Positions 1-64,000 of a stretch of DNA of 64,000 bases are shown here, piece after piece. The notes below the pieces were generated by a model. That model was given only the letters and a program-made list of their open reading frames with translations, was not told the DNA's origin and did not search any database. The position numbers and the translations under genes are program-made. The DNA lies in contig CAVYJB010000001.1 of NCBI GenBank assembly GCA_963768835.1, forward strand, positions 216,420-280,419, in the 5' to 3' direction. Numbering within the stretch: position 1 is the first letter of the stretch; the number at the start of each line of letters is the position of its first letter. This DNA is from an uncultured bacterium (GTDB lineage Bacteria > Patescibacteriota > Minisyncoccia > UBA6257 > GWB1-50-10).

Positions 1-51
1 ACGCTCTCCAGACCTGATGTGTTTTGGTCTAGATTTGGAGCAAGTTAGTCA

Positions 52-570
52 CTATTCTTTTTTGGTATTCAAATCTTCCACTCGCTTTGCCAACTCGGAT
101 AATGGTCGCACGTGGAAGCGGGCGCGCTCTTCGTCAGTAATAGAAGGATCGACTTGGTATAAGTACCATGGCCCCTCCATAGTGTCCCTCTTGCTCTGGG
201 TTCCATATAATTGTGGTTTTCCTTGAGACATTAGGCTCCTATCTTTTGCTGCAGCGGCGAGCCAGAGCGGGTTCACCTCGCCCACTTCAGGAACATAGCC
301 TTGATCAGCAGCCTTTTGTGCAAGTTCATGAGCCAGCTCATAATGGCGGGTTTCTGAGCCGTGTTGCAGGATCATTGCGGCGTGAAGAAAATCCGACGGC
401 TTTACCAGTTGATCGTTCTCAACCAGTTCTAGAACCTTCCTTAAACGAGACAAATCTCTTTCCGCCATCAGTTCAGGATCTTTCTCCCACAACCTCTCGG
501 TCCTGTCTTTTTGATCCTCGTCGTAAATAATGCCCAACTCGCTTCTCATGGGTTTTTCGAAACTAGTCAT
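52..570 (-). CDS. hypothetical protein
   Basis: 172-aa intact ORF; no diagnostic motif recognised. Confidence 0.45.
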   Translation of the reverse strand: MTSFEKPMRSELGIIYDEDQKDRTERLWEKDPELMAERDLSRLRKVLELVENDQLVKPSDFLHAAMILQHGSETRHYELAHELAQKAADQGYVPEVGEVNPLWLAAAAKDRSLMSQGKPQLYGTQSKRDTMEGPWYLYQVDPSITDEERARFHVRPLSELAKRVEDLNTKKE

Positions 571-661
571 ATCTTAAATAGTAAATTAGACAGCCTAATT
601 ATCTTTCTGCAATTGGTAGGGTGGTTTTTCGAGATTGCATTAGACTGCGGGGCGCCCGCGG

Positions 662-1153
662 TCAGGAACCGGTGGGGCGCATCAGCGGATGGATGCTCAC
701 CGTGTCCCCCACCTGAACTCCCAGCGACTGCACGCGTCCCGCTGAAAGTTCGAGAACCTTATCGACCGGAGAGGACGGATAGTAATTCCGAAGCTCCGCA
801 TCGGTCGCGCCAATCTGAGGGTCGACGTTCTGCTCGAACCCGACAATGCGATTTCCCGCGATCCAGACAAAATCGAGAGGGAAACGCATGTCCTTCATCC
901 AAAAGCCATAGAGGTCCGCCGACGGGAAGGTAAAAAGCATGCCTTCGTTCGGCCCGAGACTCGCGCGACCACCCAGCCCTTGGTGCTGGGCCTCAGGTGT
1001 GCTCGCCACATCCACCGTGAGAGTCGAGTTGCCGATCTGCACCACCGCCTTGCCCGGCACCGCATTGTAGCGGTCGAGAAATAGCACCGCGACCACCACG
1101 AGCGCGATGGCGATACCGACGAGAACGACTCCAACCTTCAATCGGCCCGACAT
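662..1153 (-). CDS. DUF192 (ACR, COG1430-like) domain protein with N-terminal membrane anchor
   Basis: N-terminal TM helix then MLFTF...FPLDFVWI motif pattern typical of DUF192. Confidence 0.7.
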   Translation of the reverse strand: MSGRLKVGVVLVGIAIALVVVAVLFLDRYNAVPGKAVVQIGNSTLTVDVASTPEAQHQGLGGRASLGPNEGMLFTFPSADLYGFWMKDMRFPLDFVWIAGNRIVGFEQNVDPQIGATDAELRNYYPSSPVDKVLELSAGRVQSLGVQVGDTVSIHPLMRPTGS

Positions 1154-1421
1154 ATCGTTAGTATAGCGCGGGTGCGGTCTCTGAGGCGAGCCCTGCCCTC
1201 AAGGAATCTGAAAATAAAAAGAGCTCCGGGGACCATTGGTCCTACGGAGCTCCGCGGAAAGAGTGCACGGAGGGGCGCACCGCCGAGCCGGGGGGAGGCT
1301 CAGCAGCGACACCCCTCACCCGCCTCACCCACCCACCAGAAGTCGGGTGTTGCCCGTGCACCGCACCAGAGATCGGGCAAAACCTCGACCGAACTCGAGA
1401 ACTGCGTTCAAAGTACCAGAG

Positions 1422-1854
1422 TCATCGCGCGTGGTCAATTCTCCTCTCGCTGTGCCTCGCATCCTCGGCGGAGGGCGGCGGCTGCAGATAGAAATCGCCG
1501 AGCGAATTCTCGGCCACCGTGAAGGCGTAGGGCGGTTTCTCCTGGAAACCGTCGCAGATGCACCGGCTGCCCCGCTTGTCCTGCAGTAACGCATAGTACA
1601 TCCTGTGATCTCTGGACGGCCATGCCTCGATAACGACATACGGTTCTCCCTTCGGCAACTCGTCCCACGAATAGCTGGGGATTATGCCGCGCGAGCGTCG
1701 GACGAGCACGAGGACAACCACGATGAGCGTGAACATGACGAGAGTGTAGAGCCAAGACAGAGCATCGGAGCGATAGAGTGCGAGGGCTATGGAGATGAAA
1801 AAAGCGAAGCAGATACCTCCGCATAATAACAGAGCGAGACGAAAAGGTTTCATG
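1422..1854 (-). CDS. hypothetical membrane protein
   Basis: ORF 1422..1919; probable start at internal MKPFRLALLL (atg at 1854-1852); two hydrophobic helices. Confidence 0.5.
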
Positions 1855-1930
1855 GCGTCTCTGGTTGATAGTGAATAAACGGTGAACGTACTGAATTCTT
1901 TGTAACATATACAATACAATTATGTCAAGC

Positions 1931-1971
1931 TGTGCGAAAGAAAAGGCCCCGACTTAAAAAGAGTCGGGGCC
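1931..1971 (-). terminator. rho-independent terminator downstream of the minus-strand tRNA
   Basis: 10-bp GC stem ggccccgact/agtcggggcc with 7-nt loop, followed on the minus strand by ttttctttcgc. Confidence 0.6.
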
Positions 1972-2041
1972 GAAGATTGTGCGGCGGACGCGCACCGCAT
2001 CCGTGTATCCCCCGATCTTGGGACGGAGCACGCCGCCGCCG

Positions 2042-2137
2042 TGCGAGAGGCAGGGTTCGAACCTGCGACCTTCGATTTCGAGATTGCCGCGTAACCGGTT
2101 CTCTCTAACGCTGCTCTACCAACTGAGCTACTCCCGC
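2042..2137 (-). tRNA. tRNA-like gene with ~20-nt insertion between D-arm and T-arm (isotype undetermined)
   Basis: reverse complement gives GCGGGAG acceptor, canonical D-arm GCTCAGTTGGTAGAGC, T-arm GCAGGTTCGAACCCTGC and 7-bp acceptor closure with G4:U wobble; 45 nt instead of ~22 between D- and T-arms; no encoded CCA. Confidence 0.5.
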
Positions 2138-2395
2138 TGCACAACAAACAGGTGTAAATAAAGAAGGAGGGCGAGGCTGAACTCAGCCCCGAACCGCGCC
2201 GGCCAGGTACGGTCGCGCCGCAGGGGCCGCAGTGTTCCTTCCCGTCAGCCAACACCGCCTACCCCGATTGTCTTGCGTCGCCTCCTTCCTCGTATATGCT
2301 GCGGGGCAGTGTACCGAAACCCGTCTTAGGTGTCAACCTAGTGTATTCAACAAACCACTCACGTCGCCATGTTGCGAGCACCTCTGCGCTCGGCG

Positions 2396-2950
2396 TTAGC
2401 ATCGCATGAAGATGCGCCCGCCGCGATGCCGCGCGGGAGGTCTATTACACTCAGCGCGCAGAATCCAGATTCCTCTTTTCTTGTACCAGCGTGCCATCAC
2501 GAAGGCCATGGTACCCACATTCTCGAGAACGTAAAAGACGTTGTACTCCCCCTCTACATGCAGGTCTCCTTTTCTCCCGTCCGATTGTTTCGAGAGCATC
2601 CCATATAAGATATTCAAAATCTGTGTTTGGGTGAAGAAATACTGATGGTCGTGGAACTTCGCCTGGATCTCGGCATCTGTCATGTCCCTTGTGTTTTCGT
2701 ATGCACTGACGAAATCGCTGTATGCGGGTATCATGACCGGAGCCTGCGGAACAATCTGGAAGGCAAACGAGTCTTCAGGGTGGACTTTTACCCCGAGCTC
2801 CGATAAAAGAAATTGTTCTTTCCGGAATTCTCTTGTCCCCACCTCGATGCGCGGCGCCAACAGTTTAAGATCAGCGTCGCCCATGAAGCTGGAGCGCGGT
2901 ATCTGTGCCTCAGTGCGTCCCATAAGTACGACCTCCTTGATTCTGGCCAC
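2396..2950 (-). CDS. hypothetical protein
   Basis: 184-aa ORF in AT-richer stretch; no motif recognised. Confidence 0.4.
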   Translation of the reverse strand: MARIKEVVLMGRTEAQIPRSSFMGDADLKLLAPRIEVGTREFRKEQFLLSELGVKVHPEDSFAFQIVPQAPVMIPAYSDFVSAYENTRDMTDAEIQAKFHDHQYFFTQTQILNILYGMLSKQSDGRKGDLHVEGEYNVFYVLENVGTMAFVMARWYKKRGIWILRAECNRPPARHRGGRIFMRC

Positions 2951-3140
2951 ACGCCGCTTCTTACTATTTTTCGGAAGGGGTGGGTGTGCCGTTATTAATT
3001 TGCCTGTTTTCTTATACCATAACTGAATATCAACGTCAATATGGTCAATATGTTTGACCCCACCCGCCTTCCGGCATACCCTGATACTAGCAACCTGCGA
3101 TACCTAACCAATCATCTATCACAATATAAGGAGCGCGGCC

Positions 3141-3626
3141 ATGAGCGCTGTCGCTGAAGCGCCTGTCATGCAGGAGAAACGAGCGGTCTTACCCTACAAG
3201 CCTCTCGTCTCCGGCAAACTGTGGAACCGGCTGGTCGGTCGAATTCAAAAGGACCACCCGGAGATAAAAAAGAACGAAGCGGAAGCCATCATGGATGCGG
3301 CGCTGGGTTTCCTGAAACTCTGCGCGAATCATCCGGAGAATCGGTTTGCGCCTTCGGAGAAGGTGGATATCGGATGGCATACTTTCCTGATGTACACGCG
3401 GGAATACCACGAGTTCTGCAGGGACCTTGGCGGGAACTACATCCACCACGTCCCGAACGACGATCCGAGGGTACCGCAGGAACGCGGAGCTCTGGGCAAG
3501 ACGGTCCGGTTCATGCGGACCAACGGTGTCACCTTCAGCCCTCGGCTCTGGTTTGGGAATGCCGACTGCACGGTGGACTGCAGGGATGACTGCTCGAATT
3601 GTTCACAGAATAGCTGCACCAAGTAA
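3141..3626 (+). CDS. hypothetical protein with Cys/Asp-rich C-terminus (DCTVDCRDDCSNCSQNSC)
   Basis: AGGAGC RBS 8 nt upstream; intact 161-aa ORF; C-terminal C-x-x-D motifs resemble the downstream precursor core. Confidence 0.55.
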   Translation: MSAVAEAPVMQEKRAVLPYKPLVSGKLWNRLVGRIQKDHPEIKKNEAEAIMDAALGFLKLCANHPENRFAPSEKVDIGWHTFLMYTREYHEFCRDLGGNYIHHVPNDDPRVPQERGALGKTVRFMRTNGVTFSPRLWFGNADCTVDCRDDCSNCSQNSCTK

Positions 3627-3713
3627 CGGGCATGTGTAGGAGATAAAACGAAGGGGCCGGTACCGAAAGGTTCGGCTCTTTATTTTTGTACGGGCAGACC
3701 CTATGATTGAGCC

Positions 3714-4292
3714 ATGCCGAACTCGTGGGATGAGACATTCTCCTCCGGACGGGAGTTCCCTCCCCTGAACCGCTTATTCCTGAAGAAGCTCCTTTCGGCT
3801 GTCAGCCCGAACCCGAAGACTGCGCTCGACCTGGGCTGCGGCACAGGGGACGATCTCGTCCTCCTCGCATCGGCGGGACTTGCAGTGAAGGGCGTGGATG
3901 GCTCGGCGGTGGCCATCAAGAAAGCTAAAACTAAGACGGCCGGCCGGGGCATCGAATTAATTGAGCATGACCTTGAAACCCTCACGGCGGCGGATTTGCA
4001 GAATCGGAACTTCGATATCGTCCTTTGCAAGCTCACTATCGCATTTATCACGGACCGCGAGCGGTTCCTTGGCCTCATGGCGGAGTTTCTCTCCCCCGCC
4101 GGCACCTTCGTACTCATCACGCCGGTGGTCTACGCCGGAGAAACGTACGCCGAGCCGCGGGTCAAGAAGATCTCGGTGGAGTTCAACGAGACTCTCTCGC
4201 TCCTGAAACGTCATTTCAAGACCGTCTCGGTCTTCCAGGAAGATTTCGCGGGAGCAGAGGAGGTGAAAATCGCCTTCTTGGCCCGCAACTAG
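3714..4292 (+). CDS. class I SAM-dependent methyltransferase
   Basis: LDLGCGTGDDLVLLA glycine-rich SAM-binding motif I. Confidence 0.8.
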   Translation: MPNSWDETFSSGREFPPLNRLFLKKLLSAVSPNPKTALDLGCGTGDDLVLLASAGLAVKGVDGSAVAIKKAKTKTAGRGIELIEHDLETLTAADLQNRNFDIVLCKLTIAFITDRERFLGLMAEFLSPAGTFVLITPVVYAGETYAEPRVKKISVEFNETLSLLKRHFKTVSVFQEDFAGAEEVKIAFLARN

Positions 4293-4403
4293 TATCACAA
4301 CAACAAGCTGTCGGACCGCGCGGTTTTTGATTTGACGCACTGCGGTGTTGTTGTATAGTCAGGCCAGCAGAATCCACACAATAAAACATGGAAGGGGTGC
4401 GCG

Positions 4404-4658
4404 GTGGAAACGAGCAAGAAGAAGAAACAGCCTTTTCTGGTCCGGTGGCTATCGAGGATTTGGAGTTGGCTCATAAAACCTTTCCCAATGGAGATCTCAG
4501 ATTCCAGAAAATCTGGGGAGGCGGAAGATCCAGAACTCGGGGGCTCCTACTACAGCCCGCTTAATGGCAGGGATTACAAAGAAAGAGGGCGACGTGAGAA
4601 TTTCGAGAATTACAGCGGCCCAGAAAGAGATTCTCCCGGCAGAGACGAGTTCTTCTAA
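4404..4658 (+). CDS. small hypothetical protein (GTG start, low complexity)
   Basis: 84-aa ORF, Lys/Arg/Glu-rich, weak signals. Confidence 0.25.
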   Translation: METSKKKKQPFLVRWLSRIWSWLIKPFPMEISDSRKSGEAEDPELGGSYYSPLNGRDYKERGRRENFENYSGPERDSPGRDEFF

Positions 4659-4794
4659 ACGGAGGTGTCGAGGAAAGACATGGGACGCACCGCACCAAGG
4701 ACATAACGGTGACAACACAAAAGGCCTGACGGGGTAATCCCATCAGGTCTTCCTTTTCATATCGTTTCTCTACCGATTTCGCAGCTATAGGGCC

Positions 4795-4824
4795 TTGACT
4801 TACGACAGCAATTATTGGTATATT
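4795..4824 (+). promoter_or_regulatory. sigma70-like promoter upstream of RiPP precursor gene
   Basis: TTGACT - 17 nt - tgGTATATT (extended -10) about 50 nt upstream of precursor ATG. Confidence 0.5.
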
Positions 4825-4872
4825 GTTCCTAGCAATGCACTTCACAAACGAAGAGAAAGGAGGCAAGCGGAG

Positions 4873-5139
4873 ATGAGCAAAAAAGGAAGCGTAGCGATTG
4901 AGAAATTGGACAGAATCGCTTCTCGTAGCGCTCGGCTTTCGGCACAGCACAGTGCTATCGGTAACGCATCGGGATGTCCGGTTGATGATTGCAGATCCGA
5001 CGGCGAGGGCTGCCAAGTCGATGTCGACCCAGGACAGTATCGTCCTGGTATTCCGTTCGCAGACAGCTGCGAATGTGAAGACGACGGCTGCTTCGGAGAC
5101 AAGGACAGCTGCGGAGAATCGGGATGTAGTTCTGTCTGA
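4873..5139 (+). CDS. RiPP precursor-like peptide, Cys/Asp-rich core with four C-x-x-D repeats
   Basis: AAAGGAGG RBS 9 nt upstream of ATG at 4873; 88 aa; leader-like N-terminus then CPVDDCRSDGEGCQVDVD...CECEDDGCFGDKDSCGESGCSSV; immediately upstream of a radical SAM/SPASM gene. Confidence 0.6.
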   Translation: MSKKGSVAIEKLDRIASRSARLSAQHSAIGNASGCPVDDCRSDGEGCQVDVDPGQYRPGIPFADSCECEDDGCFGDKDSCGESGCSSV

Positions 5140-5146
5140 AACTCAT

Positions 5147-5171
5147 GCGAGGGGGTAGTATACCCCCTCGC
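5147..5171 (+). promoter_or_regulatory. perfect 9-bp hairpin between precursor and radical SAM genes (attenuator/processing site candidate)
   Basis: gcgaggggg-tagtata-ccccctcgc directly after the precursor stop and before the RBS of the next gene. Confidence 0.5.
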
Positions 5172-5194
5172 TCATTACTATAGGAGGTGGGAAA

Positions 5195-6475
5195 ATGGTT
5201 TCTAAGAGATTTAAACTCTTCAAAATCCCGGAAGGTGGGGATACTGTTGTTTTTGTCCCTGCGCTCGCGAGAGTGTACAGAATTCCAGAGAAAATCGCTG
5301 CGGCGTTACCGAATTTTGTCACCGCAGAGATGGCTATTGCCGAGGATGCGGAATGGAAATCTCATGATCGAAATTTCACATCTGTCGTTCTGGCGCTGAC
5401 AAATAAATGCAATCTGCAGTGTGTTTACTGCTATGGCGATTTCGGACGCCCGAGAAACGGGACCGGGATAGTGATGGAATCAAGAATCGCAAGGGCTGCA
5501 ATCGACTACATCGTCGAGCAGGCTAGAGGAACAGACAGGAAGAGAGTTCATCTGGGCCTGTTTGGCGGCGAGCCCACACGCGCCTGGGAACTTCTCATCG
5601 AATCGGTGGGTTATCTCCGCTCTACAACACATCGCAACGGACTCCAGAGTACGGCCGGGATTATCACGAATGGCTTTATGAATTCCAAGATGGCCGGCTG
5701 GTTGGCGACCAATTTGGACGGCGTCACCATTTCTTTTGACGGCTATAAATCTATCCAAGATTCACAGAGAAGCGGCAGTTTCGAGAGAGTATTTGCTACC
5801 GCCAAAAAGATTTATGGCTTAAGTCCAAAGAAATTAACTTTCAGGGCCACGGTCACCGAATCAAGCGTGGGTTCATTGAGGGAAATAGTCGAGTTCTTCG
5901 GGATCAACTTCCCTGGATGTGTCCAAAGGTACGAGCCATTATTTCCGATGGGTAGAGGCGTAGGTTCCGGCACCGACGGGAAATCACTGCATTCAGTATT
6001 CTTCGATAAATTTCTGGAAGCAGTACCAACGGCGCGGAAATACGGTTCAAAGCTAAAGACGTCCGTATTGCGATTAAGGGGCGGAGAACACGATGTTTTT
6101 TGTGGTGCATCCGGCAGGAATTTTCTTGTGACTTACGATGGCAGCGTAGTGTCTTGCAATCGAATGATGGAAGCTAATATCAACGAGGCCTCCGATTTCT
6201 TCCACTATGGCCGCTTTGATAAGAAGTCGTGTAGCTTCATCTTCGATGAAGAAAAATACGCGAGACTCAAAATCCTGTCTCTGAAGACAGTTCCTGACTG
6301 CGAGAATTGCTTTGCACAATTCAGCTGCAAGGGAGATTGCCCAGCCAATAAGGCCGTAACCCTCCCCTCTTCTTTCTGGAAGGAAAAAAGTTATCGGTGT
6401 AGCGAAATACGTGATTTCCTACAGAAAGTCCTTTCTTATGTTCTAGATAATGGAACTGATGGGCTGTTCATCTGA
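5195..6475 (+). CDS. radical SAM/SPASM domain peptide-modifying enzyme
   Basis: CNLQCVYC (CxxxCxxC) cluster, GGEPT SAM motif, C-terminal SPASM-type CENCFAQFSCKGDCP; ~60-aa N-terminal extension (possible RRE). Confidence 0.9.
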   Translation: MVSKRFKLFKIPEGGDTVVFVPALARVYRIPEKIAAALPNFVTAEMAIAEDAEWKSHDRNFTSVVLALTNKCNLQCVYCYGDFGRPRNGTGIVMESRIARAAIDYIVEQARGTDRKRVHLGLFGGEPTRAWELLIESVGYLRSTTHRNGLQSTAGIITNGFMNSKMAGWLATNLDGVTISFDGYKSIQDSQRSGSFERVFATAKKIYGLSPKKLTFRATVTESSVGSLREIVEFFGINFPGCVQRYEPLFPMGRGVGSGTDGKSLHSVFFDKFLEAVPTARKYGSKLKTSVLRLRGGEHDVFCGASGRNFLVTYDGSVVSCNRMMEANINEASDFFHYGRFDKKSCSFIFDEEKYARLKILSLKTVPDCENCFAQFSCKGDCPANKAVTLPSSFWKEKSYRCSEIRDFLQKVLSYVLDNGTDGLFI

Positions 6476-6582
6476 ACAGCTCATTTTTTTATGCCATCAA
6501 GAGGACCGCGGGCGTAAGCCCGTGAAGTTTCATTTGTCAATTGATTTTTCTTATGGTTTAATAGGTACAGGTAGATACAAGG

Positions 6583-7836
6583 ATGCTGAGTTTTAAGAGG
6601 TTAGAAAATCGAGGTACGCCCATCTACTGGATGGGTATGAATTCCGCCGAATCGCTCGCCATCGGTATATTTGTCAACGCCGGGACACGCGATGAGCGGT
6701 GGCCTGAGGAGGCCGGGCTGGCTCATGCACTCGAGCACATGAATCTGCGAGGGACCAAGAAATTCCCTACAAGCGAATCCTTGAACAGCTATATTGAGGG
6801 AGTCGGGGGAAACAAGGGTGCGTGGACGGACAAGGAAGGGACTTTCTACTACGGCCGAGCTCCCTACCAATACCGAGAGAGACTGTTCGAGGTCCTTTTT
6901 GAGGCAGTTCAAAATCCCCTGCTTCTCGAGGAGCGTATCTCCGTAGAAAGGGGAAGTATCCTGAAGGAAATAAGAAGGAAGATCGATAATCCGCCTGAAA
7001 CGCTTTATGACCTTACGCTAGATTTCATATTCAAGGAACACCCGCTTTCGCGAAAGACACTGGGAACTGAGGAAGCGGTGGAAGGATTCCAGAGGAAGGA
7101 TTTCGTGAAATTCAGAGAGAAATTCTACAACTCGGCGAACTATGTTATTTTCTTCATCGGCAACGCAGGAGAGAACGAGGTAATAGAATTGGTGGAAAAA
7201 TACTTCAAGAATGAAAAGTTCTCCGGAAAGAACATACGAAAGGAAGTGGCCTGGAAACCGGGGAGTGAGCAGGCGCTCTATAAGCACCGGGATGTAAGCC
7301 AAGCCTATTTCTCTTTGGCAGCACCCTTCCGCGAGACACCGCGCGATTATAGCTCATTAAGGGCGCTGGATATGTTCTCAGTTATGATATCGGGCGGCAC
7401 CGCTTCTCCGCTGTTCCAAGAAATGAGAGAGAAGCGGGGGTTGTGCTATACAGTCCAATCCGGTGTCCGGCATTTCTCGGATCTGGGCTTCTTCTACATT
7501 CAAGCCGGTACAGATCCAAAGCAATACAGGGAAGCTATCGACACGGCACGCAATGTTATGGAGAGAAGCAAGAAGGATGATGCGTTGCTCCAGAGAACCA
7601 AGAAATACCGGCTCGGCCAGTTGCGGTTGGGCTACGAGAATACCGGTGATATCCTGGGCACCGCGGCGCACCAAATGCTTTCGTACGGAGAACCGAGGGA
7701 TTTCTTCAAGATAGAGAAAGAGATCAATGATTTTAAAATCAGCGACATCGAGAAAGTTGTAGATTCATACCTAAAACCCGATCTGATAAAGGAAGTTGCT
7801 ATATTCCCGAAGCAAAGCGAAGCCCCTTCGAACTGA
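6583..7836 (+). CDS. M16 family (pitrilysin/insulinase-like) zinc peptidase
   Basis: inverted zinc motif HALEHM (HxxEH) near the N-terminus, 417 aa. Confidence 0.85.
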   Translation: MLSFKRLENRGTPIYWMGMNSAESLAIGIFVNAGTRDERWPEEAGLAHALEHMNLRGTKKFPTSESLNSYIEGVGGNKGAWTDKEGTFYYGRAPYQYRERLFEVLFEAVQNPLLLEERISVERGSILKEIRRKIDNPPETLYDLTLDFIFKEHPLSRKTLGTEEAVEGFQRKDFVKFREKFYNSANYVIFFIGNAGENEVIELVEKYFKNEKFSGKNIRKEVAWKPGSEQALYKHRDVSQAYFSLAAPFRETPRDYSSLRALDMFSVMISGGTASPLFQEMREKRGLCYTVQSGVRHFSDLGFFYIQAGTDPKQYREAIDTARNVMERSKKDDALLQRTKKYRLGQLRLGYENTGDILGTAAHQMLSYGEPRDFFKIEKEINDFKISDIEKVVDSYLKPDLIKEVAIFPKQSEAPSN

Positions 7837-7857
7837 CCCGGGACAATCAAAAGAATA

Positions 7858-8526
7858 ATGGTTTATAAGTTGAGCCTGACAAAATCCAGCGACAGGTTTG
7901 TCGAAGGGGTCTTTTGTAAGTCCATGAAGGATCTCGGTAAATTTTATGCCATCCACTGGACAACAAATACACCCAAAATTGTCTTACTGAAAGACAGAAA
8001 AACAATTGACTTGTTGCGTGCGAGAAAAACTGAACCGTGGCTCGTCGGTTGGGCCAACGGAGAAATGCGGATTGTTTTCGTATTGGACAGAAGGAGTCTG
8101 GGGAAATACAGTTCCCACAAATACTCTAAGGAGCATTATTCCTCTTTGATCAAACACGAACTCAGCCACCTATTCTATAAAATACTCACCGGCGACAAAC
8201 GGGGCCCCGTATGGCTGTCCGAAGGCGTGGCAATTTATACCTCTGGCCAACATAAATCGAGAACAGTGCCTAGCGAATTCAAGAATTTCTTGACGTTTTA
8301 CAGTCATGGCGGTTCTGGAGTATACGCAGAATCGGGCTTCGTTGTTGAAATACTTGTTAGAAACTTTGGCAAGAATAAATTACTTAAACTTATAAAATCT
8401 TTGCGAAGCATATCCGATGAAAAGCAATTCAATAGGGTCTTTAAAAGAATTTATGGATTTCAGATTAGTTATAGAAGCATAAATAACTATTATACAAACA
8501 GCTCTCCTCCACGATTAAGAACATGA
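7858..8526 (+). CDS. HExxH zincin-like protein, paralog 1 (peptidase MA-like)
   Basis: HELSH followed by WLSEGVAIY (gluzincin third-ligand-like). Confidence 0.65.
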   Translation: MVYKLSLTKSSDRFVEGVFCKSMKDLGKFYAIHWTTNTPKIVLLKDRKTIDLLRARKTEPWLVGWANGEMRIVFVLDRRSLGKYSSHKYSKEHYSSLIKHELSHLFYKILTGDKRGPVWLSEGVAIYTSGQHKSRTVPSEFKNFLTFYSHGGSGVYAESGFVVEILVRNFGKNKLLKLIKSLRSISDEKQFNRVFKRIYGFQISYRSINNYYTNSSPPRLRT

Positions 8527-9215
8527 GGAAGCTCCGCTTCTATTTCAACAGAAATCTAGACAAGTTCATGGCTGCCCAGTTTCTCGACGAAAAAATGGGC
8601 GGCATTGATTTTGGGGTAAATATTGTTAAGCTCCATCCCCTACTAAGGTCCTCCAAAAAGGATCGGGGGGCGAGAAAGAAAACATTGGATAAATATTTCA
8701 AACAATACTACCGTAGCCATCGCCGTGAAATGTCTCAGAAGGCATCGAGGATAAAAGAGGCGTGGCGTGACGTCGAGGACGAGTTTGTGATCACGACGGA
8801 ACGTTTGTTAGGTGGATTCCGTTTCCCATCCGGCCGGTACATCGCATACCCCTCGATTGTGGACTGTAACCCCCGCTTTCTGGTATCAAAAACGTTCCAG
8901 TTCTACTATCGGAAGGTCCCCACGGATGCCGTGCACACCATTGCCCACGAGCTTCTGCACTTCATCTTCTTTGCATTCGTCAAATCGAGGTTGAAGAATG
9001 CCATCAAGAAACTTCCTGAGGAGAAGCTCTGGGACCTCTCGGAACTTTTCAACGTCATAATTCTTCAATCGCCGTCTTACCGGAAACTCATCAATCCGCA
9101 CTATGCCCATCCCTATCCAGACCACCAAAAGTACGTCTCTCGATTTGAGACCGCCTATCGAAAGTCCCGCGCCATAGAGGAATTCATCCGGAACGGGATC
9201 GCAATTATAAAATGA
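8523..9215 (+). CDS. HExxH zincin-like protein, paralog 2
   Basis: HELLH motif; ATGA start/stop overlap with upstream gene. Confidence 0.6.
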   Translation: MRKLRFYFNRNLDKFMAAQFLDEKMGGIDFGVNIVKLHPLLRSSKKDRGARKKTLDKYFKQYYRSHRREMSQKASRIKEAWRDVEDEFVITTERLLGGFRFPSGRYIAYPSIVDCNPRFLVSKTFQFYYRKVPTDAVHTIAHELLHFIFFAFVKSRLKNAIKKLPEEKLWDLSELFNVIILQSPSYRKLINPHYAHPYPDHQKYVSRFETAYRKSRAIEEFIRNGIAIIK

Positions 9216-10036
9216 AGCACAAGAAGAGCATCGGCAGCATGAAAACACCCAGACTCGAATATAGAAATTCCTATGAAGTGTTCGTTCTTTTCGCTGCCCT
9301 GAACGCGCTGGGGTACGACGATGAGAGCCGGATCAGCGGGATGTCCCTTCTCCGAAGGAGAACAAGAGGGTCCCTGCGCAGGCATGTTCGGAGCCAAAAA
9401 TACCCTCAGCTGAAGAGATTCTTTCATGCACACAGCCCGTGGCATCTTCTGATCTTCACGCTCCGCGGCAGTTCAATCCCGGCCCTCCGGAGTTTCTCTA
9501 AAGAACCAGCAGTGCGGGCGCTATGGAGGGAAGCGCGAACGCGCCAAGAGGCGGAGTTGGGAAAAATCTCCACGCTTTTCGCGCGTGAAACGGTGCGCCT
9601 TATTCGACTCGTCGGAAAACCGGTTCGCCCCATCGACCGAATTGTGCTTATCCCAAATCTCCTTGATGCGTACTGGCGCGGATACTGTCTCCGCGTGAGG
9701 CGGGTCTGCTACATCGTAGTAGGGCCAGGGGCCGAGAAGAACGGCGGCGAGCTTATCCGGCACGAACTCCTGCATCTCCTGGCCCCGAATATCCACCTCC
9801 CGCTCCCCGCTCACTCGCCCAAAATCCGTGCCCGCCTTTCGCGCCAGGGTTACTCTAACCAATCTATTATTAATCGTGAGTATGTCGTCCGCGGCCTAAA
9901 CCTTCTCTATGAGTCAGAGTTTTTGAGTAAGAATATCCGCGCATCAGTCGTACGAGAACGAAGAAATTTCCCCTATATTAGGAAGGTTATAAAATCTCTG
10001 AAAACAAAGATGGGGCTGGCATTTTCGAAATCATGA
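9212..10036 (+). CDS. HExxH zincin-like protein, paralog 3
   Basis: HELLH motif; translationally coupled. Confidence 0.6.
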   Translation: MKHKKSIGSMKTPRLEYRNSYEVFVLFAALNALGYDDESRISGMSLLRRRTRGSLRRHVRSQKYPQLKRFFHAHSPWHLLIFTLRGSSIPALRSFSKEPAVRALWREARTRQEAELGKISTLFARETVRLIRLVGKPVRPIDRIVLIPNLLDAYWRGYCLRVRRVCYIVVGPGAEKNGGELIRHELLHLLAPNIHLPLPAHSPKIRARLSRQGYSNQSIINREYVVRGLNLLYESEFLSKNIRASVVRERRNFPYIRKVIKSLKTKMGLAFSKS

Positions 10037-11040
10037 AACTCTTCATCCAAATCTCAAAATTACATAACTACTTCTTCTTTGTTTCGAACCTTGCCGAGTG
10101 GAGCCCCTATTGTCGAAAGCAATACAACGAAGTCTGGCTTCGCGGTAATCCTCTCACTGCACCAGAGCGGACAGCGCTTAAAAAGGTGGCTGGTGTCTTT
10201 AAGAAGCATGGGTTCTCGGATCGATTCGCCTCATCCGAATCTCCTGATGTGATATGGGACACCATCGCGAAAACTCTGAAACCGGATGAGTATGCGGCAC
10301 TTCGGAACGCTTTTGCTACGCTCACTCCGCGATTTGAGAAGGTATGGCGGCGCGAGAAGGGAAATCTAATGCGGGTGCAAAAGGAAATGAAGAAATCGCT
10401 CTCGCTCTCCAAAAGAGCTCTTGGTGTGTTAGAAACTCTTTACGGCGCTCCGTCAAAAAGTTTGACCCTCGAGATATTCCTCCTCACAAATCCCATCTCC
10501 AAGCGCCTAGTGGGAGGCGGAAGCGGCATCGGGGAAAACAAAATCGAGCTTGAGTGCTCAAGGGTGACGAAACACAACAACCCAAAAGGGTGGCTGGGCA
10601 GGGTTATACTCCATGAATTCGTCCATGTGGCGCTTGAGAAAGAACTCCGAGACAAGATCGGGGCCTTTGTAGGCAGCAAGGATTTCCGAAAGCGCCACGA
10701 ACCGTTTTTGAAGCACTCCGCTATCTATTGTGAGACTCGATCGTTCGTCGGACCTATCAAGGAGATGGTTGCTGTATCCCTTCTCCCCGAAGGATATCTA
10801 GCCGAGAAGATTTATGGCGCGCGCGTCGTCGAGAGCCTGAAACAGCGGAACGCGGTCCGGACCCACACCTTCCGGAAGGACTACTACGACCTGATGCTTT
10901 TCTCTCTGTGGGGGCTCTATGATATCGCCAAGGAGTACTCCGACCAGCGGAAGCCGATTGACAGGAGGTACATCGAAACCGTGGTGCGGAATTGGGAATC
11001 CTTCGAGAGCATGGATCTTTCGAGGTTTGACCCCGAATAA
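10033..11040 (+). CDS. HExxH zincin-like protein, paralog 4
   Basis: HEFVH motif; translationally coupled. Confidence 0.6.
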   Translation: MKLFIQISKLHNYFFFVSNLAEWSPYCRKQYNEVWLRGNPLTAPERTALKKVAGVFKKHGFSDRFASSESPDVIWDTIAKTLKPDEYAALRNAFATLTPRFEKVWRREKGNLMRVQKEMKKSLSLSKRALGVLETLYGAPSKSLTLEIFLLTNPISKRLVGGGSGIGENKIELECSRVTKHNNPKGWLGRVILHEFVHVALEKELRDKIGAFVGSKDFRKRHEPFLKHSAIYCETRSFVGPIKEMVAVSLLPEGYLAEKIYGARVVESLKQRNAVRTHTFRKDYYDLMLFSLWGLYDIAKEYSDQRKPIDRRYIETVVRNWESFESMDLSRFDPE

Positions 11041-11041
11041 A

Positions 11042-11077
11042 AGGCACGCGACATCTTTTCAGATAGCGCGTGCTTTG
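11042..11077. terminator. bidirectional terminator-like hairpin between convergent genes
   Basis: aaggcacgcg...cgcgtgcttt: 7-bp GC stem flanked by A-run and T-run. Confidence 0.4.
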
Positions 11078-11162
11078 GGGCCCAATGCTTGAGTGATATG
11101 CCCGAAAAGCGTTCTTTGATTCTCAATAAACTCTTTGACTAGCCGGCTTCTTTAGCGATTAG

Positions 11163-11930
11163 CTATTTCAGATACCCCCTTAATATCGGTTCATGAAGAA
11201 AGGAGTGCCCACTTCCACACACCACAAAGAGGCTCTTGCCTGTGCCCCACTCCTTCCTAAGCCGTTTCAGAATTTCCGCATCTCGAATATCGTCTGAGGT
11301 TCTCGTGATTTGATTCACAATGGTGTCCGCTCGATTCGGATTAACCATTCTATTGAAGAGGCGCAGGTTGTGAAGGCTGAAGGCCTTCCCCAACAGCCTT
11401 TTATGCACAGCTTTCATTTTCGGAAAGGTGAAATCTTTCCAACCGAATTGTCTGACATATATCGCCATGACCTCCGCCATCCATTTCTTAAAGTCCGGTC
11501 GAGGGTTATGACGTCCCCAGGTATCTACCAAGCCCGCAAACCAGTGATAATAGATCTCATCTTTTGAAAACTCCTTCTTAAGAGCGGCAGCGACTCTGTC
11601 GCGGGAAGGCTCGGGGCAAATGATCGGGATATTCGCATGGTGAGCCCAGAGCGTCACGACCGAACCTTCGGCCCCGCTTTCTATCGCCGCCTTTTCGTTA
11701 GCGTGAACCTTACGCAAGTTTCCCTCAATGACTACTAATTTCTTGGTACTCCGCGTTTTCAGGAACGTTTTCCAGAATTTCCGCAGAATGGAGTATTGCT
11801 TATCTTTCGGATCGTGGCTGTGATTCGCACCGAAATAGAAAAGGACTTGATTCCGTTTCTTGATCTCAAAGCAGTAGGGCACGGGCTTGCCTCTGCTTAG
11901 TTCTTCGTATTTCTCGCGATCAACTTTCAT
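11163..11930 (-). CDS. hypothetical protein (possible TraB/GumN-family-like)
   Basis: 255-aa intact ORF; LFYFGANHSHD resembles the TraB/GumN N-terminal motif; weak. Confidence 0.5.
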   Translation of the reverse strand: MKVDREKYEELSRGKPVPYCFEIKKRNQVLFYFGANHSHDPKDKQYSILRKFWKTFLKTRSTKKLVVIEGNLRKVHANEKAAIESGAEGSVVTLWAHHANIPIICPEPSRDRVAAALKKEFSKDEIYYHWFAGLVDTWGRHNPRPDFKKWMAEVMAIYVRQFGWKDFTFPKMKAVHKRLLGKAFSLHNLRLFNRMVNPNRADTIVNQITRTSDDIRDAEILKRLRKEWGTGKSLFVVCGSGHSFLHEPILRGYLK

Positions 11931-12047
11931 TGTCTAGTTACTATGAATTAAAACGGTTTCCGACGGGGATACTGTCAATATACCCCGACCTGTGGATAAC
12001 TCGCTTCAAAAATACCGCGGCGCGAAACAAGCATGAGGCTTGGTCTG

Positions 12048-14570
12048 CTAAGAAACGGGATTGGACAGCCGCCTTCGCCGCGTTCTGCGGAACACAGAGA
12101 ACCCTAGGAATCCAATGATACCGGCGCCGGTAAGGATAGAAAGCCATTCCCCGACCGTGGCATCCATCCCCGCGCGGTAGGTAAGCGTCGTCCGTCCGTT
12201 CGAAAGCACGAGCATTTGCCCCGGCGTCACAGGGAACACGCGTCCCCCGTCCGTCCGCCGCCAATACGGGAAGTACCCGAGATTCACGATCGTGGGGCCC
12301 TCGGAGTAGAAATCGACCGTGTGGTCCGAAAATTCACCAATCGGCACGGATGTGCTCGCAACCGGATTCGGAACCGCATTGGAATGAATGAAGGTGTCGA
12401 GAGCGCTGAGCGCGTTAAGATTCGGCTGCGTCACCCCCCCTGCCCCGTCGCTTAATGAAACCAATTCTGCTCCATCCGCTTCCTGCGTGGAACTCGGAGC
12501 GCCTCCGAGCCCGAGCGGCGTTGTCCCCGTGTTCAGAACGAGAATCGGCTTCCCAAAACTCTCCAGGTATTGCAGAAGGGACGGATTGGGGCGCGAGAGG
12601 CCGACAATGATGAAATTGAAAGGACGCGCCGCATCCGCGGAAAGCGCATCGGTCGCGCCGGGCCACCCCGCGACGGGATAGGAGAGAAGATCCGGTTCCG
12701 AGTACCAGCCGAGCGCGAAGATGCGGAACGGAATCGAGCCGTCCGCGTCGAGGTAGAGGCCGGGCATGTGGTCCGCCGTATACACGAACGGCTTGCTCCC
12801 TTTGACCCAGAAAAGCGCGAAGGTGCCGTACGTTTGGACCAGCGTGGTTCCCGGGATGGCCTGCGACTGGAGGGTGAAACCGGGCGTCGCGCTCAGGAAG
12901 TAGTTGACCCCGAAGAGCCGCAGCCGGTCCACCATGCTTTCGGGAGTCTGCCCCTCAAAATAGTTGTTGTTCTCAAGATAACTCACCTTCCCCCACTCCA
13001 TATGGTCGCCTGTGAGCGCATTGGTCGCCGGGAAAATGAACGGAAGCTGCCAGGCCGACTCGGCATAGAGACCGAAAATGGAACGCTGGCCGTTCAGGAG
13101 CGGCAGAAGCGAATTGAAGAAGTGCATCGAACCGAGATCTCCGGATTCCGACTGGACCATGGTAGGCAACACGCGTCGCACGGGCTCGGGAAGGGCGGTC
13201 TCTCCCCCGAGAGTTTTGATGATCGCCATCCCGGGAGCAAAATCCTTGAATTGGTCGAACGTCCAATAATACGGGATGTCCTCCGAGATTCCCGACACTC
13301 GCGCTTTATCGGGGACATCATTGGAGCCGGCACCCAGGTTATATTTCCCCACAAGATTCACGAGGCCGAAAAGAAAAACTCCGAGGACGACATACCCTAA
13401 GGCCTTTTTCCGCTGCGCCAACACGTCGTAGGTTCGCACGAGCCCCCAGGCGGCAACCGCAAGGAGTACCGCGAACTCTCCGCTGAAAAACCGGTAGTAG
13501 TGGAGCGTGAGGTCAGGGAACATCGCGTTCAGGTAGTCGAGTTCGAGGATCACGAACGAAACACCGACCAGGAACGGCAGGAATGCATCGTGCTTCCGGA
13601 TGAGCCCCCACGCGCCTATGAAAAAGAGGAGCGCCAGGAAGAGCCAACCGTAGTCGACCGTGAAAAAGTGGCCGGCCACAAGTTCGCCCAGATCAAATGG
13701 GAAGAGCCCGGACAGGGGGGTCCGCGAATAGCTGACCGTATCGATCCGCTCCGCCGACGTAAACGATTGATGGAGCGCAAACGGTATAAGCCAGAACGCA
13801 GAAAGAAGCGCCCCGATCATCGCAACCGCCACAAGCATTGCAATCCTCTTCCGGTCAAAGAGCGCGCGCACGTGGTAGAGGACAAAAAGAATGGTCCAGA
13901 TAAACGCGAGGACAAGGGTAAGCGTGTGTGCGAGGACAAGAAGTGCGAGGGCGGCACCACCGGAGACACAAAGACCGAATTGAAATTTTTGACCTTTTAG
14001 AATCCGACGCAACACCATGAGGTACCAGAGAAGAAAATTGACGGCAAGGACCTGCGAAAAAAGCCCGAAAAACACAGCTCCGGCCGCTCCCACGCCGCTT
14101 GAGCTGGGAAGTTTAGGGAAAAACACCCAGAAGAACGAGAACCAAAGCCCCCAGCGCGCCACGCGGGCACCGTAGTATTCCTTCGTAAAGAAATAGAACG
14201 CGATGGGGAAAACCGCGAAGGTCAGGAACACAAACCAACGGAAAATGAGCAGGAGCGGTAACGCCGGACCCGTTAGAAGCGCAATGCCGCCCATCACAAG
14301 GAATGAGAGGGGCGCATAAAAGAGAAATAAAGGGGACCCCCCGAACCAGGTGCTGGAGTAGGTGAAGAAATGCCCCGAAGCGAGCTCAGGGAGATACTCG
14401 TTCAGCGCGAGGTAGTGCCCTACGGTGTCCCAGCCGGGCAGAAGCTCGTTTGTGAAGAGAAGGCCTTGGAATCGGAACAAGAGAACACCGATGTAGATGG
14501 CGATAAAGGCGTAGAGCCATGCCCTACGCCTTATCTCTCCATTGAATCGCCGGAGTATCGCTAACGGCAC
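12048..14570 (-). CDS. large polytopic membrane protein (about 14 TM helices plus ~350-aa extracytoplasmic C-terminal domain); possible glycosyltransferase/YfhO-like
   Basis: ORF extends to 14648 (ATG, 88-nt overlap with upstream gene); GTG at 14570 avoids the overlap; many hydrophobic helices. Confidence 0.65.
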   Translation of the reverse strand: MPLAILRRFNGEIRRRAWLYAFIAIYIGVLLFRFQGLLFTNELLPGWDTVGHYLALNEYLPELASGHFFTYSSTWFGGSPLFLFYAPLSFLVMGGIALLTGPALPLLLIFRWFVFLTFAVFPIAFYFFTKEYYGARVARWGLWFSFFWVFFPKLPSSSGVGAAGAVFFGLFSQVLAVNFLLWYLMVLRRILKGQKFQFGLCVSGGAALALLVLAHTLTLVLAFIWTILFVLYHVRALFDRKRIAMLVAVAMIGALLSAFWLIPFALHQSFTSAERIDTVSYSRTPLSGLFPFDLGELVAGHFFTVDYGWLFLALLFFIGAWGLIRKHDAFLPFLVGVSFVILELDYLNAMFPDLTLHYYRFFSGEFAVLLAVAAWGLVRTYDVLAQRKKALGYVVLGVFLFGLVNLVGKYNLGAGSNDVPDKARVSGISEDIPYYWTFDQFKDFAPGMAIIKTLGGETALPEPVRRVLPTMVQSESGDLGSMHFFNSLLPLLNGQRSIFGLYAESAWQLPFIFPATNALTGDHMEWGKVSYLENNNYFEGQTPESMVDRLRLFGVNYFLSATPGFTLQSQAIPGTTLVQTYGTFALFWVKGSKPFVYTADHMPGLYLDADGSIPFRIFALGWYSEPDLLSYPVAGWPGATDALSADAARPFNFIIVGLSRPNPSLLQYLESFGKPILVLNTGTTPLGLGGAPSSTQEADGAELVSLSDGAGGVTQPNLNALSALDTFIHSNAVPNPVASTSVPIGEFSDHTVDFYSEGPTIVNLGYFPYWRRTDGGRVFPVTPGQMLVLSNGRTTLTYRAGMDATVGEWLSILTGAGIIGFLGFSVFRRTRRRRLSNPVS

Positions 14571-16108
14571 GATTGCGTAAACGGAGTGTTGTTCGGAGCA
14601 CCGGGCCGACCATAACCGCCGGCCGCGAGCGATGCCTGGAACGCACAAGAGTTATTGCTTGACGGACCGCCGCCATTCGGCCATCCACAGTAGACGGTCT
14701 GGATCTTGGTACCAGGATCTGTTGCGCCGCAGGGGAGCACCATCGCCGACGCATAAACAACATTGTTGTTGATATGATCCACGACGGTGCCGTTGATCGT
14801 AGGGCAAAAGAGCTGGCCCGAAGTATAATATCCGCAGTAGTCGGCGGATCCGTAGGTGGTTATCTCAGCACCTCCCGCACTCGCATCGTAAAGATGGACC
14901 TTCTGTATCAACGTGCCTCCGTTATAGGTTTGCTGCCCCGCCCAGTCCGTTATGTAGTAGGGATCGTAGTACTGCACCACTCCGCTGCAGTTGTAGTCCC
15001 AACTGCCGCCGCTTGAAGAAGTAAACCATGCGGTTTGCCCAGGGAACACATTCCCGTCCGAATCTTTGCAATCGAGAGTGGGAGCCGCACTCGTGACGTT
15101 AGCCTGGTTTGGCAATACGTTTGCACCCGAAACATAGCCGCTGCCGCACGAAGAAGATTGTGGGACAACGTTCGCGCTCGGAGTATATTTATCTCCATCC
15201 GCATCGGTGTAACAGACGTAATTCTCTTGCATAGCCCCTGATCCCGCGATACCAACCTGGGCCGAAGCTCCCAATGTCATGGCAGTACCAGGACTCTTTG
15301 CGAGTATGGCGGTGCCAGAAAGATTGATTGAAACATTGGAAAGCGTCGAGTTCCCATCGTAGCCGTAGCCGCCGGTTGAGACAGTGCAACTAGCCAAAAG
15401 TTGTCCGGAGCTGTTATACGAGCACGTGGGGTCAGACCATGGAATAGACCAGGCATCTTGGCGGTTCTGGTTATCGGTTGCTACGAAGCTCGTGCGGTAG
15501 GTGGTCTGGTGCGTATCGTGCACAGTCCAAGAACCTTCGTAGGTGTATTCCATCGCACCTTCAGCGTTCGCAGAGGAAATGAGCGAGGCGATAACGCTCG
15601 CGATCTCGCTCTTTGTGGCAGGAAGTGTAGCACCGTTATTTATCACAACAACGCCCTTCTGATCCACTAGGATTTCCCTATTCTGAAGCTCATTCTCCGC
15701 CATCGCCTTTGTACCCATAAGTTGCAACGGAACCGTATCTTCCCCGTTGTCATGTTGGACGGTGGCGACAACAGATTGGGGCTGTCCGATAGAGAGGACC
15801 ACCACCGTCATCGTCTGCGTGCTTCCGGGCCGCGCGTCCACGGGATCTACCTTTCCAGAGAGAAAGCGAGGGTAGTTGTCGGGGCGTGAGGAAACCTGGA
15901 ACTCTTCCGAGCCTTTGGGAACTTGCCAAGCTTTCCCCTGCGCATTCACATACGTGGTCCATTTCCCAGGCATGATCTGCAAAGCTAATGTGTTCAAAAT
16001 AGTTGGCTCACCCTTGGAACCGAAAGCGGAGAGGGCCCAAGCTGTGACCGCAAGAAGAACCACGATGAGGATGGCCATGTAGATAACCGTGTCCTGACGC
16101 TTTTTCAT
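14561..16108 (-). CDS. secreted Thr/Ser/Gly/Cys-rich protein
   Basis: N-terminal signal anchor MAILIVVLLAVTAWALSAF; 515 aa with repeated Cys-containing segments. Confidence 0.7.
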   Translation of the reverse strand: MKKRQDTVIYMAILIVVLLAVTAWALSAFGSKGEPTILNTLALQIMPGKWTTYVNAQGKAWQVPKGSEEFQVSSRPDNYPRFLSGKVDPVDARPGSTQTMTVVVLSIGQPQSVVATVQHDNGEDTVPLQLMGTKAMAENELQNREILVDQKGVVVINNGATLPATKSEIASVIASLISSANAEGAMEYTYEGSWTVHDTHQTTYRTSFVATDNQNRQDAWSIPWSDPTCSYNSSGQLLASCTVSTGGYGYDGNSTLSNVSINLSGTAILAKSPGTAMTLGASAQVGIAGSGAMQENYVCYTDADGDKYTPSANVVPQSSSCGSGYVSGANVLPNQANVTSAAPTLDCKDSDGNVFPGQTAWFTSSSGGSWDYNCSGVVQYYDPYYITDWAGQQTYNGGTLIQKVHLYDASAGGAEITTYGSADYCGYYTSGQLFCPTINGTVVDHINNNVVYASAMVLPCGATDPGTKIQTVYCGWPNGGGPSSNNSCAFQASLAAGGYGRPGAPNNTPFTQSCR

Positions 16109-16241
16109 ATTAGTTCTATTATATCATATTTCCCTTGAAAATCCTTGAAAAACTTGACTTTTCTGCTCTTGTTTGCTATAATGGAGACAGAAATAAGTTT
16201 GTAAACCGAATATTCACTTTAGCGATAGAAGGGGGTGTGGA

Positions 16242-17897
16242 ATGAAGAAATTAATTGTTTTAGTGCTCGGCATCGTTATGCTTGGCACAATCGGTGGGCG
16301 TGCGGGTCAGAAAACCGCTACGACGCTCGCAAACGGCGCTACGGTCTTGAATGTGGATGGGCGAATCCTTTCGTCCAACCCCGTGCTTGACCCGAACTAC
16401 AGAAATATTCTCGACCCTGCGTCAAACCTAGCGAAGTCCTCTGGGTTCACGGAAATTCCACAGAACATAACCCAGGTATGGACGGATTCGTTCACACTCG
16501 GAGGGACACAGGATGTTCCGCTTTTTGTGAAAGTGGACGGGCTCGGGAACTCGTATGTCAACGGGTGGCGATCGGTTTATCCTGCCCCTTATGACTACGC
16601 GCGTGCGGTACTCCGGAAGTTCTCGCCTTCAGGTGTCCCTCTCTGGTCCATACAGACCATGCAGGACACTACCGCCTCCGGCTGGAACCAGATAACCACG
16701 CTCTCCGACAATTCTGTTGTGTGGGCATGGTCCGGGTTCATCAACATCGACAGTACGCACATCGAGAAGCTTTCCCCGACCGACGGTTCGCTCATCTGGC
16801 AGACCGCTATCCGTGGAGACGTCCTCTTGGGTTCATACGGGAATACAGTCATCGCGGTGCAATGCAGCTACACGAGCGGCAGAATCTTCCTGCTCGACTC
16901 TACGGGAACGATCTTCCGAAGTTTCCCGACGAGCAATGATTCGGCAGGCTCCGCAGTGACGGGGAATGTCACAACTCGCGTCTGGAACGGAAGGCTCTAC
17001 TTGTTTGCTGGGCGTCCAGGCGGGGTCGCGATTTCTCTTTCCTCGTATGCGGCCTGCTATGACCTCGCGTCAGGCTCGTTTCTCTGGAGACAGGATTTCG
17101 TGGACCTCGAGCGGCTCTTCGGCGACGTCGACATCGATGGTAACGTCTATGCCGGAGGCAGCTTATGGACCGACGATTTCCCGCAGTTCGGCAATATGCG
17201 CTTCGTCATGAAGAAGTTCTCTCCGGACGGAGCACCGCTCTGGGCAACAGGATGGTTTCCGAAGTCCAATCCGGACGGCAACTGGGAAAACTGGGGGAAC
17301 GGAATCGCCGTTTCCCACCAGAGCTCTCCGGGGCAACGGGTCGTCGTTCTGCTCGGAATCACCGAACGGGATACAGTGGACACGGGAGCTCGCCTGAACT
17401 ACGTTCTAGGACGAAAGGCTTCAACCGGCGATTCACTCTTCGTCATGACCTGGGAGTATGGCACGGATGCGATCGTGAACGGGGTGAACGGTGGTCAGTT
17501 CGATTCAGACAATGACCTTATCGTTCTCGGACAAGAGTACCGAGGCTCTGGGCCTGTTTGGGGATACGGACATCTGCATAAGTTCGAAGGAATTGTTGCT
17601 TCTGTAGAGGTGTTGCCGGGTCTCGTGCCAACCAGTTTCATCCTCCATCAGAACTACCCCAACCCCTTCAACCCTTCGACCGTCATCCGGTTCGAGGTGA
17701 AGAAGGAAGTTCCTGTCTCACTGTTCATTTACAGTGTCACGGGAGCGAGGGTGGCGACTCTTCTGGAGAACGAGCGGAAGGCTTCGGGAGTCTATGAAGT
17801 CTCCTGGAACGCTTCGCAGTTCGCTTCGGGGATCTACTTCTATCGCCTTATCGCTGGATCGTTTGTTGAGACGAAGAAGATGGTGTTCCTGAAGTGA
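16242..17897 (+). CDS. secreted protein with T9SS-type C-terminal sorting domain
   Basis: signal peptide; C-terminal ~80 aa (NYPNPFNPSTVIRFEV...GIYFYRLIAGSFVETKKMVFLK) match the Por/T9SS CTD pattern; GGGTG RBS. Confidence 0.85.
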   Translation: MKKLIVLVLGIVMLGTIGGRAGQKTATTLANGATVLNVDGRILSSNPVLDPNYRNILDPASNLAKSSGFTEIPQNITQVWTDSFTLGGTQDVPLFVKVDGLGNSYVNGWRSVYPAPYDYARAVLRKFSPSGVPLWSIQTMQDTTASGWNQITTLSDNSVVWAWSGFINIDSTHIEKLSPTDGSLIWQTAIRGDVLLGSYGNTVIAVQCSYTSGRIFLLDSTGTIFRSFPTSNDSAGSAVTGNVTTRVWNGRLYLFAGRPGGVAISLSSYAACYDLASGSFLWRQDFVDLERLFGDVDIDGNVYAGGSLWTDDFPQFGNMRFVMKKFSPDGAPLWATGWFPKSNPDGNWENWGNGIAVSHQSSPGQRVVVLLGITERDTVDTGARLNYVLGRKASTGDSLFVMTWEYGTDAIVNGVNGGQFDSDNDLIVLGQEYRGSGPVWGYGHLHKFEGIVASVEVLPGLVPTSFILHQNYPNPFNPSTVIRFEVKKEVPVSLFIYSVTGARVATLLENERKASGVYEVSWNASQFASGIYFYRLIAGSFVETKKMVFLK

Positions 17898-17918
17898 GCT
17901 GAAAATCTGTAGATTTAA

Positions 17919-17960
17919 CAAAAAGGCCCCGATACGTTATGTATCGAGGGCCTTTTATAT
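17919..17960. terminator. bidirectional rho-independent terminator between convergent genes
   Basis: caaaaa-ggccccgatacg-ttat-gtatcgagggcc-ttttat. Confidence 0.65.
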
Positions 17961-17976
17961 TGCTTGAAATCGGGGG

Positions 17977-19638
17977 CTACTGCGCCAGATATTTGTCCAG
18001 GTTCAAGCCTTGGACATTTGTATGAGCAGTGTTCGGCCAGTTGGCGGCATCGAAGCGGGGCGCCGTCAGGCGGTAGGAGACCTGTCCGGCAGCGCTCCCA
18101 CGAATGGTGAGTGTCTCGCGGGAGACGTCCTTCTCGTACCACACGTCCCCGTCGAAGGACGGGAGAAGGAGCACCGCCACTTGCCTGAAGTTCGAAGCAA
18201 GATTCGCCGCGTTGGCGAAAAGCCAGAGATCGGATCCTTTCGGCGCGCCAGCAAGGTCAAGGGTTGCCGCATAGCCATTCCCCTGTTTTGTGAGCGTCGC
18301 CGTCCCCGCCGTCTCCTCCTTCTGCCCCGTCATACCGGTTCCGTAGGTCGCGTACTGTTTGCCACCAATGGTGTAAACCGGGTCCCAGGTAGCGACTGTG
18401 ATCTTCCCCCCGGCCAAGGAAAGCCATCCGCCGGCCGCGCTCGTAAGGGTCATGTTGCCGCTCGTGCCCGCCTGGAACCAGAGAGTCCCACCGTTGATAC
18501 CGATGGCATACTTGTTCGAACCATCATCCCAAAGAATGAGCCGGTCGCCACTTGCAATAGCTCCCGCCCCGCCGGGCCCAGAGTAGCCGCCATTGGAGAT
18601 AAGGACGGCGCCGTTTACATATAACGCCTCACCCACCACCGAAGAGTTCCCGACATCCATCTTGTAGCCGGTGGAATTGGGGTAAAGACCGCTTCCGGAG
18701 AGGGTCCAGTAAGGCGATGCAGCGCCCGCGGAACCCGTGGGGCCAGCGGGGCCGTTCGCGCCCGCGAAACCTCCGGTAGGACCTCGCGGACCGGTAGAGC
18801 CCTGCGCACCCGCGAAACCTCCGGTCGGACCTTGCGGACCGGTAGGGCCGTTTGCGCCCGCGAAACCTCCGGTCGGACCTACGGGCCCGGTCGAGCCGTT
18901 TGCTCCGTTCGTGCCGGTCGGACCTCGCGCACCCGTCGGACCCGCGGGACCCGTCCCGCCCGCAGAACCGTTCGTCCCGGCGGCTCCCTGTGGACCCTGC
19001 GGACCTGTTGCTCCGTTAGAACCGTTTGAGCCAGTAGGCCCCCTGGCGCCCGTAACTCCTCCGGGACCGGTTGCGCCGATCGCGCCGTTCGTGCCGGTCG
19101 GACCTTGGGCACCCGTAGGACCGCCAGGGCCTGTACCGCCAGTAGAACCGTTCGCGCCATTCGTGCCAGTCGGACCCCGCGGACCGGTCGGACCAGTTGG
19201 GCTTGCGCCATTCGCTCCCGCAGGACCTCCGGGGCCTGTGGGGCTCGTACCGTTCGCGCCCGCGGGCCCCGTGGAACCTGTGGGGCCCTGCACGCCAGTC
19301 GGACCCGCGGTCCCCGAAGGGCCGGTAACACCGGCGATTCCCTGGGGACCCGTTGGAGAAATTCCATTCGTGCCTGCAGGCCCCATGGGACCCGAAGGGC
19401 CAGTCGCACCTTGCGCTCCATGCCAGTTCACCCACGATGAACTGTTGCAAATTAAGTGTGACCCCGTCGTGGAGGAGAAGTAAACCGTACCGGCGTTAGC
19501 TGAGTTGCAGGTGACGGGCGGCGTCGAGGTCGGCACAAAATTGAGCGTTGTAAGTTGCTGCCCGCTCGCAACCAAAGCGACGCCCATTCCGGCAATGAGG
19601 ATGACGCCAGCGAGGTTGTGGAGAGTGCGTCGATCCAT
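17977..19638 (-). CDS. collagen-like triple-helix repeat protein (GPT/GXY repeats) with conserved C-terminal globular domain
   Basis: signal peptide, about 80 Gly-X-Y triplets rich in GPTG/GATG, C-terminal ~240 aa shared with 19651..21369 and 31237..32307. Confidence 0.8.
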
Positions 19639-19650
19639 AGCAGTACAGGC

Positions 19651-21369
19651 TTATCGGGAAAGGAACGTGTCGAGGTTCAGCCCTTCTGTTGCTTCGTTGG
19701 AGGTATTCGGCCAGTTGGCACTGTCAAAGCGAGGTGCGGTCAGACGATAGCTCACCTCGTACGGTCCGGCATCGGAAGCGCTGCTGTTCTCTCGGCCGAG
19801 AATCGTGAGTGTCTTCGCAGCTATGTCCTTCTCATACCACACGCGACCGGGGAACGAGGGGGTCACGAGTGCCGTGAGCCCGTCGAAAGCGTTCACAAGG
19901 TTGGTCGCCTTTCCGAAAAGCCAAACGTCCGAACCCTGGGGGAGATTATTAAAATCAAAAACGTACGCGAGGAGACCTGGCGTACCCGTCGGCTGGAGAT
20001 CGACAAGCCCCGCCGTCTCCTCCTTTTGTCCTGTCATACCGGTTCCGTAGGTCGCGTACTGTTTGCCACCAATGGTGTAAACCGGGTCCCAGGTACCCAC
20101 GGTAATTTTCCCCGCCCCTCCATAAGGACCGTTGCCCACGGTGAGTGTGCCCCCAGAGCCGTTTGAAAGACTCATATATCCGCTCGTGCCCGCTTGGAAC
20201 CAGAGGTTTCCACCGACGATCCCGATGCTGTACTTGTTCGAACCATCATCCCAGAGGATAAGCCGGTCGCCCGTGCTGATACTGCCCGCGGCTCCTGGGC
20301 TGTTCACCGTGCCGGGGTTTATGAGCGCAGCGCCCGTGACATTCAGTTTATAATTCCCCGGCGAGGAGTTCCCGATACCGACATTGTAGGTAGTGGAATT
20401 CGGGTAGAGACTGCTTCCGGAGAGGGTCCAGTAGGAACTCCCTGCGCTGCCCCCAGGACCCGTGGGGCCGGTCGAACCGGTTGGGCCCGCAGGACCCTGA
20501 ATACCTGTAGGACCAGCGATACCGGTTGGGCCCGCAGGACCCTGAATACCTGTAGGACCAGCGATACCGGTCGGACCCGCAGGACCCTGGATACCCGTAG
20601 GACCTACGCCACCGTTCGTGCCTGCAGCACCTTGAAGACCCGTGGGGCCGTTGGGACCGGTAGGGCCTACACCACCGTTAGAGCCGTTCGAGCCTGTATT
20701 GCCAGTGGGACCGGTAGGACCCGCACCACCGTTGGAACCTCCGGCGCCTGTAAGACCCGTGGGACCGGTGGGACCGGTGGGACCCCCACCGCCATTGGAG
20801 CCGGCAGAACCCGTGAGCCCCGTCGGGCCTGTGGCACCCGTGGGACCTGCACCACCGTTAGAGCCGTTCGAGCCTGCTGCACCTTGAAGACCTGTCGGGC
20901 CTCCCGGACCTGTTGAACCATTGGTTCCTGCGCTTCCCGTCGGACCTGTCGGGCCTGTTGAACCGTTCGAACCTGCACCTCCCGTGGGACCTGCCGAGCC
21001 AGTAGGTCCGGTCGGACCCTGCCCTTGACCCGTAGGGCCGGTCGCACCCTGAAGACCTGTGGGACCGTTCGAGCCGTTCGCGCCCGCCGAGCCTGAGGGA
21101 CCCGTAGGGCCGGTCGCGCCTGTGGCGCCAGCGTAGGTACTCCACCCTACACCATTACAGATGTACTCATTATTATCTGTGCCGAAATAGACAGCTCCTT
21201 TATTGGATCCGCCGCTGCAGCTGAGAGGCGCCGAAGCCTGAGGCACGAATTTAATGCTTTGAAGCAACTGGGCCTGCGCAAGGTAGGCAACACCGCTTGC
21301 GACAACTGCAAGCGCGAGTCCGATAACGACATGCTCGATCCTAAAATGTTTCCGCATGCGGGGGAACAA
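19651..21369 (-). CDS. collagen-like triple-helix repeat protein, paralog
   Basis: same architecture as 17977..19638; conserved [28 protein letters not shown] block. Confidence 0.8.
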
Positions 21370-21375
21370 TATCCG

Positions 21376-21858
21376 TCACTTCGCAAGACTGAGACATGAA
21401 GCGACCCGCGTTTTATCGGTGAGGGTCGAGCAGAGGGACGGGTTTTTGGAATCGCGCGCCATCACAATGATCGTGCTGTCCACACACCCACTTTGATAGA
21501 CCGGATTTTCTATATTGTTACAGATGGAAGTGTTCTTTGCGTCTCCTGCCTGCGCCGTAAATACGGCGACGCGGCAATATTCTTTTGAAGAAGAAATCCC
21601 GATCATATCGCACTTTGTGAGGTCGCGGTTGTTCTGCGCATCCGTCGTCATCGCGCGGATGGCAGCCGGGTCGGTCACAAGAGGCACTGAAGGCACGGGC
21701 TGCGGAGATACGGCTGACCCTCCCCCCGCGCCAGGGTTCATCTGCCCTGACCCGATGACACCACCAAGATAAAGCACCGCGACGAATGCGAAGACGATGA
21801 CCGCAATGACGCCTGCTAGAACCTTAGGATCCTTTTTCCAATCAGCTCCGTTTTCCAT
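21376..21858 (-). CDS. small membrane-anchored Cys-rich protein
   Basis: ORF runs to 22305 but overlaps the + strand gene; start at MENGADW (21858) gives 160 aa with one TM helix. Confidence 0.45.
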   Translation of the reverse strand: MENGADWKKDPKVLAGVIAVIVFAFVAVLYLGGVIGSGQMNPGAGGGSAVSPQPVPSVPLVTDPAAIRAMTTDAQNNRDLTKCDMIGISSSKEYCRVAVFTAQAGDAKNTSICNNIENPVYQSGCVDSTIIVMARDSKNPSLCSTLTDKTRVASCLSLAK

Positions 21859-21987
21859 AAATAAATGTGTTTTCTCGCGTATGAAAATTCCGAGGACCTT
21901 TCTATTTCCTCTATTATAGCACACGCCACTCACCGCCTGATGCGGGAGACGGGAGAATAGTCTCAAGCCTCCACTGGAACCGAAAAA

Positions 21988-23766
21988 ATGGGATATACTT
22001 ACCGCATGGAATCCCGACCGCGCATGCCCGCACGCACCCGAACCTTCGTGGCGTGTGCCCTCGGGGTACTCGCGCTCACCATTCTCGCCTACTCGAATCA
22101 CTTCGGTAATACCTTCCATTTCGACGATACGCACACCATCGTGGATAACGCCTATGTCCACGACATCACGAACCTCCCCCGCTTCTTTACAGACGTCCGG
22201 ACAAACAGCGCGACACCGAACAACCAGGTCTATCGTCCTCTCCTTCTCTCTCTCTTCGCGCTTGACTACTGGATCGGCGGCGGGCTGAACCCCGTCGTTT
22301 TCCATCTCACAATCTTCGCATTCTTCCTCCTTCTCGGTTTCCTTCTCTTTCTTGTCCTCAAGAAGGTGATGGACCAGGCGCGCCCAGGACCCCGGAACGA
22401 TATCATCGCACTCATCGGGACCGCGCTCTTCCTTCTCTCCCCCGCAAACACCGAAGGTGTGAACTATATTTTCTCAAGCTCGGAGGTCCTGGTGACCGTG
22501 TCCGTACTCGCTGCGTTCGCGCTCTACCTCTACCGCCCTGCGTGGAGGAAGTATTGCCTCTACCTCATCCCCATCGTCCTCGGCTCGCTCGTGAAGCTCT
22601 CGACTGTGATGTTCGGCCCGCTCCTTTTCGTCTACCTCTTCTTCTTTGAGCATGAGGACCCCACACCGCGTTTCGCGCGCCGCTTCGCCCGCGCACTCGC
22701 GCAGTCGGCGCCCGCCCTGATCCTTTCGGGCATCCTTTATCTTTTCGTCCGTTCGATGGACGCGCCCTGGGTCGTCCTCTCGACCACGCCGGTCTGGAAC
22801 TATCTCATCACGCAGCCGTTCGTTCTTTTGAGCTACGTCACGACGTTTTTCCTCCCGATCCATCTCTCGGTCGACACGGACTGGGGTGTCGCGACCGGCG
22901 TGCTCACCCCCGGGGTGCTCATCGGCGTCGCGTTCATTATTCTCTCGCTCATCGCCGCCTACCGTACCTCCCTCAAGCGCGAAATGCGGCCCATCGCGTT
23001 CGGCATCCTCTGGTACTTCATCGCCGCGCTTCCCACCTCAAGCATCGTCCCTTTCTCCGAGGTGACGAACGACCACCGCGCTTTCTTCTCCTACGTCGGG
23101 CTCGTGCTCGCGCTTGTGTGGTCCCTCTATCTTCTCTTCGAGCGCCACCACGAGCTGTTCGCCCGCGACCGGCGCCTCCGAGCCCTCCTCTACGCTCTCA
23201 TCTTCGCGGTCCTCGCGGCGAGCGCCATCGGAACGTACAACCGTAACAAGGTATGGAAAACCGAGGAATCGCTCTGGCAGGACGCCGCGGAAAAGAGTCC
23301 CTTGAACGGCCGGGCACTCATGAACTATGGCTTAACGCAGATGGCGAGGGGGCACTACAGCACGGCGAAGGAATACTTCGAGCGGGGGCTCACGCTCCTG
23401 CCGGCGTATCCCTATCTCGAGATCAACCTCGGCATCGTGAACAACGCGCTGGAGAACACCGCGGACGCGGAGGCGCACTTCGCCCGCGCGTACGCGCTCG
23501 CGCCCGACCTCCCGCAGGCAGCATTCTACTACGGGCAGTTCCTTTACACGCACGGTAGCTCGACCGACGGGTTCCCGCTTCTCGCCAAGGCGCTTACGGA
23601 GAGCCCCGGAGCACTCGACGCGCGGGATTCCATTATGCAGACCCTCGCCGACGCCCACGATTACGCGCGGCTCGCGGACATCGCACGTCAAGTCCTTGCG
23701 TCCTCACCGAACGACCCGACCGCCCTCCGGTACCTCGGGATGGCCGCAACATCCACCGCGCCGTAG
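21988..23766 (+). CDS. polytopic membrane protein with C-terminal TPR repeats (GT-C/PMT-like glycosyltransferase candidate)
   Basis: about 11 TM helices then TPR-like ALMNYGLTQMARGHYSTAKEYFERGL repeats. Confidence 0.7.
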   Translation: MGYTYRMESRPRMPARTRTFVACALGVLALTILAYSNHFGNTFHFDDTHTIVDNAYVHDITNLPRFFTDVRTNSATPNNQVYRPLLLSLFALDYWIGGGLNPVVFHLTIFAFFLLLGFLLFLVLKKVMDQARPGPRNDIIALIGTALFLLSPANTEGVNYIFSSSEVLVTVSVLAAFALYLYRPAWRKYCLYLIPIVLGSLVKLSTVMFGPLLFVYLFFFEHEDPTPRFARRFARALAQSAPALILSGILYLFVRSMDAPWVVLSTTPVWNYLITQPFVLLSYVTTFFLPIHLSVDTDWGVATGVLTPGVLIGVAFIILSLIAAYRTSLKREMRPIAFGILWYFIAALPTSSIVPFSEVTNDHRAFFSYVGLVLALVWSLYLLFERHHELFARDRRLRALLYALIFAVLAASAIGTYNRNKVWKTEESLWQDAAEKSPLNGRALMNYGLTQMARGHYSTAKEYFERGLTLLPAYPYLEINLGIVNNALENTADAEAHFARAYALAPDLPQAAFYYGQFLYTHGSSTDGFPLLAKALTESPGALDARDSIMQTLADAHDYARLADIARQVLASSPNDPTALRYLGMAATSTAP

Positions 23767-23772
23767 CAGCCG

Positions 23773-25956
23773 CTACGGCGTTTTCTTCATGGCGGCGGTC
23801 AGCTGGTCCAGGTTATTCTTGGCCCGCGTGAAGTCGGGCTTCAGGGCGAGCGCTGTTTTGTAGGCTGCGAGAGCGCTGTCGTCCATCCCCTTCGACTGGT
23901 AAACGAATCCGAGATTGTTGTAGGCCTCGGCGTAGGAGGAATTCTCCCGTATAGCCTCTTTGGTGGCCGCGAGCGCGGTATCCCAGTCACCCGCCTCGAT
24001 GGCCACGAAGCCGAGATTGAAGAAATTCTCCGGCGTGGGAGTCGCGTCCGCGACACGCTGCGCGGTCGCGACGTTCGCGGCGTTCTGCGCCGCGATGCCC
24101 GGCGCGGTGTCATTGATATAGTACACAAAGATGGAGTGGCCGATGGTCGTGACGGGCCGGTAGGCTCCGAGCCATCGGTAGGAATCGCTGGACCAACCGT
24201 TCCTCGGGCCCGGTTCTGTCTGTCCCCACGCGAGCGCGCGGGCCGGGATCGCGACCCATCCCAGGACCGGGGTTGCAGGAGGAAGTTCGCGGTACCGGTT
24301 CCCGAGGTAGTACGGGAAACTGGAGCTGAACGCGGCGGCGGAGAAAAGCCCCGGCGTGCCCTCGTACGAGACGGCGACCTGCGACGCAACCTGGATGGTC
24401 GGAATACCCTGAGCCCCGACCCAGTCCGCGAGACGCCGGGCATCCTGTCCCCAATCGAGATCGGTGTCGACCACGTAGCGGTAGCCGCCATCGGGGCCGC
24501 CCACGAGTTCGTTGAAGTAGGCGAGGAAGGAGGGATAGACCGAGGCAACCGCGATCACCTGCCACGCGATGAGCGCGGTCACCACGATGACGCGCCAGAC
24601 TTTGCCGTTCTCGAGCCATTGGGCGACTCCGGCGCCAATCAGGAGAAACACGAAGGGGAGCGTCGGGATGAGATATCGGACGCCGGTGTTGATGGAATTC
24701 GGCACGATGAGAACGAACCAGTAGAAAAGTACCCAGAGGACCGCCGCGGCCGTGAAGAGATGTGCGCGGATCCACGGCGCGACGACGGTGGTGTAGGTCT
24801 CGCGCACTTTCTTGCGCGTGAGCGCTCCGAGCCCGACGAGAATCGTGATCAGCGTGAGGATATGGAATGCGAGCGGCTCCTTGATGGCGTACCCGACCGG
24901 GAAGAAAAGCGGGAAACCGGTCGTCGAGCCCTGGCCCTCGAAGTACGCGAACGCGGATCCTCGCGTGTACTGCCAGAGAACTCCGGTCAGGTATTCGGCG
25001 AACGGCCGCAGCACCGGAACGGTCGCGAGCGACGAGATCTCCGGCGCAAGAGGCGCCCATTTTGTCGAGGTTATGATGGTCCGGATATCGTCGGCCTGCT
25101 GCCCGGCCGGGTACCGGGCGATGTGGAGCTGGTAAACGGCTCCCACCACCACGATGCAGACAAGCCCTATAAGGAGTAGTTTGGGGAGAATCGCCCGGAC
25201 GCCCTTCCAGAAGGAACGCCACCCTGCGCTCCGCGCGACGGCCCACACGACCACGAGCAGAAGGAAGAACGGAATGAGGAGGAGGAGCGAGAACTTCACA
25301 AGCTCCGCGATGCCGAGCACGACGCCGGCGGCGAGCGCGGTCTTGCGGGTGGGCGAACCGAGAAACCGGACAAACCAGTAGGTCGCCAAGAACGCGGCGA
25401 ACGCCGTCATCACGTCCGTCGTCACGAGACGCCCATGCCCCAAGATGAGCGGCGAGGTCGTGAAGAGCGCAAGCGCGATGAAGCCCGCGGTCGTTCCCCA
25501 GTGCCGGCGGGTCAGCGCGAATACGCACCACCCGAAGAGGAGTGTGAGAAGGATCATGGGCAGGCGAGCCCACCAGAGAATCACATCGACCGGCTTCGTC
25601 TGGTTGAACAGGAATTGCTCACCAAAGGACCACACCGCATCGCTCAGGTTGGTGCCCGGCGGAAGATTCAAGAAATCGGAGGCGGGACGAAGGTTGAGAA
25701 ACAGGAGCGGAATCGCCGCGATATCCCGCACGAGGGGCGGGTGCTCGAACCCGACACGCATCGTCTGTTCCGTAAGATAGAGATAGCCGGTGGGAAGATA
25801 GAGGGACTCGTCCGTCGTATAGGTATCGCCATGCACGGAGAACGCCATCGCGGTCCCCATCCCGAGGAGCAGCGCGCACGCGAGAACCGTTTGCCAGGAG
25901 GGCTGCCGGAACCTCTTTTTCGGATGCTCGTCCACGCTACAGAGTATACTCGACAA
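23773..25956 (-). CDS. GT39/ArnT-PMT-like membrane glycosyltransferase with C-terminal TPR repeats
   Basis: N-terminal multi-TM domain typical of polyprenyl-phosphate-sugar dependent GT-C enzymes; C-terminal TPR (AYNNLGFVYQSKG...). Confidence 0.75.
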   Translation of the reverse strand: MSSILCSVDEHPKKRFRQPSWQTVLACALLLGMGTAMAFSVHGDTYTTDESLYLPTGYLYLTEQTMRVGFEHPPLVRDIAAIPLLFLNLRPASDFLNLPPGTNLSDAVWSFGEQFLFNQTKPVDVILWWARLPMILLTLLFGWCVFALTRRHWGTTAGFIALALFTTSPLILGHGRLVTTDVMTAFAAFLATYWFVRFLGSPTRKTALAAGVVLGIAELVKFSLLLLIPFFLLLVVVWAVARSAGWRSFWKGVRAILPKLLLIGLVCIVVVGAVYQLHIARYPAGQQADDIRTIITSTKWAPLAPEISSLATVPVLRPFAEYLTGVLWQYTRGSAFAYFEGQGSTTGFPLFFPVGYAIKEPLAFHILTLITILVGLGALTRKKVRETYTTVVAPWIRAHLFTAAAVLWVLFYWFVLIVPNSINTGVRYLIPTLPFVFLLIGAGVAQWLENGKVWRVIVVTALIAWQVIAVASVYPSFLAYFNELVGGPDGGYRYVVDTDLDWGQDARRLADWVGAQGIPTIQVASQVAVSYEGTPGLFSAAAFSSSFPYYLGNRYRELPPATPVLGWVAIPARALAWGQTEPGPRNGWSSDSYRWLGAYRPVTTIGHSIFVYYINDTAPGIAAQNAANVATAQRVADATPTPENFFNLGFVAIEAGDWDTALAATKEAIRENSSYAEAYNNLGFVYQSKGMDDSALAAYKTALALKPDFTRAKNNLDQLTAAMKKTP

Positions 25957-25987
25957 CCTTTCTTGATGGAACCTCAGGAATGCGGGT

Positions 25988-27028
25988 ATGATGAGACCAA
26001 TGACGACACCTCGTCACATCCTCGTGACCGGCGGCGGCGGATTCCTGGGGTCAGTGCTTGTCCCTCTTCTCCTCGACCACGGGTACCACGTGACTGTCCT
26101 TGACCGTTTCTTCTTCGGGCGTGGCACGCTTGCCGCGTGCTCCTCGAACCCCCGCTGCAAGCTTGTCGAAGCCGACACGCGCACCGCGCCGGAGACCCTC
26201 TTCCAGGGCATCGATTCCGTCGTCGACCTTGCGGCGCTCTCGAACGACCCCTTGAGCGAGCTCAAACCCGAAACGACCCTCGACATCAACTTCCACGCCC
26301 GGGTGCGCACCGCGACGCTCGCGAAAAGGCACGGAGTGGGACGGTACGTGCTTGCCTCGACCTGCAGCGTCTACGGGTTCCAAAACGGCGTTCTCACAGA
26401 GACCGCCGTTTTGAATCCGCTCACGACCTACGCGCGCGCGGCCGCGCGCGCCGAGGAACGCACCCTCGCGCTCTCCGACGGAACCTTTGCGGTGACCGCC
26501 CTGCGGCAGGGAACGCTCTATGGCCTTTCGCCGCGAATGCGCTTCGACATCGTGGTGAATACCCTCACGCTGTCGCTCTTCCGCGACGGGAAACTCCACC
26601 TCAACGGGGGCGACCAGTGGCGTCCCCTCCTCCATGTGGGAGACTCCGCCCGCGCGTTCCTTGCCGTGCTGGAGGCGCCCCCCGCGGCCGTCGGAGGCCA
26701 GGTCTTCAACGTCGGTGCAACAGCCCAGAACTTCCAGCTGAACCACCTCGCCACGCTCATCGTACGCACCCTCGATATCCCGCCAAGGATAGAGACGACG
26801 GAGGCGTACGACCATCGTTCGTACCGAACCTCCTCCGCGAAAATAGAGCGGACCCTCGGCTTCATGACGCAGAAAACGCCGGAGCACGGCGCGCGGGAGG
26901 TGTACGGGGCGCTCCGCACGGGAAGCGTCACTGCAGAAAAAAGCACCATCACGCTTGAGTGGTACAAGCATCTCCTCTCAGGCGACCCGGGGATTCTCGA
27001 TCCCCGCGATATCTCCCACACCGCATAA
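25988..27028 (+). CDS. NAD-dependent epimerase/dehydratase (SDR family)
   Basis: ILVTGGGGFLGSVLV Rossmann motif. Confidence 0.85.
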   Translation: MMRPMTTPRHILVTGGGGFLGSVLVPLLLDHGYHVTVLDRFFFGRGTLAACSSNPRCKLVEADTRTAPETLFQGIDSVVDLAALSNDPLSELKPETTLDINFHARVRTATLAKRHGVGRYVLASTCSVYGFQNGVLTETAVLNPLTTYARAAARAEERTLALSDGTFAVTALRQGTLYGLSPRMRFDIVVNTLTLSLFRDGKLHLNGGDQWRPLLHVGDSARAFLAVLEAPPAAVGGQVFNVGATAQNFQLNHLATLIVRTLDIPPRIETTEAYDHRSYRTSSAKIERTLGFMTQKTPEHGAREVYGALRTGSVTAEKSTITLEWYKHLLSGDPGILDPRDISHTA

Positions 27029-27034
27029 CGGCCT

Positions 27035-28312
27035 ATGACTACCACAGCTCTCCACGAAGGACGGGCGCCTCTCCGCCATTCCGCTGCATGTCTTATCTGC
27101 GGCGGCACGAAACTCACGCCGTACCTCGACCTCGGAAGGACCGCGCTCGCGAACTCGTACCTTACCCCGCGCGACCTCGGGAAACCGGAGTTCACGGCCC
27201 CGCTTGTCGTCCACTGGTGCCACACCTGCCACTTGGCGCAGCTTCTCGATATCGTGGATCGCGAGCTTCTCTTCCGGGACTACGCCTACTTTTCATCGAC
27301 CTCTCCGCAGCTTTTCCAGCATTTCGGCGAGTACGCCGAGGACGTCATGCGCCGATATCCGAACCAGGCCAAACGCCTCGTTCTTGAGATCGCCTCGAAC
27401 GACGGAATACTCCTCGAGCCGTTCAAGGCGCGCGGGTGCAAGGTGCTAGGCGTTGACCCGGCACGGAACGTCGCGGAGACCGCGAACGCAAAAGGGATTC
27501 CCACGATGCCTGAGTTCTTCGGTGTGAAATTAGTCCCCGAGATCCTCGCGCAGCATGGTCCGGCAGGAGTCGTGACCGCGAACAACGTTCTTGCGCACAC
27601 GGACACGCTCCATGATATCGTCGCGGGAACGAAAGCGGTCCTTGCGCCCGACGGAATCTTCGTCTTTGAAGCGCAGTATCTCGCTGACCTTCTGGACCAC
27701 AACGAATTCGACAATACATACCACGAGCACATCTGTTACTTCTCATTCTCCCCGCTTGAGTTTCTTCTCGAACGCCACGGCCTGAAGGTCATTGACGTAC
27801 AACACGTCGGCACGCAGGGCGGTTCTCTCCGCGTCTTTGCCTCGCACGCCGCTGCGACGTTCACAGAGACCTCCGCCGTCGGAGCGCTACGAGCCGTGGA
27901 GCACGAACGAGGCCTTGACCGTGCGGAAACCTTCCTCGCGTTTTCCGCTCGGCCCGCGGAGGTCAAAAAACGCCTGACGACGCTCCTCGGCAACCTGAAG
28001 AAGAACGGGAAGCGGATCGCCGGATACGGCGCGCCGGCGAAAGGCAACACCCTTCTTCAGTATTGCGGTTTGGGGAACGAAACCTTCGATTATCTTGTTG
28101 ATACCGCACCCTCGAAGCAGGGTACCTACGCGCCGGGGAGCCACATCCCCATCTTTCATCCCGACCACGCGAAAGGGAACCGGCCCGATTACCTCGTCAT
28201 CCTTGCCTGGAACTACGCGGACTCCATCCGAGAACGGGAACGATGGTTCACTGATGCGGGCGGGACGTTTATCGTTCCGATACCCGAGCCCCAAGTATTT
28301 GCAACCGCATGA
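27035..28312 (+). CDS. NDP-hexose C-methyltransferase-like class I SAM methyltransferase
   Basis: N-terminal Cys4 zinc-ribbon (CLICGG...CHTCHLAQL), central methyltransferase fold, C-terminal C-methyltransferase-like domain. Confidence 0.75.
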   Translation: MTTTALHEGRAPLRHSAACLICGGTKLTPYLDLGRTALANSYLTPRDLGKPEFTAPLVVHWCHTCHLAQLLDIVDRELLFRDYAYFSSTSPQLFQHFGEYAEDVMRRYPNQAKRLVLEIASNDGILLEPFKARGCKVLGVDPARNVAETANAKGIPTMPEFFGVKLVPEILAQHGPAGVVTANNVLAHTDTLHDIVAGTKAVLAPDGIFVFEAQYLADLLDHNEFDNTYHEHICYFSFSPLEFLLERHGLKVIDVQHVGTQGGSLRVFASHAAATFTETSAVGALRAVEHERGLDRAETFLAFSARPAEVKKRLTTLLGNLKKNGKRIAGYGAPAKGNTLLQYCGLGNETFDYLVDTAPSKQGTYAPGSHIPIFHPDHAKGNRPDYLVILAWNYADSIRERERWFTDAGGTFIVPIPEPQVFATA

Positions 28313-29142
28313 ACGCGCGAAACGACACGATCCTTCTGACCGGGGGAGACGGCACGGTGGGAAACCAGTTTCCGGCTGATGTAAAACCTCCGCGGAGCGA
28401 GTTTGATATTCTGGACCCCGAAAGTATTTCCCGAGCTCTCGCGCGGTACCGCCCCTCGGTCATTGTCCATCTCGCGGCAATGACCGACATGCTCGCGTGC
28501 GAGCAGAATCCGGATGCGGCGCACGCGACTAATGTCACGGGAACCGCGAATCTCGCGACCGCGTGCCGTGGACATGGCGTTTTCCTTGTATATGTTTCGA
28601 CATGCGCGGTATTTGACGGGTCGAAGGCCACTCCTTATACCGAGCAGGATAAGCCAAGTCCTCGCTCCGTCTACGGAAAAACCAAACTTCTCGGCGAGCG
28701 CGCCGCGCTCGAAACCGTTCCCCATGCGCTCGTCGTGCGGACGGGTTGGCTTTTCGGCGGCGCGGGCAAACAAGGCAACCACTTCGTGGAAAAAGCGATC
28801 GCGACATTCAAGCAAAACAGACCCGTCAGAGCGACCGATGACCGCTATGGCTCGCCGACCCTCATCTCCGACTTCGCGATCGCGGTCCGTTCGCTCATTG
28901 AATCCCGGGCGTCTGGCGTGCGCCACGTCGTGAATGACGGCTTAGCGTCGTACCTCGACATCGCGAATGCGATCCAAACCGCAGGGTCGTTTGCCGCGCC
29001 CGTCACCCCCGTTCCCGCGAAGGTCGTCGAAAATCCGGTTGTCTACCGCGGGGCGATGGAAGGACTCATTTCGGAGCATATGCGCTTGCGGCGCTGGAAT
29101 GATGCGCTCCGAGAATACATGGGAAGCGGGATGTTAGGATAG
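28309..29142 (+). CDS. dTDP-4-dehydrorhamnose reductase (RmlD)-like SDR
   Basis: ILLTGGDGTVG motif, 277 aa, overlaps upstream stop. Confidence 0.75.
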   Translation: MNARNDTILLTGGDGTVGNQFPADVKPPRSEFDILDPESISRALARYRPSVIVHLAAMTDMLACEQNPDAAHATNVTGTANLATACRGHGVFLVYVSTCAVFDGSKATPYTEQDKPSPRSVYGKTKLLGERAALETVPHALVVRTGWLFGGAGKQGNHFVEKAIATFKQNRPVRATDDRYGSPTLISDFAIAVRSLIESRASGVRHVVNDGLASYLDIANAIQTAGSFAAPVTPVPAKVVENPVVYRGAMEGLISEHMRLRRWNDALREYMGSGMLG

Positions 29143-29161
29143 ACCGCGCGAGGCGTGCGGT

Positions 29162-29908
29162 CTATTTCTTCCGCCGGAATAGCGCGTCGTGTATGAGCCC
29201 TACGCGGGCGAGAAGGTAGCGCGTGAGAATGGAAAGGTTCCAGGTTGCCGTCGGAAGCGCGGCGTGCCAGAAATTTTCGGAGGTATGCTCCCCCCGATAA
29301 TCGCATCGGACCGGGATCTCTTCGATCCGAAGGCCGAAATATTTTGCCTGGACGATGACCTCGAAGCTGAAAGCGTAGTTGTCGCCCGTCGGACTGAAAT
29401 CGAGTGTCTCGACAAGCCGCCGGCTGTACCCCCGAAAACCTGAGAAGAATTCGGAAAGCGGGATGCGGAGCACGATGCGACAGAGGAGGCTGAATGCTCT
29501 GTTTGTGGCATACCGGGAGAACGGCATCCCGTCGCGGAGGGCCTGGCGCGGATCGGAGAATCGCGTGCCGAGCAACATGTCGCATCCCGCCCGCATGCAT
29601 TCGAGCGCCGCAGGAATCACCGCCGGGTCGTACTGCCCGTCACCGTGGATCTCAATGCAGCAGTCGGCTCCGAGCTCCATCGCCCGCGCGAGCCCGTACT
29701 TGATATTCCCGCCATACCCCGTGTGCGGATGCTTGAACACCGTGAGACCGAGCTTTCGGGCGATCGCCACCGTACCGTCGGAGGAACCGTCATCGGACAC
29801 GATCACCGCGTCGAGCATCCCTTTCGGAATTCTCCGCACGGTGCTCTCCAGCATCGAGGCGCAGTTGTACGTCAAAATAATCCCTATCGCTTTGGAGGTA
29901 GTGGGCAT
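29162..29908 (-). CDS. GT2 family glycosyltransferase (polyprenol-phosphate sugar synthase-like)
   Basis: GIILTYN...VSDDGSSDGT...HGDGQYDP motifs of GT2 DPM1/ArnC-like enzymes. Confidence 0.85.
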   Translation of the reverse strand: MPTTSKAIGIILTYNCASMLESTVRRIPKGMLDAVIVSDDGSSDGTVAIARKLGLTVFKHPHTGYGGNIKYGLARAMELGADCCIEIHGDGQYDPAVIPAALECMRAGCDMLLGTRFSDPRQALRDGMPFSRYATNRAFSLLCRIVLRIPLSEFFSGFRGYSRRLVETLDFSPTGDNYAFSFEVIVQAKYFGLRIEEIPVRCDYRGEHTSENFWHAALPTATWNLSILTRYLLARVGLIHDALFRRKK

Positions 29909-29914
29909 GCAAAT

Positions 29915-31240
29915 TTAGAGAAATTTCACGTTGTATTCGAGCAGGATGCGGTCGATGACCGGCGACCGCTGAGTCGTCGTACCGGGCGTCATCCGGGCGC
30001 GCCAGAAAAACTGCGTCCCATGCGGATTGTCGAACACGACGGTTTCGCCCACGTGCGCAGCCTTCCATGCCACGCCGTCATTCGAGACCGAAAATTCGAT
30101 GGAGCCTCCCCCCGTCGTCGAATCAAGCTCACGGATGGTCGCGCCCCGCACTTCCGCATGGTAATTATTGATGTTTGTCGATACCACATCGACCGGGCGA
30201 CTGGTATCGAAACCCTCGTCCGTGAAACGGTAGACTCCGACCGTCCCGTCTTCGGAGCGCACCGTGACCGACAACTCCGAACCTCCCGCCGGGACGGCCG
30301 TGACCGTCCGGTTCTGGTTACCCGGGAGGACGAGCGGAGTCAGGTCGACGGCGCCTTCAATAGACCCGGCCCCGTTCTCGAACAATTTAATGAGGCGGGA
30401 GGTACCGAAGCTCGCGTTCGTCACGTACCAGGCATCGCCCTGACGCACAACCGCGGGAGTGAAACCTCCCGCCATCGCCCGCATATCGAAGAATTGAGAG
30501 ATGTCCTCATGGGAGCCGTCGCCTTTGAAAAGATCCGCGCTCCCGACCACTGAACCATAGAGCGCAATCCACGCATCTCCATCGCCGCCGATTCCAAACT
30601 CCGCAGGCGCGGACGAGTAGAAATGGTACGCCGCCCCGCTTGCAATGAGCGTAAAGCGGTTCCCGTCGAATCCGTAGAGCGACCCCTCATACTGTGACGA
30701 CATTTTTTCGACAAACCCCACGACCCAACGATCCCCCACCACCTGCGCGGTAATCGAGGTCACCTCGGCAGGGGTCACGCTCGGAGGGAAAGTAATCTCC
30801 TGGCCGTTCAGTACCAGATGCGAGGCATCGGTCCGAAGGCATGCGCTGCCTATGCAGGTTACGTGGCTTCCTCCCGCCGCTTGGTTCGCAGGAGCCGTGC
30901 TTGAGGGTTCCGGTTCCCACACGAACTTCGGGCGCAACATCACCGCGGTCTCCGACATATCCAGATACGCTGTCGTGGATGCTTCGTCGAGGCGCGCGTA
31001 TCCGGAGAAGAGATCGGTAAAGGTTGTCGGGACCACATCCTCGGGAGCCCCCGCGACGGATGTGGTCTTGACCACCCCGAGCCGGGTAAGAAAAGTGTCC
31101 GCGACAGAAAGATACGCGGCGTGGTCCAGATTGAGGAACACCAAGAGGAGAATGATCCCTCCTAGGACGAAAAGAAAACCGGCGGAACAGAGCCGCCGCA
31201 TTTTTGCATCGCGTTCACCGTTGAGCAACTCGCATCTCAC
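29915..31240 (-). CDS. secreted hypothetical protein
   Basis: signal anchor FLFVLGGIILLLVFL; ATGA overlap with upstream gene. Confidence 0.6.
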   Translation of the reverse strand: MRCELLNGERDAKMRRLCSAGFLFVLGGIILLLVFLNLDHAAYLSVADTFLTRLGVVKTTSVAGAPEDVVPTTFTDLFSGYARLDEASTTAYLDMSETAVMLRPKFVWEPEPSSTAPANQAAGGSHVTCIGSACLRTDASHLVLNGQEITFPPSVTPAEVTSITAQVVGDRWVVGFVEKMSSQYEGSLYGFDGNRFTLIASGAAYHFYSSAPAEFGIGGDGDAWIALYGSVVGSADLFKGDGSHEDISQFFDMRAMAGGFTPAVVRQGDAWYVTNASFGTSRLIKLFENGAGSIEGAVDLTPLVLPGNQNRTVTAVPAGGSELSVTVRSEDGTVGVYRFTDEGFDTSRPVDVVSTNINNYHAEVRGATIRELDSTTGGGSIEFSVSNDGVAWKAAHVGETVVFDNPHGTQFFWRARMTPGTTTQRSPVIDRILLEYNVKFL

Positions 31241-32307
31241 TGGCTAAGATTGAAACTTGCGGCTTCGGTCTGGTCTTTCACGAACGTTGGCCACGCGGCG
31301 TGATCGAAGCGTTCCCCGGAAAGCCGGTAAGAGAACTCGATTGGTTGATCCCCGCGGAACACGATCTGATCGTTGCCAATAGTGTAGTACATGTTTGCAA
31401 ACCCTCCATAGGGAGTTGCAATCGCATCGACGGTATCGCGCGAGAAATCCACGACCTTCCGCCACAGCCAAAGGTCGGAACCTTGCGGCAGGCTCGCAAA
31501 GTCGATCACGTATTCATACTCGCCCGCCGGGGTGTTCCCGTCCGCCGCAAGCTTCGCATGCCCTACGTATTCCTCGCGTACCCCTCCGGCGATCGAGGGG
31601 CCGAATGTCGCGTATTTCTTGCCCCCGATGTCGTAGAGCGGATCGACGGTCGTCACGGTTATCTTGCTGACCGCGGTAATCTGGTTGCCGTTCATGTTGA
31701 GGTTGCTCTGCGCCGCACCGCCCATGAACCAGCCGCCCGTCGCCCGGAACGTGCCTCCCACGTCAAGCAAATAGGAGGGTGAAACGACGCCAATCCCGAC
31801 GCTCGTCGCGAAGTACCCCCCGCCGTAGACCGAGAGTGCCTGAGGAAGTCCGAGGTTCGAAGAGGTGGAAACACCGAGGTTCCCCGGAAAGGCGTAGTGG
31901 CCATTCCCCGTGTTCGATCCAAAGACGCCAGATTGGACCCAGCCGGCCCCCACGGCGCCGGAGAACGGACCTATAAAGCCTAGCGCCTGCACGTTACCGT
32001 TCACGGTAAGCGCCTGAGGCGGCGTCGAGGTTCCGATGCCGACGTTACCGTTCGGAAAGAAAAGGATGTGTTGGTTCGAACCTCCCTGCGTGAGAAAGGT
32101 CATTGTGGGTTGCGTCGAGTAGATGGTCGTGGTGCCGATGCCGAGAGCTCGTGATGAACTCGCGAAGAGAAGCCAGCAATTGCCGGAAGGCGGCGTGGCA
32201 CAGGGCCCTTGGAAAGTTTGCGCGTTCGCGAGAGGGATCAATGTCGCGAATGCGCCCACGAGAAGGACTCCTAATCCGATACTGAAATGCTGAAGATTGA
32301 TTTTCAT
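31237..32307 (-). CDS. secreted Gly-rich protein sharing the collagen-like proteins' C-terminal domain
   Basis: signal peptide; C-terminal ...TVDPLYDIGGKKYATFG...LPQGSDLWLW aligns with C-termini of 17977..19638 and 19651..21369. Confidence 0.65.
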   Translation of the reverse strand: MKINLQHFSIGLGVLLVGAFATLIPLANAQTFQGPCATPPSGNCWLLFASSSRALGIGTTTIYSTQPTMTFLTQGGSNQHILFFPNGNVGIGTSTPPQALTVNGNVQALGFIGPFSGAVGAGWVQSGVFGSNTGNGHYAFPGNLGVSTSSNLGLPQALSVYGGGYFATSVGIGVVSPSYLLDVGGTFRATGGWFMGGAAQSNLNMNGNQITAVSKITVTTVDPLYDIGGKKYATFGPSIAGGVREEYVGHAKLAADGNTPAGEYEYVIDFASLPQGSDLWLWRKVVDFSRDTVDAIATPYGGFANMYYTIGNDQIVFRGDQPIEFSYRLSGERFDHAAWPTFVKDQTEAASFNLSQ

Positions 32308-32311
32308 GGAA

Positions 32312-32845
32312 TTAGGGGATGACTACGAAAAGCCCTTTTATTTTCCCCGACGAGGGGCATAAGTCTCGGCACTGGAAGTCGAAGGAACCCACCGCAGTCG
32401 CTTGGAAACCGACCAACTGCGTTTCTCCTTTGCGTATCGTCTGGTAGATGCCGAGGTATGGAAACTCGATATCATAGTTGCTATCCTTGGCCGTGATGGC
32501 TATCTGCACGTCCGCGCCCTTCCGGACCGTGATTAACGAGGGACTAAATCCTCCCGCATCCACCGTCATAGTGAAAAATTTGAATGCGGCGCTCAAGTTC
32601 TGCGACGGAGAAGGAATGACATTCGTCGGCTTTGTGGGGACGACACCTGCAGGCGTCGCGTCCACGTAACCCTGCGGAGCGACGGTAGGAGGCGCAGCGG
32701 CTTCATTTATTCCGCTCCCCGCGGGGACGGTCGCAACGGGCGCAGTGGTGGGAGAAGAAGAACGGAGCAAAAGCACCGCGAGTAATACGATGATAACCAA
32801 CCCCCCGATGGTCCCACCCACGATGGTGAGTTGCTCGCGCTTCAT
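32312..32845 (-). CDS. membrane-anchored hypothetical protein (possible cupredoxin-like fold)
   Basis: N-terminal TM helix, Pro/Thr/Ala linker, ~100-aa beta-rich C-terminal domain. Confidence 0.5.
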   Translation of the reverse strand: MKREQLTIVGGTIGGLVIIVLLAVLLLRSSSPTTAPVATVPAGSGINEAAAPPTVAPQGYVDATPAGVVPTKPTNVIPSPSQNLSAAFKFFTMTVDAGGFSPSLITVRKGADVQIAITAKDSNYDIEFPYLGIYQTIRKGETQLVGFQATAVGSFDFQCRDLCPSSGKIKGLFVVIP

Positions 32846-32960
32846 GTCTTTCTATTATAGCACAGTGCTCCAAGACCCTTTTCTCCTTTCGCTTCCGTAA
32901 AATTACCGGCGGGGCCAGGAACGCTCTGTCAGCCGCCGGCGGGTCTGATATAATAAACCC

Positions 32961-33926
32961 ATGAAGGCGCACCGCGCAGCGCTCCTCTATGCAGCCGCCA
33001 TCCTCCTGGTGCTGGCGTTCCCTATTCTTTTTGCCCCGCGAGCCGAAGCTTCAACAAATATAAGCGCGGTCGCCACGGAACACTTCTCCTGGAACGACGC
33101 TATCGGCTGGATGGATTACTACGGAGATGGGGTGACGCAGAACGTGAATGTGACCGGTATCGCCCTTTCCGGCTACGCCTCATCCAGCATCGGCCCCATC
33201 TCTCTCGACTGCGCCACCTCCCCCAGCGGGAACATCTGCGTTTCCAAATCGAACTACGGCGTCTGTAACGGACGGTCGGGCGTGCACCAGACCAACGGCA
33301 CCTGCACGGGCGGCGAGGGCGACGGGAACCTCTCCGGCTACGGATGGAACGATCAGGTGGGGTGGATTAGCTTCAGCTGTGCAAACCGAGGGATAGTCCC
33401 CTGCAGCCAGGAACAGGTTAGCATCGACTCGAACGGCAATTTCACGGGATGGGCATGGAATGACACGGTGGGATGGATCAGTTTTAACTGCTCGGACCCG
33501 GGCGTCTGCGGAACCTCAACCTACAAGGTGAAGAGTACGTGGGCTCCCACAAGCACCGTCGCGACACTCGATTCGCAGGTTCTGGACACCCAGATTACGA
33601 CCGGCGCGACGCTCAATAGCCTCCAGTGGGCGGGCTTGAGCCCGAACGCCACCTGTGTGAACTTCCAGGTCGCCGGTTCCATGACCTCAAGCGGTCCCTG
33701 GACCTTCCAAGGCCCGACGGGCGACACCACCAGTTGGTACGGCGCCCTCTGCAGCGTGAGCATCTGGGGTGGGACAGGCTGCGCGCCGCCCTCGACCGCC
33801 ATTTGCGTGAACCCCCAAAACCTCTCGGGCTATCGCTACTTCCGATACCGTGTGCAACTCCAGACGAACCCGCAGGGCACCTCCTCACCGCGCATCGATG
33901 ACGTCATTTTGAACTGGTCCCGCTAG
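32961..33926 (+). CDS. secreted Trp-rich repeat protein
   Basis: signal peptide; three repeats WNDxxGW(I/M)(S/D)FxC. Confidence 0.65.
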   Translation: MKAHRAALLYAAAILLVLAFPILFAPRAEASTNISAVATEHFSWNDAIGWMDYYGDGVTQNVNVTGIALSGYASSSIGPISLDCATSPSGNICVSKSNYGVCNGRSGVHQTNGTCTGGEGDGNLSGYGWNDQVGWISFSCANRGIVPCSQEQVSIDSNGNFTGWAWNDTVGWISFNCSDPGVCGTSTYKVKSTWAPTSTVATLDSQVLDTQITTGATLNSLQWAGLSPNATCVNFQVAGSMTSSGPWTFQGPTGDTTSWYGALCSVSIWGGTGCAPPSTAICVNPQNLSGYRYFRYRVQLQTNPQGTSSPRIDDVILNWSR

Positions 33927-33929
33927 AAC

Positions 33930-34832
33930 ATGGTAACGAAAACCACCATCAACCCCGCGCTCACGTGGATCCATCTCACAAACCCGCGCGAGGCGGATGT
34001 GCGGGCCTTGAAATCCTACCTCAATATCCACCCCATTATCCTTGATGAGATCATGGGGCCCTCCGATCGCACGCGCGTGGAGCAGCACGAGGATTATCTG
34101 TTCCTCGTTTACCATATCCCTATCTACAACGAGATAGACCGCACCTCGCGGCGCGCGGAAATCGATATGATCGTTGGGAAAGAGCTCCTCATCACGGTCG
34201 TGTACGAGAAGCTCGAGCCGATGGCGACCTTCGAGCACCGTGTCGCAGGCACCCTGGCCTCTTCCCTCACCTCCACGGCCCAGCTCGTCTACTACCTTCT
34301 TGAGGATGTAAACGAGTACTCCATGCGTCAGCTGAAGCACGTCGAGAAAAAACTGAACTTCGTGGGGCATCAGCTCTTCCAGCGGCAGAACAGTCATCTT
34401 CTGGAAGAGATCTCCTACATCCGCCGCGACCTCCTGGAGTTCTCCATCGTCGCCGTCCCGCAGCGCTCGAACCTTGAGTCGCTTCTCGAGGCGAGTTCGT
34501 TCTGGGGCCCGCGCTACCGCGTCTATTTCACGGACCTCATGGGCGACTTCCTAAAGGTTCTCTACCGGCTCGAGAACCTGAAAGGCACCATTGAGTCCTA
34601 TAGCGATACCCTTTCGCAGATTTTCGAGTTCAAGACTTCTGAGATCGTGCGGCGTTTCTCCATCCTTGGCTTCCTCACCTTCCCTCTCATCCTCTACACG
34701 TCCATTTCTCTCCAGCCAACGGTGGAGGGAGCTATTATCAAGAGTCCCTCGGATTTCTGGATACAATTCGGAGGCGTAACGGCGCTTATCTTGCTCGTAG
34801 CCTGGATCTACCGCCGGAAGGGGTGGCTGTAA
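33930..34832 (+). CDS. CorA-family transporter (divergent, no GMN motif)
   Basis: N-terminal IHPIILDEI and EDYLFLVYH blocks, two C-terminal TM helices ending RRKGWL. Confidence 0.75.
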   Translation: MVTKTTINPALTWIHLTNPREADVRALKSYLNIHPIILDEIMGPSDRTRVEQHEDYLFLVYHIPIYNEIDRTSRRAEIDMIVGKELLITVVYEKLEPMATFEHRVAGTLASSLTSTAQLVYYLLEDVNEYSMRQLKHVEKKLNFVGHQLFQRQNSHLLEEISYIRRDLLEFSIVAVPQRSNLESLLEASSFWGPRYRVYFTDLMGDFLKVLYRLENLKGTIESYSDTLSQIFEFKTSEIVRRFSILGFLTFPLILYTSISLQPTVEGAIIKSPSDFWIQFGGVTALILLVAWIYRRKGWL

Positions 34833-34885
34833 AGACCGGACACCATTTCATTGCACCTGCCACGCTGACCCAGTAGAATGGGGGC

Positions 34886-36373
34886 ATGCGCATCTGGAAC
34901 ACGCTCACAAGGAAGAAGGAGGAGTTCCAGCCTATCCAAGCCGGCCATGTCGGCCTCTATACCTGCGGGCCGACCGTCTATAACTACGCGCACATAGGGA
35001 ATCTTCGGACCTACATTTTCGAAGATATCCTTGAGCGTACCTTGGTACTAGAAGGGTACCGCGTGAAACGGGTGATGAACATCACAGATGTGGGGCATCT
35101 GACCTCGGATGCGGATGCCGGGGAAGATAAGCTCGAAAAGGAAGCGAAGAAGGAAAGCCGCTCGGTGTGGGACATCGCAAAATTCTATACGAACGCGTTC
35201 TTCGAGGACCTCACGGCGCTGAATATCAAAAAACCTGAATTCATCGAACCGGCTACTAGTTTTATCCAGGAGCAAATCGCGATCATCGAGCGCCTCTTCA
35301 AGAACGGATACGCCTACGAGACACCGACGGCGGTATACTTCGACGTTTCAAAATTCAAGAACTACACCGCGCTTTCGCGCCAAAAACTGGAAGGGAAGGG
35401 TACCGCGGTCCGCACCGAGGTTGTGGAAGACTCCTCCAAACGAGGATCGCATGACTTTGTCCTTTGGTTCAAACTGGTCGGTCACTTCGCAAACCATACG
35501 ATGCGGTGGCCTTCGCCGTGGGGCGAGGGATTCCCCGGCTGGCACATCGAGTGCTCGGCCATTTCCTCATCTCTCCTTGGGCAACCCTTCGACATTCACA
35601 CGGGCGGCATTGATCATATCTCCGTGCACCACACAAATGAGATTGCGCAGTCGGAGGGCGCATTCGGAAAACCCCTTGCACACTATTGGATGCACGGTGA
35701 ATTTCTTATCATTGACCAGGCGCGGATGGGAAAATCCCTCGGAAACTTCCTGACGCTTGCGACGTTGCGAGAGAAAGGGTTTAATCCCCTCGCCTACCGT
35801 TACTTCGTACTCACCGCGCACTATCGATCACCCCTTAACTTCACCTGGGACAATCTTTCGGCGGCCGAAGCCGCATACCGAAAACTTCTCGGGAAAATCC
35901 AACTGGTAGCGGGCGGCGGAGGTGAAGAGCCGCAGAAAACCGAAAGCGCCTCTGGGGTTGAGAACCTCATTACGGCCTTCACGGAGCGTTTCGAGACGGC
36001 TCTCGCGGACGATCTAAACACTCCTCAAGCTCTCGCCGCGCTTCATGATCTGGTAAACGACCTGTTGACCCTGAAAGCGAAGGGGTCACTCTCGCCCGTG
36101 GAGAGCCTCTCATTCCTCGCTGCCGTCAAAAAAGCGGACTCGGTTCTCGGCCTCGACCTCGCCGCGGCAGCCAAGATCCCGGCCTCTGTCCGGAAGCTTG
36201 CGGAGGAGCGGGAGTTATGCAGGAACCGTAAACAGTTTACCCCCGCCGACGACTTGAGGAAACGCATACGAGCGCTAGGATATGAGGTGGACGACACCCC
36301 GCTCGGGCCTTTCGTTCACCCCATCTATGGCAGCCACAACGAACCCGGGAAAACTCCCGCCGCAGGATCTTGA
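34886..36373 (+). CDS. cysS: cysteine--tRNA ligase
   Basis: CGPTVYNYAHIGN (HIGH-class) and RMGKSLGN (KMSKS) motifs. Confidence 0.95.
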   Translation: MRIWNTLTRKKEEFQPIQAGHVGLYTCGPTVYNYAHIGNLRTYIFEDILERTLVLEGYRVKRVMNITDVGHLTSDADAGEDKLEKEAKKESRSVWDIAKFYTNAFFEDLTALNIKKPEFIEPATSFIQEQIAIIERLFKNGYAYETPTAVYFDVSKFKNYTALSRQKLEGKGTAVRTEVVEDSSKRGSHDFVLWFKLVGHFANHTMRWPSPWGEGFPGWHIECSAISSSLLGQPFDIHTGGIDHISVHHTNEIAQSEGAFGKPLAHYWMHGEFLIIDQARMGKSLGNFLTLATLREKGFNPLAYRYFVLTAHYRSPLNFTWDNLSAAEAAYRKLLGKIQLVAGGGGEEPQKTESASGVENLITAFTERFETALADDLNTPQALAALHDLVNDLLTLKAKGSLSPVESLSFLAAVKKADSVLGLDLAAAAKIPASVRKLAEERELCRNRKQFTPADDLRKRIRALGYEVDDTPLGPFVHPIYGSHNEPGKTPAAGS

Positions 36374-37694
36374 GGCCGAGCGCTCCGTGCTAGGAGCGCT
36401 CATGCTCGACAAGAACGCGATCATCCGGGTCGCGGATCTTCTCACATCCACCGATTTTTATCACCCCGCGCATCAGAAGATCTACGACGCCATTCTAGAT
36501 CTTTTCGCGCGCGGAGATCCCATCGACCTCCTGACCGTCACGCATACGCTCCGAGCTAAGAAGCAGCTTGTGGGAACCGGCGGCAGCGACTATCTCGCGG
36601 AACTTGTGGGCGGCGTTCCCACCTCCGCACACGTAGAGCGCTATGCGGAAATCGTACGGGAGAAGCGGGTGCGCCGCGACCTTCTTCGTGCCTCTTCCGA
36701 GATCACCGAAGAAGCGACGGAGGCGCGGGATTTTGAGGAGCTCCTGGACGATGTCGAAGCGAAGATCTTCTCCATCTCGGAGCGCTCGCGGCCCCAGAAG
36801 TTCGTGCCCCTGAAGGAGGAGCTTATCGCCGCCTACGAACGGTTAGAGAAGCTCCATAAGGGCGAGGGGCCCAGCACCCGCGGAGTCGCGACGGGATTCC
36901 CCCAGCTCGACAATCTTCTTTCAGGCCTCCAGCCTTCCGATCTCATTATCGTCGGAGCGCGCCCCTCCTACGGGAAAACCTCCTTCGTTCTCGACATCGC
37001 GCGGTATGCGGCGCTCCACGACAAGAAGGTGGGGGTTTTCTCCATTGAGATGTCGAAGGAGCAGATCATCGACCGCGTCATCGCAAGCCAGGCGCAGGTG
37101 AACCTTTTCAACCTCCGCGCGGGGCGGCTGAAGGACGAGCTCGAGTTCGCTCTGGTCCAGCAAGCCCTGGACGAGCTCTCGAAGGCCTCGCTTTTCATCG
37201 ACGACAGCGCGTCCCCGAACATCCTCCAGATGCGCTCGATGGCGCGGCGCCTCCAGATTGAGCACGGCCTGGATCTTCTCGTCATCGACTACCTCCAGCT
37301 CATCCAGCCGCGCACGAACTCAGACAATATCGTCCAGCAGGTGACGGAGATATCCCGCGGCCTCAAATCCCTCGCCCGCGAGCTCGGCGTTCCCGTTCTC
37401 GTGGTCTCTCAGCTCTCCCGTGAGGTGGAAAAGCGGGAAACTAAGATCCCCCGCCTCTCCGACCTCCGCGAATCGGGCTCCCTCGAACAGGACGCCGATG
37501 TGGTCGTCTTCATCTACCGCAAGGACCGCGATCGATCCGATCTTCCGGAGGAGGAAAAAAACATCGTGGACATCATCATCCAAAAACATCGGAACGGACC
37601 TTTGGGAAGCTTCCAGCTCCGCTTTGATCCGGAGAAAATCAGTTTCCGGACCATCGATACGACGCACACGCCCGAGGCGGGGATGATAGAATAG
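36327..37694 (+). CDS. dnaB: replicative DNA helicase DnaB
   Basis: EAERSVLGALMLD N-terminal block, Walker A GARPSYGKTSF, RecA-like C-terminal domain; ORF begins 36282, probable start 36327. Confidence 0.9.
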   Translation: MAATTNPGKLPPQDLEAERSVLGALMLDKNAIIRVADLLTSTDFYHPAHQKIYDAILDLFARGDPIDLLTVTHTLRAKKQLVGTGGSDYLAELVGGVPTSAHVERYAEIVREKRVRRDLLRASSEITEEATEARDFEELLDDVEAKIFSISERSRPQKFVPLKEELIAAYERLEKLHKGEGPSTRGVATGFPQLDNLLSGLQPSDLIIVGARPSYGKTSFVLDIARYAALHDKKVGVFSIEMSKEQIIDRVIASQAQVNLFNLRAGRLKDELEFALVQQALDELSKASLFIDDSASPNILQMRSMARRLQIEHGLDLLVIDYLQLIQPRTNSDNIVQQVTEISRGLKSLARELGVPVLVVSQLSREVEKRETKIPRLSDLRESGSLEQDADVVVFIYRKDRDRSDLPEEEKNIVDIIIQKHRNGPLGSFQLRFDPEKISFRTIDTTHTPEAGMIE

Positions 37695-37706
37695 TCTTCA
37701 AAACGT

Positions 37707-38306
37707 ATGGTTCCCGAGAAGATACAAAAATTCATCGACGCGTTTTCCCGCTTGCCCTCTCTGGGGCCGCGGCTTGCCACCCGGCTCGCGTTCTTTCTGA
37801 CGGGCGCGGACCCCGCGACACTCCACGAGCTTGAGGGGGCTCTTGCCGGACTGAAGTCGCTTGCGCGCTGCGAGCGATGTTTCTTTCTCCGCGACGCAAA
37901 GCAAAAACTCTGCACGTTCTGCGCGGACCCGCGACGAAACCCCAAAATCATCGCCATCGTGGAGAAGGAGATGGACGTTCTCGCCCTTGAGCGCACCGCG
38001 CAGTTCAGGGGGCAGTACCTCGTGCTGGGGGAGCTCCCCGAGAAAGGGGTCCTAGAGAGCGCACAGCGTCTCCGGTTGGCAGCCCTCAAATCCCGCATCC
38101 AGAACGAACTCGGAGGGCAGGCCGAGGAGATTATCCTCGCGGTAAACTCCACCACGGTCGGAGATTTCGCGTTCGACCTGGTCCGGCAGGAATTCAGAGG
38201 CCTCGCGGGGAAAATCACCCGCCTCGGGCGCGGTATCCCGACCGGCGGCGAGATAGAGTTCGCAGACGAAGAAACGCTCTCGAGCGCATTGGAACGGAGA
38301 GTATAG
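37707..38306 (+). CDS. recR: recombination protein RecR
   Basis: LGPRLATRLAFFL HhH motif, C4 zinc finger CERCFFLRDAKQKLCTFC, Toprim domain. Confidence 0.9.
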   Translation: MVPEKIQKFIDAFSRLPSLGPRLATRLAFFLTGADPATLHELEGALAGLKSLARCERCFFLRDAKQKLCTFCADPRRNPKIIAIVEKEMDVLALERTAQFRGQYLVLGELPEKGVLESAQRLRLAALKSRIQNELGGQAEEIILAVNSTTVGDFAFDLVRQEFRGLAGKITRLGRGIPTGGEIEFADEETLSSALERRV

Positions 38307-38367
38307 GAATAAGGATGTAGAAAAGAGCGCCGACTATGAAAGTCGGCGCTTTAGGTATCCCCGCATA

Positions 38368-39558
38368 TCATCCCGCAGGCTTCGCGATCCGCTTCTGGTA
38401 GGAACGATAACTGAGAAGCCCCAGGCCAAGAACCGCCATCCCGAGAATGGTAAGGGAACGGAGCAGATCGAGCTCGTGGATCATGAACCCGAATCCCGCC
38501 AACCCAACGATGGCGACGAGATTCGAGGTGGAAGACTGCACCGAAAGCACGGTGGCGCGTATCTCGCTCGTGATGTGCCGGTTCAGATAGTCTCCCACGA
38601 AAGGGCGCATGAACCCCCGCACGATGTTCTGCACGATCACGAGGTACGCGAACGGGCCTATCGGCACGAGCCCCATCAGGAGAATCGGAACCCCGATGCA
38701 CAGCACCATGCCAAGCAGGCAGCGCCGTTCCCCCACAATGCGTTCCAGCTGATACGCATGGGAACTCGCGAGCCACGCGACGGCGTTCAGAAGAAAGAAG
38801 ATGAGGCCGTACTGAGCGATGTCCACGCCCACGAGCTCAAAATAAGGATTGTACGTGAAGAACCACAGCTTCGAGGTCGTGGCGAGAAGCGCCGCAAACC
38901 CCACCATCCATCGAACTTCGACGGAGCGGGCCACGAAGGCACCTCCCCCTTTCAAGATCCCCAGCTGCCTTCGTATGGAGTAGCGTTCCGTCCGCACAGG
39001 CTCCTTCCAGAAGAGCGACGCGGCGAGCGGGATAAGCAGGAAGGGCAGACCCAGATAAATCGGAAAGCGAAGATTGATGCGCGCCAGAAAGCCCACCCCA
39101 AGCGAACAGAAGGCGACGAGGATTAGGCGCGACCCGATCGCTCCTCCCTCAATGCGCTTGTACTCACCCTGCCTCCCCTGCTCCTTGAGTGTATCGTAGA
39201 GCAGCGCCGTGTCCGCCCCCGACTGCAGCGAGAAACCGAATGCCCAGAGAATGTCCGCGATCCAAGCCACAAGCGGGCTCGACATGACCGCGAAGAGGAC
39301 GGCACTCCCCAGCAGAAACAGTCTCCCGATCGTAATGGTCCGCTGTCGACCAATGAGGTCCGCCAGGGCTCCTGACGGGACATCGGTCAGCACGCAGATA
39401 CCGAGTACCACCGCCTCCATATAGTAGATGTCCGGCAAGGACATCTGGGCCAGGCTCCGGAGCGCGGTGATGAGGATAGGACCCCAGAAAAGAGGTTCGT
39501 TGAAGATGGCGTAGAAGCGGTACAGAGAAACATTCCGGTTGCTTTCGTTCTCGTTCAT
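38368..39558 (-). CDS. MFS transporter
   Basis: 12 predicted TM helices, 396 aa. Confidence 0.8.
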   Translation of the reverse strand: MNENESNRNVSLYRFYAIFNEPLFWGPILITALRSLAQMSLPDIYYMEAVVLGICVLTDVPSGALADLIGRQRTITIGRLFLLGSAVLFAVMSSPLVAWIADILWAFGFSLQSGADTALLYDTLKEQGRQGEYKRIEGGAIGSRLILVAFCSLGVGFLARINLRFPIYLGLPFLLIPLAASLFWKEPVRTERYSIRRQLGILKGGGAFVARSVEVRWMVGFAALLATTSKLWFFTYNPYFELVGVDIAQYGLIFFLLNAVAWLASSHAYQLERIVGERRCLLGMVLCIGVPILLMGLVPIGPFAYLVIVQNIVRGFMRPFVGDYLNRHITSEIRATVLSVQSSTSNLVAIVGLAGFGFMIHELDLLRSLTILGMAVLGLGLLSYRSYQKRIAKPAG

Positions 39559-39845
39559 GACGTCCTCCTAGTGGATGAATGTGAGTTGTAAAGGAACTGG
39601 CTGAATAAAAACCTCGGCTTCTATTCAGCCGAGGTTCTTCTAAGAGGACGATGAATGTGTTTCCTTAGGAAGAGATATAAAAACCGCGGCTGAATACAAT
39701 TTGTTCACCATTGCCATCGACAATGGAGAAGGACGCCCACGACTGCGGGGCGGTATACTTCATATTCAGGCTGCAATTTTTCCTATGCATGATTCTATTA
39801 ATCCATACCCCTGAAGATGTGTCAACCGGGGGGCTTGTGGCGCCA

Positions 39846-39878
39846 GACAAAAAGAGCGCCCCGATTCGTCGGGGCGCT
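39846..39878 (-). terminator. rho-independent terminator downstream of rplU
   Basis: agcgccccga-ttcg-tcggggcgct hairpin followed on the minus strand by ctctttttgt. Confidence 0.75.
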
Positions 39879-39880
39879 TT

Positions 39881-40189
39881 CTAGATCTTCGTTACCTCCA
39901 CCTCGGTGAAATCCTGGCGGTGGGTCTTTTTCTTGCGATAGCGGGTCTTCGCATGATAGCGAAAAACGATGACTTTCGGCGTGCGACCAATCCGCAGGAC
40001 CTTCGCTTCCACTGCGGCGCCCGGAAGATAGGGCGTGCCGATCTCGGCGGAGCCCGCCTTGCTCTTCAAGAGCACTCGGTCAAATTTGACCGACGCCCCC
40101 GCCTCCCCAGGGACGATCTCCACCCGAAGCTTCGTGCCGGGGGATACCCGGTACTGTTTTCCCCCAGTTTCGATAATAGCGAAATCCAT
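39881..40189 (-). CDS. rplU: 50S ribosomal protein L21
   Basis: MDFAIIETGGKQYRVSPG...KVIVFRYHAKTRYRKKKTHRQ; ORF extends upstream but L21 homology starts at 40189. Confidence 0.9.
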   Translation of the reverse strand: MDFAIIETGGKQYRVSPGTKLRVEIVPGEAGASVKFDRVLLKSKAGSAEIGTPYLPGAAVEAKVLRIGRTPKVIVFRYHAKTRYRKKKTHRQDFTEVEVTKI

Positions 40190-40241
40190 AGCAAGGAGAG
40201 TGTAGCATAGGGGGGCCCGCCAATGCAACCCAGAAACGAAC

Positions 40242-40272
40242 GCCGCCCCGACGTCTGTCGGGGCGGGTTTTG
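40242..40272. terminator. terminator-like 10-bp GC hairpin
   Basis: ccgccccgac-gtct-gtcggggcgg then gttttgc; lies between the membrane-protein gene and rplU. Confidence 0.45.
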
Positions 40273-40293
40273 CAATCGATTCTGCGCGAAGGC

Positions 40294-40977
40294 CTAGTGG
40301 GATTCCAACCGGTCCTTCAGACGACCAATAAGAGTCTCCGCATAGCCCTTGCCGCCCAGCCCGAACGCGATACCTCCGCCGATGGCAATCATGGCCACGA
40401 TGCCCGTCACGAGGGACTGAATGATGGCCGACGCGATGCCCAGCTGCTGAAGAGCGGCCAGGAATCCGAATACCACCACCGCCCACCACGTGAGCGAGGA
40501 AAGGAAGTGCGATCCGTTGAGCTCCGCGCTCTTCACAGAGGCCCGGACGATGTGCCGGAGGAAGTTCCCCAGCACGAACGCCGCGAGCATGATAAGGACC
40601 GCCGCGATGACGTTCGGAACATAGAGAAGCGCCGCATTCAGGAAGTTCGAAAGCGAGTAGAAGCCGAGGACGTTGCTCATGACAAGCAGCGTGAGGACGA
40701 CAAAGAACCAGTACACCAATTTCCCTAGGAAATGGGAGCTGTTAATCTGCATCCCCGCTCGGTCAAAGAACGACTTAAGGCCCAGACTCACCAGAAACTT
40801 ATCGAGTTTCGCGAGCCGCACCAGCCGCTCCACAAGGGCCCCAATACCACTGGCAACAATAAGGCCCACCACGAGCACGATGAGTGCCCCGATGATGACC
40901 CAGAGGGTTCCAATGAAGCCGGACCAGAGATTCACAAGCGAACTCACGATAACCGACGCCCAATCTTGAACAACCAT
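40294..40977 (-). CDS. membrane protein with repeated TM helices (MscS-associated TM-helix-repeat-like)
   Basis: 227 aa, about 6 TM helices, Gly/Ala-rich. Confidence 0.65.
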   Translation of the reverse strand: MVVQDWASVIVSSLVNLWSGFIGTLWVIIGALIVLVVGLIVASGIGALVERLVRLAKLDKFLVSLGLKSFFDRAGMQINSSHFLGKLVYWFFVVLTLLVMSNVLGFYSLSNFLNAALLYVPNVIAAVLIMLAAFVLGNFLRHIVRASVKSAELNGSHFLSSLTWWAVVVFGFLAALQQLGIASAIIQSLVTGIVAMIAIGGGIAFGLGGKGYAETLIGRLKDRLESH

Positions 40978-41046
40978 GTCTTGTTAGATGTATTTCTGTG
41001 TACGTATCGACCTTTGGCTACCCAGTGGTTATAGTATAGCATACCG

Positions 41047-41814
41047 ATGGCCCCTTCGCCGACGAACCGCGGCGCGAGCGGAAACCCCTCAGGATTTTCA
41101 AGCAGAATGAAACTCAAAGCGAATCTTCATCTTCATACATCCGACGATCCCGAAGATGCCGTCTCCTACACCTGGCACGACGCCGTGGATGAGGCGCAGC
41201 GGCTCGGCTTTGACGTCCTTGCCCACTCCTGCCACCACGTATTCATCGACCGCCCCGAGTATCGGGCCTACGCAGCCGAACATGGTGTTCTCTGCATCCC
41301 TGGCGTCGAGCGTGACATCGAAAAACGCCACGTTCTCATCCTGAATGCGGACCGTTCCATCGAGTCCGTCAACACGTTTCAGGGCCTTGCAGCATACCGT
41401 GCCAACCACCCCGAAGCTTTCGTCATCGCCCCGCACCCTTTCTACTATGGAGATTTCTCCCTGAAGGAGAAGCTGGAGCCTAATATCCGCCTCTTCGACG
41501 CCATCGAGGAGTCTTGGTTCTACTCAAAGTGGTTCAACCGTAACCTCCGCGCCGCGCGGGTCGCGGAACGCTACCACCTTCCCTTCATCACCACATCGGA
41601 TACCCACGTTCTCCGGTTCCTCGGCGTGAGCTACGCGGAGATCGACGCAGAAGCAAAGACCGTCGAGGCCGTGTTCGCGGCCATCCGCGCGAAGCGGTTC
41701 CGGAACGTGAACGAACCTCGACGGTTCTGGCACGACATGGTCGGAGATACCCTTGTCCCTGAAGTCATGAAGCGCCTTCGGCGCACTCTCGGTCCGAAAA
41801 GCCCCCCAAAATAA
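41047..41814 (+). CDS. PHP-domain metal-dependent phosphoesterase
   Basis: LHLHTSDDPEDAVSYT...AHSCHH histidine clusters typical of PHP family. Confidence 0.75.
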   Translation: MAPSPTNRGASGNPSGFSSRMKLKANLHLHTSDDPEDAVSYTWHDAVDEAQRLGFDVLAHSCHHVFIDRPEYRAYAAEHGVLCIPGVERDIEKRHVLILNADRSIESVNTFQGLAAYRANHPEAFVIAPHPFYYGDFSLKEKLEPNIRLFDAIEESWFYSKWFNRNLRAARVAERYHLPFITTSDTHVLRFLGVSYAEIDAEAKTVEAVFAAIRAKRFRNVNEPRRFWHDMVGDTLVPEVMKRLRRTLGPKSPPK

Positions 41815-41861
41815 AACGCGGCGCAACTCAGAGAGCGCGCCGCGCCGCAAAACCCATCCCG

Positions 41862-42575
41862 CTACGGGTGCCACCGCTCCAAACCCGTTTCATCCATCCG
41901 ATCATACTGGTACCCTCTCCCATCAAGAGAATCGAGGAGGGTCGGCAAGGCGTCCACGATGCACTCTCGCTCCGGAAAAACGAGAACGTGGAAATATCTT
42001 CCTTTCCGCTCGCGCTCTCGGACCAGCTCCCAGGCTCGCTGGAACGCCGCCAGCGGCGTGAACCCGGGGTCGGTGTAGGAGGCGGCCGCCACGTACGGGC
42101 TGTTCGCATCCAGAACTGTTAGGTGGTACTTTTCCATCAAGAGATTATCCAGCGCGGGAGAGGACTTCCAGAACGGAGGAAGGAAGAATCGCGGTGGGCG
42201 CCGAGTCGCTTCCCTAATAACATCCGCTGTCTTCTGGATTCCCTCGACTGCCGTGTCCGGATTCTCCCGATACCACTTTGCAATATCGATGTGTTCCCAA
42301 CCGTGACTCTCCACTTCATGCCCCTCATCATCCTCTCGCATGACCCATGTTTCCTCCTGTTCGGCCGTCTCGCCAGTGACGAAAAATGTCGCTCTGATGT
42401 GCCGCTTTGCCAGCAGCGGAAGAAGTTTTTCTAGAACCTCAGGCTCCGGCCCTCCTGTGAAGACCAGGGCTACGCGCCGAGTCCGATCCTCGCGTTCCAA
42501 GCAGCGGAACTCGAGGAAAAGCAGCCCGACTGCGAAAACCACGAACACGACCCAGGTAAAGCGTCCTTTTCGCAT
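41862..42575 (-). CDS. polysaccharide deacetylase (NodB-fold) with N-terminal anchor
   Basis: VFTGGPEPE, ATFFVTG and HGWEH motifs of the CE4 family. Confidence 0.8.
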   Translation of the reverse strand: MRKGRFTWVVFVVFAVGLLFLEFRCLEREDRTRRVALVFTGGPEPEVLEKLLPLLAKRHIRATFFVTGETAEQEETWVMREDDEGHEVESHGWEHIDIAKWYRENPDTAVEGIQKTADVIREATRRPPRFFLPPFWKSSPALDNLLMEKYHLTVLDANSPYVAAASYTDPGFTPLAAFQRAWELVRERERKGRYFHVLVFPERECIVDALPTLLDSLDGRGYQYDRMDETGLERWHP

Positions 42576-42648
42576 CGCAGGACCCTTTCAGATTGTTACC
42601 GAATGCTGCAATGCTTATACATCGAACACGCGCATGCGTCAAGATTAG

Positions 42649-42676
42649 TTGACCACCAACGGATTTTGCCCTATGG
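42649..42676 (+). promoter_or_regulatory. candidate promoter for tRNA-Pro
   Basis: TTGACC - 16 nt - TATGGT, about 18 nt upstream of tRNA 5' end. Confidence 0.35.
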
Positions 42677-42693
42677 TTGATGATGCTCCTGCT

Positions 42694-42764
42694 CCGGGGC
42701 GGAGTATGCCGGTAGTACGCACGCTTCGGGTGCGTGTAGACTGGGTTCGATTCCCAGCGCCCCG
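42694..42764 (+). tRNA. tRNA-Pro (anticodon CGG), C1:G72, no encoded CCA
   Basis: manual fold: 7-bp acceptor CGGGGCG/CGCCCCG, D-arm GTAT-GCCGGTA-GTAC, anticodon arm CACGC-TTCGGGT-GCGTG (U33, CGG, G37), T-arm CTGGG-TTCGATT-CCCAG. Confidence 0.8.
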
Positions 42765-42769
42765 ACACT

Positions 42770-43444
42770 ATGAAGGTTCTCATCTTCGGAAAAGAGGATG
42801 CTGTCATCCCGAAACTTGCGCAGGACGCCGGCCTCGAGGTCGTGTCTTCCAACCCTGAATTCGTTCTTTGCTATGGAGGCGACGGGACTCTGATGCAGGC
42901 GGAACACGCATTCCCTGGTATCCCCAAGGTGCTTCTGCGCGGGAGCGCCGTTTGCAAGAAGTGTTCGCGGCTTCCCAACGATGAGGTTCTACGGCGCATC
43001 GTGAAGGGAACCTACCGCATCGAGGAGCTCCCCAAGCTCGAGGCGCGCGCGAAGGGAAAGGCGCTTTGGGCGTTGAACGATATTATCGTGCACAATCAGA
43101 ACCCCCGGCACGCAATTCGGTACCGGCTCACGGTGGATGAGACACCAGAAGGAGAAGAGATTATCGGAGATGGGGTGGTGGTCGCAACCCCGTTCGGGTC
43201 GAGCGGCTACTACCGCAGCATCACGGACAGTTTCTTCGAGGTTGGCATCGGACTCGCTTTCAATAACTCGACGGAACAGTCCGACCACATGGTGCTCCGG
43301 GACGACCGGACCGTCCGACTCACGATCCTCAGGGGCCCCGCGGTGGTCTATGCAGACAACCAAGAGGAGAACATCGCGCTCGCCGAAGGCGACGTGATCG
43401 AGGTGAAAAAATCGGAAAAGCTTGCTAGAATGGTAGCCGTGTAA
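42770..43444 (+). CDS. nadK: NAD(+) kinase
   Basis: GGDGT motif (VLCYGGDGTLMQA) and NE/DD catalytic regions; 224 aa. Confidence 0.9.
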   Translation: MKVLIFGKEDAVIPKLAQDAGLEVVSSNPEFVLCYGGDGTLMQAEHAFPGIPKVLLRGSAVCKKCSRLPNDEVLRRIVKGTYRIEELPKLEARAKGKALWALNDIIVHNQNPRHAIRYRLTVDETPEGEEIIGDGVVVATPFGSSGYYRSITDSFFEVGIGLAFNNSTEQSDHMVLRDDRTVRLTILRGPAVVYADNQEENIALAEGDVIEVKKSEKLARMVAV

Positions 43445-43518
43445 GGGCCTATGGTTCAGTGGTAGAACGCGGCATTCGCATTGCCGAGACGGGAGTTCGA
43501 TTCTCCCTAGGTCCACCA
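43445..43518 (+). tRNA. tRNA-Ala (anticodon CGC), CCA encoded
   Basis: manual fold: acceptor GGGCCTA with G3:U70, D-arm GTTC-AGTGGTA-GAAC, anticodon arm CGGCA-TTCGCAT-TGCCG, T-arm GGGAG-TTCGATT-CTCCC, ACCA 3' end. Confidence 0.9.
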
Positions 43519-45013
43519 AAGTTCATCTCTCTCAAAAATATTTTGGACGCTTCGCGTCTTCTCCTGCGTTTCGGCCAGAGAGGAAAAGGGTTTTTTGAAA
43601 TCCACTACGAGCGTTCCCGAGGCAAGGCGGCGGTTCGAGCCGATGGCGGCAAGAAAATCTTTCATCGGTATCGGATTTTCTTGGTTAGTCAGATTTAGGG
43701 CTTGGTTGGCTTCGATTATCCAGTTTCTGAAAAGTCCGAGCCAACGATTTCCCTTTCGCTCAAAATCGCCCAGTTGCTCGTCGAGCGTCTTCTTTTCGGA
43801 CAGGAGCCGGTTCTTCGTCTCCTGATATTCTTGAAGCTCGAACGAGCCGGAAAGATAGCCGTCGTTGAGGCGGTCAATCTTCATTTTAACGGCGGCTATC
43901 TTCGTCCTTAGATTTTGCGCGAAAGCGTCCGACGAGCGGCGGGCTTCGCCCGTTTCCCCGTCCAGTTTCAATAAATATTTATCTCGCCACTCGTCGGGCA
44001 AAGAAGCTTTTTGGACTAGCTCCTTAACTTGTCCGGCAAGAACCTCCTCCCGCACAAAGCGGGTTTGCGAACAGACCTGCGTCTTGCTCTTGAAGGTGCA
44101 GTGATAGTAATGGTAAGTCCTGCCGTTCTTCTTCACCTTCCGCTCGCCCGTGATGGCATAGCCGCACTCGCCGCAGAGTCGCAAACCCGAGAAACGGGAA
44201 ATTCTTGTCGCCGCGCTTTTTGCGGGGCTTGCCGTTCAAGACCAGTGCCTCCTGTATCTCATCAAAAAGCTTCTTGGAAATCATCGGCGTATGCGAACCC
44301 TCGTGCACCTCGCCACGATAGCGGAAATGGCCGTAGTAGAACGGGTTGGTCAAAATCTTCTGAATGGAGGATAAGGCGAGGGGTTTGCCGTCCCTGCTCG
44401 TGAGCCCCACGGAAAACATCTTGTCCCGTATGGCCGTCTTCGTGTACCGCCCCGTGGCAAAAGCTTCAAGACATTCCTTCACTTTATTAAAAGTATTTTT
44501 ATCCGGCTCGATCGTACGCAAGCGCGGCTCGTTGAAATATCCCATCGGAGCTTTTGCCGACAGCTCGCCCCGCCGTATCTTCTGCCGTATGCCCCGCAAG
44601 ATGTTTTCCCGCAAATTGTCGGTGTAATACTTGGCCTGCCCGAACGCGACCGATAACATAAATTTTCCTTGCGGGGTCGGCTCAAACCAGAAGGTAGGAA
44701 ATTTGAGCGAAACAATATTGCCCGTGTCCACGAGATAGATGACCCTGCCGCCGTCCACGCTATTCCGTGCCAGTCGGTCGGGGTTCCACGCCAAGATGCC
44801 GGAAGCGACGCCCTGCTCAATCTGCGCCACCATCTCGCCGAACACAGGGCGGCCGGGTTCCTTCGCACTCTGGCTCTCGGTGTATTCGCGGACGATGAAA
44901 AGATTATTTTGCTCCGCGAACGCGCGAAGTTCGGCGAGCTGGGCTTCAATTGAAAGCACTTGACGCTCCTCGTCCTCCGACGACTTCCGGCAATAGATAA
45001 AATATTTATTCAT
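43507..45013 (-). pseudogene. large serine recombinase, frameshifted (N-terminal resolvase/recombinase domains 44024..45013; C-terminal zinc-ribbon/coiled-coil 43507..44184)
   Basis: N-ORF has [10 protein letters not shown] catalytic Ser region; C-ORF starts with zinc ribbon [12 protein letters not shown]; frames differ by 1 nt near 44175-44195 within ccc/aaa/ggg runs; C-terminus reads DELWWT through the tRNA-Ala 3' end. Confidence 0.8.
43513..43636. repeat. inverted repeat A, left copy (~125 bp, starts on tRNA-Ala CCACCA)
   Basis: reverse complement matches 45092..45216 with 1 mismatch seen. Confidence 0.85.
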
Positions 45014-45091
45014 AAGTTTGTACCGACAATTTTATAAATCTTCGCCGCCATCGGCTCTTGCGCGGATGAGCGCAAAACAAATTCCATTTGT

Positions 45092-45216
45092 AGAACCGCC
45101 GCCTTGCCTCGGGAACGCTCGTAGTGGATTTCAAAAAGCCCTTTTCCTCTCTGGCCGAAACGCAGGAGAAGACGCGAAGCGTCCAAAATATTTTTGAGAG
45201 AGATGAACTTTGGTGG
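45092..45216. repeat. inverted repeat A, right copy (ends in TGGTGG = inverted CCACCA)
   Basis: reverse complement of 43513..43636. Confidence 0.85.
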
Positions 45217-45478
45217 TGTTTGTATCATACAATTCGGACGCATTTCAAGCAAAATTCCTGACCGATTTACCCCATCACTTACCCCATCATGCGCTACCCC
45301 TCGGAGTGATGGGGTAGCAAGTCGAGATTGATCTGAAAAATATGGGCTTCGGGATGTCGCCGGAGAAAATCCAAAGTCCTACTTCACTCCGCTAGACCCC
45401 CTCCGAGATGGTGTGCTCAGCCCCTCGGCCTGCTGGCCTCGGGACTTCGCGTATGGCGCGCCCAAATTCCTCCCCCAA
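45211..45478. repeat. inverted repeat B, left copy (~268 bp, begins at the inverted CCACCA)
   Basis: reverse complement matches 48199..48465; contains internal palindromes (gctacccc...ggggtagc). Confidence 0.85.
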
Positions 45479-45528
45479 AAATAATATACCAAACTGGTAT
45501 ATTCCACAATCGATTATAACGTGTTAGT

Positions 45529-45753
45529 ATGTCTATGTCGAAGAAATACCAGCCAAAGTATCGGAAGCTAACACAGAAACTCCGCGCAGCACGCCTAGAA
45601 GCAGGATTTACTCAGGTAGAGGCGGGTAAGCGATTGAAAAGGCCGCAGGCTTATCTATCAAAAATCGAACGAGGTGAGCGCGGCGTGGATGCGGTAGAAT
45701 TGGCAGAGTTTGCAAATGTGTACGGCAAGAATATTAATTATTTCATAAAATAA
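45529..45753 (+). CDS. XRE-family helix-turn-helix transcriptional regulator
   Basis: LRAARLEAGFTQVEAGKRL...YLSKIERGER HTH_3 pattern; AT-rich. Confidence 0.85.
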   Translation: MSMSKKYQPKYRKLTQKLRAARLEAGFTQVEAGKRLKRPQAYLSKIERGERGVDAVELAEFANVYGKNINYFIK

Positions 45754-45758
45754 ACGGC

Positions 45759-47375
45759 ATGGAAGGAAGTGAGGATAACAAGGTTTTTTCCACTAGAACC
45801 ATCGTCATTACGATATTAATTATCGTGGGAGTTGTGTGCCTGGTAGCTTATATTAGCAACTCCTTTAGTAATAATGGAATTAGTACAAATAACAACACCG
45901 CTAACCAAAATTATTATTCGGCGCAAGGAAACTTCTCCGCCTATTTCCCCTCGCAACCAACATACTCGACTGCTTCTCAAGAATTAACCGCTAACAATGA
46001 AGTCGTTGAAGACGATTACTCTTGGGGACAAAGCGATGGATTCTGGAAGTCCCAACTTGAAGCGACTTATGTCGCTTCACCTTTTCCAAATTCAGCGTTG
46101 ACGCCGCAAAAGAATCTTGAAAGCGAGATACAATATACGGGCAACTCGAGCGCGTTTAATCTCATTTCCTCTACCTCTACAACATTAGATGGTTTTCCGG
46201 CCATCGCTTATGCCATTCAATCCAAATCAAATCCAACCGAATACAATATCGGGAAAGATGTGCTTACCAATCATGGTTTGTATATGCTCGGATATTTTTA
46301 TAGCGGCCAAGAAAATAAACAGCTAGAAAATACTTTTCTCAATTCTTTAACCTTTGGGACTCCTATCAACGCGAACGCGCCGCAAGCACCATCATCGCCA
46401 TCGCAACAAAATACGCAACCAACAAACCAGCAATCGCAAAACTCCGCTCCGAGTACCTCTGGTAGCTTGACGACGACATTAATCAATCGGATTGAGCCAT
46501 CCATTGTTGAGATAAATTGCTATTCAGCAAATGACAGCGTAGTAGTGAGTGGATCCGGCACATCCAATCTCAATAACGGAGTTCTTCATATTACAACTAA
46601 TTATCACGTTTATAATGAAGCTAGCGGAGGAGGAACGCCCACTTGCTATGCTGTTTATCCAGAGCCGCCAGATTTTTCGTACAACGCAGAATATGGAGAT
46701 TATCAACTCGTATTAGTTAGCCATGAATATGATACCGATACCTATGAAGATGAAGCAGAATTTACCATCGGCGCACTATATCCCTCAGCAACGCCATTGA
46801 ACCCTCTGCCATCAATTAATAATTTGCCGCTCACGGGAAGTGGCGGGGTAGGTTGTCCCGATGCAACTGTTGGCGATACCGTAACCGTTTTCGGCTATCC
46901 GGCATCGGGCAACTTACTTGGGATTTCAGAAACGGTAACGCAAGGAACGATAGCCGGCATTCTCCCGGGGCCGATTTATAAATTCGATGGCGCAATTGAT
47001 CATGGTAACTCTGGCGGCCTTGCTGTTTTGAATAAAGATAGTTGCGTTTTAGGCATTCCAACCTTAGGGGACTCGGGGCTTACGGCAGGAATCGGTTATA
47101 TTCAATCATTTAGTCTTGCAAGCCAGCCAGTAACGCAAACTAATGCCCAAATATGTCAAAACAATTATGGTGCATATAGTGTATGGAATGGACAAACCAA
47201 CAGTACAGGTGGGCCGACATGCGATTGCGAAAGAGGTTATGAGTGGAACTCGAACCAGACGGCGTGTGTTGCGCTTACGCCAGATCAAATATGCGAACGA
47301 GATATTGGTGCGGGAAGTTATTATCTGGGCTATGATAATCCAAACGGCACCTTGGCGTGTAGTAGCCCTAACTAA
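45759..47375 (+). CDS. membrane-anchored secreted trypsin-like (S1 family) serine protease with Cys-rich C-terminal domain
   Basis: N-terminal TM anchor; TNYHV (His), D, and DHGNSGG (Ser) catalytic triad context; Asn/Ser/Thr-rich linker; 10 Cys in last 90 aa. Confidence 0.7.
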   Translation: MEGSEDNKVFSTRTIVITILIIVGVVCLVAYISNSFSNNGISTNNNTANQNYYSAQGNFSAYFPSQPTYSTASQELTANNEVVEDDYSWGQSDGFWKSQLEATYVASPFPNSALTPQKNLESEIQYTGNSSAFNLISSTSTTLDGFPAIAYAIQSKSNPTEYNIGKDVLTNHGLYMLGYFYSGQENKQLENTFLNSLTFGTPINANAPQAPSSPSQQNTQPTNQQSQNSAPSTSGSLTTTLINRIEPSIVEINCYSANDSVVVSGSGTSNLNNGVLHITTNYHVYNEASGGGTPTCYAVYPEPPDFSYNAEYGDYQLVLVSHEYDTDTYEDEAEFTIGALYPSATPLNPLPSINNLPLTGSGGVGCPDATVGDTVTVFGYPASGNLLGISETVTQGTIAGILPGPIYKFDGAIDHGNSGGLAVLNKDSCVLGIPTLGDSGLTAGIGYIQSFSLASQPVTQTNAQICQNNYGAYSVWNGQTNSTGGPTCDCERGYEWNSNQTACVALTPDQICERDIGAGSYYLGYDNPNGTLACSSPN

Positions 47376-47383
47376 TAAATCAA

Positions 47384-48043
47384 GTGATGGACTATCTATT
47401 ATCTAACCCTAAATACGAAAAGGAGTTATTAGACGAACTGCCGGAAAAACTGAAACCTACTTTTCAAGAGAAGTTGTCGAGGGTGATGACGGGCTATTGG
47501 AAAACTTTGGCCGAGGCAAGGGCCATCGTTATTTTTTTCAAAAAGCTCAAGTTGTTACCTCCCGAATTTCAGGATATTGATATAAAGACATTCAAAGATA
47601 AAGATGTGGATTTTGCCTTTCTTTTTGATAAAGAAAAAATCAACGTCGAGGTTAAAGGATTTAATCCCGACGACGAAGCGTCCGAAGATTATAGTAGCTT
47701 CGCTATCAACACCGGAGACGATGATATTCGTAGGGCGTTAAAAAGAGCAAACAATAAGTTATTAGAAAATTCTTACAACATCGTCATAATCGCAGACGAA
47801 GACACTTTGCATCCGCTTGGTAATAAGAAGCAGGACGAGTTAGATAAAATTTTTGAAGAGGATTTTTATAAAAAGATAAGTGCTTTTATAATTCTCGGCC
47901 CACTTTGGGCAGGCGACCCATTCAAACAATCCGATTTTCTATCCGGTCCTGCGTTCAAATTTACTAGCATCGCCTACAATAAAAATGCACAAAACCCCTT
48001 ACCCTCAAAGTTAAGGGATGCGCTGGATAAAAATAGGGAGTAA
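47384..48043 (+). CDS. hypothetical protein
   Basis: 219-aa Lys/Asp/Glu-rich ORF, AT-rich, same cargo segment. Confidence 0.6.
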   Translation: MMDYLLSNPKYEKELLDELPEKLKPTFQEKLSRVMTGYWKTLAEARAIVIFFKKLKLLPPEFQDIDIKTFKDKDVDFAFLFDKEKINVEVKGFNPDDEASEDYSSFAINTGDDDIRRALKRANNKLLENSYNIVIIADEDTLHPLGNKKQDELDKIFEEDFYKKISAFIILGPLWAGDPFKQSDFLSGPAFKFTSIAYNKNAQNPLPSKLRDALDKNRE

Positions 48044-48198
48044 TAATCGTCTCTTGCCCGCGCAATGGGAGAGCTGGGGCAAGGGCAAGAACCGCTTTCT
48101 TGAGGGTCAGGCACGCAAGACGTAGGATTTTCCCGCCAGACAGGAATAGGGTCGCAAAACGTGGAACTACCACCTCTGAGCGCGCCCCAAAGGAGGGG

Positions 48199-48465
48199 TT
48201 GGGGGAGGAATTTGGGCGCGCCATACGCGAAGTCCCGAGGCCAGCAGGCCGAGGGGCTGAGCACACCATCTCGGAGGGGGTCTAGCGGAGTGAAGTAGGA
48301 CTTTGGATTTTCTCCGGCGACATCCCGAAGCCCATATTTTTCAGATCAATCTCGACTTGCTACCCCATCACTCCGAGGGGTAGCGCATGATGGGGTAAGT
48401 GATGGGGTAAATCGGTCAGGAATTTTGCTTGAAATGCGTCCGAATTGTATGATACAAACACCACC
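48199..48465. repeat. inverted repeat B, right copy (ends CCACC)
   Basis: reverse complement of 45211..45478. Confidence 0.85.
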
Positions 48466-48510
48466 CGACACTGCTTATAAACCAACACCGCCCCCGAGGG
48501 CGGTGTTGCG

Positions 48511-49977
48511 CTATTTCACGTGATGCCTTTCCTTCATTTCCTCTTCCGCCCCCGCCTCGAACTCGTCTTTCTTCTCGCGGGCCTTGGAAGATAGCTTCTG
48601 GAGTTCCGCATCGGAGAGCATTCCAAGCTCCCGGGCTCGGGTTTCAAGATAAACCTTCTCGTTTCGTCTCGGATCGTCCAGCACGTCCTCGAGAAGGATA
48701 GAAAGAACGGCGCCTATTTTCGGTCCCGCCGGAATATTGAGCATCCGCATCACATCATCGCCCTTGACCGCAAGCATCTTCGGATGGATGGGGTCTCGGC
48801 GCACCTTATCGATCATGAACAGCAGGTGACGGAGTTTGTATGGGAAGGCCTTCGGGACGCCGGAGCCGATGCGATCAGCCTCGCGAACCTTCAAAAGATC
48901 GTCCACGTGCTCGGGGCCCACGCGCACCAGGAACCGCCGCACGCCGGCTTCGGTTACCTCCCCCACGTTGTAGTAGAAGAGATGGCAACGTACGAGATGA
49001 GTTACCTCTTCCACAATCTCTTTCGAGAAGCGCAACCGATCCAGTATTTTTGCAGTCATCCGTGCGCCCACCATCTCGTGGTTATAGAAAGTGGAGTCGG
49101 GTCCATCCCCGCCCTTCGTGCGGGGCTTCCCTACGTCATGCAGTAGCGATGCGAGCCGCACCACGAACGAGTAGTTCTTCTCGGCCGCGTAGTTCAAGGC
49201 CCGCACATTGTGATCGAAAACCGTGTAGATGTGGTGTTTGTTCTGGCCGCACCCGATGCCCTCGCGCAACTCGGGGACGATGAACTGGAGGAGTCCTAAC
49301 TCCTCAAGCAGCACGATTCCTTCCGCCGCGCGCGCCGTGAGTAACATCTTCGTAAATTCGTCTCGCACGCGCTCCTTTGCGATCATCTCAAGATGCGGGG
49401 CTCCTGCCTGGATGGCTTCCCGGGTCTTGGGCTCAATAGCAAAACCCAGCTCCACCGCGAAACGCACCGCCCGAAGAAGCCGCAGCGCGTCCTCCCCAAA
49501 CCGTGCGGCAGGGTCCCCCACCGTGCGGATGGTTTTCCCCTTGAGGTCTTCCCGGCCCCCATAGGGGTCGATGATGCTATCCGCTCTATCCCCCGCAAGA
49601 CTGAGGGCGAGGGCGTTCACGGTGAAGTCGCGACGCGCGAGATCCTCTTCGATGGTTTTCGCGAACTTTACTTCGTCAGGATGTCGCTGGTCCGTGTAGC
49701 GCCCCTCAATACGATAGGTGGTCACCTCGACGACTTTGAGTTTTGAGTCCTCGGACTCGGTCTTCACGCCCACCGTGCCGAAGGTGTTCTCGTAAACGGA
49801 ATCGGGGAAGAGCTTCTGGATTCCCTCCGGCTTCGCGTTCGTTGCCACATCCCAGTCCTTCGGGTCGCGTTTCAGGAGCAGGTCCCGTACGCACCCCCCC
49901 ACCGCATATGCCTCGAAACCGGCGCCCGTGAGCGCCTTCGCGATGGCCCGTACTTCCTTCGGAACCTTGAATTCCAC
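48511..49977 (-). CDS. cca: CCA-adding tRNA nucleotidyltransferase with HD domain
   Basis: N-terminal Pol-beta-like NT motif GGCVRDLLL...DWD, central HD domain, 488 aa. Confidence 0.9.
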   Translation of the reverse strand: MEFKVPKEVRAIAKALTGAGFEAYAVGGCVRDLLLKRDPKDWDVATNAKPEGIQKLFPDSVYENTFGTVGVKTESEDSKLKVVEVTTYRIEGRYTDQRHPDEVKFAKTIEEDLARRDFTVNALALSLAGDRADSIIDPYGGREDLKGKTIRTVGDPAARFGEDALRLLRAVRFAVELGFAIEPKTREAIQAGAPHLEMIAKERVRDEFTKMLLTARAAEGIVLLEELGLLQFIVPELREGIGCGQNKHHIYTVFDHNVRALNYAAEKNYSFVVRLASLLHDVGKPRTKGGDGPDSTFYNHEMVGARMTAKILDRLRFSKEIVEEVTHLVRCHLFYYNVGEVTEAGVRRFLVRVGPEHVDDLLKVREADRIGSGVPKAFPYKLRHLLFMIDKVRRDPIHPKMLAVKGDDVMRMLNIPAGPKIGAVLSILLEDVLDDPRRNEKVYLETRARELGMLSDAELQKLSSKAREKKDEFEAGAEEEMKERHHVK

Positions 49978-50093
49978 ATGTTCATTCTAACCGACTCTCC
50001 CCTAAATGGAAGTTTGCGACCAAAAGTTGACAGAGGGTCGTGCGCGCCCTACCCTGGGTGCAGATCATTGCAACTATAAGGAAGGGAATCGTC

Positions 50094-50483
50094 ATGGAAG
50101 AGATGGAGCATCTCACGAGGATTGTTGAAGTTCTACAGGAAGAGGTCAAGAAGGTCCGCGCAGGCCAAGGCATTTTAGTGGACATACGGAGATTTCTGGA
50201 TGCCACGGACCGCCTCGCCACGATGGCGATTGAATTTTCCGGCACCGTGACGGCCGTAGAGAAAGAAATCGCGGAACAAAAATCGCTCGCCGAGGACAAG
50301 ATCACGGAAGAGAAGGTAAGAACCCAGCATGAAGCCGGCAGCGTCATTGAACGTATCCTCCAGGAACAATCGGATCCCTCTCTCCGTCCTGCCCTTGAAG
50401 CGCTCAAGGACGCGCTCCGAAGGGGCAGCTACTACAAGGAACCAGACGAGCTTCTGTTCTTGGTCGGGAAGGAAATCGCCTGA
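50094..50483 (+). CDS. hypothetical coiled-coil protein
   Basis: ORF from 50040; likely start MEEMEHL at 50094. Confidence 0.45.
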   Translation: MEEMEHLTRIVEVLQEEVKKVRAGQGILVDIRRFLDATDRLATMAIEFSGTVTAVEKEIAEQKSLAEDKITEEKVRTQHEAGSVIERILQEQSDPSLRPALEALKDALRRGSYYKEPDELLFLVGKEIA

Positions 50484-50531
50484 CCGCCGCGGGGCTATCA
50501 CACGATTCATAAGCCGCCCCCGCGGCTTTTT

Positions 50532-52130
50532 TTATTCCCGCGAGCAGGATAGAATGCTTGAGAAGCGCCCGTAGCTCAACTGGATAGAGCATTTGCCTTC
50601 GAAGCAAAGGGTTCCAGGTTCGAGTCCTGGCGGGCGCACAAAGTGAGACGTTTCGCCGTCAAAGTCCCTGTTTAGCGAGAAGACAAGGGATAGTTCGGCG
50701 GTTCCAAATTTCCCGTCCGCAAAAGTTACTTTTTGCGGGAATACTAGGTTTTGGAACCTAACCTTGAGGGGGTACTTAAGCCGCCGCCACGTCTCGGATG
50801 AATTCCGGACGAACTGGAAGCAGTAATCGAGAGCCGCCTCCATGTTGAATTCCTCGATATGGTTTTCTCGCAAAAGGCGATGCTTCTCCGCAATTCGTTC
50901 GTTAATAATCGCTTTTTGTTCCGTAAATTCGTCGTCGGTGTATTTGCCCGCCCGGTGCAAATCAAACACCTTGAGCCGTTCCTGTTCTAGCTCTCCTATC
51001 TCCCGCCGGGTTCGTTCGCTAACCTCATTGAACTGCTTATAGTTCGTTTTCCATACGTCAAGGACCACAGCGCGAAATAGTTTTTCAAACCGCGCGGACG
51101 GGCTAATTTCCGTGAGATACTTGGCGAACTGGTCCTCAAACTCCTTTTGCGCGATGAACTTCGCCTCTGTGCATCCCTGAATATGGTGATGGTAATAGGC
51201 GTAGCGCTTGCCCTTGCGCCCCGTTGAGGTACTTCCTGTAAGCGCTCGCTTACACACGGGACAGTGAACGAAGCGCCGAAGGGGAAAGTCTGGGTTCGCT
51301 ACGTTGCGGACCAAAGGGCGCGCTCCGCCCTCGCGGACCAAGCGGCACTCCTCGAATACTTCTGGCGTCACTAAACTCTCGAACGTCCCATTGTTTCGTT
51401 CTCCAAATGCTTCAATGATGCCGCAATAGAGGGGGTTCTCTAGAACACGCTGAATAAACTGTTTCCTCGGTTTCTTGCCCGTCGTGGTCCGCAAACCGCG
51501 CTCAGCCATATACTCTGCTAACGATTCGTAACTGTGGGTTCCCTCGCGCCATTCGTCAAATATAAGCCGGTAAAGGTGCTTTGTTGCTTCAATGGGGGCG
51601 ATATTCGAGCCCTTTGCACCCCTTAGGGGCCGATAATAACCAGGTGGTTCTCTCCACTGCCAAATGCCCTTTCTAACATTTTCTAACATCCCGCTTTTAG
51701 AGCGCTCGGTACGCACGTTGTTATCGAACTCTGCAAAAACGGATAACATCCCCTCCATCGCCGCGCCTACTGGCGTGCTATCTATTGGTTCAGTTGTTGA
51801 GCAAAGCTCGGTGCCGTGTTTGTTGAGAATCGCACGGACCGTCGCGTGGTCATACTGCTTACGCGAGAAGCGGTCAATTTTGTAGACGATGAAATAATCT
51901 ACAGGGTGCCTTTTGTCCGAGCAAAACGCAATCGCTTTAAGGAATTCCGGTCTATTGGCGGTCTTCGCGGATTCTCCCCGATCCACAAACACCTTGAGTA
52001 ACTCGATACCGTTCCGGGCGGTGTACTCCCGAATGTTTTTCTCCTGCATTTCCAAGCTAGTGCCCTCCACTTGCTCTTTCGAGGAGACGCGGCAATACCC
52101 AATCCCAGTTTTCTTCTCTATGACGCTCAT
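50532..52130 (-). CDS. large serine recombinase (integrase); 3' end reads antisense through tRNA-Arg
   Basis: GYCRVSSKEQ catalytic Ser region, recombinase domain, zinc ribbon HCPVCKRALTG, coiled-coil; 532 aa. Confidence 0.85.
   Translation of the reverse strand: MSVIEKKTGIGYCRVSSKEQVEGTSLEMQEKNIREYTARNGIELLKVFVDRGESAKTANRPEFLKAIAFCSDKRHPVDYFIVYKIDRFSRKQYDHATVRAILNKHGTELCSTTEPIDSTPVGAAMEGMLSVFAEFDNNVRTERSKSGMLENVRKGIWQWREPPGYYRPLRGAKGSNIAPIEATKHLYRLIFDEWREGTHSYESLAEYMAERGLRTTTGKKPRKQFIQRVLENPLYCGIIEAFGERNNGTFESLVTPEVFEECRLVREGGARPLVRNVANPDFPLRRFVHCPVCKRALTGSTSTGRKGKRYAYYHHHIQGCTEAKFIAQKEFEDQFAKYLTEISPSARFEKLFRAVVLDVWKTNYKQFNEVSERTRREIGELEQERLKVFDLHRAGKYTDDEFTEQKAIINERIAEKHRLLRENHIEEFNMEAALDYCFQFVRNSSETWRRLKYPLKVRFQNLVFPQKVTFADGKFGTAELSLVFSLNRDFDGETSHFVRPPGLEPGTLCFEGKCSIQLSYGRFSSILSCSRE
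50565..50638 (+). tRNA. tRNA-Arg (anticodon TCG), no encoded CCA
   Basis: manual fold: acceptor GCGCCCG/CGGGCGC, D-arm GCTC-AACTGGATA-GAGC, anticodon arm TTTGC-CTTCGAA-GCAAA, T-arm CCAGG-TTCGAGT-CCTGG. Confidence 0.85.
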
Positions 52131-52414
52131 GGTGTAATTTTACCCTCGTCCTCTACACGATGTAAGCCCCAAGCGGGACTTTTGGAACCGCCCCCTATCC
52201 CTAAATATCCACCATTTTCCACCCAGTCATCGAACATAACACCCGCAAGCCCGTACAGTGCCCCCAATACGCGTTCCAATTCGTCGTCTGGGACGCTTTC
52301 TAGGCTTGGGTCTACCTTTCTAGCTTGGTCAACAGATAACATGGATTTCATAGGCACCCGCCAATCTACCAAAATCAACCATTTCCTACCGTTTACTACC
52401 GATAAAATCGGATG

Positions 52415-52855
52415 CTACATAACCTGCTCATCGGCCCATGTATGAGCCCTTTCACGCATATCTGTGATATTTTTTGCAACAAACATGAGAAACGCCGGAT
52501 TCTTAAAATAGCCGTTTAAGCCACCGACAATGACGACCTGTTTCTGTATCTCCTTGCACTCCCCGTAGGAGGCGGAAAACTCTTCATCTTGCTTTCTATA
52601 GCTCTCTAGGGTGTCAGCTGATACATTTATCGTCCGGGCAAAATCCCTAAAGAATGGAATCGCTTTCCGCTCGCTTAAATGATCGAGGCAATCCTCGAAA
52701 TAGCGGATCATTTCCTGTCCGAGCTCAGGCAAAGACTCTTTGGGGTAGGCGCGCGGCCTCCCTCCATTATTTCCAACTGCATATGTGTTTCCTTTTGGTG
52801 CTGGCATAAAAGAAAAACCCTCAAGAGAGGGCACAAAAACGCTTGCTTTGTGCAA
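52415..52855 (-). CDS. small-terminase-like DNA-binding protein (KGNxxAxGNxGGRP motif)
   Basis: probable start MPAPKGNTYAVGNNGGRPR at 52807; C-terminal FVAKN...W.DEQ resembles TerS tails. Confidence 0.5.
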   Translation of the reverse strand: MHKASVFVPSLEGFSFMPAPKGNTYAVGNNGGRPRAYPKESLPELGQEMIRYFEDCLDHLSERKAIPFFRDFARTINVSADTLESYRKQDEEFSASYGECKEIQKQVVIVGGLNGYFKNPAFLMFVAKNITDMRERAHTWADEQVM

Positions 52856-53244
52856 TCTCTTGAGGGTTTGCCACCGACAGCCTCTGCCGCTTACAAAAGT
52901 AAAGTTTTGTAAGGGCTAGGGAGGGCTCCCAACAGGCCAACTGCGGCTTTCGCCGCCGAGCTTGGGTTCATTTCCCTATGTTTTTCGTGTACCTCCTGTA
53001 ATGGTCAAGGCATTACACCTTCCATTAATGATTCTAGGTACCTTATCGCGCCCAACGTAATAGGTTTGGGAATTACGTTAAACTTGTCTCCGAAATGAGC
53101 TATCCAATCCTAGTACAAGTATAGCACGATTATTTGCGAAAATCAAATCGAGCTCGCCAAAAAATCGAGATTCCCTTAATTCTCTTATAAATTATATTAA
53201 AATATACCAATACTTCCGAATCTATGATTTCCCGGGTGTAAGTA

Positions 53245-55950
53245 TTAGAAAGCCCCATCAAATACCTTCTCGAATGCTGTTTCCTCATCGCGGTTGTAAA
53301 ACGGCAACCCTAAAACCCGATATTGATCCGTGTCTAATAGCGTCTTAACTAGACCTGCCACTTGAAGGTCTTTCAGAAAATTCTCTTTTGGCTTGTCCTC
53401 GGCCGACAAAAATTCACCTTTAGGCTCGATAAAAATCTGCCAAACACGATTTGCGCTCCGCTTACCGACTTTAGCTTTGCGTTGCACAAGACATAGAAGA
53501 TAGTCGGGCTGAAACGCTAGTCCTTCCTTAAAGGTGTAAAGCGTAATAACCCTCTCGTTTCGAATGAGATAAATCTCGCTGTAGCGCTTTTTTAATTTTT
53601 CAATGCGTCCATCGACAAATTTCACTAACCATTTTTCCTGATCTGTCCCAAAATCATCCTCATACACGTACCAATCACGCACATCAAGATTTAACCGCAG
53701 TGCTTGGTCTGTCGGCGGCACACGCACGCCATTCTTAGCCTCATATTCCCTACCGGACATAGAGCGTCCTCGCTCTTGTACTCCGGTCGGCATAGTCACC
53801 TGTATCTTTTTGTCGTTAATGAGCGTCGCTAGTTGTTGGGGTTTGAATTCCCTACTTCCGCGATATGTTGCTGTATGGGCAAGAATAGCGGTCTGTACTT
53901 CTCCTAAAATATGGACCAGTTGAATGAATACCTCGGAAGTCATCACCAAATCCCCGCCTTGCGGAATATGTATATCCACACGGATACGTCCGAGATATTT
54001 CGAGCCAGCAATAAATTCTTTGATGGAGGTGAGTTTGGGAAAATAGCGCCGGAGGTTGTCATAGTGGAAGAATGGCAACTTATCCATTGCTTTCCGTACA
54101 GCGTGCGCTGAGAGGTCGCCAAGCACCATACTAGTCGTCTTGTATTCGGGGTCCCTACCTCTGCCGTTCGTTTCGAATGCCGCTGTATCTCCGGAAAATC
54201 CCGATGCAACATGAATTTCAAGCGGCCTTCCTACCGCATCCGAAAATTTAGCAACCCCTATCCCAGTAGTTTCCTCCCGCGAATTCACAAAGACTCTTGC
54301 CCGACGGTAGAAGGGGGATTTTCGAAAATTACCCTTAAGCCGCAGGGGTAGTTCAACCGATTCATCAATCGCAAATCCTGTTTGTTTTAGAGCCTCTTTA
54401 AGTTCGCCAATATATCGGTGGTCCTCTTTGCTATGAAAATGCATCTGCTCCAGGGCCCGAAGCGGATTGCCTAAATCATTGTCGAACTTCCGTCGATCTA
54501 ACGGCTGACTGTCGTTCAATCGAAATGGCCAATATCGCGCTCCGCGCCCAATCAATTGAGCCTCGCGAATCGTGGCACGAATCCTACCCCTCTCGTCGTA
54601 AAGACGCACAATATCAAAGAGATTCAATACATCCCATCCCTCATTCAGAACCTCGACATCGAAAACTGCGCGAATTGGGTTGGTGGCATCTTCCAAATTT
54701 ACTAAGGTATTCAATAGTTTCGGATTGCGCCCAGTAATGGTGCCGTTAATAACCACACAGCGCTCGTGAGAAAACTCTGCCCTTAATATTCTCGCTAGCT
54801 GTGAATCAGAAATGTTGCTTTCTTCGTAAAACGTCAGGGCATCAAGCAGAATCCTGCTTTCAGATCGCCTCATCGCGATTTTCTTGAGCGCGGCAATATC
54901 TTTTGCTTCCAGGACATCAACCAATGCCCGGAATCGCTCGTAGTCATACTGTTGGGCATTAATGCGGTTAGATTTCAATAAAACCACGGGCTTAAGGGCT
55001 TTTTTGCGGCTTTCAGCAAGCTGTCGGCGGTATTCGGATATAACAAGTGCCTGGAGAATCCGCCCCTCAAGGCTTGCTTCTGAACGATGCAAAAACACAT
55101 CTTTTGAGTATCCGTCATTACGGAACTGTGGAAGGTCGTACTCAATAAGCACTCGTTCCGCATATTTCCGCGCGATGTTCTGATCGTTCCATCCAATGGT
55201 TGCTGTGAATTCTAGAAGCACGTTGTCCCGATGACTTTCAACAAGTTGTCGGATGGTCCATTCCCAAGAGGCCTCTAGCTCTCGTTCTTCCTGTTCACCG
55301 GCCCGAGTCAATGCATTAACGTGATGGGCCTCGTCAGAAATGAAAACCGTTTTCTCTCTTTTGAAGTCGTCCAAGGTAACGCTGTTTTCTTGAGAGTTGC
55401 GAATTCGGCTATGTAACCCGGCTAGCGTAGTGAAGATGATATTGATTGCATCAGGACTTCCAGATTCAAAGTTTTCTACCTCTCGAATCACAACCTCGTT
55501 CCCATGAATCACTACCGGGTCACGAAAAAGATATTTTGCGGATGATTTCTGTAAAAAATTATCCCTTGTTTTTAAGACAATGTTTGTCTTATCAACGAAA
55601 AATACAAAGTTACGGTAACCACGAGAATACAGATACAAAATCGCGCCCGCCATCACAACGGTCTTTCCACTGCCGGTCGCCATACTAAAGAGGAGTTCAG
55701 TGGGGCGTTTACGGTGGTCGTCCTTCTCAAGGTGGAAAACAAACCGAGAAAGAGCGGTTAGTTGGTACGGACGGAGGATGATCCCTGGCCGAAGATTTTC
55801 GGTAATGAGCCTCGGTATGGGGGTGACGCTACGCTCCTCAAGAACCTCATACCGCTGCGCTAGTCGTAGCGTGCTAGTGGTTGGCATAAAACGCTCGTGA
55901 ATGTTCTTTATCCTTTGCTGACACCTTGAATGTTGCGTCCTCCATGTCAC
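53245..55950 (-). CDS. res: Type III restriction endonuclease Res subunit (SF2 helicase-nuclease)
   Basis: helicase motif I ATGSGKT, DEAH box FISDEAHH, 901 aa, overlaps mod 3' end. Confidence 0.9.
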   Translation of the reverse strand: MTWRTQHSRCQQRIKNIHERFMPTTSTLRLAQRYEVLEERSVTPIPRLITENLRPGIILRPYQLTALSRFVFHLEKDDHRKRPTELLFSMATGSGKTVVMAGAILYLYSRGYRNFVFFVDKTNIVLKTRDNFLQKSSAKYLFRDPVVIHGNEVVIREVENFESGSPDAINIIFTTLAGLHSRIRNSQENSVTLDDFKREKTVFISDEAHHVNALTRAGEQEERELEASWEWTIRQLVESHRDNVLLEFTATIGWNDQNIARKYAERVLIEYDLPQFRNDGYSKDVFLHRSEASLEGRILQALVISEYRRQLAESRKKALKPVVLLKSNRINAQQYDYERFRALVDVLEAKDIAALKKIAMRRSESRILLDALTFYEESNISDSQLARILRAEFSHERCVVINGTITGRNPKLLNTLVNLEDATNPIRAVFDVEVLNEGWDVLNLFDIVRLYDERGRIRATIREAQLIGRGARYWPFRLNDSQPLDRRKFDNDLGNPLRALEQMHFHSKEDHRYIGELKEALKQTGFAIDESVELPLRLKGNFRKSPFYRRARVFVNSREETTGIGVAKFSDAVGRPLEIHVASGFSGDTAAFETNGRGRDPEYKTTSMVLGDLSAHAVRKAMDKLPFFHYDNLRRYFPKLTSIKEFIAGSKYLGRIRVDIHIPQGGDLVMTSEVFIQLVHILGEVQTAILAHTATYRGSREFKPQQLATLINDKKIQVTMPTGVQERGRSMSGREYEAKNGVRVPPTDQALRLNLDVRDWYVYEDDFGTDQEKWLVKFVDGRIEKLKKRYSEIYLIRNERVITLYTFKEGLAFQPDYLLCLVQRKAKVGKRSANRVWQIFIEPKGEFLSAEDKPKENFLKDLQVAGLVKTLLDTDQYRVLGLPFYNRDEETAFEKVFDGAF

Positions 55951-57673
55951 TGTAGTTCAGATATAGGTGGTTCATATCCAAACAATCAAGTAAGGCCTTT
56001 TTTTGGTGCAGGATGTCCAGCTTTTCAAACTTCTCTCTGCCGAACTTTTCCGGTCGCACAGGATAGCGGAAAAACGCTTCCTTCTGCATCTTTTTCCAAA
56101 TACTAAGTAAATCTTTTGTTGTTTTAGCATGTTCAATTTGTGTAACGTACCCAGCATTGAGTTGGTATAGTTCCATGTAAACAAAGCTACCACCTCCCCC
56201 CCAACCAACCTCCTGAGAAATTCCCGTCTGATCGCCCTTGATAATTTTTCTCAGTCTAGCGGTCGAATCGTTCTTGCTGTAATTGAGTTGCTCTATCCCG
56301 ATATAGCGACGTTTCATTTTGTGAGCTACCGCACAAGTCGTGCCACTGCCCAAATGATAATCCATCACTAAGTCGCCTTCGTTTGAGGCCATCTCTACAA
56401 TCCTTTTCAATAACTTTTCCGGCTTCTGAGTTAGAAATTCTTTGATTAGTTCAGTGTGATCTCTTTGGCTTTCTATGTAGGCTCGAGGATCTGCATAAAC
56501 TTGCCGAATATCAGTCCAAACAGTGGAAAGAGGGGTGCCCTTACTTTCATCAAGATACTGCTTAACCCAAATAGTCTTACCGTTTTTGTCGCGCCCGCGC
56601 ATTCTTTTTTGGTAACGCCTTCCATCCTCATCTACGTTTTTGAACCAGTCTTTTAGATACTTTTCTGAATACTCAATGTAGACCTTGTTTTGTTTTCGTT
56701 GAGTATAGTCTTTTGCATAATGCAGAATGTAATTGTGGATACCTACCGGCTTCGCTGTCGCGGCACGCCCACCGGAAGGTGAACCGTAGGACGAAACTAT
56801 CTCTTCAACAAAATTGTCTCTCCCAAAAACCTCATCGCACAGGACCTTGAGATAATGTGCTTCGTTGTCATCTATGTGAATAAAAATGTTTCCATCGCTC
56901 GATAAAAGATCACGAGCCACGCTTAGCCTATTCTTCATAAAAACCAACCAAGTAGAATGACTAAACTTGTCGTTGTACTTAAACTCATCCGAAGTGGTAT
57001 TAAAGGGTGGGTCTATGTATATCAGATTCACTTTTCCCCAGAAACGAGGCAAGAGCGAATATAGGGCCAAAAGATTATTGCCTCGAATGAGCAGGCTGTC
57101 ATTGGGACGAACGGTGTCAAGTGGCCACTTTCCTTTTTTATCAAAGCGCGTCCAGTTCGTGAGCACCTTCGGTTCGCGAAGTCGATCTACTTCGTCTGGC
57201 GCTAGTGTCGTGTTGTAAAAAATTTCCTCGCGCTTCTCGTCCGTTCTTTCCTGACCGCCCTCTAACACACAATCTTTATAGGGGAATGCTAGAACGACGT
57301 CGCGCGATTGCTTCAGTAAATCCCGGTCCGTCGTAGAAAGTCCAATATCGTTCCGAAATGCTGTGTACGAGCCGGGAAGAAAATCTGTCATTGCCACGAA
57401 GTCAATAAGTTTTTCTCGGAGCAGAACGGCTCCTACGCCAGGAACGGTTACAAAAAAATGTGCCCGTAAGACGGGCGCCGAGAATAACAACTTTACTAAT
57501 ATCGGATCAGCTCCGGCGGACAACTGTTCTAACTCCGTAATAAGCAACTGCGGCTTTTCGTCGTGGGACCACGATCGCTTATCTCTCCGCAGGACCGCAT
57601 CAAGAATAGCGCTTAGCTTCCCCCGTCCGCGACGACCACCGTCCTTCTTTTCCTCGTGTTTTTTGGTGGCCAT
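55874..57673 (-). CDS. mod: Type III DNA methyltransferase Mod subunit (N6-adenine)
   Basis: LIYIDPPF motif IV, SAM motif, 599 aa; 77-nt overlap with res typical of Type III systems. Confidence 0.9.
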   Translation of the reverse strand: MATKKHEEKKDGGRRGRGKLSAILDAVLRRDKRSWSHDEKPQLLITELEQLSAGADPILVKLLFSAPVLRAHFFVTVPGVGAVLLREKLIDFVAMTDFLPGSYTAFRNDIGLSTTDRDLLKQSRDVVLAFPYKDCVLEGGQERTDEKREEIFYNTTLAPDEVDRLREPKVLTNWTRFDKKGKWPLDTVRPNDSLLIRGNNLLALYSLLPRFWGKVNLIYIDPPFNTTSDEFKYNDKFSHSTWLVFMKNRLSVARDLLSSDGNIFIHIDDNEAHYLKVLCDEVFGRDNFVEEIVSSYGSPSGGRAATAKPVGIHNYILHYAKDYTQRKQNKVYIEYSEKYLKDWFKNVDEDGRRYQKRMRGRDKNGKTIWVKQYLDESKGTPLSTVWTDIRQVYADPRAYIESQRDHTELIKEFLTQKPEKLLKRIVEMASNEGDLVMDYHLGSGTTCAVAHKMKRRYIGIEQLNYSKNDSTARLRKIIKGDQTGISQEVGWGGGGSFVYMELYQLNAGYVTQIEHAKTTKDLLSIWKKMQKEAFFRYPVRPEKFGREKFEKLDILHQKKALLDCLDMNHLYLNYSDMEDATFKVSAKDKEHSRAFYANH

Positions 57674-57700
57674 GACTTATAAATCTTTAGCTCTTCATTG

Positions 57701-58141
57701 TTATTCTCTCAAGCTCTGCGGCCATATTATTTTCTGTACAATCCGGCGGGCAGGAATTACCCCCTCAATTCCGTGCTTCTTCGCAATTTCTAACGGGAGA
57801 TGGATAAGGATAGGAACAGGAAGTTGACGATCTGCTTCTGGGACCACAGCCTTATTCACGTAGTACCCGACCCGGTCAAGTATGTCCCGGCAGGCATTCA
57901 GTCTCACGCTCTCGCTCCGTGCCTTCTGCGAGAGGTGAAATACCATCGAGGCGACATCTCCCGCTCGTTCCTCCAAATACGCCCGAATGTTAGGTTTTGT
58001 TAGGTTCTCACTCCCCACAGAACGCGCTGTAGCCCTGTTCTGAGGCTTGTAGGCGCGGCTAGCGGCTTCTGTAGCGTTTCCCGTTTCAAGATAGGCGCTC
58101 GCAAATTTTCGCTGTTTTTTAGAGAGCCCCTCCATTTTCAA
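57701..58141 (-). CDS. terS: phage terminase small subunit (P27/Terminase_2 family)
   Basis: LSKKQRKFASAYLETGNATEAASRAY N-terminal signature. Confidence 0.8.
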   Translation of the reverse strand: MKMEGLSKKQRKFASAYLETGNATEAASRAYKPQNRATARSVGSENLTKPNIRAYLEERAGDVASMVFHLSQKARSESVRLNACRDILDRVGYYVNKAVVPEADRQLPVPILIHLPLEIAKKHGIEGVIPARRIVQKIIWPQSLRE

Positions 58142-58149
58142 GTTGTATT

Positions 58150-59261
58150 CTATTTGTCTTCAGCCCATTCAAACCTATCCTTGAGTCGGGCATATCTACT
58201 AAAAGGAATTTTTCCGAAGTGCTCAAGTCTGCCGATAACAATGCCCGTATCAATTTTTTCCTTCTCGGAGAATTTCTTTATGCATTCCATCGTATAGCAG
58301 TTGCCTTCTAGAAACTCATGAAAGTCTTTGCTTGGAATTAAGACCTCAGAAGCAAACTCGTTTGCCTTTAGCTCCTTCTCGCTTTTCTCATTAAGCCCAT
58401 TCTCAAAATCGATATTGAGCTCTCTTTTCCCATGAAGTAGGAGATGCCCTATCTCATGGAACAAACTTGAACCAAAATATATCGCATGACCGGTAGAGTA
58501 TACTCATTTGTATCATGGCTTTTTCTGGAGAAAGCCCACCTAGACACTCCATTGATGGGGGTGTTTTTTAGGCTCGGGGTTACAGTAAAGGCAACGCCAC
58601 ACTTCGATAAGATATTTTGGATCCCGTCTTGTATGGCCTTTGGTTTTTCAAGAATCAAGGCGCGGATTTGTGGTACGGCATCTCGAAGTTTTTCTGCATC
58701 GAATTTCTCTGTTGGAGCGCCCTGACAATCAACAATCCCTTTTCTCAGCCAAGCGGCCACAGATTGGGGAGATACCTTTCTTTTTTCAGACTTCCTGTAG
58801 AGTAAGGTGAGATCTCCCATTAACTCTCTCTTTACAACATCTTTTAAAGAAACGGCGCCGAAAAAGGAGCGAAGATTACCCACCATTTCAATCGAATCTC
58901 TTGTGGCAGGCACCCAATTCAGTTTCTCCATTTCAATATATGGGTAGGACGTTGAGATTTTTATCTCCTTACTCATAGCTTCTTGATCCCGAATTCTAGC
59001 TTTCACGTCCTGATAGTTAGATTCCAAGTTGTTCCAGACACCCGCGGGAATGCTCAAGACCTGTTCGAGTTGAATTACCGTCTCTGCAGTGATTGCTGTC
59101 TTGCCCTTTATAATTTCGTTTACCACTTGTAATGGCCGTTGCATTCTGCGGGCGAGATCGGCCTGGGTCATATTTCTTTCCTGAAGTGCCTCAAGTAAGG
59201 TTTCTCCCGGCGCTATCGGCAGTATTGGATAGTATGAAGTGAATTTTTTGAGCATGGTCAC
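58150..59261 (-). pseudogene. XRE-HTH / ImmA-IrrE metallopeptidase fusion (HigA-like antitoxin), frameshifted
   Basis: 58449..59261 carries HTH (MTQADLARRMQRPLQ) and peptidase N-part; 58150..58464 starts FHEIGHLLLH (HExxH); 16-nt overlap in different frames. Confidence 0.7.
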
Positions 59262-59605
59262 TTTTCCTTGTGGTAATTAATTTTTATCTCTGCGACTGAC
59301 AATGAGTCTATTTTATTCCAATCAACCCCCCCGTTCTCTTGAGTGTAAGTTCCAGGGTCGTTTTCAATATTAAAGATGATTCTGTCCGGCTCTACCAAAT
59401 GGACCCCAATTTGATGTTTCCTGTCATATTTTAACTCGTGCCACTTTCCTGGTGCATGCCGTAAATCAGCAAGGGTATTTGCGGAACGCGCTTGATCAAG
59501 TCGAAGAAAAATTTTCTTTGCCATAGGAACACCAAACGCTGCCTTGCATGTTCGGAGCGAAGTTAATTGGTGTCTGAGTTTCTGGGAAATAAAAACTTGC
59601 ATCAT
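59258..59605 (-). CDS. HigB-like (RelE/ParE superfamily) toxin
   Basis: PGKWHELKYDRKHQIGVHLVEPDRIIFNI matches the HigB killer-protein pattern; ATGA overlap with downstream antitoxin. Confidence 0.7.
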   Translation of the reverse strand: MMQVFISQKLRHQLTSLRTCKAAFGVPMAKKIFLRLDQARSANTLADLRHAPGKWHELKYDRKHQIGVHLVEPDRIIFNIENDPGTYTQENGGVDWNKIDSLSVAEIKINYHKEK

Positions 59606-60031
59606 TACTCAATTGGTGACTGATAGGTGGCCTAAGAATCGCTTTCTTAGCTTTGTCGGGTGAAAAGGCAATCATACTCATTATTATAGCATTCACCCTT
59701 TAGGTGAATACAATTGAAGCATATACGGCTCCGCTTTGCAAGAGCATACCTATACTGGTCGCTTCAAATCCCACTAGGCACTAATAGCCCCTGCCAGACC
59801 GACCTTTTTGGCTTCTCTTGCAAATAGCGCCCAATTATTCAACTCTAGTAGTATTGGGTTCCAACTTCGCATCACTTGGGGCACATGGTAGTGAGACCGA
59901 CCGAGGTGCGTCAATGCTGACGATTTCCGAGTCCGTCAAGGCGCACCCCGGAAGGACTCGAACCGAACCAAACGCTTTTTATCGGAAGGGTCGATAGGGG
60001 GTTCAGGTCTTGTTACCCGGATTTGAGCCCT

Positions 60032-61076
60032 TTATGTCCAGAACCAAATCTCGTTCTTGAGCCGCTCGCGGAGCGCATGGCCGTTCGCGTGCGAGAGCAC
60101 GCCAAGATACGACTGGAGCGATTGTTCGAGGCTTTGCATGCCGATGTCACCACGATGGTATTCCCGAATCCTTTCTCGGAACTTCTTGAATATCCGCCTC
60201 CTCGTTTTCGTGCGGACGAGACGGTGGTTCGGGAATACGTTGTATCCCAAGAAGTCCACCCCTTGATGCAGGGCGCGAATAGCAACCTTTTGCGGATGAA
60301 GCTCCAGCGAGAGCCGTTCCTTCAGAAAACGCGCAATCGGTGGTAGCATATCTTCCAGGTAGCCCTTGGTAGGAGAGACCACGACGAAATCGTCGGTATA
60401 TCGGAAGTAGTCCTTCACCCGCAGCTCGTGCTTCATAAAATGATCGAATTCGTGCATATATACGTTGGCGAAAAGCTGGGAGGTCAGATTGCCTATCGGC
60501 AATCCCTTGTGACTCTCTCTCTCTCGAGAGAGAGAGAGAGTAGCTCCCGACGATAGACTGGAGGAGCCACAGCGCGTTCTCGTCTGCTATCCTCCGTGCC
60601 AGGAGCGAGAGGAGGATTGCGTGATCCACGCTGTCGAAGAACTTCCGAATGTCACACTTGAGGACGAAGCACGGGCACGTGCCGTTCCTCCCGAGAGCCC
60701 GCGCACGTTCTTCAAGCCTCGCAACCCCCTTGTGGGTGCCGTAGCCCACGCGGCAGGAAAAGGAGGTCGGGATGAACGTTTCCTCGAAGATCGGGTTCAG
60801 GACCGCAACCACGGCGTGGTGCAGCACCCGGTCCCGCACCGTCGCTTTGTGGATGTGCCGCTGCTTCGGGTCGCGGATGTAGAAGCTTTGGTACGGGCCG
60901 TGCTGGTAGGTTTGGTTTTTCAGCTCGCGGTGGAGGCCGAAGATGTGCTCCTCAAGATGCCGCTCGAACCGCATGACATCGGGCTTATTCCGTTTTCCCC
61001 TCTTGAAGGAATCCCATGCTGAAAAGAGATTCTCCGGCGCGATGAGCCGGTCGAACAGGCCTCTATACACTTTCAT
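60032..61076 (-). pseudogene. DGR-type reverse transcriptase interrupted by a 28-nt palindromic insertion
   Basis: N-ORF 60147..61076 has RT motifs 1-3 (FVLKCDIRKFFDSVDH); C-ORF 60032..60502 has motif 4 LPIGNLTSQLFANVY (DGR-specific IGxxxSQ) and YTDDFVV; removing 60513..60540 restores frame. Confidence 0.85.
60513..60540. repeat. 28-nt (CT)6C/(GA)7G perfect palindrome inside the RT gene
   Basis: ctctctctctctc gagagagagagagag; exactly the length needed to explain the frame break. Confidence 0.9.
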
Positions 61077-61090
61077 GCTCTTATAAAGCC

Positions 61091-61441
61091 ATGGACGATT
61101 TCGACATCCCGATCTTCAAGAGAACCTACGACCTCTACAAAACCTTCTACGGGTACCGTGACGGCATCCAGAAGCAGGACCGCCACACCATCTGGCAGAA
61201 GTGCGAGAACATCATCCTCGAGATTCTCGAAGGGATACTCCTCGCGAGCCAGGCGTATAAATCCGAGAAGCTGCCGATCCTCGAGAGGGTCAGCGTGAAG
61301 CTGAATGTGCTGCGCGTCTTTCTCCGGCTGATGAAGGACGTCAAGATAATCGATAACAAGAAATACACGACCTTGGAGGGACTGGTGGACGAGATCGGAC
61401 GCATGCTCGGCGGGTGGATCAAGTCCTCGAGAGACCGATAA
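61091..61441 (+). CDS. avd: Avd-like accessory variability determinant (four-helix-bundle, 23S IVS protein family)
   Basis: 116 aa, IPIFKRTYDLYKTFYGY N-terminus typical of Avd/IVS proteins; located between RT and TR; divergent from RT with a 14-nt gap. Confidence 0.65.
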   Translation: MDDFDIPIFKRTYDLYKTFYGYRDGIQKQDRHTIWQKCENIILEILEGILLASQAYKSEKLPILERVSVKLNVLRVFLRLMKDVKIIDNKKYTTLEGLVDEIGRMLGGWIKSSRDR

Positions 61442-61487
61442 AAGAATGCCCCGCGTGGCGGGGCATTCAGCAATGGATGGAGGGGTG

Positions 61488-61607
61488 ACTGCCGGGCGGA
61501 GGCAAGACCGATGTTGTCGTTGCGGTTGTCGTCCCAGTTGTTGTTGACGTTCAAGCCGTCGGAATCGAAGTTGCCGACGTTGACCCGGTTGCCGTCCGAA
61601 TCCACAT
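61488..61607 (-). repeat. DGR template repeat (TR)
   Basis: 120 bp; differs from VR at 15 positions, all T on + strand (A on coding strand); coding-strand translation rich in AAC (Asn). Confidence 0.9.
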
Positions 61608-61962
61608 ATTGCCCGCTTCCGTCCGTGGCACCGGAGGTCGAGGGTTGCCGCTCAAAAGGAGCTTATATCCTCTCCCCCCTGAATTTCATTCGGGAGTAGC
61701 CCCTCCTGGGGCACCTCCACTAGAAGCGAGCAAGAAGTCCATCTCCATCCTTCGCCGCACGCTGCCGCAATCCGTGGACGGCGGCATTCTGGCGACATCT
61801 CAAAGGAGAGATATCTTGCGAGGCAAAGCCGTGACCGCGCCTGCATGAGCAAGATATGAAGAGTATAGCAAGCGGGCGTATGAAAAGAAATGAGCCTCCG
61901 GCGAAAATATCGCGCGGAGGCTCAAGGAATCAAGAGGGTCAAGCCCTCAAAGCTTCGAGGTT

Positions 61963-62739
61963 CTACCCGGACTTCCGGGCGGAGGCAAGACCGATGCTGT
62001 CGCCGCGGCCGCCGTCCCAGCCGCCGCTGACGTTCAAGCCGTCGGAACCGAAGCTGCCGACGATGACCCGGTAGCCGTCCGAATCCACATCCGAGGAGCG
62101 GACGTAGATCTTCTCGAAGAGCCGTTCGCCCGTCGCGAGGAAGTGGCCGATGATGGTGTAGACCATCACGCGTGCCGTGGGCACCTCCTCGTTCTTGCCG
62201 AGGAGCAGTTGCTGCTCGTCCCATGTCTTGCTCGTCGAGTTCTCGACCGGAGTCTTCCGCACAAGCTTCCATCCCATCTCTCCGCGATCCTTGGCGAAGG
62301 CCTGCTTGTTGTACCAATCCTGGCCATAGAACAGGCGCTGGCCGCTCGGGATTTTTCCGCCACGGATTTCGAGGATAGAGAGCGGGAAGACAACGACGAG
62401 AACGTGAGTGTCCTTGCAGCTCTCCAGCACGCCTTCCGTGAACGGGATCTCCGCGAGGGCGGCGAGTTGCTGCTTCGAGGGATTGAACCCGAAGTGCCCG
62501 ATCGCCTCCGCGACGCCGAAGAAGTTCTTGCCCATGATCTCGCAGGCACGCTTCTGACTCGTCGTCGGTTCGAAGCCACCGTTCTGGATCAGTCTCACCA
62601 CCTTCGTAGCGAGATCGTTCTCCTTCGAGATGATGACTTTCTGGGCGAGCTCGTCGGTGAGACCTGCGGCCTCGAGCTTCAGGAGCACTTCGTGTTCCTT
62701 ATGCACCGACAGGGTGCGGCTCATGATGGGTTCCATCAC
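61963..62739 (-). CDS. DGR target protein with C-terminal variable region (CLec-like ...GGWDGGRGDSIGLASA tail)
   Basis: 258 aa; AGGAGG RBS; VR encodes last ~40 aa. Confidence 0.8.
   Translation of the reverse strand: MMEPIMSRTLSVHKEHEVLLKLEAAGLTDELAQKVIISKENDLATKVVRLIQNGGFEPTTSQKRACEIMGKNFFGVAEAIGHFGFNPSKQQLAALAEIPFTEGVLESCKDTHVLVVVFPLSILEIRGGKIPSGQRLFYGQDWYNKQAFAKDRGEMGWKLVRKTPVENSTSKTWDEQQLLLGKNEEVPTARVMVYTIIGHFLATGERLFEKIYVRSSDVDSDGYRVIVGSFGSDGLNVSGGWDGGRGDSIGLASARKSG
61971..62090 (-). repeat. DGR variable repeat (VR) at the 3' end of the target gene
   Basis: 13 T-to-C and 2 T-to-A substitutions relative to TR (A-to-G/T on coding strand); palindrome cccggacttccggg at 61966..61979 at the VR end. 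Confidence 0.9.
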
Positions 62740-62808
62740 ATACCTCCTGTGGTTATAGATGACCGGAAATCTGTCCGGCGCAGTACCGCTTTTTCAAAGG
62801 GCAGTTAC

Positions 62809-62837
62809 ATTATACACTATAATATCGAGAATGTCAA
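62809..62837 (-). promoter_or_regulatory. consensus sigma70 promoter driving the DGR target gene
   Basis: minus strand reads TTGACA - 17 nt - TATAAT, about 65 nt upstream of the start codon. Confidence 0.7.
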
Positions 62838-63093
62838 ATCTAGCAGCAGGAGACCTGTTATGCTCAGCGGGCCGTCTTTCTAGGAGATTTTGACCTCCTT
62901 CTTCGCCATCGTGATCTTGCTCCGCAGGCAGGCCAAGAGTTCCCGCTTCTCAGGTATCGTCCCGTCCCGCAGGACGCATCAAATGGCACCAAGGAGTGGG
63001 GATCACCATTGCGCTCACCAGCGTGCTTATCCTTTTCGCTCTCACAGCACGATAACACACCACTTTTCAAACAGGATCGGATCGGTTATACAT

Positions 63094-63166
63094 AGGTAGA
63101 CATCCCCCCATAGCTCAATTGGTAGAGCTGCTCCCTCTTAAGGAGAAGGTTCTAGGTTCGAGTCCT
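63094..63166 (+). tRNA. tRNA-Lys (anticodon CTT), C1:G72, no encoded CCA
   Basis: manual fold: acceptor CCCCCCA/TGGGGGG, U8 A9, D-arm GCTC-AATTGGTA-GAGC, anticodon loop CTCTTAA, T-arm CTAGG-TTCGAGT-CCTAG; one G:A mismatch at 27:43. Confidence 0.75.
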
Positions 63167-64000
63167 AGTGGGGGGACCGAGATAGTCATGCGGCGCAGCA
63201 TTTTTGATCCAGCCCCCTTCCGAGGCTCCTTTTCTGTTTTTGGTCTCTTAATAGAGACTGCGGCAATCCCTATTTAATTGACACTGGGTTCTAGAGAGCG
63301 ATAGGATGGGAAAAGCAATTCAGTACCTTCCTAATTGAACAATCATGCGGAGGATCCCGTGCAAACTCGACCCAACAATGGGTTGCGCCAAGACGGAATC
63401 CTTGCGCAACTCTCGAAAGTAATCCGAGCAAATGGAGAACGGGTGCCACACTATCGAGGTGGCTATCTCTCTCTGCGCCAGATCAATGTCCTTGCGCAAC
63501 CCCGAAAAACGTTCGCGAATGTGCGCGAACTCGCAGATGATAATGCACAGAAAGGGCAGCTGCATCCGATCGTCGTTGCGCGATTCACCCGAAGCGGATG
63601 CGAACGATACCTCGCGCTCGTAAATGAGCTCTGGGGGACTTCATTCCGAATGTCCGACCTCGTCGTGAATCGGATGCGTCACGACGTGTTCTTCGATGTG
63701 CTCCTTGCCGGCGAACGGAGATACCGCGCGCTCTCGCTCCTCTGGAGGGAAGGGTGCTCGAAGTGCAGGGAAGAATACGGCCGCGAACTAAAGGGTCGAT
63801 GTTTCCGGAGGCATTTCGGCCGGCAGAATGATACGATCGAAGCCCGCATTTCGACGTCTATCATCCCTCTCCACGCGCTCTTCCTGCAACTCTCGGAAAA
63901 TACGCACATGGCGGTGCCTCCCCATGAAGAGGCACATGCGTATACTCTTCTTTTCCGGCTGATCCGACACGGGAATGCCGATTTCACACTCGCCGCATTC

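What the first reader, a model, noticed from the sequence alone, without database searches (positions are those of the whole stretch)
17977..21369. Tandem collagen-like (GPT-rich GXY) proteins sharing a C-terminal domain with a third non-collagenous paralog at 31237..32307
Seen in sequence: two adjacent minus-strand genes (553 and 572 aa) each have a signal peptide, about 240 aa of uninterrupted Gly-X-Y triplets dominated by GPTG/GATG/GSNG, and a conserved C-terminal domain ([14 protein letters not shown]...[33 protein letters not shown]...GSDLWLF). The same C-terminal domain, without collagen repeats, ends the protein at 31237..32307.

Established knowledge: the architecture resembles BclA-type exosporium or phage-fibre proteins (collagen stalk plus C-terminal trimerisation/receptor domain).

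Inference: the shared C-terminal domain family is not one I recognise.
Basis: partly seen in the sequence, partly recalled or inferred. Interest (0 to 1): 0.6.

Follow-up and report, generated by a model that had tools for sequence, protein, structure and literature searches.

The report
Collagen-stalked surface fibres of Patescibacteria
Two neighbouring genes encode secreted proteins with a long collagen-like stalk ending in a conserved, structurally undescribed ~150-residue domain. That domain marks a very large, unstudied family of fibre-like surface proteins in ultra-small Patescibacteria (CPR bacteria), which may be how these cells touch their hosts.

Summary
Genes A (17977..19638, -, 553 aa) and B (19651..21369, -, 572 aa) each encode an N-terminal hydrophobic leader, a ~47-aa two-cysteine domain, 75-77 GPT-rich Gly-X-Y triplets, a short fibre module and a conserved end domain. 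Gene C (31237..32307) shares only the last ~150 aa.

- A's array has six breaks and B's has one, so neither is uninterrupted.
- The domain shared with C is ~150 aa, not ~240.

The end domain has no Pfam, NCBIfam, PHROG or PDB sequence match. It models confidently (pLDDT 85) as a beta-sandwich with a helical segment. Foldseek against the PDB finds nothing significant, and no TNF/C1q fold appears among the listed matches.

The domain is not rare. At least 1,078 clusters (50% identity) carry it at E<=1e-30, mostly in Patescibacteria, usually at the extreme C-terminus of 200-4,700-aa proteins. Some giant relatives carry up to ~1,700 aa of collagen repeat.

The module before the domain shares a repeated motif with the crystallised trimeric Bdellovibrio MAT fibres.

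Best reading: trimeric cell-surface fibres (collagen rod ~66 nm), registered by the C-terminal module and probably O-glycosylated by the adjacent glycosylation genes. The ligand and the attached end are unknown. This is a new variant of a known kind.

The parts
19651..21369 (-). Gene B, 572 aa (TTG start; alternative ATG at 21357): collagen-like fibre protein
   Evidence: ORF. Pfam Collagen E 1.8e-20. Family HMM E 7e-65. No self-hit in the 5.8-billion-cluster protein collection and no exact copy among 15 billion sequences.
21271..21369 (-). B residues 1-33: basic N-terminus plus hydrophobic leader ending AQA (putative Sec signal peptide)
   Evidence: Read from the sequence. No predictor was run.
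21130..21270 (-). B residues 34-80: small two-cysteine N-domain (L..I.FVP....P..C.....G..YF........C....W) directly before the collagen
   Evidence: The same domain is found in A, P0182, P0214, P0088, P0097 and P0104, with 10 invariant columns.
20434..21129 (-). B residues 81-312: 77 Gly-X-Y triplets with one break (GQGQG); contains a 45-nt unit x2.9 at 95% identity (20476..20604)
20119..20433 (-). B residues 313-417: fibre module ([32 protein letters not shown]..., [17 protein letters not shown]...)
   Evidence: The family profile over this region matches the repeated SGNVGIGTxxPxxKLxV motif of Bdellovibrio MAT fibre crystal structures: 8ond E 5e-4, 8ol4 E 9e-3, 8ojn E 0.02. AF2 confidence as a monomer is low.
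19654..20118 (-). B residues 418-572: conserved end domain ([22 protein letters not shown]...GSDVWLF...VWYEKD...[12 protein letters not shown])
   Evidence: Family HMM. AF2 pLDDT 85, pTM 0.75. 12 invariant columns including D428-P429. No significant PDB fold match.
17977..19638 (-). Gene A, 553 aa: paralogue of B
   Evidence: ORF. Pfam Collagen E 5e-18. Present in public protein data only as a 227-aa truncated call, P0001.
19564..19638 (-). A residues 1-25: putative signal peptide
   Evidence: Read from the sequence.
19420..19563 (-). A residues 26-73: two-cysteine N-domain
18718..19419 (-). A residues 74-307: 75 Gly-X-Y triplets with six breaks; 48-nt unit x3.1 at 18751..18900
18415..18717 (-). 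A residues 308-408: fibre module
   Evidence: Aligned with B residues 313-417, where 63 of B's 105 residues are identical.
17980..18414 (-). A residues 409-553: conserved end domain (D419-P420)
   Evidence: Family HMM E 4e-60.
17927..17949 (-). Terminator-like hairpin plus T-run 28 nt after the stop of A
   Evidence: This is a consensus match only; the number found equals the number expected from shuffles.
21376..21864 (-). Small membrane-anchored protein with repeated Cys motifs, 6 nt upstream of B (probable first gene of the operon). The 309-aa ORF listed is probably over-extended.
   Evidence: 33% identical to the 160-aa protein directly upstream of the collagen-like homologue P0182 in L001.
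31237..32307 (-). Gene C, 356 aa: short non-collagen family member (leader, F-x-GP-C...C N-motif, GIGTxxP...L.V fibre motifs, end domain)
   Evidence: An exact copy is in the public collection on a 353,519-bp contig.
31240..31671 (-). C residues 213-356: divergent copy of the end domain (D222-P223)
   Evidence: Family HMM E 1e-41. 35-39% identical to A and B.
21988..23766 (+). Polytopic membrane protein with C-terminal TPR repeats, divergent from the B operon (candidate GT-C-type protein glycosyltransferase; inferred)
   Evidence: TPR hits only. The N-terminal FHFDDTH motif and the membrane-plus-TPR architecture are my reading.
23773..25956 (-). PMT_2 (protein O-mannosyltransferase-like, GT-C) plus TPR, 727 aa
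   Evidence: PF13231 E 8e-12.
25988..29142 (+). NDP-sugar modification genes: SDR epimerase/dehydratase, sugar C-methyltransferase, RmlD-like reductase
29162..29908 (-). GT2 resembling polyprenyl-phosphate sugar synthases (PpgS, dolichyl-P-hexose transferase, AglJ), all below the curated cut-offs
12048..17897 (.). Syntenic neighbours conserved with the P0182 locus: Por_Secre_tail protein (16242..17897, +), 515-aa protein (14561..16108, -), 866-aa PTPS_related-like polytopic membrane protein (12048..14648, -)
   Evidence: 31%, 33% and 43% identity to the L001 genes in the same order.

Best explanation
A and B are paralogous, co-transcribed genes for trimeric cell-surface fibres of a Patescibacteria (CPR) bacterium.

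Proposed mechanism:
1. Each chain is exported through an N-terminal Sec-type leader.
2. Three chains are brought into register by the C-terminal part, meaning the conserved ~150-aa domain plus the preceding beta-fibre module.
3. The ~232-residue Gly-X-Y array then zips into a collagen triple helix. At 0.286 nm per residue this gives a rod of about 66 nm.
4. The Thr-rich Y positions (GPT triplets, no hydroxyproline system evident) are probably O-glycosylated outside the membrane. The candidate pathway is the adjacent island: NDP-sugar modification enzymes, a polyprenyl-P-sugar synthase-like GT2, and GT-C/TPR transferases. This would resemble BclA.
5. The fibre projects from the cell and serves contact or adhesion, or forms a protective nap. 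The end domain's three variable loops on an otherwise near-invariant scaffold are the candidate specificity determinants.

C is an ordinary short member of the same family, with a beta-fibre stalk instead of collagen.

Shown here: gene structure, the collagen repeats, family membership, family size and taxonomic spread, absence from known families and folds, the motif shared with the MAT fibre stalks, and conserved synteny.

Inferred: export, trimer formation, glycosylation, which end is attached, and the adhesive role.
For: Gene structure and repeats:
- ORFs and collagen arrays.
- 12-nt and 6-nt intergenic gaps, with a terminator-like hairpin after A.
- A versus B: dN/dS ~0.25 with dS ~1.2, so both are old and under purifying selection. 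There are no long identical DNA tracts.

The end domain:
- No match in Pfam, NCBIfam or PHROGs, and none to PDB sequences for the core.
- Confident AF2 model (pLDDT 85, residues 31-155 mostly >90) with no significant PDB fold match. The best hits, E 0.1-0.3, are C-terminal domains of phage tailspikes and depolymerases.
- Weak BFVD hits (best E 8e-5) mostly to uncharacterised phage proteins, a few named tail fibre.

Family size and distribution:
- 1,078 clusters at E<=1e-30 and 3,496 at E<=1e-10.
- Domain at the extreme C-terminus in 67 of 94 ORFs.
- 50 of 80 species-level loci are titled as Patescibacteria lineages.

Trimer indicators:
- Collagen itself requires three chains.
- The pre-domain module shares the SGNVGIGTxxPxxKLxV motif with Bdellovibrio MAT fibres solved as intertwined trimers. 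That paper describes related 'capping loops' on the trimeric beta-helix (PMC10769870).
- BclA's C-terminal domain promotes trimer formation, and its collagen region is glycosylated (PMC10470788).

Recurrence of collagen with this domain:
- P0182 and P0214 have the same N-domain, collagen and end domain.
- Seven giant relatives carry 51-1,740 aa of Gly-X-Y.

Conserved scaffold with variable loops:
- Three variable-length loops of 0-42, 0-18 and 0-12 aa.
- A and B differ most in loop 1, with 5 of 20 residues identical.

Glycosylation context:
- PMT_2+TPR, a second membrane+TPR protein, epimerase, C-methyltransferase, RmlD-like reductase and a polyprenyl-P-sugar-synthase-like GT2 between B and C.
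- A PTPS_related-type polytopic membrane protein is syntenic in both the window and L001.

Multi-copy families: 3 copies in this window and 3 in L001.
Against: - No experiment or expression data exist for any family member.
- Trimerisation of the end domain was not modelled; only monomer AF2 was available. The most conserved segment ([21 protein letters not shown]) is only moderately confident in the monomer.
- In 27 of 94 relatives the domain is internal and followed by a 290-805-aa tail, most ending in an FNWW/FNWL-type motif. It is therefore not obligatorily the distal tip or a terminal folding nucleus.
- The extreme conservation of the scaffold is unusual for a receptor-binding tip.
- The glycosylation link rests on proximity. 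The membrane+TPR proteins next to giant relatives (L066, L076) are not BLAST-homologous to the window's beyond TPR.
- The hits for the 592-aa protein, the 866-aa protein and the GT2 are weak or below curated cut-offs.
- The signal peptides were not tested with a predictor.
- The taxonomic origin of the window itself is inferred from its homologues; the source record could not be retrieved.
Confidence: 0.6

Rival explanations
1. The conserved domain is primarily an assembly or self-processing module rather than a binding tip. It would be a functional analogue of the S74 intramolecular chaperone or a collagen C-propeptide. It registers the three chains and may then be cleaved off, or cross-link the fibre, at the invariant Asp-Pro bond (B D428-P429). 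Self-cleaving Asp-Pro bonds occur in FrpC-type self-processing modules and in GDPH sites (from memory).
For: - The scaffold is near-invariant across very diverse fibres, which is typical of assembly modules: 12 invariant columns, many of them charged or polar (D, E, S, Y, R, D).
- D-P is invariant in the 42- and 50-sequence alignments and >=90% conserved in 181 sequences.
- The domain always lies C-terminal to the stalk, including when a further tail follows it.
- The domain accepts both beta-fibre and collagen stalks.
- S74-bearing fibres occur in the same genomes, for example the L059 neighbour.
Against: - No Peptidase_S74 signal in any of 50 members, and no S-D-x-x-x-K motif (in B the spacing is SDVWLFGK; A has no Lys).
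- The predicted fold is a beta-sandwich.
- Nothing here shows cleavage. An invariant D-P can equally be a structural turn.
- The variable loops suggest a surface under diversifying pressure.
Confidence: 0.15
2. The orientation is reversed. The conserved C-terminal domain is a cell-envelope anchoring or sorting domain (binding the wall or S-layer), and the variable N-terminal parts are distal.
For: - 'Constant end proximal, variable end distal' is the usual logic of surface proteins. MAT fibres, for example, have a constant N-terminal domain thought to sit proximal to the cell.
- The domain is constant across thousands of proteins whose remainder varies.
- No other anchor (LPXTG, C-terminal TM) is visible.
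Against: - In 27 of 94 relatives the domain is internal with long tails after it.
- The N-termini fall into a few conserved types immediately after the leader, which looks like the proximal end.
- A few relatives have pilin-like N-termini by eye (P0010, P0025, P0021), which would fix the N-terminus in the membrane or pilus. Pfam N_methyl did not confirm this.
- The domain has no similarity to SLH, LysM, CWB or other wall-binding folds.
Confidence: 0.12
3. The genes are phage or prophage tail-fibre genes (collagen-like tail fibres) rather than cellular surface proteins.
For: - PHROG tail-fibre families hit A and B at E down to 4e-44.
- BFVD fold hits include phage tail-fibre proteins.
- The weak PDB fold hits are phage tailspike C-terminal domains.
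Against: - The PHROG matches lie in the collagen array and at most the short module after it (best stretches end at or before residue 432). C and the end domain hit nothing.
- None of six neighbouring proteins hits any PHROG.
- The surroundings are housekeeping and glycosylation genes: CysRS, DnaB, tRNAs, GTs.
- The proteins carry secretion leaders.
- The same gene order is conserved in another genome.
Confidence: 0.04

Closest known systems
BclA (Bacillus anthracis exosporium nap glycoprotein) and BclA-like proteins
   Same: - Short N-terminal domain, then a GPT-rich collagen-like region of variable length, then a ~130-150-aa C-terminal domain.
- In BclA the C-terminal domain promotes trimer formation, and the collagen region is glycosylated (PMC10470788).
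- Here, sugar-biosynthesis and transferase genes lie nearby.
   Different: - The C-terminal domain is not TNF/C1q-like. No such fold appears among the 50 listed matches of either PDB fold search.
- The N-terminus is a secretion leader plus a two-Cys domain, not an exosporium-targeting peptide.
- A beta-fibre module sits between the collagen and the end domain.
- The organism is a Patescibacteria-type bacterium, not a spore former.
- The candidate transferases are GT-C/TPR membrane enzymes acting outside the membrane.
Bdellovibrio bacteriovorus mosaic adhesive trimer (MAT) fibre proteins (Bd2133, Bd1334 and others; PDB 8ond, 8ol4, 8ojn; Caulton et al. 2024, PMC10769870)
   Same: - Secreted, long, trimeric fibres with repeated SGNVGIGTxxPxxKLxV-type motifs.
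- These are the only solved structures that the family profile hits (E 5e-4 to 0.02).
- The C-terminal globular domain has no PDB homologue, as was reported for the Bd2133 tip.
- Multi-copy families proposed to mediate contact with other bacteria.
   Different: - MATs have a constant ~130-aa N-terminal domain and swap their C-terminal tips. This family keeps the C-terminal domain constant and varies the stalk.
- No collagen is reported in MATs (0 occurrences in the paper).
- The match covers only the repeat motif, not the end domain.
Streptococcal Scl1/Scl2 and Legionella Lcl collagen-like adhesins
   Same: Bacterial surface proteins with a collagen triple-helix stalk next to a globular trimerising domain. 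NCBIfam models hit the Gly-X-Y region.
   Different: - Scores are far below the cut-offs (72-97 bits against 325-500).
- There is no LPXTG anchor.
- The globular domain is C-terminal here, whereas the Scl V domain is N-terminal.
- The arrays have almost no charged residues (only four Arg in A's Y positions, none in B). Charge pairs are a known way of stabilising Scl2-type collagen without hydroxyproline (from memory).
Collagen-like phage tail fibres and Peptidase_S74 (intramolecular chaperone) fibres
   Same: Collagen or beta-helical trimeric stalk followed by a C-terminal module needed for trimer assembly. PHROG tail-fibre families match the collagen part.
   Different: - No S74 domain.
- The end domain is absent from PHROGs.
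- Cellular, chromosomal context with secretion leaders.

Membership tests
Collagen triple-helix repeat proteins (Pfam PF01391) | Long runs of Gly-X-Y scoring above the Pfam gathering threshold | tested here: met
   A scores 65 bits and B 72.9 bits against a cut-off of 27.2. A has 75 triplets and B has 77.
BclA-type exosporium collagen-like glycoproteins | GPT-rich collagen-like region | tested here: met
   GPT is the commonest triplet (14 of 75 in A, 25 of 77 in B). Thr is the commonest Y residue.
BclA-type exosporium collagen-like glycoproteins | C-terminal TNF/C1q-like jelly-roll trimerisation domain | tested here: not met
BclA-type exosporium collagen-like glycoproteins | N-terminal exosporium-targeting domain that binds BxpB; host is an exosporium-forming Firmicute | not tested
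   No model of that motif was available. By reading, the N-termini are secretion leaders plus a two-Cys domain, and relatives come from Patescibacteria MAGs.
Scl1/Scl2 (LPXTG-anchored collagen-like adhesins) and Lcl | Whole-protein score above the NCBIfam cut-off | tested here: not met
   72-97 bits against cut-offs of 325-500. The matches lie in the Gly-X-Y region only.
Scl1/Scl2 (LPXTG-anchored collagen-like adhesins) and Lcl | C-terminal LPXTG sortase signal | tested here: not met
   The proteins end ...[10 protein letters not shown] and ...[10 protein letters not shown]. Across relatives a median of 6 residues follows the domain.
Bdellovibrio MAT fibre proteins | Repeated fibre motif (V-G-G/N-pi-x-x-P-x-x-x-L capping loops) of an intertwined trimeric beta-helix | tested here: met
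   The family profile hits 8ond (Bd2133) at E 5e-4, 8ol4 at E 9e-3 and 8ojn at E 0.02, aligned over SGNVGIGTxxPxxKLxV. The motif is described in PMC10769870. The match is marginal and motif-level only.
Bdellovibrio MAT fibre proteins | Conserved ~130-aa beta-rich N-terminal domain directly after the signal peptide | tested here: not met
   Only ~47 residues lie between the leader and the collagen in A and B. No sequence comparison with the MAT N-domain was possible.
Peptidase_S74 (intramolecular chaperone) fibres | C-terminal PF13884 domain with a Ser-Lys (SDxxxK) dyad | tested here: not met
   No PF13884 hit in A, B, C (E<=0.1) or in any of 50 family members. The spacing in B is SDVWLFGK, and A has no Lys.
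Phage tail-fibre proteins (PHROGs) | Match outside low-complexity collagen, plus phage gene neighbourhood | tested here: not met
   PHROG best stretches end at or before residue 432 and lie mainly in the Gly-X-Y array. C and six neighbours have no PHROG hit.
Undescribed Patescibacteria fibre end-domain family (defined here) | ~150-aa domain with motifs GKIxVGTxDPxYTIGGxxYATY, KEETxG, GSDLWLF, FxGxVWYEKD and [12 protein letters not shown], and 12 invariant columns | tested here: met
   The HMM built from homologues scores B at 7e-65, A at 4e-60 and C at 1e-41. The invariant columns are present in all three.

The most novel reading that the evidence does not exclude
The ~150-aa domain is a new fold and a new kind of fibre-assembly module. 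It registers three chains and may self-process or cross-link at its invariant Asp-Pro bond. It defines the principal, phylum-wide family of host-contact fibres of Patescibacteria, onto which either beta-helical or collagen stalks (up to ~1,700 residues of Gly-X-Y) have been grafted. The collagen versions would be O-glycosylated 'hairs' made by dedicated GT-C/TPR transferases.
Probability: 0.2. Interest if true: 0.75.

Novelty: new variant of a known kind. Interest (0 to 1): 0.5.

Why it matters
Patescibacteria (CPR) may account for a large share of bacterial diversity, and the cultivated ones live attached to other microbes. Apart from type IV pili and the recently described Pam pili, the molecules that make contact with the host are largely unknown.

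This work identifies a very large, unannotated family of fibre proteins, with at least 1,078 clusters at 50% identity and up to >4,700 aa per protein. The family has a confidently modelled but unmatched domain, a stalk motif shared with the prey-recognition fibres of Bdellovibrio, and recurrent collagen stalks. That gives concrete candidates to test for host recognition in these organisms.

Two further points follow:
- Bacterial collagen arrays that almost lack charged residues and have no evident hydroxyproline system may rely on Thr glycosylation for stability.
- Gene callers truncate or miss such genes. A is present only as a 227-aa fragment and B is absent from a 15-billion-protein collection, so collagen-like proteins are probably under-counted in CPR genomes.

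Tried and rejected
- **Known domain for the C-terminus.** Pfam, NCBIfam and PHROGs on A, B, C and on 50 relatives found nothing outside collagen. PDB sequence searches with one sequence and with a profile found nothing for the core domain.
- **Full-length B as a query.** The search was swamped by unrelated collagen proteins. Only 2 of the 120 listed hits carry the end domain.
- **N-terminal two-Cys domain profile.** No hit at database-wide E-values; the domain is too short.
- **Recent recombination or gene conversion between A and B.** Rejected. The arrays share no blastn match and the C-terminal parts are only 78-83% identical, with dS ~1.2. Only the 36-codon hairpin segment has a lower pS (0.31).
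- **Shadow ORFs.** Opposite-strand and other-frame ORFs inside the arrays (for example 18737..19483, +) are by-products of the repeat. None is in the protein collection.
- **Source record.** It could not be retrieved.
- **Homology of membrane+TPR proteins.** The window's proteins and those next to giant relatives share only TPR similarity.
- **Literature.** No paper in the library links collagen-like proteins to CPR surface structures. Pam pili (bioRxiv 10.64898/2026.03.03.709456) are Ig-like donor-strand pili and unrelated.


Full report
**1. Observation**

The window contains two adjacent minus-strand ORFs. A is 17977..19638 (553 aa, ATG start). B is 19651..21369 (572 aa, TTG start, with an in-frame ATG 12 nt downstream). 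They lie 12 nt apart.

Both pass the Pfam Collagen gathering score, at E 5e-18 and 2e-20. A has 75 Gly-X-Y triplets in residues 74-307 and B has 77 in residues 81-312. Pro is the commonest X residue (32 in each), Thr the commonest Y residue (25 and 35), and GPT the commonest triplet (14 and 25). Charged residues are nearly absent: four Arg in A's Y positions and none in B.

Two details of the finding need correcting.
- The arrays are not uninterrupted. A has six register breaks and B has one.
- The third protein, C (31237..32307, 356 aa), shares only the last ~150 aa. BLASTP gives 35-39% identity at E 3e-23 and 2e-24, and the family HMM gives E 1e-41.

A and B share the whole ~255-aa post-collagen region at 61% identity. 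A family HMM finds no further copy in the window.

**2. Anatomy**

Each of A and B has these parts in order:
- a basic, then hydrophobic N-terminal leader (read by eye, no predictor);
- a ~47-aa domain with two invariant Cys (L..I.FVP....P..C.....G..YF........C....W) that abuts the first Gly-X-Y;
- the collagen array;
- a ~100-aa module beginning [25 protein letters not shown]...L.V;
- the conserved end domain.

The end domain carries the motifs [22 protein letters not shown], KEETAG, GSDxWLF, VWYEKD and [12 protein letters not shown].

C has a leader, an F-x-GP-C...C motif, several GIGTxxP...L.V motifs and a more divergent end domain.

A and B are old paralogues under purifying selection. Overall dN/dS is ~0.25 and dS ~1.2. 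The arrays share no blastn match, and the C-terminal DNA is only 78-83% identical.

Short internal tandem duplications exist: a 45-nt unit x2.9 at 95% identity in B, and a 48-nt unit x3.1 in A.

**3. The end domain is undescribed but very common**

It has no Pfam, NCBIfam or PHROG match in A, B, C or in 50 relatives. No PDB sequence matches the core.

AF2 on the 155-aa domain with 42 sequences gives pLDDT 85 and pTM 0.75. The model is a beta-sandwich of about eight strands with a helical segment after strand 4. The first ~30 residues, which are the most conserved stretch, are less confident.

A profile search of 1.84 billion cluster representatives finds 1,078 proteins at E<=1e-30 and 3,496 at E<=1e-10. 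In the best 150, which range from 161 to 4,726 aa, the domain lies at or near the C-terminus in most.

A scan of one genome per species gave 160 relatives. The titles of the 80 loci fetched break down as follows:
- 50 name Patescibacteria lineages (Lipton-, Jorgensen-, Brenner-, Falkow-, Gottesman-, Roizman-, Woesebacteria, Paceibacterota, Minisyncoccia, Saccharibacteria);
- 19 name Gammaproteobacteria, Pseudomonadales or Proteobacteria, 18 of them from one automated TPA series whose labels I could not verify;
- 8 are unnamed;
- 2 are DPANN-labelled archaea;
- 1 is Elusimicrobia.

Across 181 aligned domains the scaffold is close to invariant. Three loops vary in length, by 0-42, 0-18 and 0-12 aa. 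D-P, A-T, G, E, G, W, S-Y, R and D are invariant columns.

**4. Two architectures, and recurrent collagen**

In 67 of 94 ORFs from the fetched loci the domain is terminal, with a median of 6 residues after it. In 27 it is followed by a 290-805-aa tail, most ending in an FNWW/FNWL-type motif. Those whose titles name a lineage are mostly Microgenomates-type genomes.

None of the best 150 representatives contains collagen, but collagen stalks recur elsewhere in the family.
- P0182 (549 aa, GCA_027347265.1) and P0214 (836 aa) have the same two-Cys N-domain, a collagen array and the end domain.
- Seven giant relatives (L047, L049, L059, L066, L067, L070, L076) carry 51-1,740 residues of GPTGSTGATG-type repeat before the domain.
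- P0088, P0097 and P0104 have the same N-domain and end domain with beta-fibre modules in place of collagen.

The stalk is therefore an exchangeable element between a small set of N-terminal types and a constant end domain.

**5. Link to solved structures**

The only PDB sequences the family profile touches are the Bdellovibrio mosaic adhesive trimer (MAT) fibres: 8ond/Bd2133 at E 5e-4, 8ol4 at E 9e-3 and 8ojn at E 0.02. The alignment runs through the repeated SGNVGIGTxxPxxKLxV motif.

The MAT paper solved these as intertwined trimers. It describes related capping loops on the trimeric beta-helix (consensus V-G-G/N-pi-x-x-P-x-x-x-L), a constant N-terminal domain thought to sit near the cell, and exchangeable C-terminal tips that bind prey surface glycans (PMC10769870).

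The match is motif-level and marginal. Together with the collagen stalks, which are obligate trimers, it is still the basis for calling these proteins trimeric fibres.

**6. Context**

The window is chromosomal, with CysRS, DnaB and five tRNAs. It is not phage. PHROG hits stay within the collagen array and at most the short module after it, and no neighbour hits a phage family.

A small membrane protein with Cys repeats sits 6 nt upstream of B, and a terminator-like hairpin follows A.

The gene order is conserved around P0182 in another genome. It runs: small Cys-repeat protein, collagen gene, convergent Por_Secre_tail protein, a ~500-aa protein, then an ~850-aa PTPS_related-type polytopic membrane protein. 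Identities are 31-43%. That genome has a single collagen gene where this window has two, so A and B look like a tandem duplication.

Between B and C lies a glycosylation island:
- a membrane+TPR protein;
- a PMT_2+TPR GT-C enzyme;
- an SDR epimerase/dehydratase;
- a sugar C-methyltransferase;
- an RmlD-like reductase;
- a GT2 resembling polyprenyl-phosphate sugar synthases, below the curated cut-offs.

Membrane+TPR proteins and type IV pilin-like genes also follow giant relatives in L066, L070 and L076. They are not BLAST-homologous to the window's proteins beyond the TPR repeats.

**7. Mechanism**

Best-supported: A and B are secreted, trimeric surface fibres.

The C-terminal module (beta-fibre segment plus end domain) most likely sets the register of three chains. 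The Gly-X-Y array then forms a triple helix of about 66 nm (232 residues at 0.286 nm rise, from established collagen geometry).

The arrays almost lack charged residues and no hydroxylation system is evident, so Thr O-glycosylation is the likeliest stabiliser. BclA offers a precedent: its collagen region is glycosylated and its C-terminal domain promotes trimer formation (PMC10470788). The adjacent island encodes a plausible pathway from NDP-sugar to polyprenyl-P-sugar to GT-C transfer outside the membrane.

The role is contact, adhesion or a protective nap. The variable loops of the end domain are candidate specificity determinants, and A and B differ most there (5 of 20 residues identical in loop 1).

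Export, trimerisation, glycosylation, orientation and ligand are all inferred. Confidence is 0.6.

Rivals:
- The end domain is chiefly an assembly or self-processing module, possibly acting at the invariant Asp-Pro (0.15).
- The end domain is the cell-proximal anchor (0.12).
- The genes encode a phage tail fibre (0.04).

**8. Comparison and novelty**

In function the proteins resemble BclA, MAT fibres, Scl adhesins and collagen-like phage fibres. They are members of none of these.
- The TNF/C1q fold test failed.
- NCBIfam Scl/Lcl scores are far below the cut-offs, and there is no LPXTG.
- There is no S74 domain.
- The MAT N-terminal domain is absent.

They belong to an undescribed end-domain family centred on Patescibacteria. 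I rate this a new variant of a known kind: a trimeric collagen or beta-helical surface fibre with a new conserved domain and an unusual constant-C-terminus logic.

A practical point concerns gene calling. A exists in public protein data only as a 227-aa fragment. B is absent altogether, with no self-hit and no exact match. Collagen-like genes in these genomes are therefore likely under-called.

Noticed in passing
window 16242..17897 (+): Secreted 551-aa protein with a T9SS-type C-terminal sorting domain (Por_Secre_tail, E 1e-7), convergent with gene A. An orthologue (31% identity) sits in the same position next to the collagen-like homologue in L001. A T9SS sorting domain is unexpected in a Patescibacteria-type genome.
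   Followed up: partly
window 12048..16108 (-): An 866-aa polytopic membrane protein (weak PTPS_related PF10131, E 0.01) and a 515-aa protein. They are 43% and 33% identical to the syntenic L001 genes. They may be part of the same surface or glycosylation module.
   Followed up: partly
window 21988..29908: Glycosylation island: two polytopic-membrane+TPR proteins (one PMT_2), an SDR epimerase/dehydratase, a sugar C-methyltransferase, an RmlD-like reductase, and a GT2 resembling polyprenyl-P-sugar synthases.
   Followed up: partly
window 29915..32845 (-): Gene C lies in a tight operon between a cupredoxin-like 177-aa protein (5-nt gap) and a 441-aa membrane-anchored protein of unknown family (4-nt overlap).
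   Followed up: no
window 32961..33926 (+): Secreted 321-aa protein with repeated W-N-D-x-(I/V)-G-W-(I/M)-(S/D)-(F/Y) motifs and many Cys. No family match.
   Followed up: no
window 5195..11040 (+): Radical SAM/SPASM enzyme followed by an M16 peptidase, an MA-type peptidase and three unknown ORFs. This looks like a peptide-maturation cluster.
   Followed up: no
window 26943..27032 (-): ARAGORN predicts a 90-nt tRNA-Leu(gag) that overlaps the 3' end of the epimerase ORF 25988..27028 on the other strand. Either the call or the ORF end may be wrong.
   Followed up: no
window 17977..21369: Gene callers failed on these genes. A is present in public protein data only as a 227-aa fragment (P0001). 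B is absent from a 15-billion-protein collection. The Gly-X-Y arrays are open in several frames on both strands, for example 18737..19483 (+), 248 aa.
   Followed up: yes
L047, L049, L059, L066, L067, L070, L076: Giant relatives (up to >3,000 aa as stop-to-stop ORFs; several run off the locus, and three are titled Gottesman- or Woesebacteria). They carry 51-1,740 residues of GPTGSTGATG-type collagen repeat, an internal copy of the domain and a 430-805-aa tail ending FNWWIVN or FNWWIIN. In L059 about 180 aa inside the array read in a shifted frame, probably an assembly or indel artefact.
   Followed up: partly
L047 9154..12465; L067 4245..8360; P0051, P0057: Very large ORFs that begin with an HTH-like N-terminus instead of a secretion leader. 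L047 was confirmed as HTH_17/MerR plus collagen by Pfam. L067, P0051 and P0057 were judged by eye only. Unexplained.
   Followed up: no
L066 5597..8934; L070 8256..12514; L076 8330..12215: Two or three type IV pilin-like genes (N_methyl confirmed by Pfam for one gene each in L066 and L070; the rest read by eye) and a polytopic membrane protein lie directly downstream of giant family members. TPR repeats were confirmed in the L066 and L076 membrane proteins.
   Followed up: partly
L045, L065, L038: The domain also occurs on contigs titled Woesearchaeota, Micrarchaeia and Elusimicrobia. In addition, 19 loci are titled Gammaproteobacteria, Pseudomonadales or Proteobacteria. This could be mis-binning, mislabelling or lateral transfer; it was not resolved.
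   Followed up: no
window 20011..20118 (B residues 418-453) vs A 409-444: The 36-codon segment encoding [34 protein letters not shown] has a much lower synonymous divergence between A and B (pS 0.31) than its flanks (0.56-0.9). This suggests a small gene-conversion tract or a nucleotide-level constraint.
   Followed up: partly

Follow-up and report, generated by a model that had tools for sequence, protein, structure and literature searches.

The 64,000-nucleotide stretch of DNA analysed here (the window) comes from a Patescibacteria (candidate phyla radiation, CPR) genome, in which a six-gene glycosylation block is inserted within a surface-fibre gene cluster typical of Patescibacteria. We propose that the block encodes a lipid-carrier pathway of the three-component type, which would O-glycosylate collagen-like fibres outside the cytoplasm with a 3-C-methyl hexose; judged from the sequence, we give this reading a probability of roughly 0.58. 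An ultra-small CPR bacterium would then probably possess a compact gene set for a rare methyl-branched sugar, its loading onto a lipid and its attachment to collagen-like surface fibres. Unrelated bacteria from environmental samples show a very similar arrangement, and our literature search found no described case of a C-branched sugar on a lipid carrier. The genes of the block and its surroundings are, in window coordinates:

17977–19638, minus strand: collagen-like surface protein A, a proposed acceptor (Pfam Collagen, 65 bits)
19651–21369, minus strand: collagen-like surface protein B, a proposed acceptor (Pfam Collagen, 72.9 bits)
21376–21858, minus strand: small160, Cys-rich, with a single membrane helix (160 aa, gene call)
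22024–23766, plus strand: protein 1, TMTC-like GT-C glycosyltransferase (580 aa, gene call)
23773–25860, minus strand: protein 2, PMT_2/GT39-type GT-C glycosyltransferase (695 aa, Pfam PMT_2)
25988–27028, plus strand: atypical extended SDR, probably an NDP-hexose C4 oxidoreductase (Pfam Epimerase, 126 bits)
27035–28312, plus strand: NDP-sugar 3-C-methyltransferase (C-MT) of the TylC3/TcaB9/KijD1/MtmC type (Pfam Methyltransf_13, Methyltransf_23 and Methyltransf_14)
28309–29142, plus strand: RmlD-like NDP-4-keto-sugar reductase (Pfam RmlD_sub_bind, 204 bits)
29162–29908, minus strand: small GT2, predicted polyprenyl-phosphate sugar synthase (248 aa, Pfam Glycos_transf_2, 58.5 bits)
29915–31201, minus strand: unk428, conserved secreted or anchored protein (428 aa, gene call)
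31237–32307, minus strand: CTD356, a paralogue of the C-terminal domain (CTD) proteins without collagen repeats (356 aa, alignment A1)
32312–32845, minus strand: membrane-anchored cupredoxin-like protein (Pfam Cupredoxin_1, 40.5 bits)

An earlier note on this DNA had described a six-gene glycosylation block, and the block is real. Gene calls and domain searches yield six long ORFs with strong family matches at 22024–29908, comprising the TMTC-like and the PMT_2/GT39-type GT-C enzymes, the extended SDR, the 3-C-methyltransferase, the RmlD-like reductase and the small DPMS/PpgS-like GT2. While the six genes stand, the start given for protein 1 (21988) and the right-hand coordinate given for protein 2 (25956) are replaced by the called positions 22024 and 25860. 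Identical gene calls were recovered on an independent Logan assembly. The block is also kept in conserved synteny at 45–60% amino-acid identity on other contigs (L002, L033 and L043), where the syntenic loci have a GC content of 36% to 46% as against ~61% for the window block, and it is therefore not a chance set of ORFs. In L002 the syntenic block includes a collagen-like CTD protein and small160.

The SDR, C-MT and RmlD-like genes form an operon with a 6-nt gap followed by a 4-nt overlap, in which the RmlD-like start lies within the end of the C-MT gene. The block is flanked by an operon with the two collagen-like proteins, which begins with small160, continues with the genes of proteins B and A and is separated by 165 bp from the divergent TMTC-like gene, and by an operon in which GT2 follows a collagen-less paralogue (cupredoxin-like protein, CTD356, unk428 and, as the last gene, GT2; the successive gaps measure 4, 35 and 6 nt). 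Gaps of 6–12 nt to its neighbours suggest that protein B is co-operonic with small160. A 309-aa minus-strand ORF that seemingly overlaps protein 1 was rejected, the real gene being the 160-aa small160. Domain searches detected no flippase, nucleotidyltransferase or canonical 4,6-dehydratase encoded in the block, which is likewise devoid of a further glycosyltransferase, an initiating phosphoglycosyltransferase, Wzx or Wzy for oligosaccharide building.

The sugar C-methylation pathway suggested earlier is borne out by the C-MT, whose PDB matches are MtmC (4RV9, 336 bits, E 2e-99), 5T64 and 3NDI and which is ~45% identical over its full length to characterised family members. The enzyme scores 71.5, 66.4 and 188.4 bits with Methyltransf_13, Methyltransf_23 and Methyltransf_14, respectively, and is laid out as a zinc ribbon, a SAM-binding domain and a C-terminal domain; the cysteines of the previously noted zinc ribbon (C19, C22, C62 and C65) are present and the 'YHEH' motif is kept. 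As a TylC3/TcaB9/MtmC-type enzyme it would methylate C3 of a presumed 4-keto sugar. The RmlD-like reductase, recognised before and recovered by the RmlD_sub_bind search, carries a YGKTK motif, reaches 195.6 bits with NCBIfam rmlD (under the cutoff of 224) and matches dTDP-4-dehydrorhamnose reductases in the PDB at E 4.5e-35 and weaker; it would reduce C4 to give an NDP-3-C-methyl-hexose.

Upstream of both steps, the SDR would take a housekeeping NDP-hexose, supplied by genes elsewhere in the genome, and oxidise it at C4. The solved structure that matches the SDR best is 6VO6 (116 bits), the enzyme Cj1427, which oxidises C4 without dehydration. In a motif survey that covered 151 relatives, the window SDR shows YARAA where YxxxK is expected, and S-T-C-S without the Asp/Glu pair of 4,6-dehydratases. 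Because the catalytic Lys and the dehydratase acid/base pair are both missing, its redox competence is uncertain. These same absences in the sole candidate keto-generating enzyme, together with the want of a nucleotidyltransferase and a dehydratase in the block, leave the earlier designation of the product as a deoxysugar unsupported. Genomic contexts of the SDR family were also examined in L035 and L036, the latter having the arrangement RmlC-like / SDR / RmlD-like. Gene fusions of SDR and C-MT (P0127, P0146, L033 and L043) and of SDR and GT2 (L083) tie SDR, C-MT and GT2 into a single pathway.

GT2, which carries an HGDGQY motif, would put the sugar on polyprenyl phosphate, a role we assign because of its DPMS/PpgS-like affinities and its near-obligatory pairing with C-MT and a polytopic membrane protein. 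Its best NCBIfam matches are PpgS, Dol-P-hexose transferase and AglJ (55–66 bits, all under curated cutoffs), the PgfS model matches it at 23.8 bits and its only PDB sequence match is the P. furiosus DPMS 5MLZ (E 3e-10), in line with the DPM1/ArnC-like character first attributed to it. Comparative genomics links the GT2 family to both partners. C-MT lies near GT2 in 58 of 80 metagenome loci (median gap 102 bp) and in 30 of the 34 that are flanked by 1.5 kb or more in each direction, and an ORF with at least seven membrane helices occurs within 5 kb of GT2 in 20/21 loci versus 27% of random anchors. Two arbitrarily chosen GT2 homologues both adjoin C-MT and a polytopic protein. One locus (L039) holds Wzy_C-TPR, PMT_2, GT2, RmlD-like and C-MT genes; in the other (L041), C-MT, RmlB and RmlA face GT2 and a 570-aa polytopic protein.

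Once a flippase, which the block does not encode, has moved the lipid-linked sugar across the membrane, its transfer on the outer side would fall to the two GT-C enzymes. That both membrane proteins are of the GT-C type, as the earlier note had it, follows for protein 2 from the Pfam PMT_2 match (46.1 bits vs a cutoff of 26.1) and for protein 1 from structure and profile comparison; the DUF1736 domain suggested along with PMT_2 (Pfam TMTC_DUF1736) had no match to protein 1. Protein 1 consists of a polytopic N-domain of ~410 aa with ~9–13 predicted membrane helices, followed by TPR repeats at residues ~414–576, and gave no Pfam glycosyltransferase match. Its relatives show weak PMT_2 and TMTC_DUF1736 matches (the latter in 2/16, E 0.017), and some are labelled 'protein O-mannosyl-transferase' by JGI. 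Residues invariant in alignments A2 and A3 fall in the motifs HFDD (D34, D35), E144-x-x-N147, DTDW (D284, W287) and NDHR (349–352). AlphaFold models reached pLDDT 91 and pTM 0.90 for the full protein and pLDDT 84.6 for the TM-only part. Nearly all Foldseek matches of the TM-only model were GT-C enzymes, with AglB, PglB, ALG3, STT3 and ArnT at the top (query-normalised TM-score 0.34–0.50, probability 0.95–1.0) and non-GT-C matches scoring 0.35 at most, and hhalign against the PMT_2 family gave 87% probability (E 3.6e-6). As modelled, protein 1 is a GT-C fold. Protein 2 additionally matches TPR_1/2/11 and has an invariant D17-E18 motif in loop 1 (alignment A4) and an extracytoplasmic C-domain with two C-terminal TPR repeats; its family, mostly from Parcubacteria and Nealsonbacteria, is named 'glycosyltransferase family 39 protein' in the sources. 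The conserved acidic motifs and TPR domains of both enzymes are predicted to face outward, where the TPR domains might bind the substrate. TPR domains are known also from polysaccharide-export machinery.

The sugar would most likely be accepted by Thr/Ser residues in the neighbouring collagen-like proteins (17977–21369), while further proteins of the surface cluster may be modified too. The collagen-like nature of these flanking proteins, already recognised in the earlier note, is real (Pfam Collagen, 65 and 73 bits). In protein A, a signal/anchor segment and a Cys-containing N-domain are joined to ~69 G-x-y triplets (G-x-T in 23 cases) and to a CTD typical of Patescibacteria with a motif of 22 residues. 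Its paralogue B, 62% identical in the CTD (alignment A1), has 67 triplets, of which 32 are G-x-T. Thr residues of these repeats may serve as acceptor sites. Most members of the CTD family come from MAG contigs labelled Patescibacteria, and no solved structure is detectably similar to the domain. CTD356 is 33% identical to protein A over the CTD and contains the invariant motif (alignment A1), but has zero G-x-y triplets. The remaining cluster members are conserved neighbours as well: in L002 and L033 a homologue of small160 adjoins the TMTC-like gene, and in L008 one adjoins a collagen-like CTD gene; homologues of unk428, a member of the Patescibacteria CTD surface cluster located directly upstream of GT2, adjoin CTD proteins in L012, L028, L030, L031 and L032; and the cupredoxin-like protein, a conserved neighbour of CTD proteins, has homologues in L005, L010, L013, L014, L026 and L028. 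Neither small160 nor unk428 had a Pfam or PHROG match.

Genomic context links the glycosylation genes to the proposed acceptors. Three loci have a collagen-like gene next to a TMTC-like gene: the window, L002 and L083, the last being independent of the window's lineage and probably non-CPR. Mostly GT2-anchored loci totalling 742 kb contain just one collagen-like ORF (L083, 3122–4798; Pfam Collagen and Peptidase_S74). Its immediate downstream neighbour is the sole TMTC-like gene detected in that set, which is followed on the same strand, in one operon, by SDR::GT2, C-MT and RmlD-like genes. Glycosylation genes are near CTD proteins with collagen repeats in 6/7 loci and near those without repeats in 2/22, counted with query genes from collagen-positive loci and over phylogenetically non-independent loci. 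The same machinery, from C-methyl sugar through polyprenyl-P carrier to GT-C, could instead act on a cell-wall glycopolymer, a lipid, a teichoic-acid-like polymer or different envelope proteins, among them pilins, S-layer proteins or Ser/Thr-rich regions generally, as ArnC/ArnT, GtrB/GtrX, CsbB/YfhO and GacI/GacL exemplify, and the adjacency would then mark a shared 'surface island' instead of an enzyme-substrate pair. The module is indeed widespread, with a collagen-like neighbour in only 1/80 GT2-anchored loci, and it adjoins glycan-assembly genes in L039 (Wzy_C-TPR protein, UDP-glucose dehydrogenase and Bac_transf) and GT4 enzymes and a polysaccharide deacetylase in L041. Since most module loci have no collagen-like gene and most CTD-protein loci no GT2/C-MT module, the module is not dedicated to these proteins generally. 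We nevertheless consider a different acceptor possible at odds well below even, given that the window GT2 is co-operonic with a CTD paralogue, that the TMTC-like gene diverges from the collagen operon, that the collagen-like/TMTC-like adjacency is found in three loci and that those TMTC-type and PMT-type GT-C enzymes whose function is known have proteins as their substrates (PMC7801869, PMC7759382).

Other explanations concern the route of the sugar. GT2 has no clear predicted membrane helix and falls far short of the curated cutoff for each of the named polyprenyl-P glycosyltransferase families (66 vs 370 bits), and soluble glycosyltransferases serve BclA-type collagen glycosylation in Bacillus. 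It might be an ordinary cytoplasmic Leloir enzyme that adds the C-methyl sugar to a lipid-linked oligosaccharide or directly to protein, leaving both GT-C enzymes to use a different, housekeeping polyprenyl-P sugar or to act as oligosaccharyltransferases. This seems unlikely, as the only solved sequence relative of GT2 is a Dol-P-Man synthase, its top NCBIfam matches are all polyprenyl-P glycosyltransferases, a polytopic protein is its regular neighbour and oligosaccharide-building genes are absent from the block. Alternatively, GT2 would load a common hexose that SDR, C-MT and RmlD-like reductase then oxidise, methylate and reduce on the lipid. Such editing has precedent in DprE1/E2 on decaprenyl-P-ribose and in auxiliary epimerases of pentofuranose three-component systems (PMC11127046), and it would suit both a block without nucleotidyltransferase or dehydratase and the position of the GT2 gene, which in many cassettes is enclosed by those for SDR and C-MT and which is fused to SDR in L083. 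We find it very improbable: the characterised members of the C-MT family, to which the window enzyme is ~45% identical, all use NDP-sugars, and RmlA/RmlB or an RfbF-like cytidylyltransferase adjoins C-MT in related loci.

Glycosylation of the collagen-like proteins through a lipid carrier, the reading we prefer, resembles several known systems. In streptococci, a GT-A enzyme works with GT-C enzymes (PgfS with PgfM1/M2, GtrB with PgtC2) to glycosylate Ser/Thr-rich regions outside the cytoplasm; the pgf cluster contains the substrate adhesin genes cnm, cnaB and cbpA (bioRxiv 10.1101/2024.05.05.592596; PMC5856776). Pgf (PgfS, the epimerase PgfE and PgfM1/PgfM2) and the block share a small GT2/GT-A, an SDR-type sugar modifier and two polytopic GT-C enzymes, as well as a single-membrane organism and, as predicted here, substrate genes in the same cluster and extracytoplasmic transfer to Ser/Thr-rich regions of surface proteins. 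However, the Pgf GT-C enzymes are of the YfhO type, whereas those of the block are TMTC-like and PMT_2/GT39-like, both with TPR; the Pgf cargo is GalNAc or Glc, as opposed to a predicted 3-C-methyl hexose with a dedicated three-enzyme pathway; and the Pgf acceptors are disordered Ser/Thr-rich regions instead of the proposed collagen-like G-x-T repeats.

Similarly, protein 1 and the eukaryotic O-mannosyltransferases TMTC1-4 (PMC7801869) combine a polytopic GT-C domain with subsequent non-cytoplasmic TPR repeats. Both also carry an acidic pair in loop 1, and a D-W motif where a long loop precedes the last helices; the solved folds that come nearest are ArnT, PglB and STT3, and some relatives of protein 1 bear the JGI functional label TMTC. 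Unlike TMTC1-4, protein 1 is bacterial, with a predicted donor other than Dol-P-Man and acceptors other than cadherins; the searchable literature yielded no bacterial TMTC-like member with demonstrated function. The actinobacterial Ppm1/Pmt, ArnC/ArnT, GtrA/B/X and GT136 pentofuranose systems (PMC11127046) follow the logic proposed here, from a GT2-made polyprenyl-P monosaccharide through a flippase to GT-C, and auxiliary sugar-diversifying enzymes are common to three-component systems and the block. The block differs in its predicted C-branched cargo, the lack of a flippase gene and two different GT-C enzymes conserved as a pair.

BclA is glycosylated in the mother-cell cytoplasm by soluble Leloir glycosyltransferases. 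A C-methyltransferase takes part in making cereose and cillose, which are CDP-3-C-methyl-6-deoxyhexoses. The analogy to BclA drawn at the outset holds for the type of substrate but not for the route, which is predicted to involve a lipid carrier and transfer outside the membrane. The exosporium glycoprotein BclA of Bacillus anthracis/cereus (PMC10050317) is likewise a collagen-like GPT-rich fibre with a globular C-terminal domain and rare-sugar decoration. In contrast to the anthrose and cereose/cillose pathways that go with BclA, the block is without a CDP-glucose synthase or dehydratase, and the CTD is mostly a Patescibacteria family. Finally, the order of C4 oxidation, modification and separate C4 reduction proposed for the block is analogous to the GDP-heptose pathway of Campylobacter jejuni (Cj1427, Cj1430, Cj1428; PMC10680097). 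The similarity of the window SDR to 6VO6 is low (116 bits), and 6VO6 keeps the YxxxK lysine (YGIDK) that the window SDR lacks. The modifier is an epimerase in C. jejuni and a C-methyltransferase in the block.

The six genes on which the earlier note built its proposal are real, each with family matches in Pfam and NCBIfam searches, and the functions assigned to them at family level are very probably right. They are listed here with the neighbouring genes to which the argument refers.

Genes of the glycosylation block and its surroundings (window coordinates, strand, description)
17977-19638, minus: colA, collagen-like surface protein
19651-21369, minus: colB, collagen-like surface protein
21376-21858, minus: small Cys-rich protein, 160 aa
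21988-23766, plus: open reading frame of protein 1, only TPR repeats in Pfam and NCBIfam
23773-25956, minus: open reading frame of protein 2, PMT_2 at 46.1 bits (gathering threshold 26.1) and TPR repeats
25988-27028, plus: SDR, Epimerase/SDR at 126 bits
27035-28312, plus: C-methyltransferase (C-MT), full Methyltransf_13/23/14 architecture
28309-29142, plus: RmlD-like reductase, RmlD_sub_bind at 204 bits
29162-29908, minus: GT2, Glycos_transf_2, best NCBIfam matches polyprenyl-phosphate glycosyltransferases, all far under cutoff
29915-31201, minus: 428-aa protein
31237-32307, minus: paralogue of the collagen-like proteins without collagen repeats

An independent assembly with identical genes refined the starts of proteins 1 and 2 to 22024 and 25860, and the minus-strand reading frame that seemed to overlap protein 1 turned out to be the 160-aa gene. 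The domains that the earlier note had named were recovered in the case of PMT_2 (protein 2), Methyltransf_14 and RmlD_sub_bind, but DUF1736 was not found in protein 1. The view of both membrane proteins as glycosyltransferases nevertheless holds, since protein 2 passes the PMT_2 threshold and protein 1 groups with GT-C enzymes by structural search and family alignment.

Protein 1 is, judged from its predicted structure, a GT-C enzyme with TMTC architecture but outside DUF1736, and use of a polyprenyl-phosphate donor is predicted. This assignment draws on a structural search with the transmembrane (TM) domain, on profile alignment, on conserved motifs and on the TPR tail. The full-length model (pLDDT 91, pTM 0.90) returned only TPR proteins in Foldseek, and the TM domain was therefore modelled alone with AlphaFold (pLDDT 84.6, pTM 0.89). 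Ten of the 12 top PDB matches of this TM-only model are GT-C enzymes with probabilities of 0.95-1.0 (AglB 3WAJ, PglB 6GXC/3RCE, ALG3 9S6R, STT3 and ArnT 5EZM), at query-normalised TM-scores of 0.34-0.50 and modest E-values of 0.013-0.1, while non-GT-C matches reach a probability of 0.35 at most. A profile of the TM domain found no match among PDB sequences; hhalign aligned the families of proteins 1 and 2 over the N-terminal 223 columns with 87% probability (E 3.6e-6).

Directly after the first membrane helix, 40 relatives of protein 1 share an HFDD motif, invariant at D34 and conserved to at least 90% at D35. Further conserved polar motifs of the family are ExxN, DTDW and NDHR; the DTDW loop, with D284 invariant and W287 at least 90% conserved, shows a resemblance to TMTC only. 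Helix order and the positively charged N-terminus would place loop 1 outside, and with a cytoplasmic N-terminus all four motif loops and the TPR domain would face outward. TPR_2, TPR_14, TPR_16 and others match residues ~429-561 of the 592-aa reading frame, and the model contains paired helices from residue 414 to 576. The membrane part of the family carries no Pfam domain: TMTC_DUF1736 does not match protein 1 in Pfam even at E up to 10, and a few relatives show weak matches to PMT_2 and to TMTC_DUF1736, the latter in 2/16 with a best E of 0.017. The family is large, spans several phyla with the same combination of membrane domain and TPR, and is sometimes labelled 'protein O-mannosyl-transferase' by JGI. 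In two comparison loci from other phyla (L037, L038) the TMTC-like gene has no conserved glycosylation neighbours, so the pairing with glycosylation genes is not universal. A further relative, 47% identical to protein 1, lies in L003 (GCA_046704425.1, positions 6704-19384, GC 63%, not CPR-looking) between a GT2 and methyltransferase pair and a repeat-rich surface protein of more than 3099 aa, possibly another enzyme-substrate pair of this family.

Relatives of protein 2 are named 'glycosyltransferase family 39 protein' in their sources, with Parcubacteria and Nealsonbacteria abundant among them, and D17 and E18 of loop 1 are invariant in 27 relatives. Eukaryotic PMTs carry a luminal MIR (beta-trefoil) domain; Pfam detects none in protein 2, which has instead a different extracytoplasmic C-terminal domain followed by TPR repeats. 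Within its family protein 2 is unusual in having this TPR tail; L033 encodes the TPR as a separate 159-aa gene. Elsewhere in the window, 12048-14648 encodes a protein of 866 aa with 12 membrane helices that may, from its sequence, be a third GT-C-like enzyme. It gave a weak PTPS_related match only (E 0.01), reached only 4.6% in hhalign against the PMT_2 family, and is conserved beside the same cluster in L008 with 42% identity. The annotated N-terminus runs 88 nt into the neighbouring gene, so that translation probably starts further downstream.

The most clearly assigned member of the sugar pathway is the C-MT. It matches Methyltransf_13, Methyltransf_23 and Methyltransf_14 with 71.5, 66.4 and 188.4 bits, and its similarity to 4RV9 (336 bits) extends over residues 15-421, followed by 5T64 (290 bits) and 3NDI (278 bits). 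Full-length similarity to 4RV9, the four zinc-ribbon cysteines (C19, C22, C62 and C65) and a YHEH motif that aligns with MtmC make it a clear member of the TylC3/TcaB9/KijD1/MtmC family, for which methylation at C3 would be predicted. The reductase contains a YGKTK motif and scores 195.6 bits against TIGR01214 in NCBIfam; because this lies under the equivalog cutoff of 224, we name it an RmlD-like 4-ketoreductase rather than RmlD.

The SDR departs from its family in two respects. The T-D-E residues of 4,6-dehydratases are replaced by S-T-C-S, and YARAA stands in place of YxxxK, leaving the classical Ser/Thr-Tyr-Lys triad incomplete with Lys changed to Ala. Against the NCBIfam dTDP-glucose dehydratase model it scores 62.8 bits (cutoff 365), and the deoxy character that the earlier note gave to the sugar finds no support within the block. 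The best solved relative is 6VO6 (116 bits), which we take to be the GDP-heptose C4-dehydrogenase Cj1427. This C4-dehydrogenase oxidises GDP-heptose without dehydration (PMC10680097). Among 151 sequences, made up of the query and its best 150 relatives from an exhaustive HMMER search, 47 lack the YxxxK Lys, with N, C, A, S or R in its place. The query and its nearest relatives are among these 47, as are the two SDR::C-MT fusions listed and the orthologues in L002, L033 and L043. The Lys-less sequences, with members among P0127-P0270, form a coherent clade, whereas more distant cassette members retain YALSK or YALTK. Lys-less SDRs are also found directly upstream of a DegT aminotransferase (L035) and between RmlC-like and RmlD-like genes (L036). 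Going by these neighbours and by the C-MT fusions, they appear to occupy the position expected of a keto-sugar-generating enzyme, and if active the clade would be of enzymological interest. From the SDR motifs, the kinship with 6VO6 and the L035 and L036 contexts we propose that the SDR would oxidise, the C-MT methylate and the RmlD-like enzyme reduce an NDP-hexose made elsewhere. Other C-MTs are paired differently, with RmlA/RmlB in L041, where the neighbour has TDE and YSASK, and with an RfbF-like cytidylyltransferase in L034.

The GT2 is a candidate polyprenyl-phosphate sugar synthase. Its best NCBIfam scores are 66.1 for PpgS (cutoff 370), 63.6 for Dol-P-hexose transferase (cutoff 375) and 54.7 for AglJ (cutoff 325), and its sole PDB sequence match is the DPMS 5MLZ. 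No segment of the window GT2 attains a Kyte-Doolittle value of 1.6, and the C-terminus of the L002 orthologue is more hydrophobic; polyprenyl-phosphate sugar synthases without membrane helices exist. A PMT_2 gene adjoins the GT2 in the window, L002, L039, L043 and others, and in 20 of 21 well-flanked loci a reading frame with at least seven helices lies within 5 kb of the GT2, whereas random anchors in control loci have one in 27% of cases. In a metagenome scan for the GT2 family, a C-MT homologue accompanied it in 58/80 loci, or in 30/34 of those flanked on each side by at least 1.5 kb, at a median spacing of 102 bp and frequently in the order SDR-GT2-C-MT-RmlD-like. This coupling suggests lipid-carrier delivery of methyl-branched sugars, a donor type that we did not find described in the literature. 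The cassette of SDR, small GT2 (HGDGQY), TylC3-type C-MT and RmlD-like gene is widespread (L043-L122, including marine TARA contigs; for example L060 6844-10771, L062 2532-6422 and L083 6894-10861), and no description of it was found in the literature either.

Gene organisation ties these parts together. The SDR, C-MT and RmlD-like genes are translationally coupled in this order. Divergent from the TMTC-like gene runs an operon of the small Cys-rich protein, colB and colA, and the GT2 is the last gene of another operon, after the genes for a cupredoxin-like protein, the collagen-free paralogue and the 428-aa protein. L002 (GC 46%) contains a collagen-like protein with the C-terminal domain of colA and colB, the small Cys-rich protein and TMTC-like, PMT_2, SDR, C-MT, RmlD-like and GT2 genes at 40-60% identity; in L033 (GC 44%) and L043 (GC 36%) the core is retained, with SDR and C-MT fused. 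Together with an SDR::GT2 fusion in L083, these fusions place SDR, C-MT and GT2 in one pathway. We put the odds that these genes make up a lipid-carrier system for a C-methyl sugar at about two in three.

The flanking proteins that the earlier note called collagen-like are indeed so. Pfam Collagen matches both, colA having 69 G-x-y triplets (23 of them G-x-T) and colB 67 (32 of them G-x-T), and glycosylation of these repeats is predicted. By alignment they share a C-terminal domain (CTD; motif KITVxTxDPxYxIGGxxYATY) with the paralogue at 31237-32307, and the sequence profile of this domain found no solved relative. With one genome per GTDB species, relatives of the CTD come mostly from Patescibacteria/CPR MAG contigs (Paceibacterota, Liptonbacteria, Falkowbacteria, Gottesmanbacteria, Komeilibacteria and others), a few bearing other automatic labels. 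The window itself is chromosomal, from a 353.5-kb contig with CorA, CysRS, DnaB and RecR downstream. A prophage or tail-fibre origin of the collagen-like proteins was considered and rejected, the PHROG matches being confined to the collagen repeats, with none in the CTD or any neighbour, and the context being chromosomal.

In 28 loci the conserved neighbours of the CTD are secreted 515-aa, 428-aa, cupredoxin-like, 321-aa secreted and Por_Secre_tail proteins. The glycosylation block is absent from this set and is therefore read as accessory, inserted into a surface-protein cluster that is itself conserved in the lineage. Cluster members in the window lie at 14561-16108, 29915-31201, 31237-32307, 32312-32845 and 32961-33926, with counterparts in L005-L032, and a Pfam, PHROG or PDB relative was reported for none of the CTD cluster proteins. 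At 16242-17897, where GC is slightly reduced, lies the Por_Secre_tail protein (type IX secretion C-terminal sorting), an unexpected find in a lineage that has neither this secretion system nor an outer membrane; L006 and L008 have homologues in their copies of the cluster (31-36% identity), and L012 and L032 short partial matches. The small Cys-rich protein, which has one membrane helix and repeats of the motif C-x-n-C, recurs beside the TMTC-like gene in L002 (3596-4057) and L033 (6476-6919) and beside the collagen-like CTD gene in L008 (3410-3889).

Whether the collagen-like proteins are the acceptors has to be weighed against the wider distribution of the sugar module. In the window and L002, collagen-like and glycosylation genes lie side by side, in operons that diverge or are shared, and glycosylation genes are near 6/7 CTD loci with G-x-T collagen repeats as against 2/22 without repeats, a comparison biased by query choice and shared ancestry. 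In L018, L022 and L023 the nearby genes differ in kind (TM-TPR protein, small GT2, DegT, PglD-like). Against a collagen acceptor, the majority of GT2/C-MT modules lack a neighbouring collagen gene and lie among polysaccharide genes, and the module as such probably serves various acceptors. The TMTC-like enzyme may be what confers specificity. Across 742 kb of loci, most of them GT2-anchored, there is a single collagen-like reading frame (L083 3122-4798). The next gene downstream is TMTC-like, the only one of its kind detected there, and SDR::GT2, C-MT and RmlD-like genes follow on the same strand. The collagen-like frame combines Collagen with a Peptidase_S74 C-terminal chaperone and hence belongs to a different protein family, and its contig is not CPR-looking (PilZ, PD40 and EamA neighbours; GC 55%). 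We take L083 as an independent replicate of the collagen/TMTC-like arrangement and, on balance, lean slightly towards the collagen-like proteins as acceptors.

Giant collagen-like CTD proteins of up to ~2200 aa with up to 125 consecutive G-x-y triplets are encoded in L018 (2-11584), L022 (641-13523), L023 (3-12011) and L029 (7322-13799), each gene being followed by three type IV pilin-like genes. Glycosylation genes come next in three of these loci: a TM and TPR protein, a small GT2, a DegT aminotransferase and a PglD-like acetyltransferase in L018, a TM and TPR protein and a small GT2 in L022, and a small GT2, a DegT aminotransferase and a methyltransferase in L023. This would seem to be a second version of the theme, with an amino sugar.

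Two further regions of the window stand apart from this system. At 5195-8526 the genes for a radical SAM/SPASM enzyme, an M16 peptidase and an MA-type peptidase lie in succession and may constitute a peptide-maturation (RiPP-like) cluster. The low-GC stretch at 44024-61076 (43-47%) is probably an integrated mobile island, with two large serine recombinases (44024-45013 and 50532-52130), a type III restriction-modification pair (53245-57673) and an HTH protein; a 309-aa reverse transcriptase within it (60147-61076) could belong to a retron or diversity-generating element.

The cell surfaces of Patescibacteria mediate their episymbiotic lifestyle and are, to our knowledge, almost uncharacterised. 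The proposal that emerges is that these ultra-small bacteria build glycosylated collagen-like fibres. Its most specific form is a tentative one that we consider less likely than not: bacterial TMTC-like GT-Cs would be dedicated collagen-fibre O-glycosyltransferases, using a polyprenyl-phosphate-linked 3-C-methyl hexose from the SDR/GT2/C-MT/RmlD-like cassette with its Lys-independent SDR clade. If true, a lipid donor would here carry a branched-chain sugar for the first time, in a Patescibacteria system decorating fibres that may contact the host. For bacterial homologues of the human TMTC O-mannosyltransferases, the proposal offers a specific function and class of substrate that can be put to the test. 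Literature searches of incomplete coverage returned nothing relevant on collagen-like proteins or protein glycosylation in Patescibacteria, on C-methyl sugars on a polyprenyl carrier, or on a C-MT together with Und-P or GT-C. Taken as a whole, the interpretation in the earlier note is largely reasonable, though supported only in part.

In its logic the block corresponds to known systems in which a GT2 makes a polyprenyl-phosphate sugar for a GT-C enzyme (PMC11127046). The architecture of protein 1 matches that of the eukaryotic TMTCs (PMC7801869). The analogy with BclA drawn in the earlier note applies to the type of substrate and the rare sugars, but not to the route (PMC10050317). The closest characterised analogue in logic is streptococcal Pgf, where genes for a GT-A enzyme, an epimerase, two GT-C enzymes and adhesins form a cluster for extracytoplasmic O-glycosylation of Ser/Thr-rich regions, although GT-C families, cargo and acceptors all differ from those of the block (PMC5856776; bioRxiv 10.1101/2024.05.05.592596).

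What the first reader, a model, noticed from the sequence alone, without database searches (positions are those of the whole stretch)
43445..45216. Large serine recombinase gene bracketed by ~125-bp inverted repeats that begin on the tRNA-Ala CCACCA terminus
Seen in sequence: 43513..43636 and 45092..45216 are reverse complements (one mismatch noticed). The left copy starts with the tRNA-Ala 3' CCACCA and encodes the recombinase C-terminus (reads DELWWT through the tRNA end). The right copy ends TGGTGG.

Established knowledge: integrases leave direct, not inverted, att repeats. Inverted repeats are the substrate geometry for serine-recombinase-mediated inversion.

Inference: this may be a self-inverting recombinase cassette or an intermediate of nested integrations at the tRNA-Ala hotspot. 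Misassembly of a repeat must be excluded.
Basis: partly seen in the sequence, partly recalled or inferred. Interest (0 to 1): 0.75.

Follow-up and report, generated by a model that had tools for sequence, protein, structure and literature searches.

The report
Mobile island with mirrored attachment sites
The inverted repeat is real and is half of a recurrent design: a small mobile island of ultra-small (CPR/Patescibacteria) bacteria that docks at the end of tRNA-Ala, clips the tail off its own recombinase gene when it inserts, and keeps a mirrored spare copy of its docking site inside itself.

Summary
In detail: arms 43513-43636 and 45093-45216 are 124 nt with one mismatch. The left arm starts in the tRNA-Ala(CGC) CCACCA end and encodes the recombinase C-terminus. 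It is not a misassembly or a one-off.

A second, perfect 267-nt inverted repeat (45212-45478 / 48199-48465) abuts the first and encloses a 2.7-kb low-GC cargo. The core CCACC occurs three times, as attL-like, internal inverted attP-like and attR-like sites.

The same layout recurs in at least 84 of 160 related loci from Patescibacteria genomes and metagenomes, including a complete genome. The recombinase family has more than 6,000 database members and targets tRNA-Ala or tmRNA 3' ends.

One contig (L088) looks like the free circle. It has no tRNA and a single 448-nt inverted repeat holding attP twice. Integration through one copy would split that repeat into the two pairs seen here.

The crossover core lies inside the recombinase ORF. 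The other attP arm encodes a conserved 14-20 aa tail (pN/pS 0.29) that integration replaces with "T*".

Cargo orientation varies between relatives. Recombinase orientation is almost always the truncating one.

The purpose of the twin attP is inferred, not shown. The window's recombinase carries a frameshift.

The parts
43445..43518 (+). tRNA-Ala(CGC), the integration target. Its last bases CCAC(CA) are the shared core, and its encoded CCA end is supplied by the element.
   Evidence: ARAGORN and Rfam tRNA at 69 bits. In related loci, 104 of the 121 identified targets are tRNA-Ala and 5 are tmRNA. Free tRNA-Ala genes mostly end ..GGTCCAC followed by variable sequence, whereas occupied ones read CCACCA.
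43513..43517 (+). Site 1, attL-like junction: tRNA half-site | core CCACC | X arm.
   Evidence: Sequence. The same junction type is found in 15 fully resolved loci.
43513..43636 (.). IR-A left arm (X): the real 3' end of the recombinase gene (codons NRRL...ELWW).
43507..45013 (-). Large serine recombinase gene, truncated at the tRNA to ...WWT*. In this window it also carries a +1 frameshift near 44178, giving ORFs 44024-45013 and 43507-44184.
   Evidence: ORFs. Pfam Resolvase 77 bits, Recombinase 42 bits, Zn_ribbon_recom 32 bits. Indel located by alignment to L001, L076 and L008.
45014..45092 (-). Upstream region of the recombinase gene. It holds the invariant motif TTGTCGGT (45020-45033 region), a 14-nt remnant of recombinase coding sequence (45044-45057), and two conserved small hairpins (45058-45075 and 45077-45091) at the inner edge of the repeat.
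   Evidence: RNAalifold on 35 loci: 9 of 15 pairs keep pairing through changes on both sides; the motifs GAGCCGAT and TTGTCGGTGTAA are nearly invariant.
45093..45216 (.). IR-A right arm (X'): an inverted spare copy of the last ~41 codons of the recombinase.
   Evidence: The inner boundary falls at codon NRRL in all loci.
45212..45216 (-). Site 2, internal inverted attP-like site: Y' arm | core CCACC (GGTGG on the + strand) | X arm.
45217..45261 (+). Tail-coding start of the Y arm, in frame with X': CLYHTIRTHFKQNS*. This is the conserved C-terminal tail of the uninterrupted recombinase.
   Evidence: Translation. Across 35 distinct sequences pN/pS = 0.29, with R-T and N-P invariant through several different codons.
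45212..45478 (.). IR-B left arm (core + Y).
   Evidence: 267 nt, 100% complementary to 48199-48465
45479..48198 (+). Cargo segment with low GC (0.41-0.45): XRE-type HTH gene 45529-45753, unknown 538-aa gene 45759-47375, unknown 219-aa gene 47384-48043.
   Evidence: It is flipped relative to the homologous cargo of L001. A Logan short-read unitig, L081, contains exactly this segment plus about 25 nt of each arm.
48199..48465 (.). IR-B right arm (Y' + core).
48461..48465 (+). Site 3, attR-like junction: Y' arm | core CCACC | host flank.

Best explanation
Positions 43513-48465 are one integrated copy of a compact (about 5 kb) integrative element. It belongs to a large, Patescibacteria-wide family driven by a large serine recombinase (LSR).

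The free form is a small circle in which the attachment site attP (Y' arm - core CCAC(C) - X arm) is present twice, as one long perfect inverted repeat. That repeat separates a recombinase segment from a cargo segment.

The recombinase joins one attP copy to the CCAC at the 3' end of tRNA-Ala. This splits the long repeat into two abutting pairs:
- Y/Y', which is the 267-nt repeat around the cargo.
The unused attP copy is left inverted between them.

The crossover core lies inside the recombinase's own reading frame. Integration through the copy at the gene's 3' end therefore replaces a conserved 14-20 aa tail with 'T*'. The spare copy (45093-45261) preserves the last ~41 codons plus the tail.

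Shown by comparison:
- the architecture;
- the three junction types;
- the coding constraint on the tail;
- a contig with the predicted circle structure;
- variable cargo in both orientations.

Inferred:
- The truncated form is a locked or functionally altered state.
- Inversion across the 124-nt repeat, or use of the other attP, restores the full-length enzyme.
For: - Three cores with arms B|X, Y'|X (inverted) and Y'|B' in the window and in 15 fully resolved relatives.
- IR-A is present in 55 of 80 genome loci (arms of at least 100 nt), with median arm identity 99.2%, although the recombinases are only 64-96% identical to the window's between loci.
- IR-B abuts IR-A wherever enough upstream sequence exists, including in the complete genome CP055308.1 (L069).
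- Junction classification of 160 loci: 84 have Y-core upstream and a tRNA at the 3' end; 120 in all run into a tRNA.
- L088: no tRNA, period 8026 bp, and one continuous 448-nt 100% inverted repeat (Y'-core-X / X'-core-Y), with an intact tailed recombinase.
- Tail conservation, pN/pS 0.29.
- About 22% of the 120 best full-length homologues carry the tail. L086 has a tailed gene with only a 45-nt upstream copy, so that linkage cannot be a repeat mis-join.
- L087 is a 46-kb host contig with tRNA-Ala - X - upstream region - recombinase - tail - Y, which is the flipped state.
- Cargo content is variable and rich in restriction-modification and defence genes.
- Short-read unitig L081 supports IR-B independently.
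Against: - Only one contig (L088) shows both attP copies as a closed period. Its first 53 nt do not fit the period, and a tandem array is not excluded.
- The two attP copies are identical over far more than a recombinase footprint. Random use predicts about 50:50 orientations, but the data show about 120 against 1-4. The locking explanation for this bias is untested.
- Short-read assemblies can mis-route across 124-133-nt repeats. L074 carries both linkages in one contig.
- Canonical LSRs do not recombine attP with attP or attL with attP, so no known reaction uses the internal site.
- L152, which looked like attP x second-attB recombination, is better explained by homologous recombination between two neighbouring elements.
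- The window's own recombinase is frameshifted, so this copy may be inactive, or the assembly may carry an error.
Confidence: 0.75

Rival explanations
1. Programmed inversion switch. The 124-nt arms are the working substrate of an inversion that flips the recombinase gene, catalysed either by the recombinase itself at sites 1 and 2 or by host RecA. The inversion toggles the gene between a truncated form (WWT*) and a full-length tailed form. This is the main reason the repeat exists.
For: - The spare copy carries exactly the last ~41 codons plus the conserved tail.
- The arms are kept at about 99-100% identity.
- L087 shows the flipped, tailed state next to tRNA-Ala on a 46-kb host contig whose arms are only 93% identical, so it is not a mis-join.
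- L047, L074 and L075 have tRNA-Ala upstream of the recombinase gene.
- The adjacent cargo is found in both orientations.
Against: - The orientation ratio is about 120 to 1-4, unlike known phase switches, which assemble in both states.
- L047, L074 and L075 end in or at the repeat and are ambiguous.
- Integration of the twin-attP circle through its other copy would also produce the flipped state, without any inversion.
- attL x attP is not a permitted LSR reaction.
Confidence: 0.35
2. Nested or tandem integrations. The right arm is the 3' remnant of a second, oppositely oriented recombinase gene left by successive insertions at the tRNA-Ala hotspot.
For: Tandem accretion does occur in the family. 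L089 and L132 carry an extra Y-cargo-Y' module between the recombinase and the tRNA. L165 and L141 carry solo X-like scars.
Against: - The inner boundary of the copy is at the same codon (NRRL) in every locus.
- The copy is always joined to the same conserved Y arm.
- It stays about 100% identical to the resident gene although different elements differ widely. Independent decay of remnants would not give this.
Confidence: 0.04
3. Assembly artefact: a collapsed or folded-back repeat.
For: Many related contigs break within 100-400 bp of the gene, and some contigs fold back at the repeat (L074).
Against: - The same architecture appears in independent assemblies made by different methods, including contigs of 380-800 kb and a complete genome.
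- The arms have a mismatch and an unequal 35-nt insertion.
- An independent short-read unitig supports the neighbouring repeat.
Confidence: 0.01
4. Single-strand route. The element moves as a single-stranded circle whose X/X' and Y/Y' arms fold into a ~390-bp duplex stem that forms attP, as in CTX phage attP(+) or integron attC. The integrated structure would then be the whole strand linearised at one strand of that stem.
For: The integrated order (core-X...X'-core'-Y...Y'-core) is exactly what this predicts. Selection on a stem would explain perfect complementarity of the arms.
Against: - Serine recombinases make concerted double-strand breaks. On a folded stem that would cap the chromosome ends with hairpins.
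- No rolling-circle or relaxase gene is conserved in the variable cargo.
- A double-stranded form with both copies is seen in L088.
Confidence: 0.05
5. Two adjacent transposon-like modules, each bounded by terminal inverted repeats and moved by a transposase-like activity.
For: Each segment is bounded by inverted repeats that include the core. Y-cargo-Y' modules occur in more than one position relative to the recombinase (L089, L132).
Against: - There are no target-site duplications.
- Insertion is always at the same base of a tRNA or tmRNA 3' end.
- The only conserved enzyme is a phage-type LSR.
- The arm ends look like attP half-sites shared between the two modules.
Confidence: 0.03

Closest known systems
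Phage-type large serine integrases (A118/LI Int, SPbeta SprA, phiC31, Bxb1)
   Same: The domain set is the same: resolvase, recombinase domain, zinc ribbon and coiled coil. The nearest solved relatives are 4KIS and 9DXH. Junction logic is attL/attP/attR-like around a short core.
   Different: - The target is a tRNA or tmRNA 3' end.
- The core lies inside the enzyme's own ORF.
- attP is duplicated in inverted orientation.
- The last ~80 aa plus the tail match no solved structure.
- No recombination directionality factor was identified.
Dehalococcoides ssrA genomic islands (DsiB serine integrase; PMC3146451)
   Same: An LSR gene sits next to attL at the 3' end of tmRNA, with the repeat embedded in the integrase gene. 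The cargo is variable and tandem accretion occurs.
   Different: Those islands have a 20-bp direct repeat, a six-gene integration module that includes a second small serine recombinase, and no inverted repeats (0 occurrences of 'inverted' in the paper's text). None of these applies here.
Archaeal 'suicidal' SSV1/pTN3/pT26-2 integrases (review PMC8371274)
   Same: The att site lies inside the integrase gene, so integration disrupts the gene. The intact gene acts as its own directionality control.
   Different: Those are tyrosine recombinases that are split into two large halves, and the review calls them exclusively archaeal. Here a bacterial serine recombinase loses only 14-20 residues and the element keeps a spare copy.
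Myxophage Mx8 intP/intX and mycobacteriophage BPs integration-dependent immunity (from my own knowledge, not checked here)
   Same: attP lies within a coding region, so integration changes the C-terminus of the product and thereby its activity or stability.
   Different: Those are tyrosine integrase systems. They have no inverted spare attP.
Yeast 2-micron plasmid (FLP/FRT) and other circles with a large inverted repeat (from my own knowledge)
   Same: A small circle is divided into two unique segments by a long perfect inverted repeat that contains the recombinase's site. The segments are found in both relative orientations.
   Different: FLP is a tyrosine recombinase that recombines the two identical sites. 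LSRs are not known to recombine attP with attP. This element integrates and has no conserved replication genes.
Serine DNA invertases (Hin, Gin, Pin)
   Same: A serine recombinase next to a segment flanked by inverted repeats. The cargo is found in both orientations.
   Different: Those enzymes are small, have a C-terminal HTH, act on 26-bp sites and need an enhancer and Fis. Here the enzyme is a 500-520 aa LSR and the repeats are 124-400 bp.

Membership tests
Large serine recombinases (serine integrases) | N-terminal resolvase catalytic domain, recombinase domain and zinc-ribbon domain | tested here: met
   PF00239 77.1 bits (cut-off 23.3), PF07508 42.1 (21.1), PF13408 31.9 (25.3)
Large serine recombinases (serine integrases) | Sequence relationship to solved serine integrases through the coiled-coil region | tested here: met
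   4KIS (A118 Int) E = 7e-10 over residues 190-415. 9DXH (SPbeta SprA) over residues 6-433. Nothing aligns beyond about residue 433.
Large serine recombinases (serine integrases) | Intact reading frame in this window | tested here: not met
   +1 nt near 44178 relative to L001, L076 and L008 splits the gene. This could be a real pseudogene or a long-read error.
Large serine recombinases (serine integrases) | Conservative attP x attB recombination at a central dinucleotide, giving attL and attR | not testable with these tools
   The comparative junctions are consistent with it: the shared core is CCAC(C), and free tRNA-Ala genes diverge right after ..TCCAC.
Large serine recombinases (serine integrases) | Separate recombination directionality factor for excision | not tested
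   The only conserved non-recombinase gene in the cargo is a frequent XRE-type HTH.
Serine DNA invertase systems (Hin/Gin/Pin) | Small (~190 aa) recombinase with a C-terminal HTH | tested here: not met
   501-523 aa protein with LSR architecture
Serine DNA invertase systems (Hin/Gin/Pin) | Invertible segment present in both orientations in populations | tested here: inconclusive
   Cargo: about 14 against 5 among 19 loci, and flipped between the window and L001. Recombinase segment: about 120 against 1-4.
'Suicidal' integrases (SSV type) | att site inside the integrase ORF, so integration alters the gene | tested here: met
   The frame runs through the core into a conserved tail, pN/pS 0.29. 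Integrated copies end WWT*.
'Suicidal' integrases (SSV type) | Tyrosine recombinase of the SSV/pTN3 clade, in an archaeal host | tested here: not met
   Serine recombinase in Patescibacteria. This is an analogy only.
tRNA/tmRNA-targeting genomic islands (Islander type) | Insertion at the 3' end of a tRNA or tmRNA gene with regeneration of the gene | tested here: met
   tRNA-Ala in 104, tmRNA in 5 and other tRNAs in 12 of 121 identified targets. The CCA end is supplied by the element.
tRNA/tmRNA-targeting genomic islands (Islander type) | Tyrosine integrase and a displaced direct-repeat fragment of the tRNA at the far end | tested here: not met
   The integrase is a serine recombinase, and only a 4-5-nt core is repeated at 48461-48465.
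Dehalococcoides ssrA-GI integration module | DsiB plus the small serine recombinase DsiA, RecF-like, ParB and Mom genes, and a 20-bp direct repeat | tested here: not met
   There is only one recombinase gene and the cargo is unrelated. The module is described.

The most novel reading that the evidence does not exclude
The element writes its integration state into its own recombinase. In the circle the enzyme carries a conserved tail. Integration through the attP at the gene's end removes the tail, which changes or silences the enzyme and locks the island in place. The mirrored spare attP, with the last ~41 codons and the tail, lets a rare inversion across the 124-nt repeat, or integration through the other copy, give a full-length, mobile state. 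This would be a bacterial serine-recombinase counterpart of archaeal 'suicidal' integrases, with a built-in way back and no separate directionality factor.
Probability: 0.3. Interest if true: 0.85.

Novelty: new variant of a known kind. Interest (0 to 1): 0.72.

Why it matters
- **Scale.** The family is very common. More than 6,000 clustered homologues score E <= 1e-50, and about 580 candidate stretches in each of the genome and metagenome scans encode a relative (both scans were capped at 600 pattern matches). It spans distant Patescibacteria lineages at 64-96% protein identity and carries mainly restriction-modification and defence genes. It is therefore probably a major route of gene exchange in organisms with tiny genomes and few known mobile elements.
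- **Literature.** I found no description of it in five full-text searches.
- **Mechanism.** It combines three things not reported together: a serine integrase that targets tRNA-Ala and tmRNA ends, an att core inside the enzyme's own gene, and a duplicated inverted attP. If the tail acts as a state-dependent switch, that would be a new solution to integrase directionality.
- **Practical use.** The predicted attP, about 50-60 bp around 45214, and the universal tRNA-Ala attB give a ready candidate integration tool for Patescibacteria, which are still hard to manipulate genetically.
- **Assembly.** The repeats also explain why contigs of these genomes so often break next to this gene.

Tried and rejected
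- **Exact-protein look-ups** for the window's NAD kinase and for the 329-aa recombinase ORF found nothing. I could therefore not find the same strain with an empty site, or test the frameshift in other data.
- **Viral contigs** gave only two partial hits at contig ends, so there is no phage link.
- **Rfam** found nothing in the repeats beyond the tRNAs.
- **Promoter and terminator scans** were not above shuffled expectation.
- **L047, L074 and L075** were first taken as flipped states. All three end in or at the repeat, and L074 ends with tRNA-type bases on both sides, so I treat them as ambiguous.
- **L152** has the recombinase flanked by two different inverted tRNA-Ala genes, and I first read it as proof that the internal attP recombines with a second attB. 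Its two arms belong to different subfamilies outside the inner 68 nt, which fits homologous recombination between two neighbouring elements better. I do not count it.
- **A small independent protein from the spare copy** was rejected. There is no conserved start codon, and several loci have stop codons just upstream.
- **Pseudo-symmetry of the X and Y half-sites** was examined by eye only, without a convincing result.
- **Structure prediction of the tail** was not run, because the output gives no contact information.
Full report
**Observation**

The inverted repeat exists as described. Its arms are 43513-43636 and 45093-45216, 124 nt with one mismatch.

tRNA-Ala(CGC) occupies 43445-43518. The left arm therefore starts with the tRNA's CCACCA. 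The minus-strand ORF ends ...ERDELWWT* across it.

The gene is a large serine recombinase (LSR): Resolvase, Recombinase and Zn_ribbon_recom are all above Pfam cut-offs.

In this window the gene is split by a +1 insertion near 44178 relative to three relatives. I cannot tell whether this is a real mutation or a long-read error. L076, from another assembly, also shows indels in this gene.

A window-wide repeat search found a second inverted repeat of 267 nt at 100% identity (45212-45478 / 48199-48465). It overlaps the first by the five bases GGTGG. It encloses 2.7 kb of low-GC DNA (0.41-0.45, against about 0.55-0.60 in the flanks) with an XRE-type HTH gene and two genes of unknown function.

The core CCACC therefore occurs three times:
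- tRNA | X arm at 43513, which is attL-like;
- Y' arm | X arm, inverted, at 45212-45216, which is attP-like;
- Y' arm | host flank at 48461-48465, which is attR-like.

**Recurrence**

The frameshift-corrected protein found about 580 relatives in one-genome-per-species contigs. The best 80 are almost all labelled Patescibacteria (Saccharibacteria, Parcubacteria, Woesebacteria, Berkelbacteria and others) at 64-96% identity. Many hits lie 100-400 bp from a contig end.

Self-comparison of each locus gave these results:
- A 124-133-nt repeat (3' end of the gene copied, inverted, upstream of its start) is present in most loci.
- Where upstream sequence was available, a second repeat of 145-397 nt abuts it around 1.5-5.2 kb of cargo. 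This includes the complete genome CP055308.1 and contigs of 380-800 kb.
- The junction sequences repeat the three-site pattern.
- Arms within a locus are nearly identical (median 99.2%; 25 of 55 are 100%), whereas arms from different loci differ widely.

A metagenome scan gave 80 further loci. Across all 160 loci:
- 84 have the internal site upstream and a tRNA at the gene's 3' end.
- 120 in all run into a tRNA or tmRNA.
- The identified targets are tRNA-Ala(UGC, GGC or CGC) in 104, tmRNA in 5 and other tRNAs in 12.

Free tRNA-Ala genes in the same loci share ..GGTCCAC and then diverge, so the crossover lies in CCAC. Occupied genes mostly read CCACCA, so the element supplies the CCA end.

An independent short-read unitig (L081, 2770 bp) consists of the window's cargo plus about 25 nt of each arm. 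That is the pattern a real inverted repeat produces in a de Bruijn graph. Misassembly and nested-remnant explanations are therefore rejected.

**The core lies inside the recombinase ORF**

At the internal site, the frame of the spare copy continues through the core into the Y arm. There it encodes a tail that is conserved across the family. It reads CLYHTIRTHFKQNS* in the window and CLLEKVRTHFEQNPD*, CLLDEIRTFFEQNPEDFAD* or SLYQKVRTHFQQNP... elsewhere.

Over the first 12 tail codons of 35 distinct sequences, pS is 0.75 and pN is 0.22 (ratio 0.29). Arg-Thr and Asn-Pro are invariant through several different codons. This is protein-level selection.

The tail must therefore be translated in some state in which the real gene is joined to a Y arm. 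Such genes exist:
- About 27 of the 120 best full-length homologues (lengths 515-523) end with the tail. The rest read into tRNA antisense.
- Among C-terminal fragments that include sequence upstream of the repeat, 21-29 of 120 carry the tail.
- L086 has a tailed gene followed by Y and an HTH cargo gene, with only a 45-nt upstream copy. The linkage there cannot be a mis-join across the repeat.

The spare copy itself has no conserved start codon, and several loci have stop codons just upstream. It is probably not a gene on its own.

**The free form**

L088 (SPAdes contig, 12,034 bp, coverage 28) has these features:
- no tRNA;
- an 8,026-bp period;
- a single continuous 448-nt perfect inverted repeat, Y'-core-X and X'-core-Y;
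- a 1.5-kb segment with an intact tailed recombinase and a 5.6-kb cargo (KAP NTPase, two methyltransferases, DpnII, HTH), separated by that repeat.

This is the structure obtained by excising the window's element between sites 1 and 3. It explains the finding simply. The 124-nt and 267-nt repeats are the two halves of one long repeat (386 nt predicted here), split by integration through one of two identical attP copies.

Two caveats apply. L088's first 53 nt do not fit the period, and a tandem array is not excluded.

**Orientation data**

Cargo is found in both orientations. It is flipped between the window and its 96%-identical relative L001. L073 is flipped relative to L008 and L069. Overall the count is about 14 against 5.

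The recombinase segment is almost always oriented as in the window. The clear exception is L087, a 46-kb host contig with the order tRNA-Ala(+), X, upstream region, recombinase(+) with tail, Y. Its arms are only 93% identical, so the assembly is unambiguous.

L047, L074 and L075 also have tRNA-Ala upstream, but they end in or at the repeat. L074 shows tRNA-type bases at both ends.

L089 and L132 have an extra Y-cargo-Y' module between the recombinase and the tRNA. This fits tandem accretion followed by deletion.

L152 has the recombinase between two different inverted tRNA-Ala genes. Its arms come from different subfamilies, which points to homologous recombination between neighbouring elements.

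**Interpretation**

Shown by comparison:
- The element spans 43513-48465.
- It has three junction types.
- The tail is under coding constraint.
- A twin-attP circle-like contig exists.
- The cargo is variable and rich in defence genes: type II restriction-modification systems, AAA/OLD-TOPRIM proteins, KAP NTPase and NUDIX.

Inferred:
- The LSR catalyses attP x attB recombination at CCAC.
- Integration through the attP at the gene's end truncates the enzyme and gives a stable state.
- The other choice, or a rare crossover within the 124-nt repeat, gives a full-length enzyme and a mobile state.

Because the two attP copies are identical over far more than a recombinase footprint, the roughly 120 to 1-4 bias needs such an asymmetry in outcome. 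It is untested.

No solved structure covers the last ~80 residues, so the tail's role is unknown.

**Comparison with known systems**

By domain content the enzyme is a member of the large serine recombinases.

The element works like a tRNA-targeting genomic island. However, those islands are usually described as using tyrosine integrases (abstract of PMC4383910).

Dehalococcoides ssrA islands share the LSR gene abutting attL, but they have direct repeats and a different module.

Disruption of an integrase gene by its own att site is described as exclusive to archaeal tyrosine 'suicidal' integrases (PMC8371274). This is a milder bacterial, serine-type analogue that keeps a spare part.

The circle resembles the 2-micron plasmid in geometry only.

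Five full-text searches found no description of this family or architecture.

**Verdict**

The feature is one instance, possibly inactivated, of a widespread and apparently undescribed variant of LSR integrative elements.

Noticed in passing
window 50532-61100: A second, unrelated large serine recombinase gene lies at 50532-52130 on the minus strand (22% identical to the tRNA-Ala family). Its ORF reads antisense through tRNA-Arg(UCG) at 50565-50639. It is followed by a type III restriction-modification pair (53245-57673), an HTH gene and an ORF with a reverse-transcriptase domain (60147-61076). It has no long inverted repeats, only a 19-nt pair at 50697-50715 / 52174-52192 and an 18-nt inverted copy of the tRNA-Arg T-arm at 59947-59964.
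   Followed up: partly
window 42600-49977 vs L001: The block tRNA-Pro - NAD kinase - tRNA-Ala - element is inverted relative to its outer flanks between the window and the related genome L001. One breakpoint is at the element's far end (site 3). A CCACCA motif lies at about 42649-42660, just left of tRNA-Pro.
   Followed up: partly
window 45014-45092 (and alignment A2): Two small hairpins sit exactly at the inner edge of the spare copy (45058-45075 and 45077-45091). They are conserved across 35 loci with compensatory base changes. Nearly invariant motifs GAGCCGAT and TTGTCGGTGTAA follow, upstream of the recombinase start. This could be a terminator or insulator plus an operator or promoter.
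   Followed up: partly
window 45513-45541: A near-consensus sigma-70-like promoter (11 of 12 positions) lies on the minus strand at the cargo edge. It points through the internal site towards the recombinase gene. A transcript from it would carry a 5' leader complementary to the gene's own 3' end.
   Followed up: no
window 18000-21200: Two neighbouring genes are full of 9-nt-periodic GC-rich repeats (collagen-like Gly-X-Y coding on the minus strand). They also share diverged flanking repeats spaced about 1.7 kb apart (families D1-D10).
   Followed up: no
window 48511-49977: The host gene immediately right of the element encodes a CCA-adding enzyme / poly(A) polymerase family protein (PolyA_pol, HD and tRNA_NucTran2_2 domains). 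It lies next to a tRNA whose encoded CCA is supplied by the element.
   Followed up: no
L165 and L141 (tRNA-Ala genes not adjacent to a recombinase): Otherwise free tRNA-Ala genes are followed by X-arm-like sequence (CCACCA|TTCCGAATTTGTTAAAGAAGTTGCC... and CCACCA|AAATTGATTTGC...). These look like solo scars of lost elements.
   Followed up: no
window 61487-62090: A direct repeat of 121 nt at 87% identity, with copies 483 nt apart (61487-61607 / 61970-62090) (family D7).
   Followed up: no
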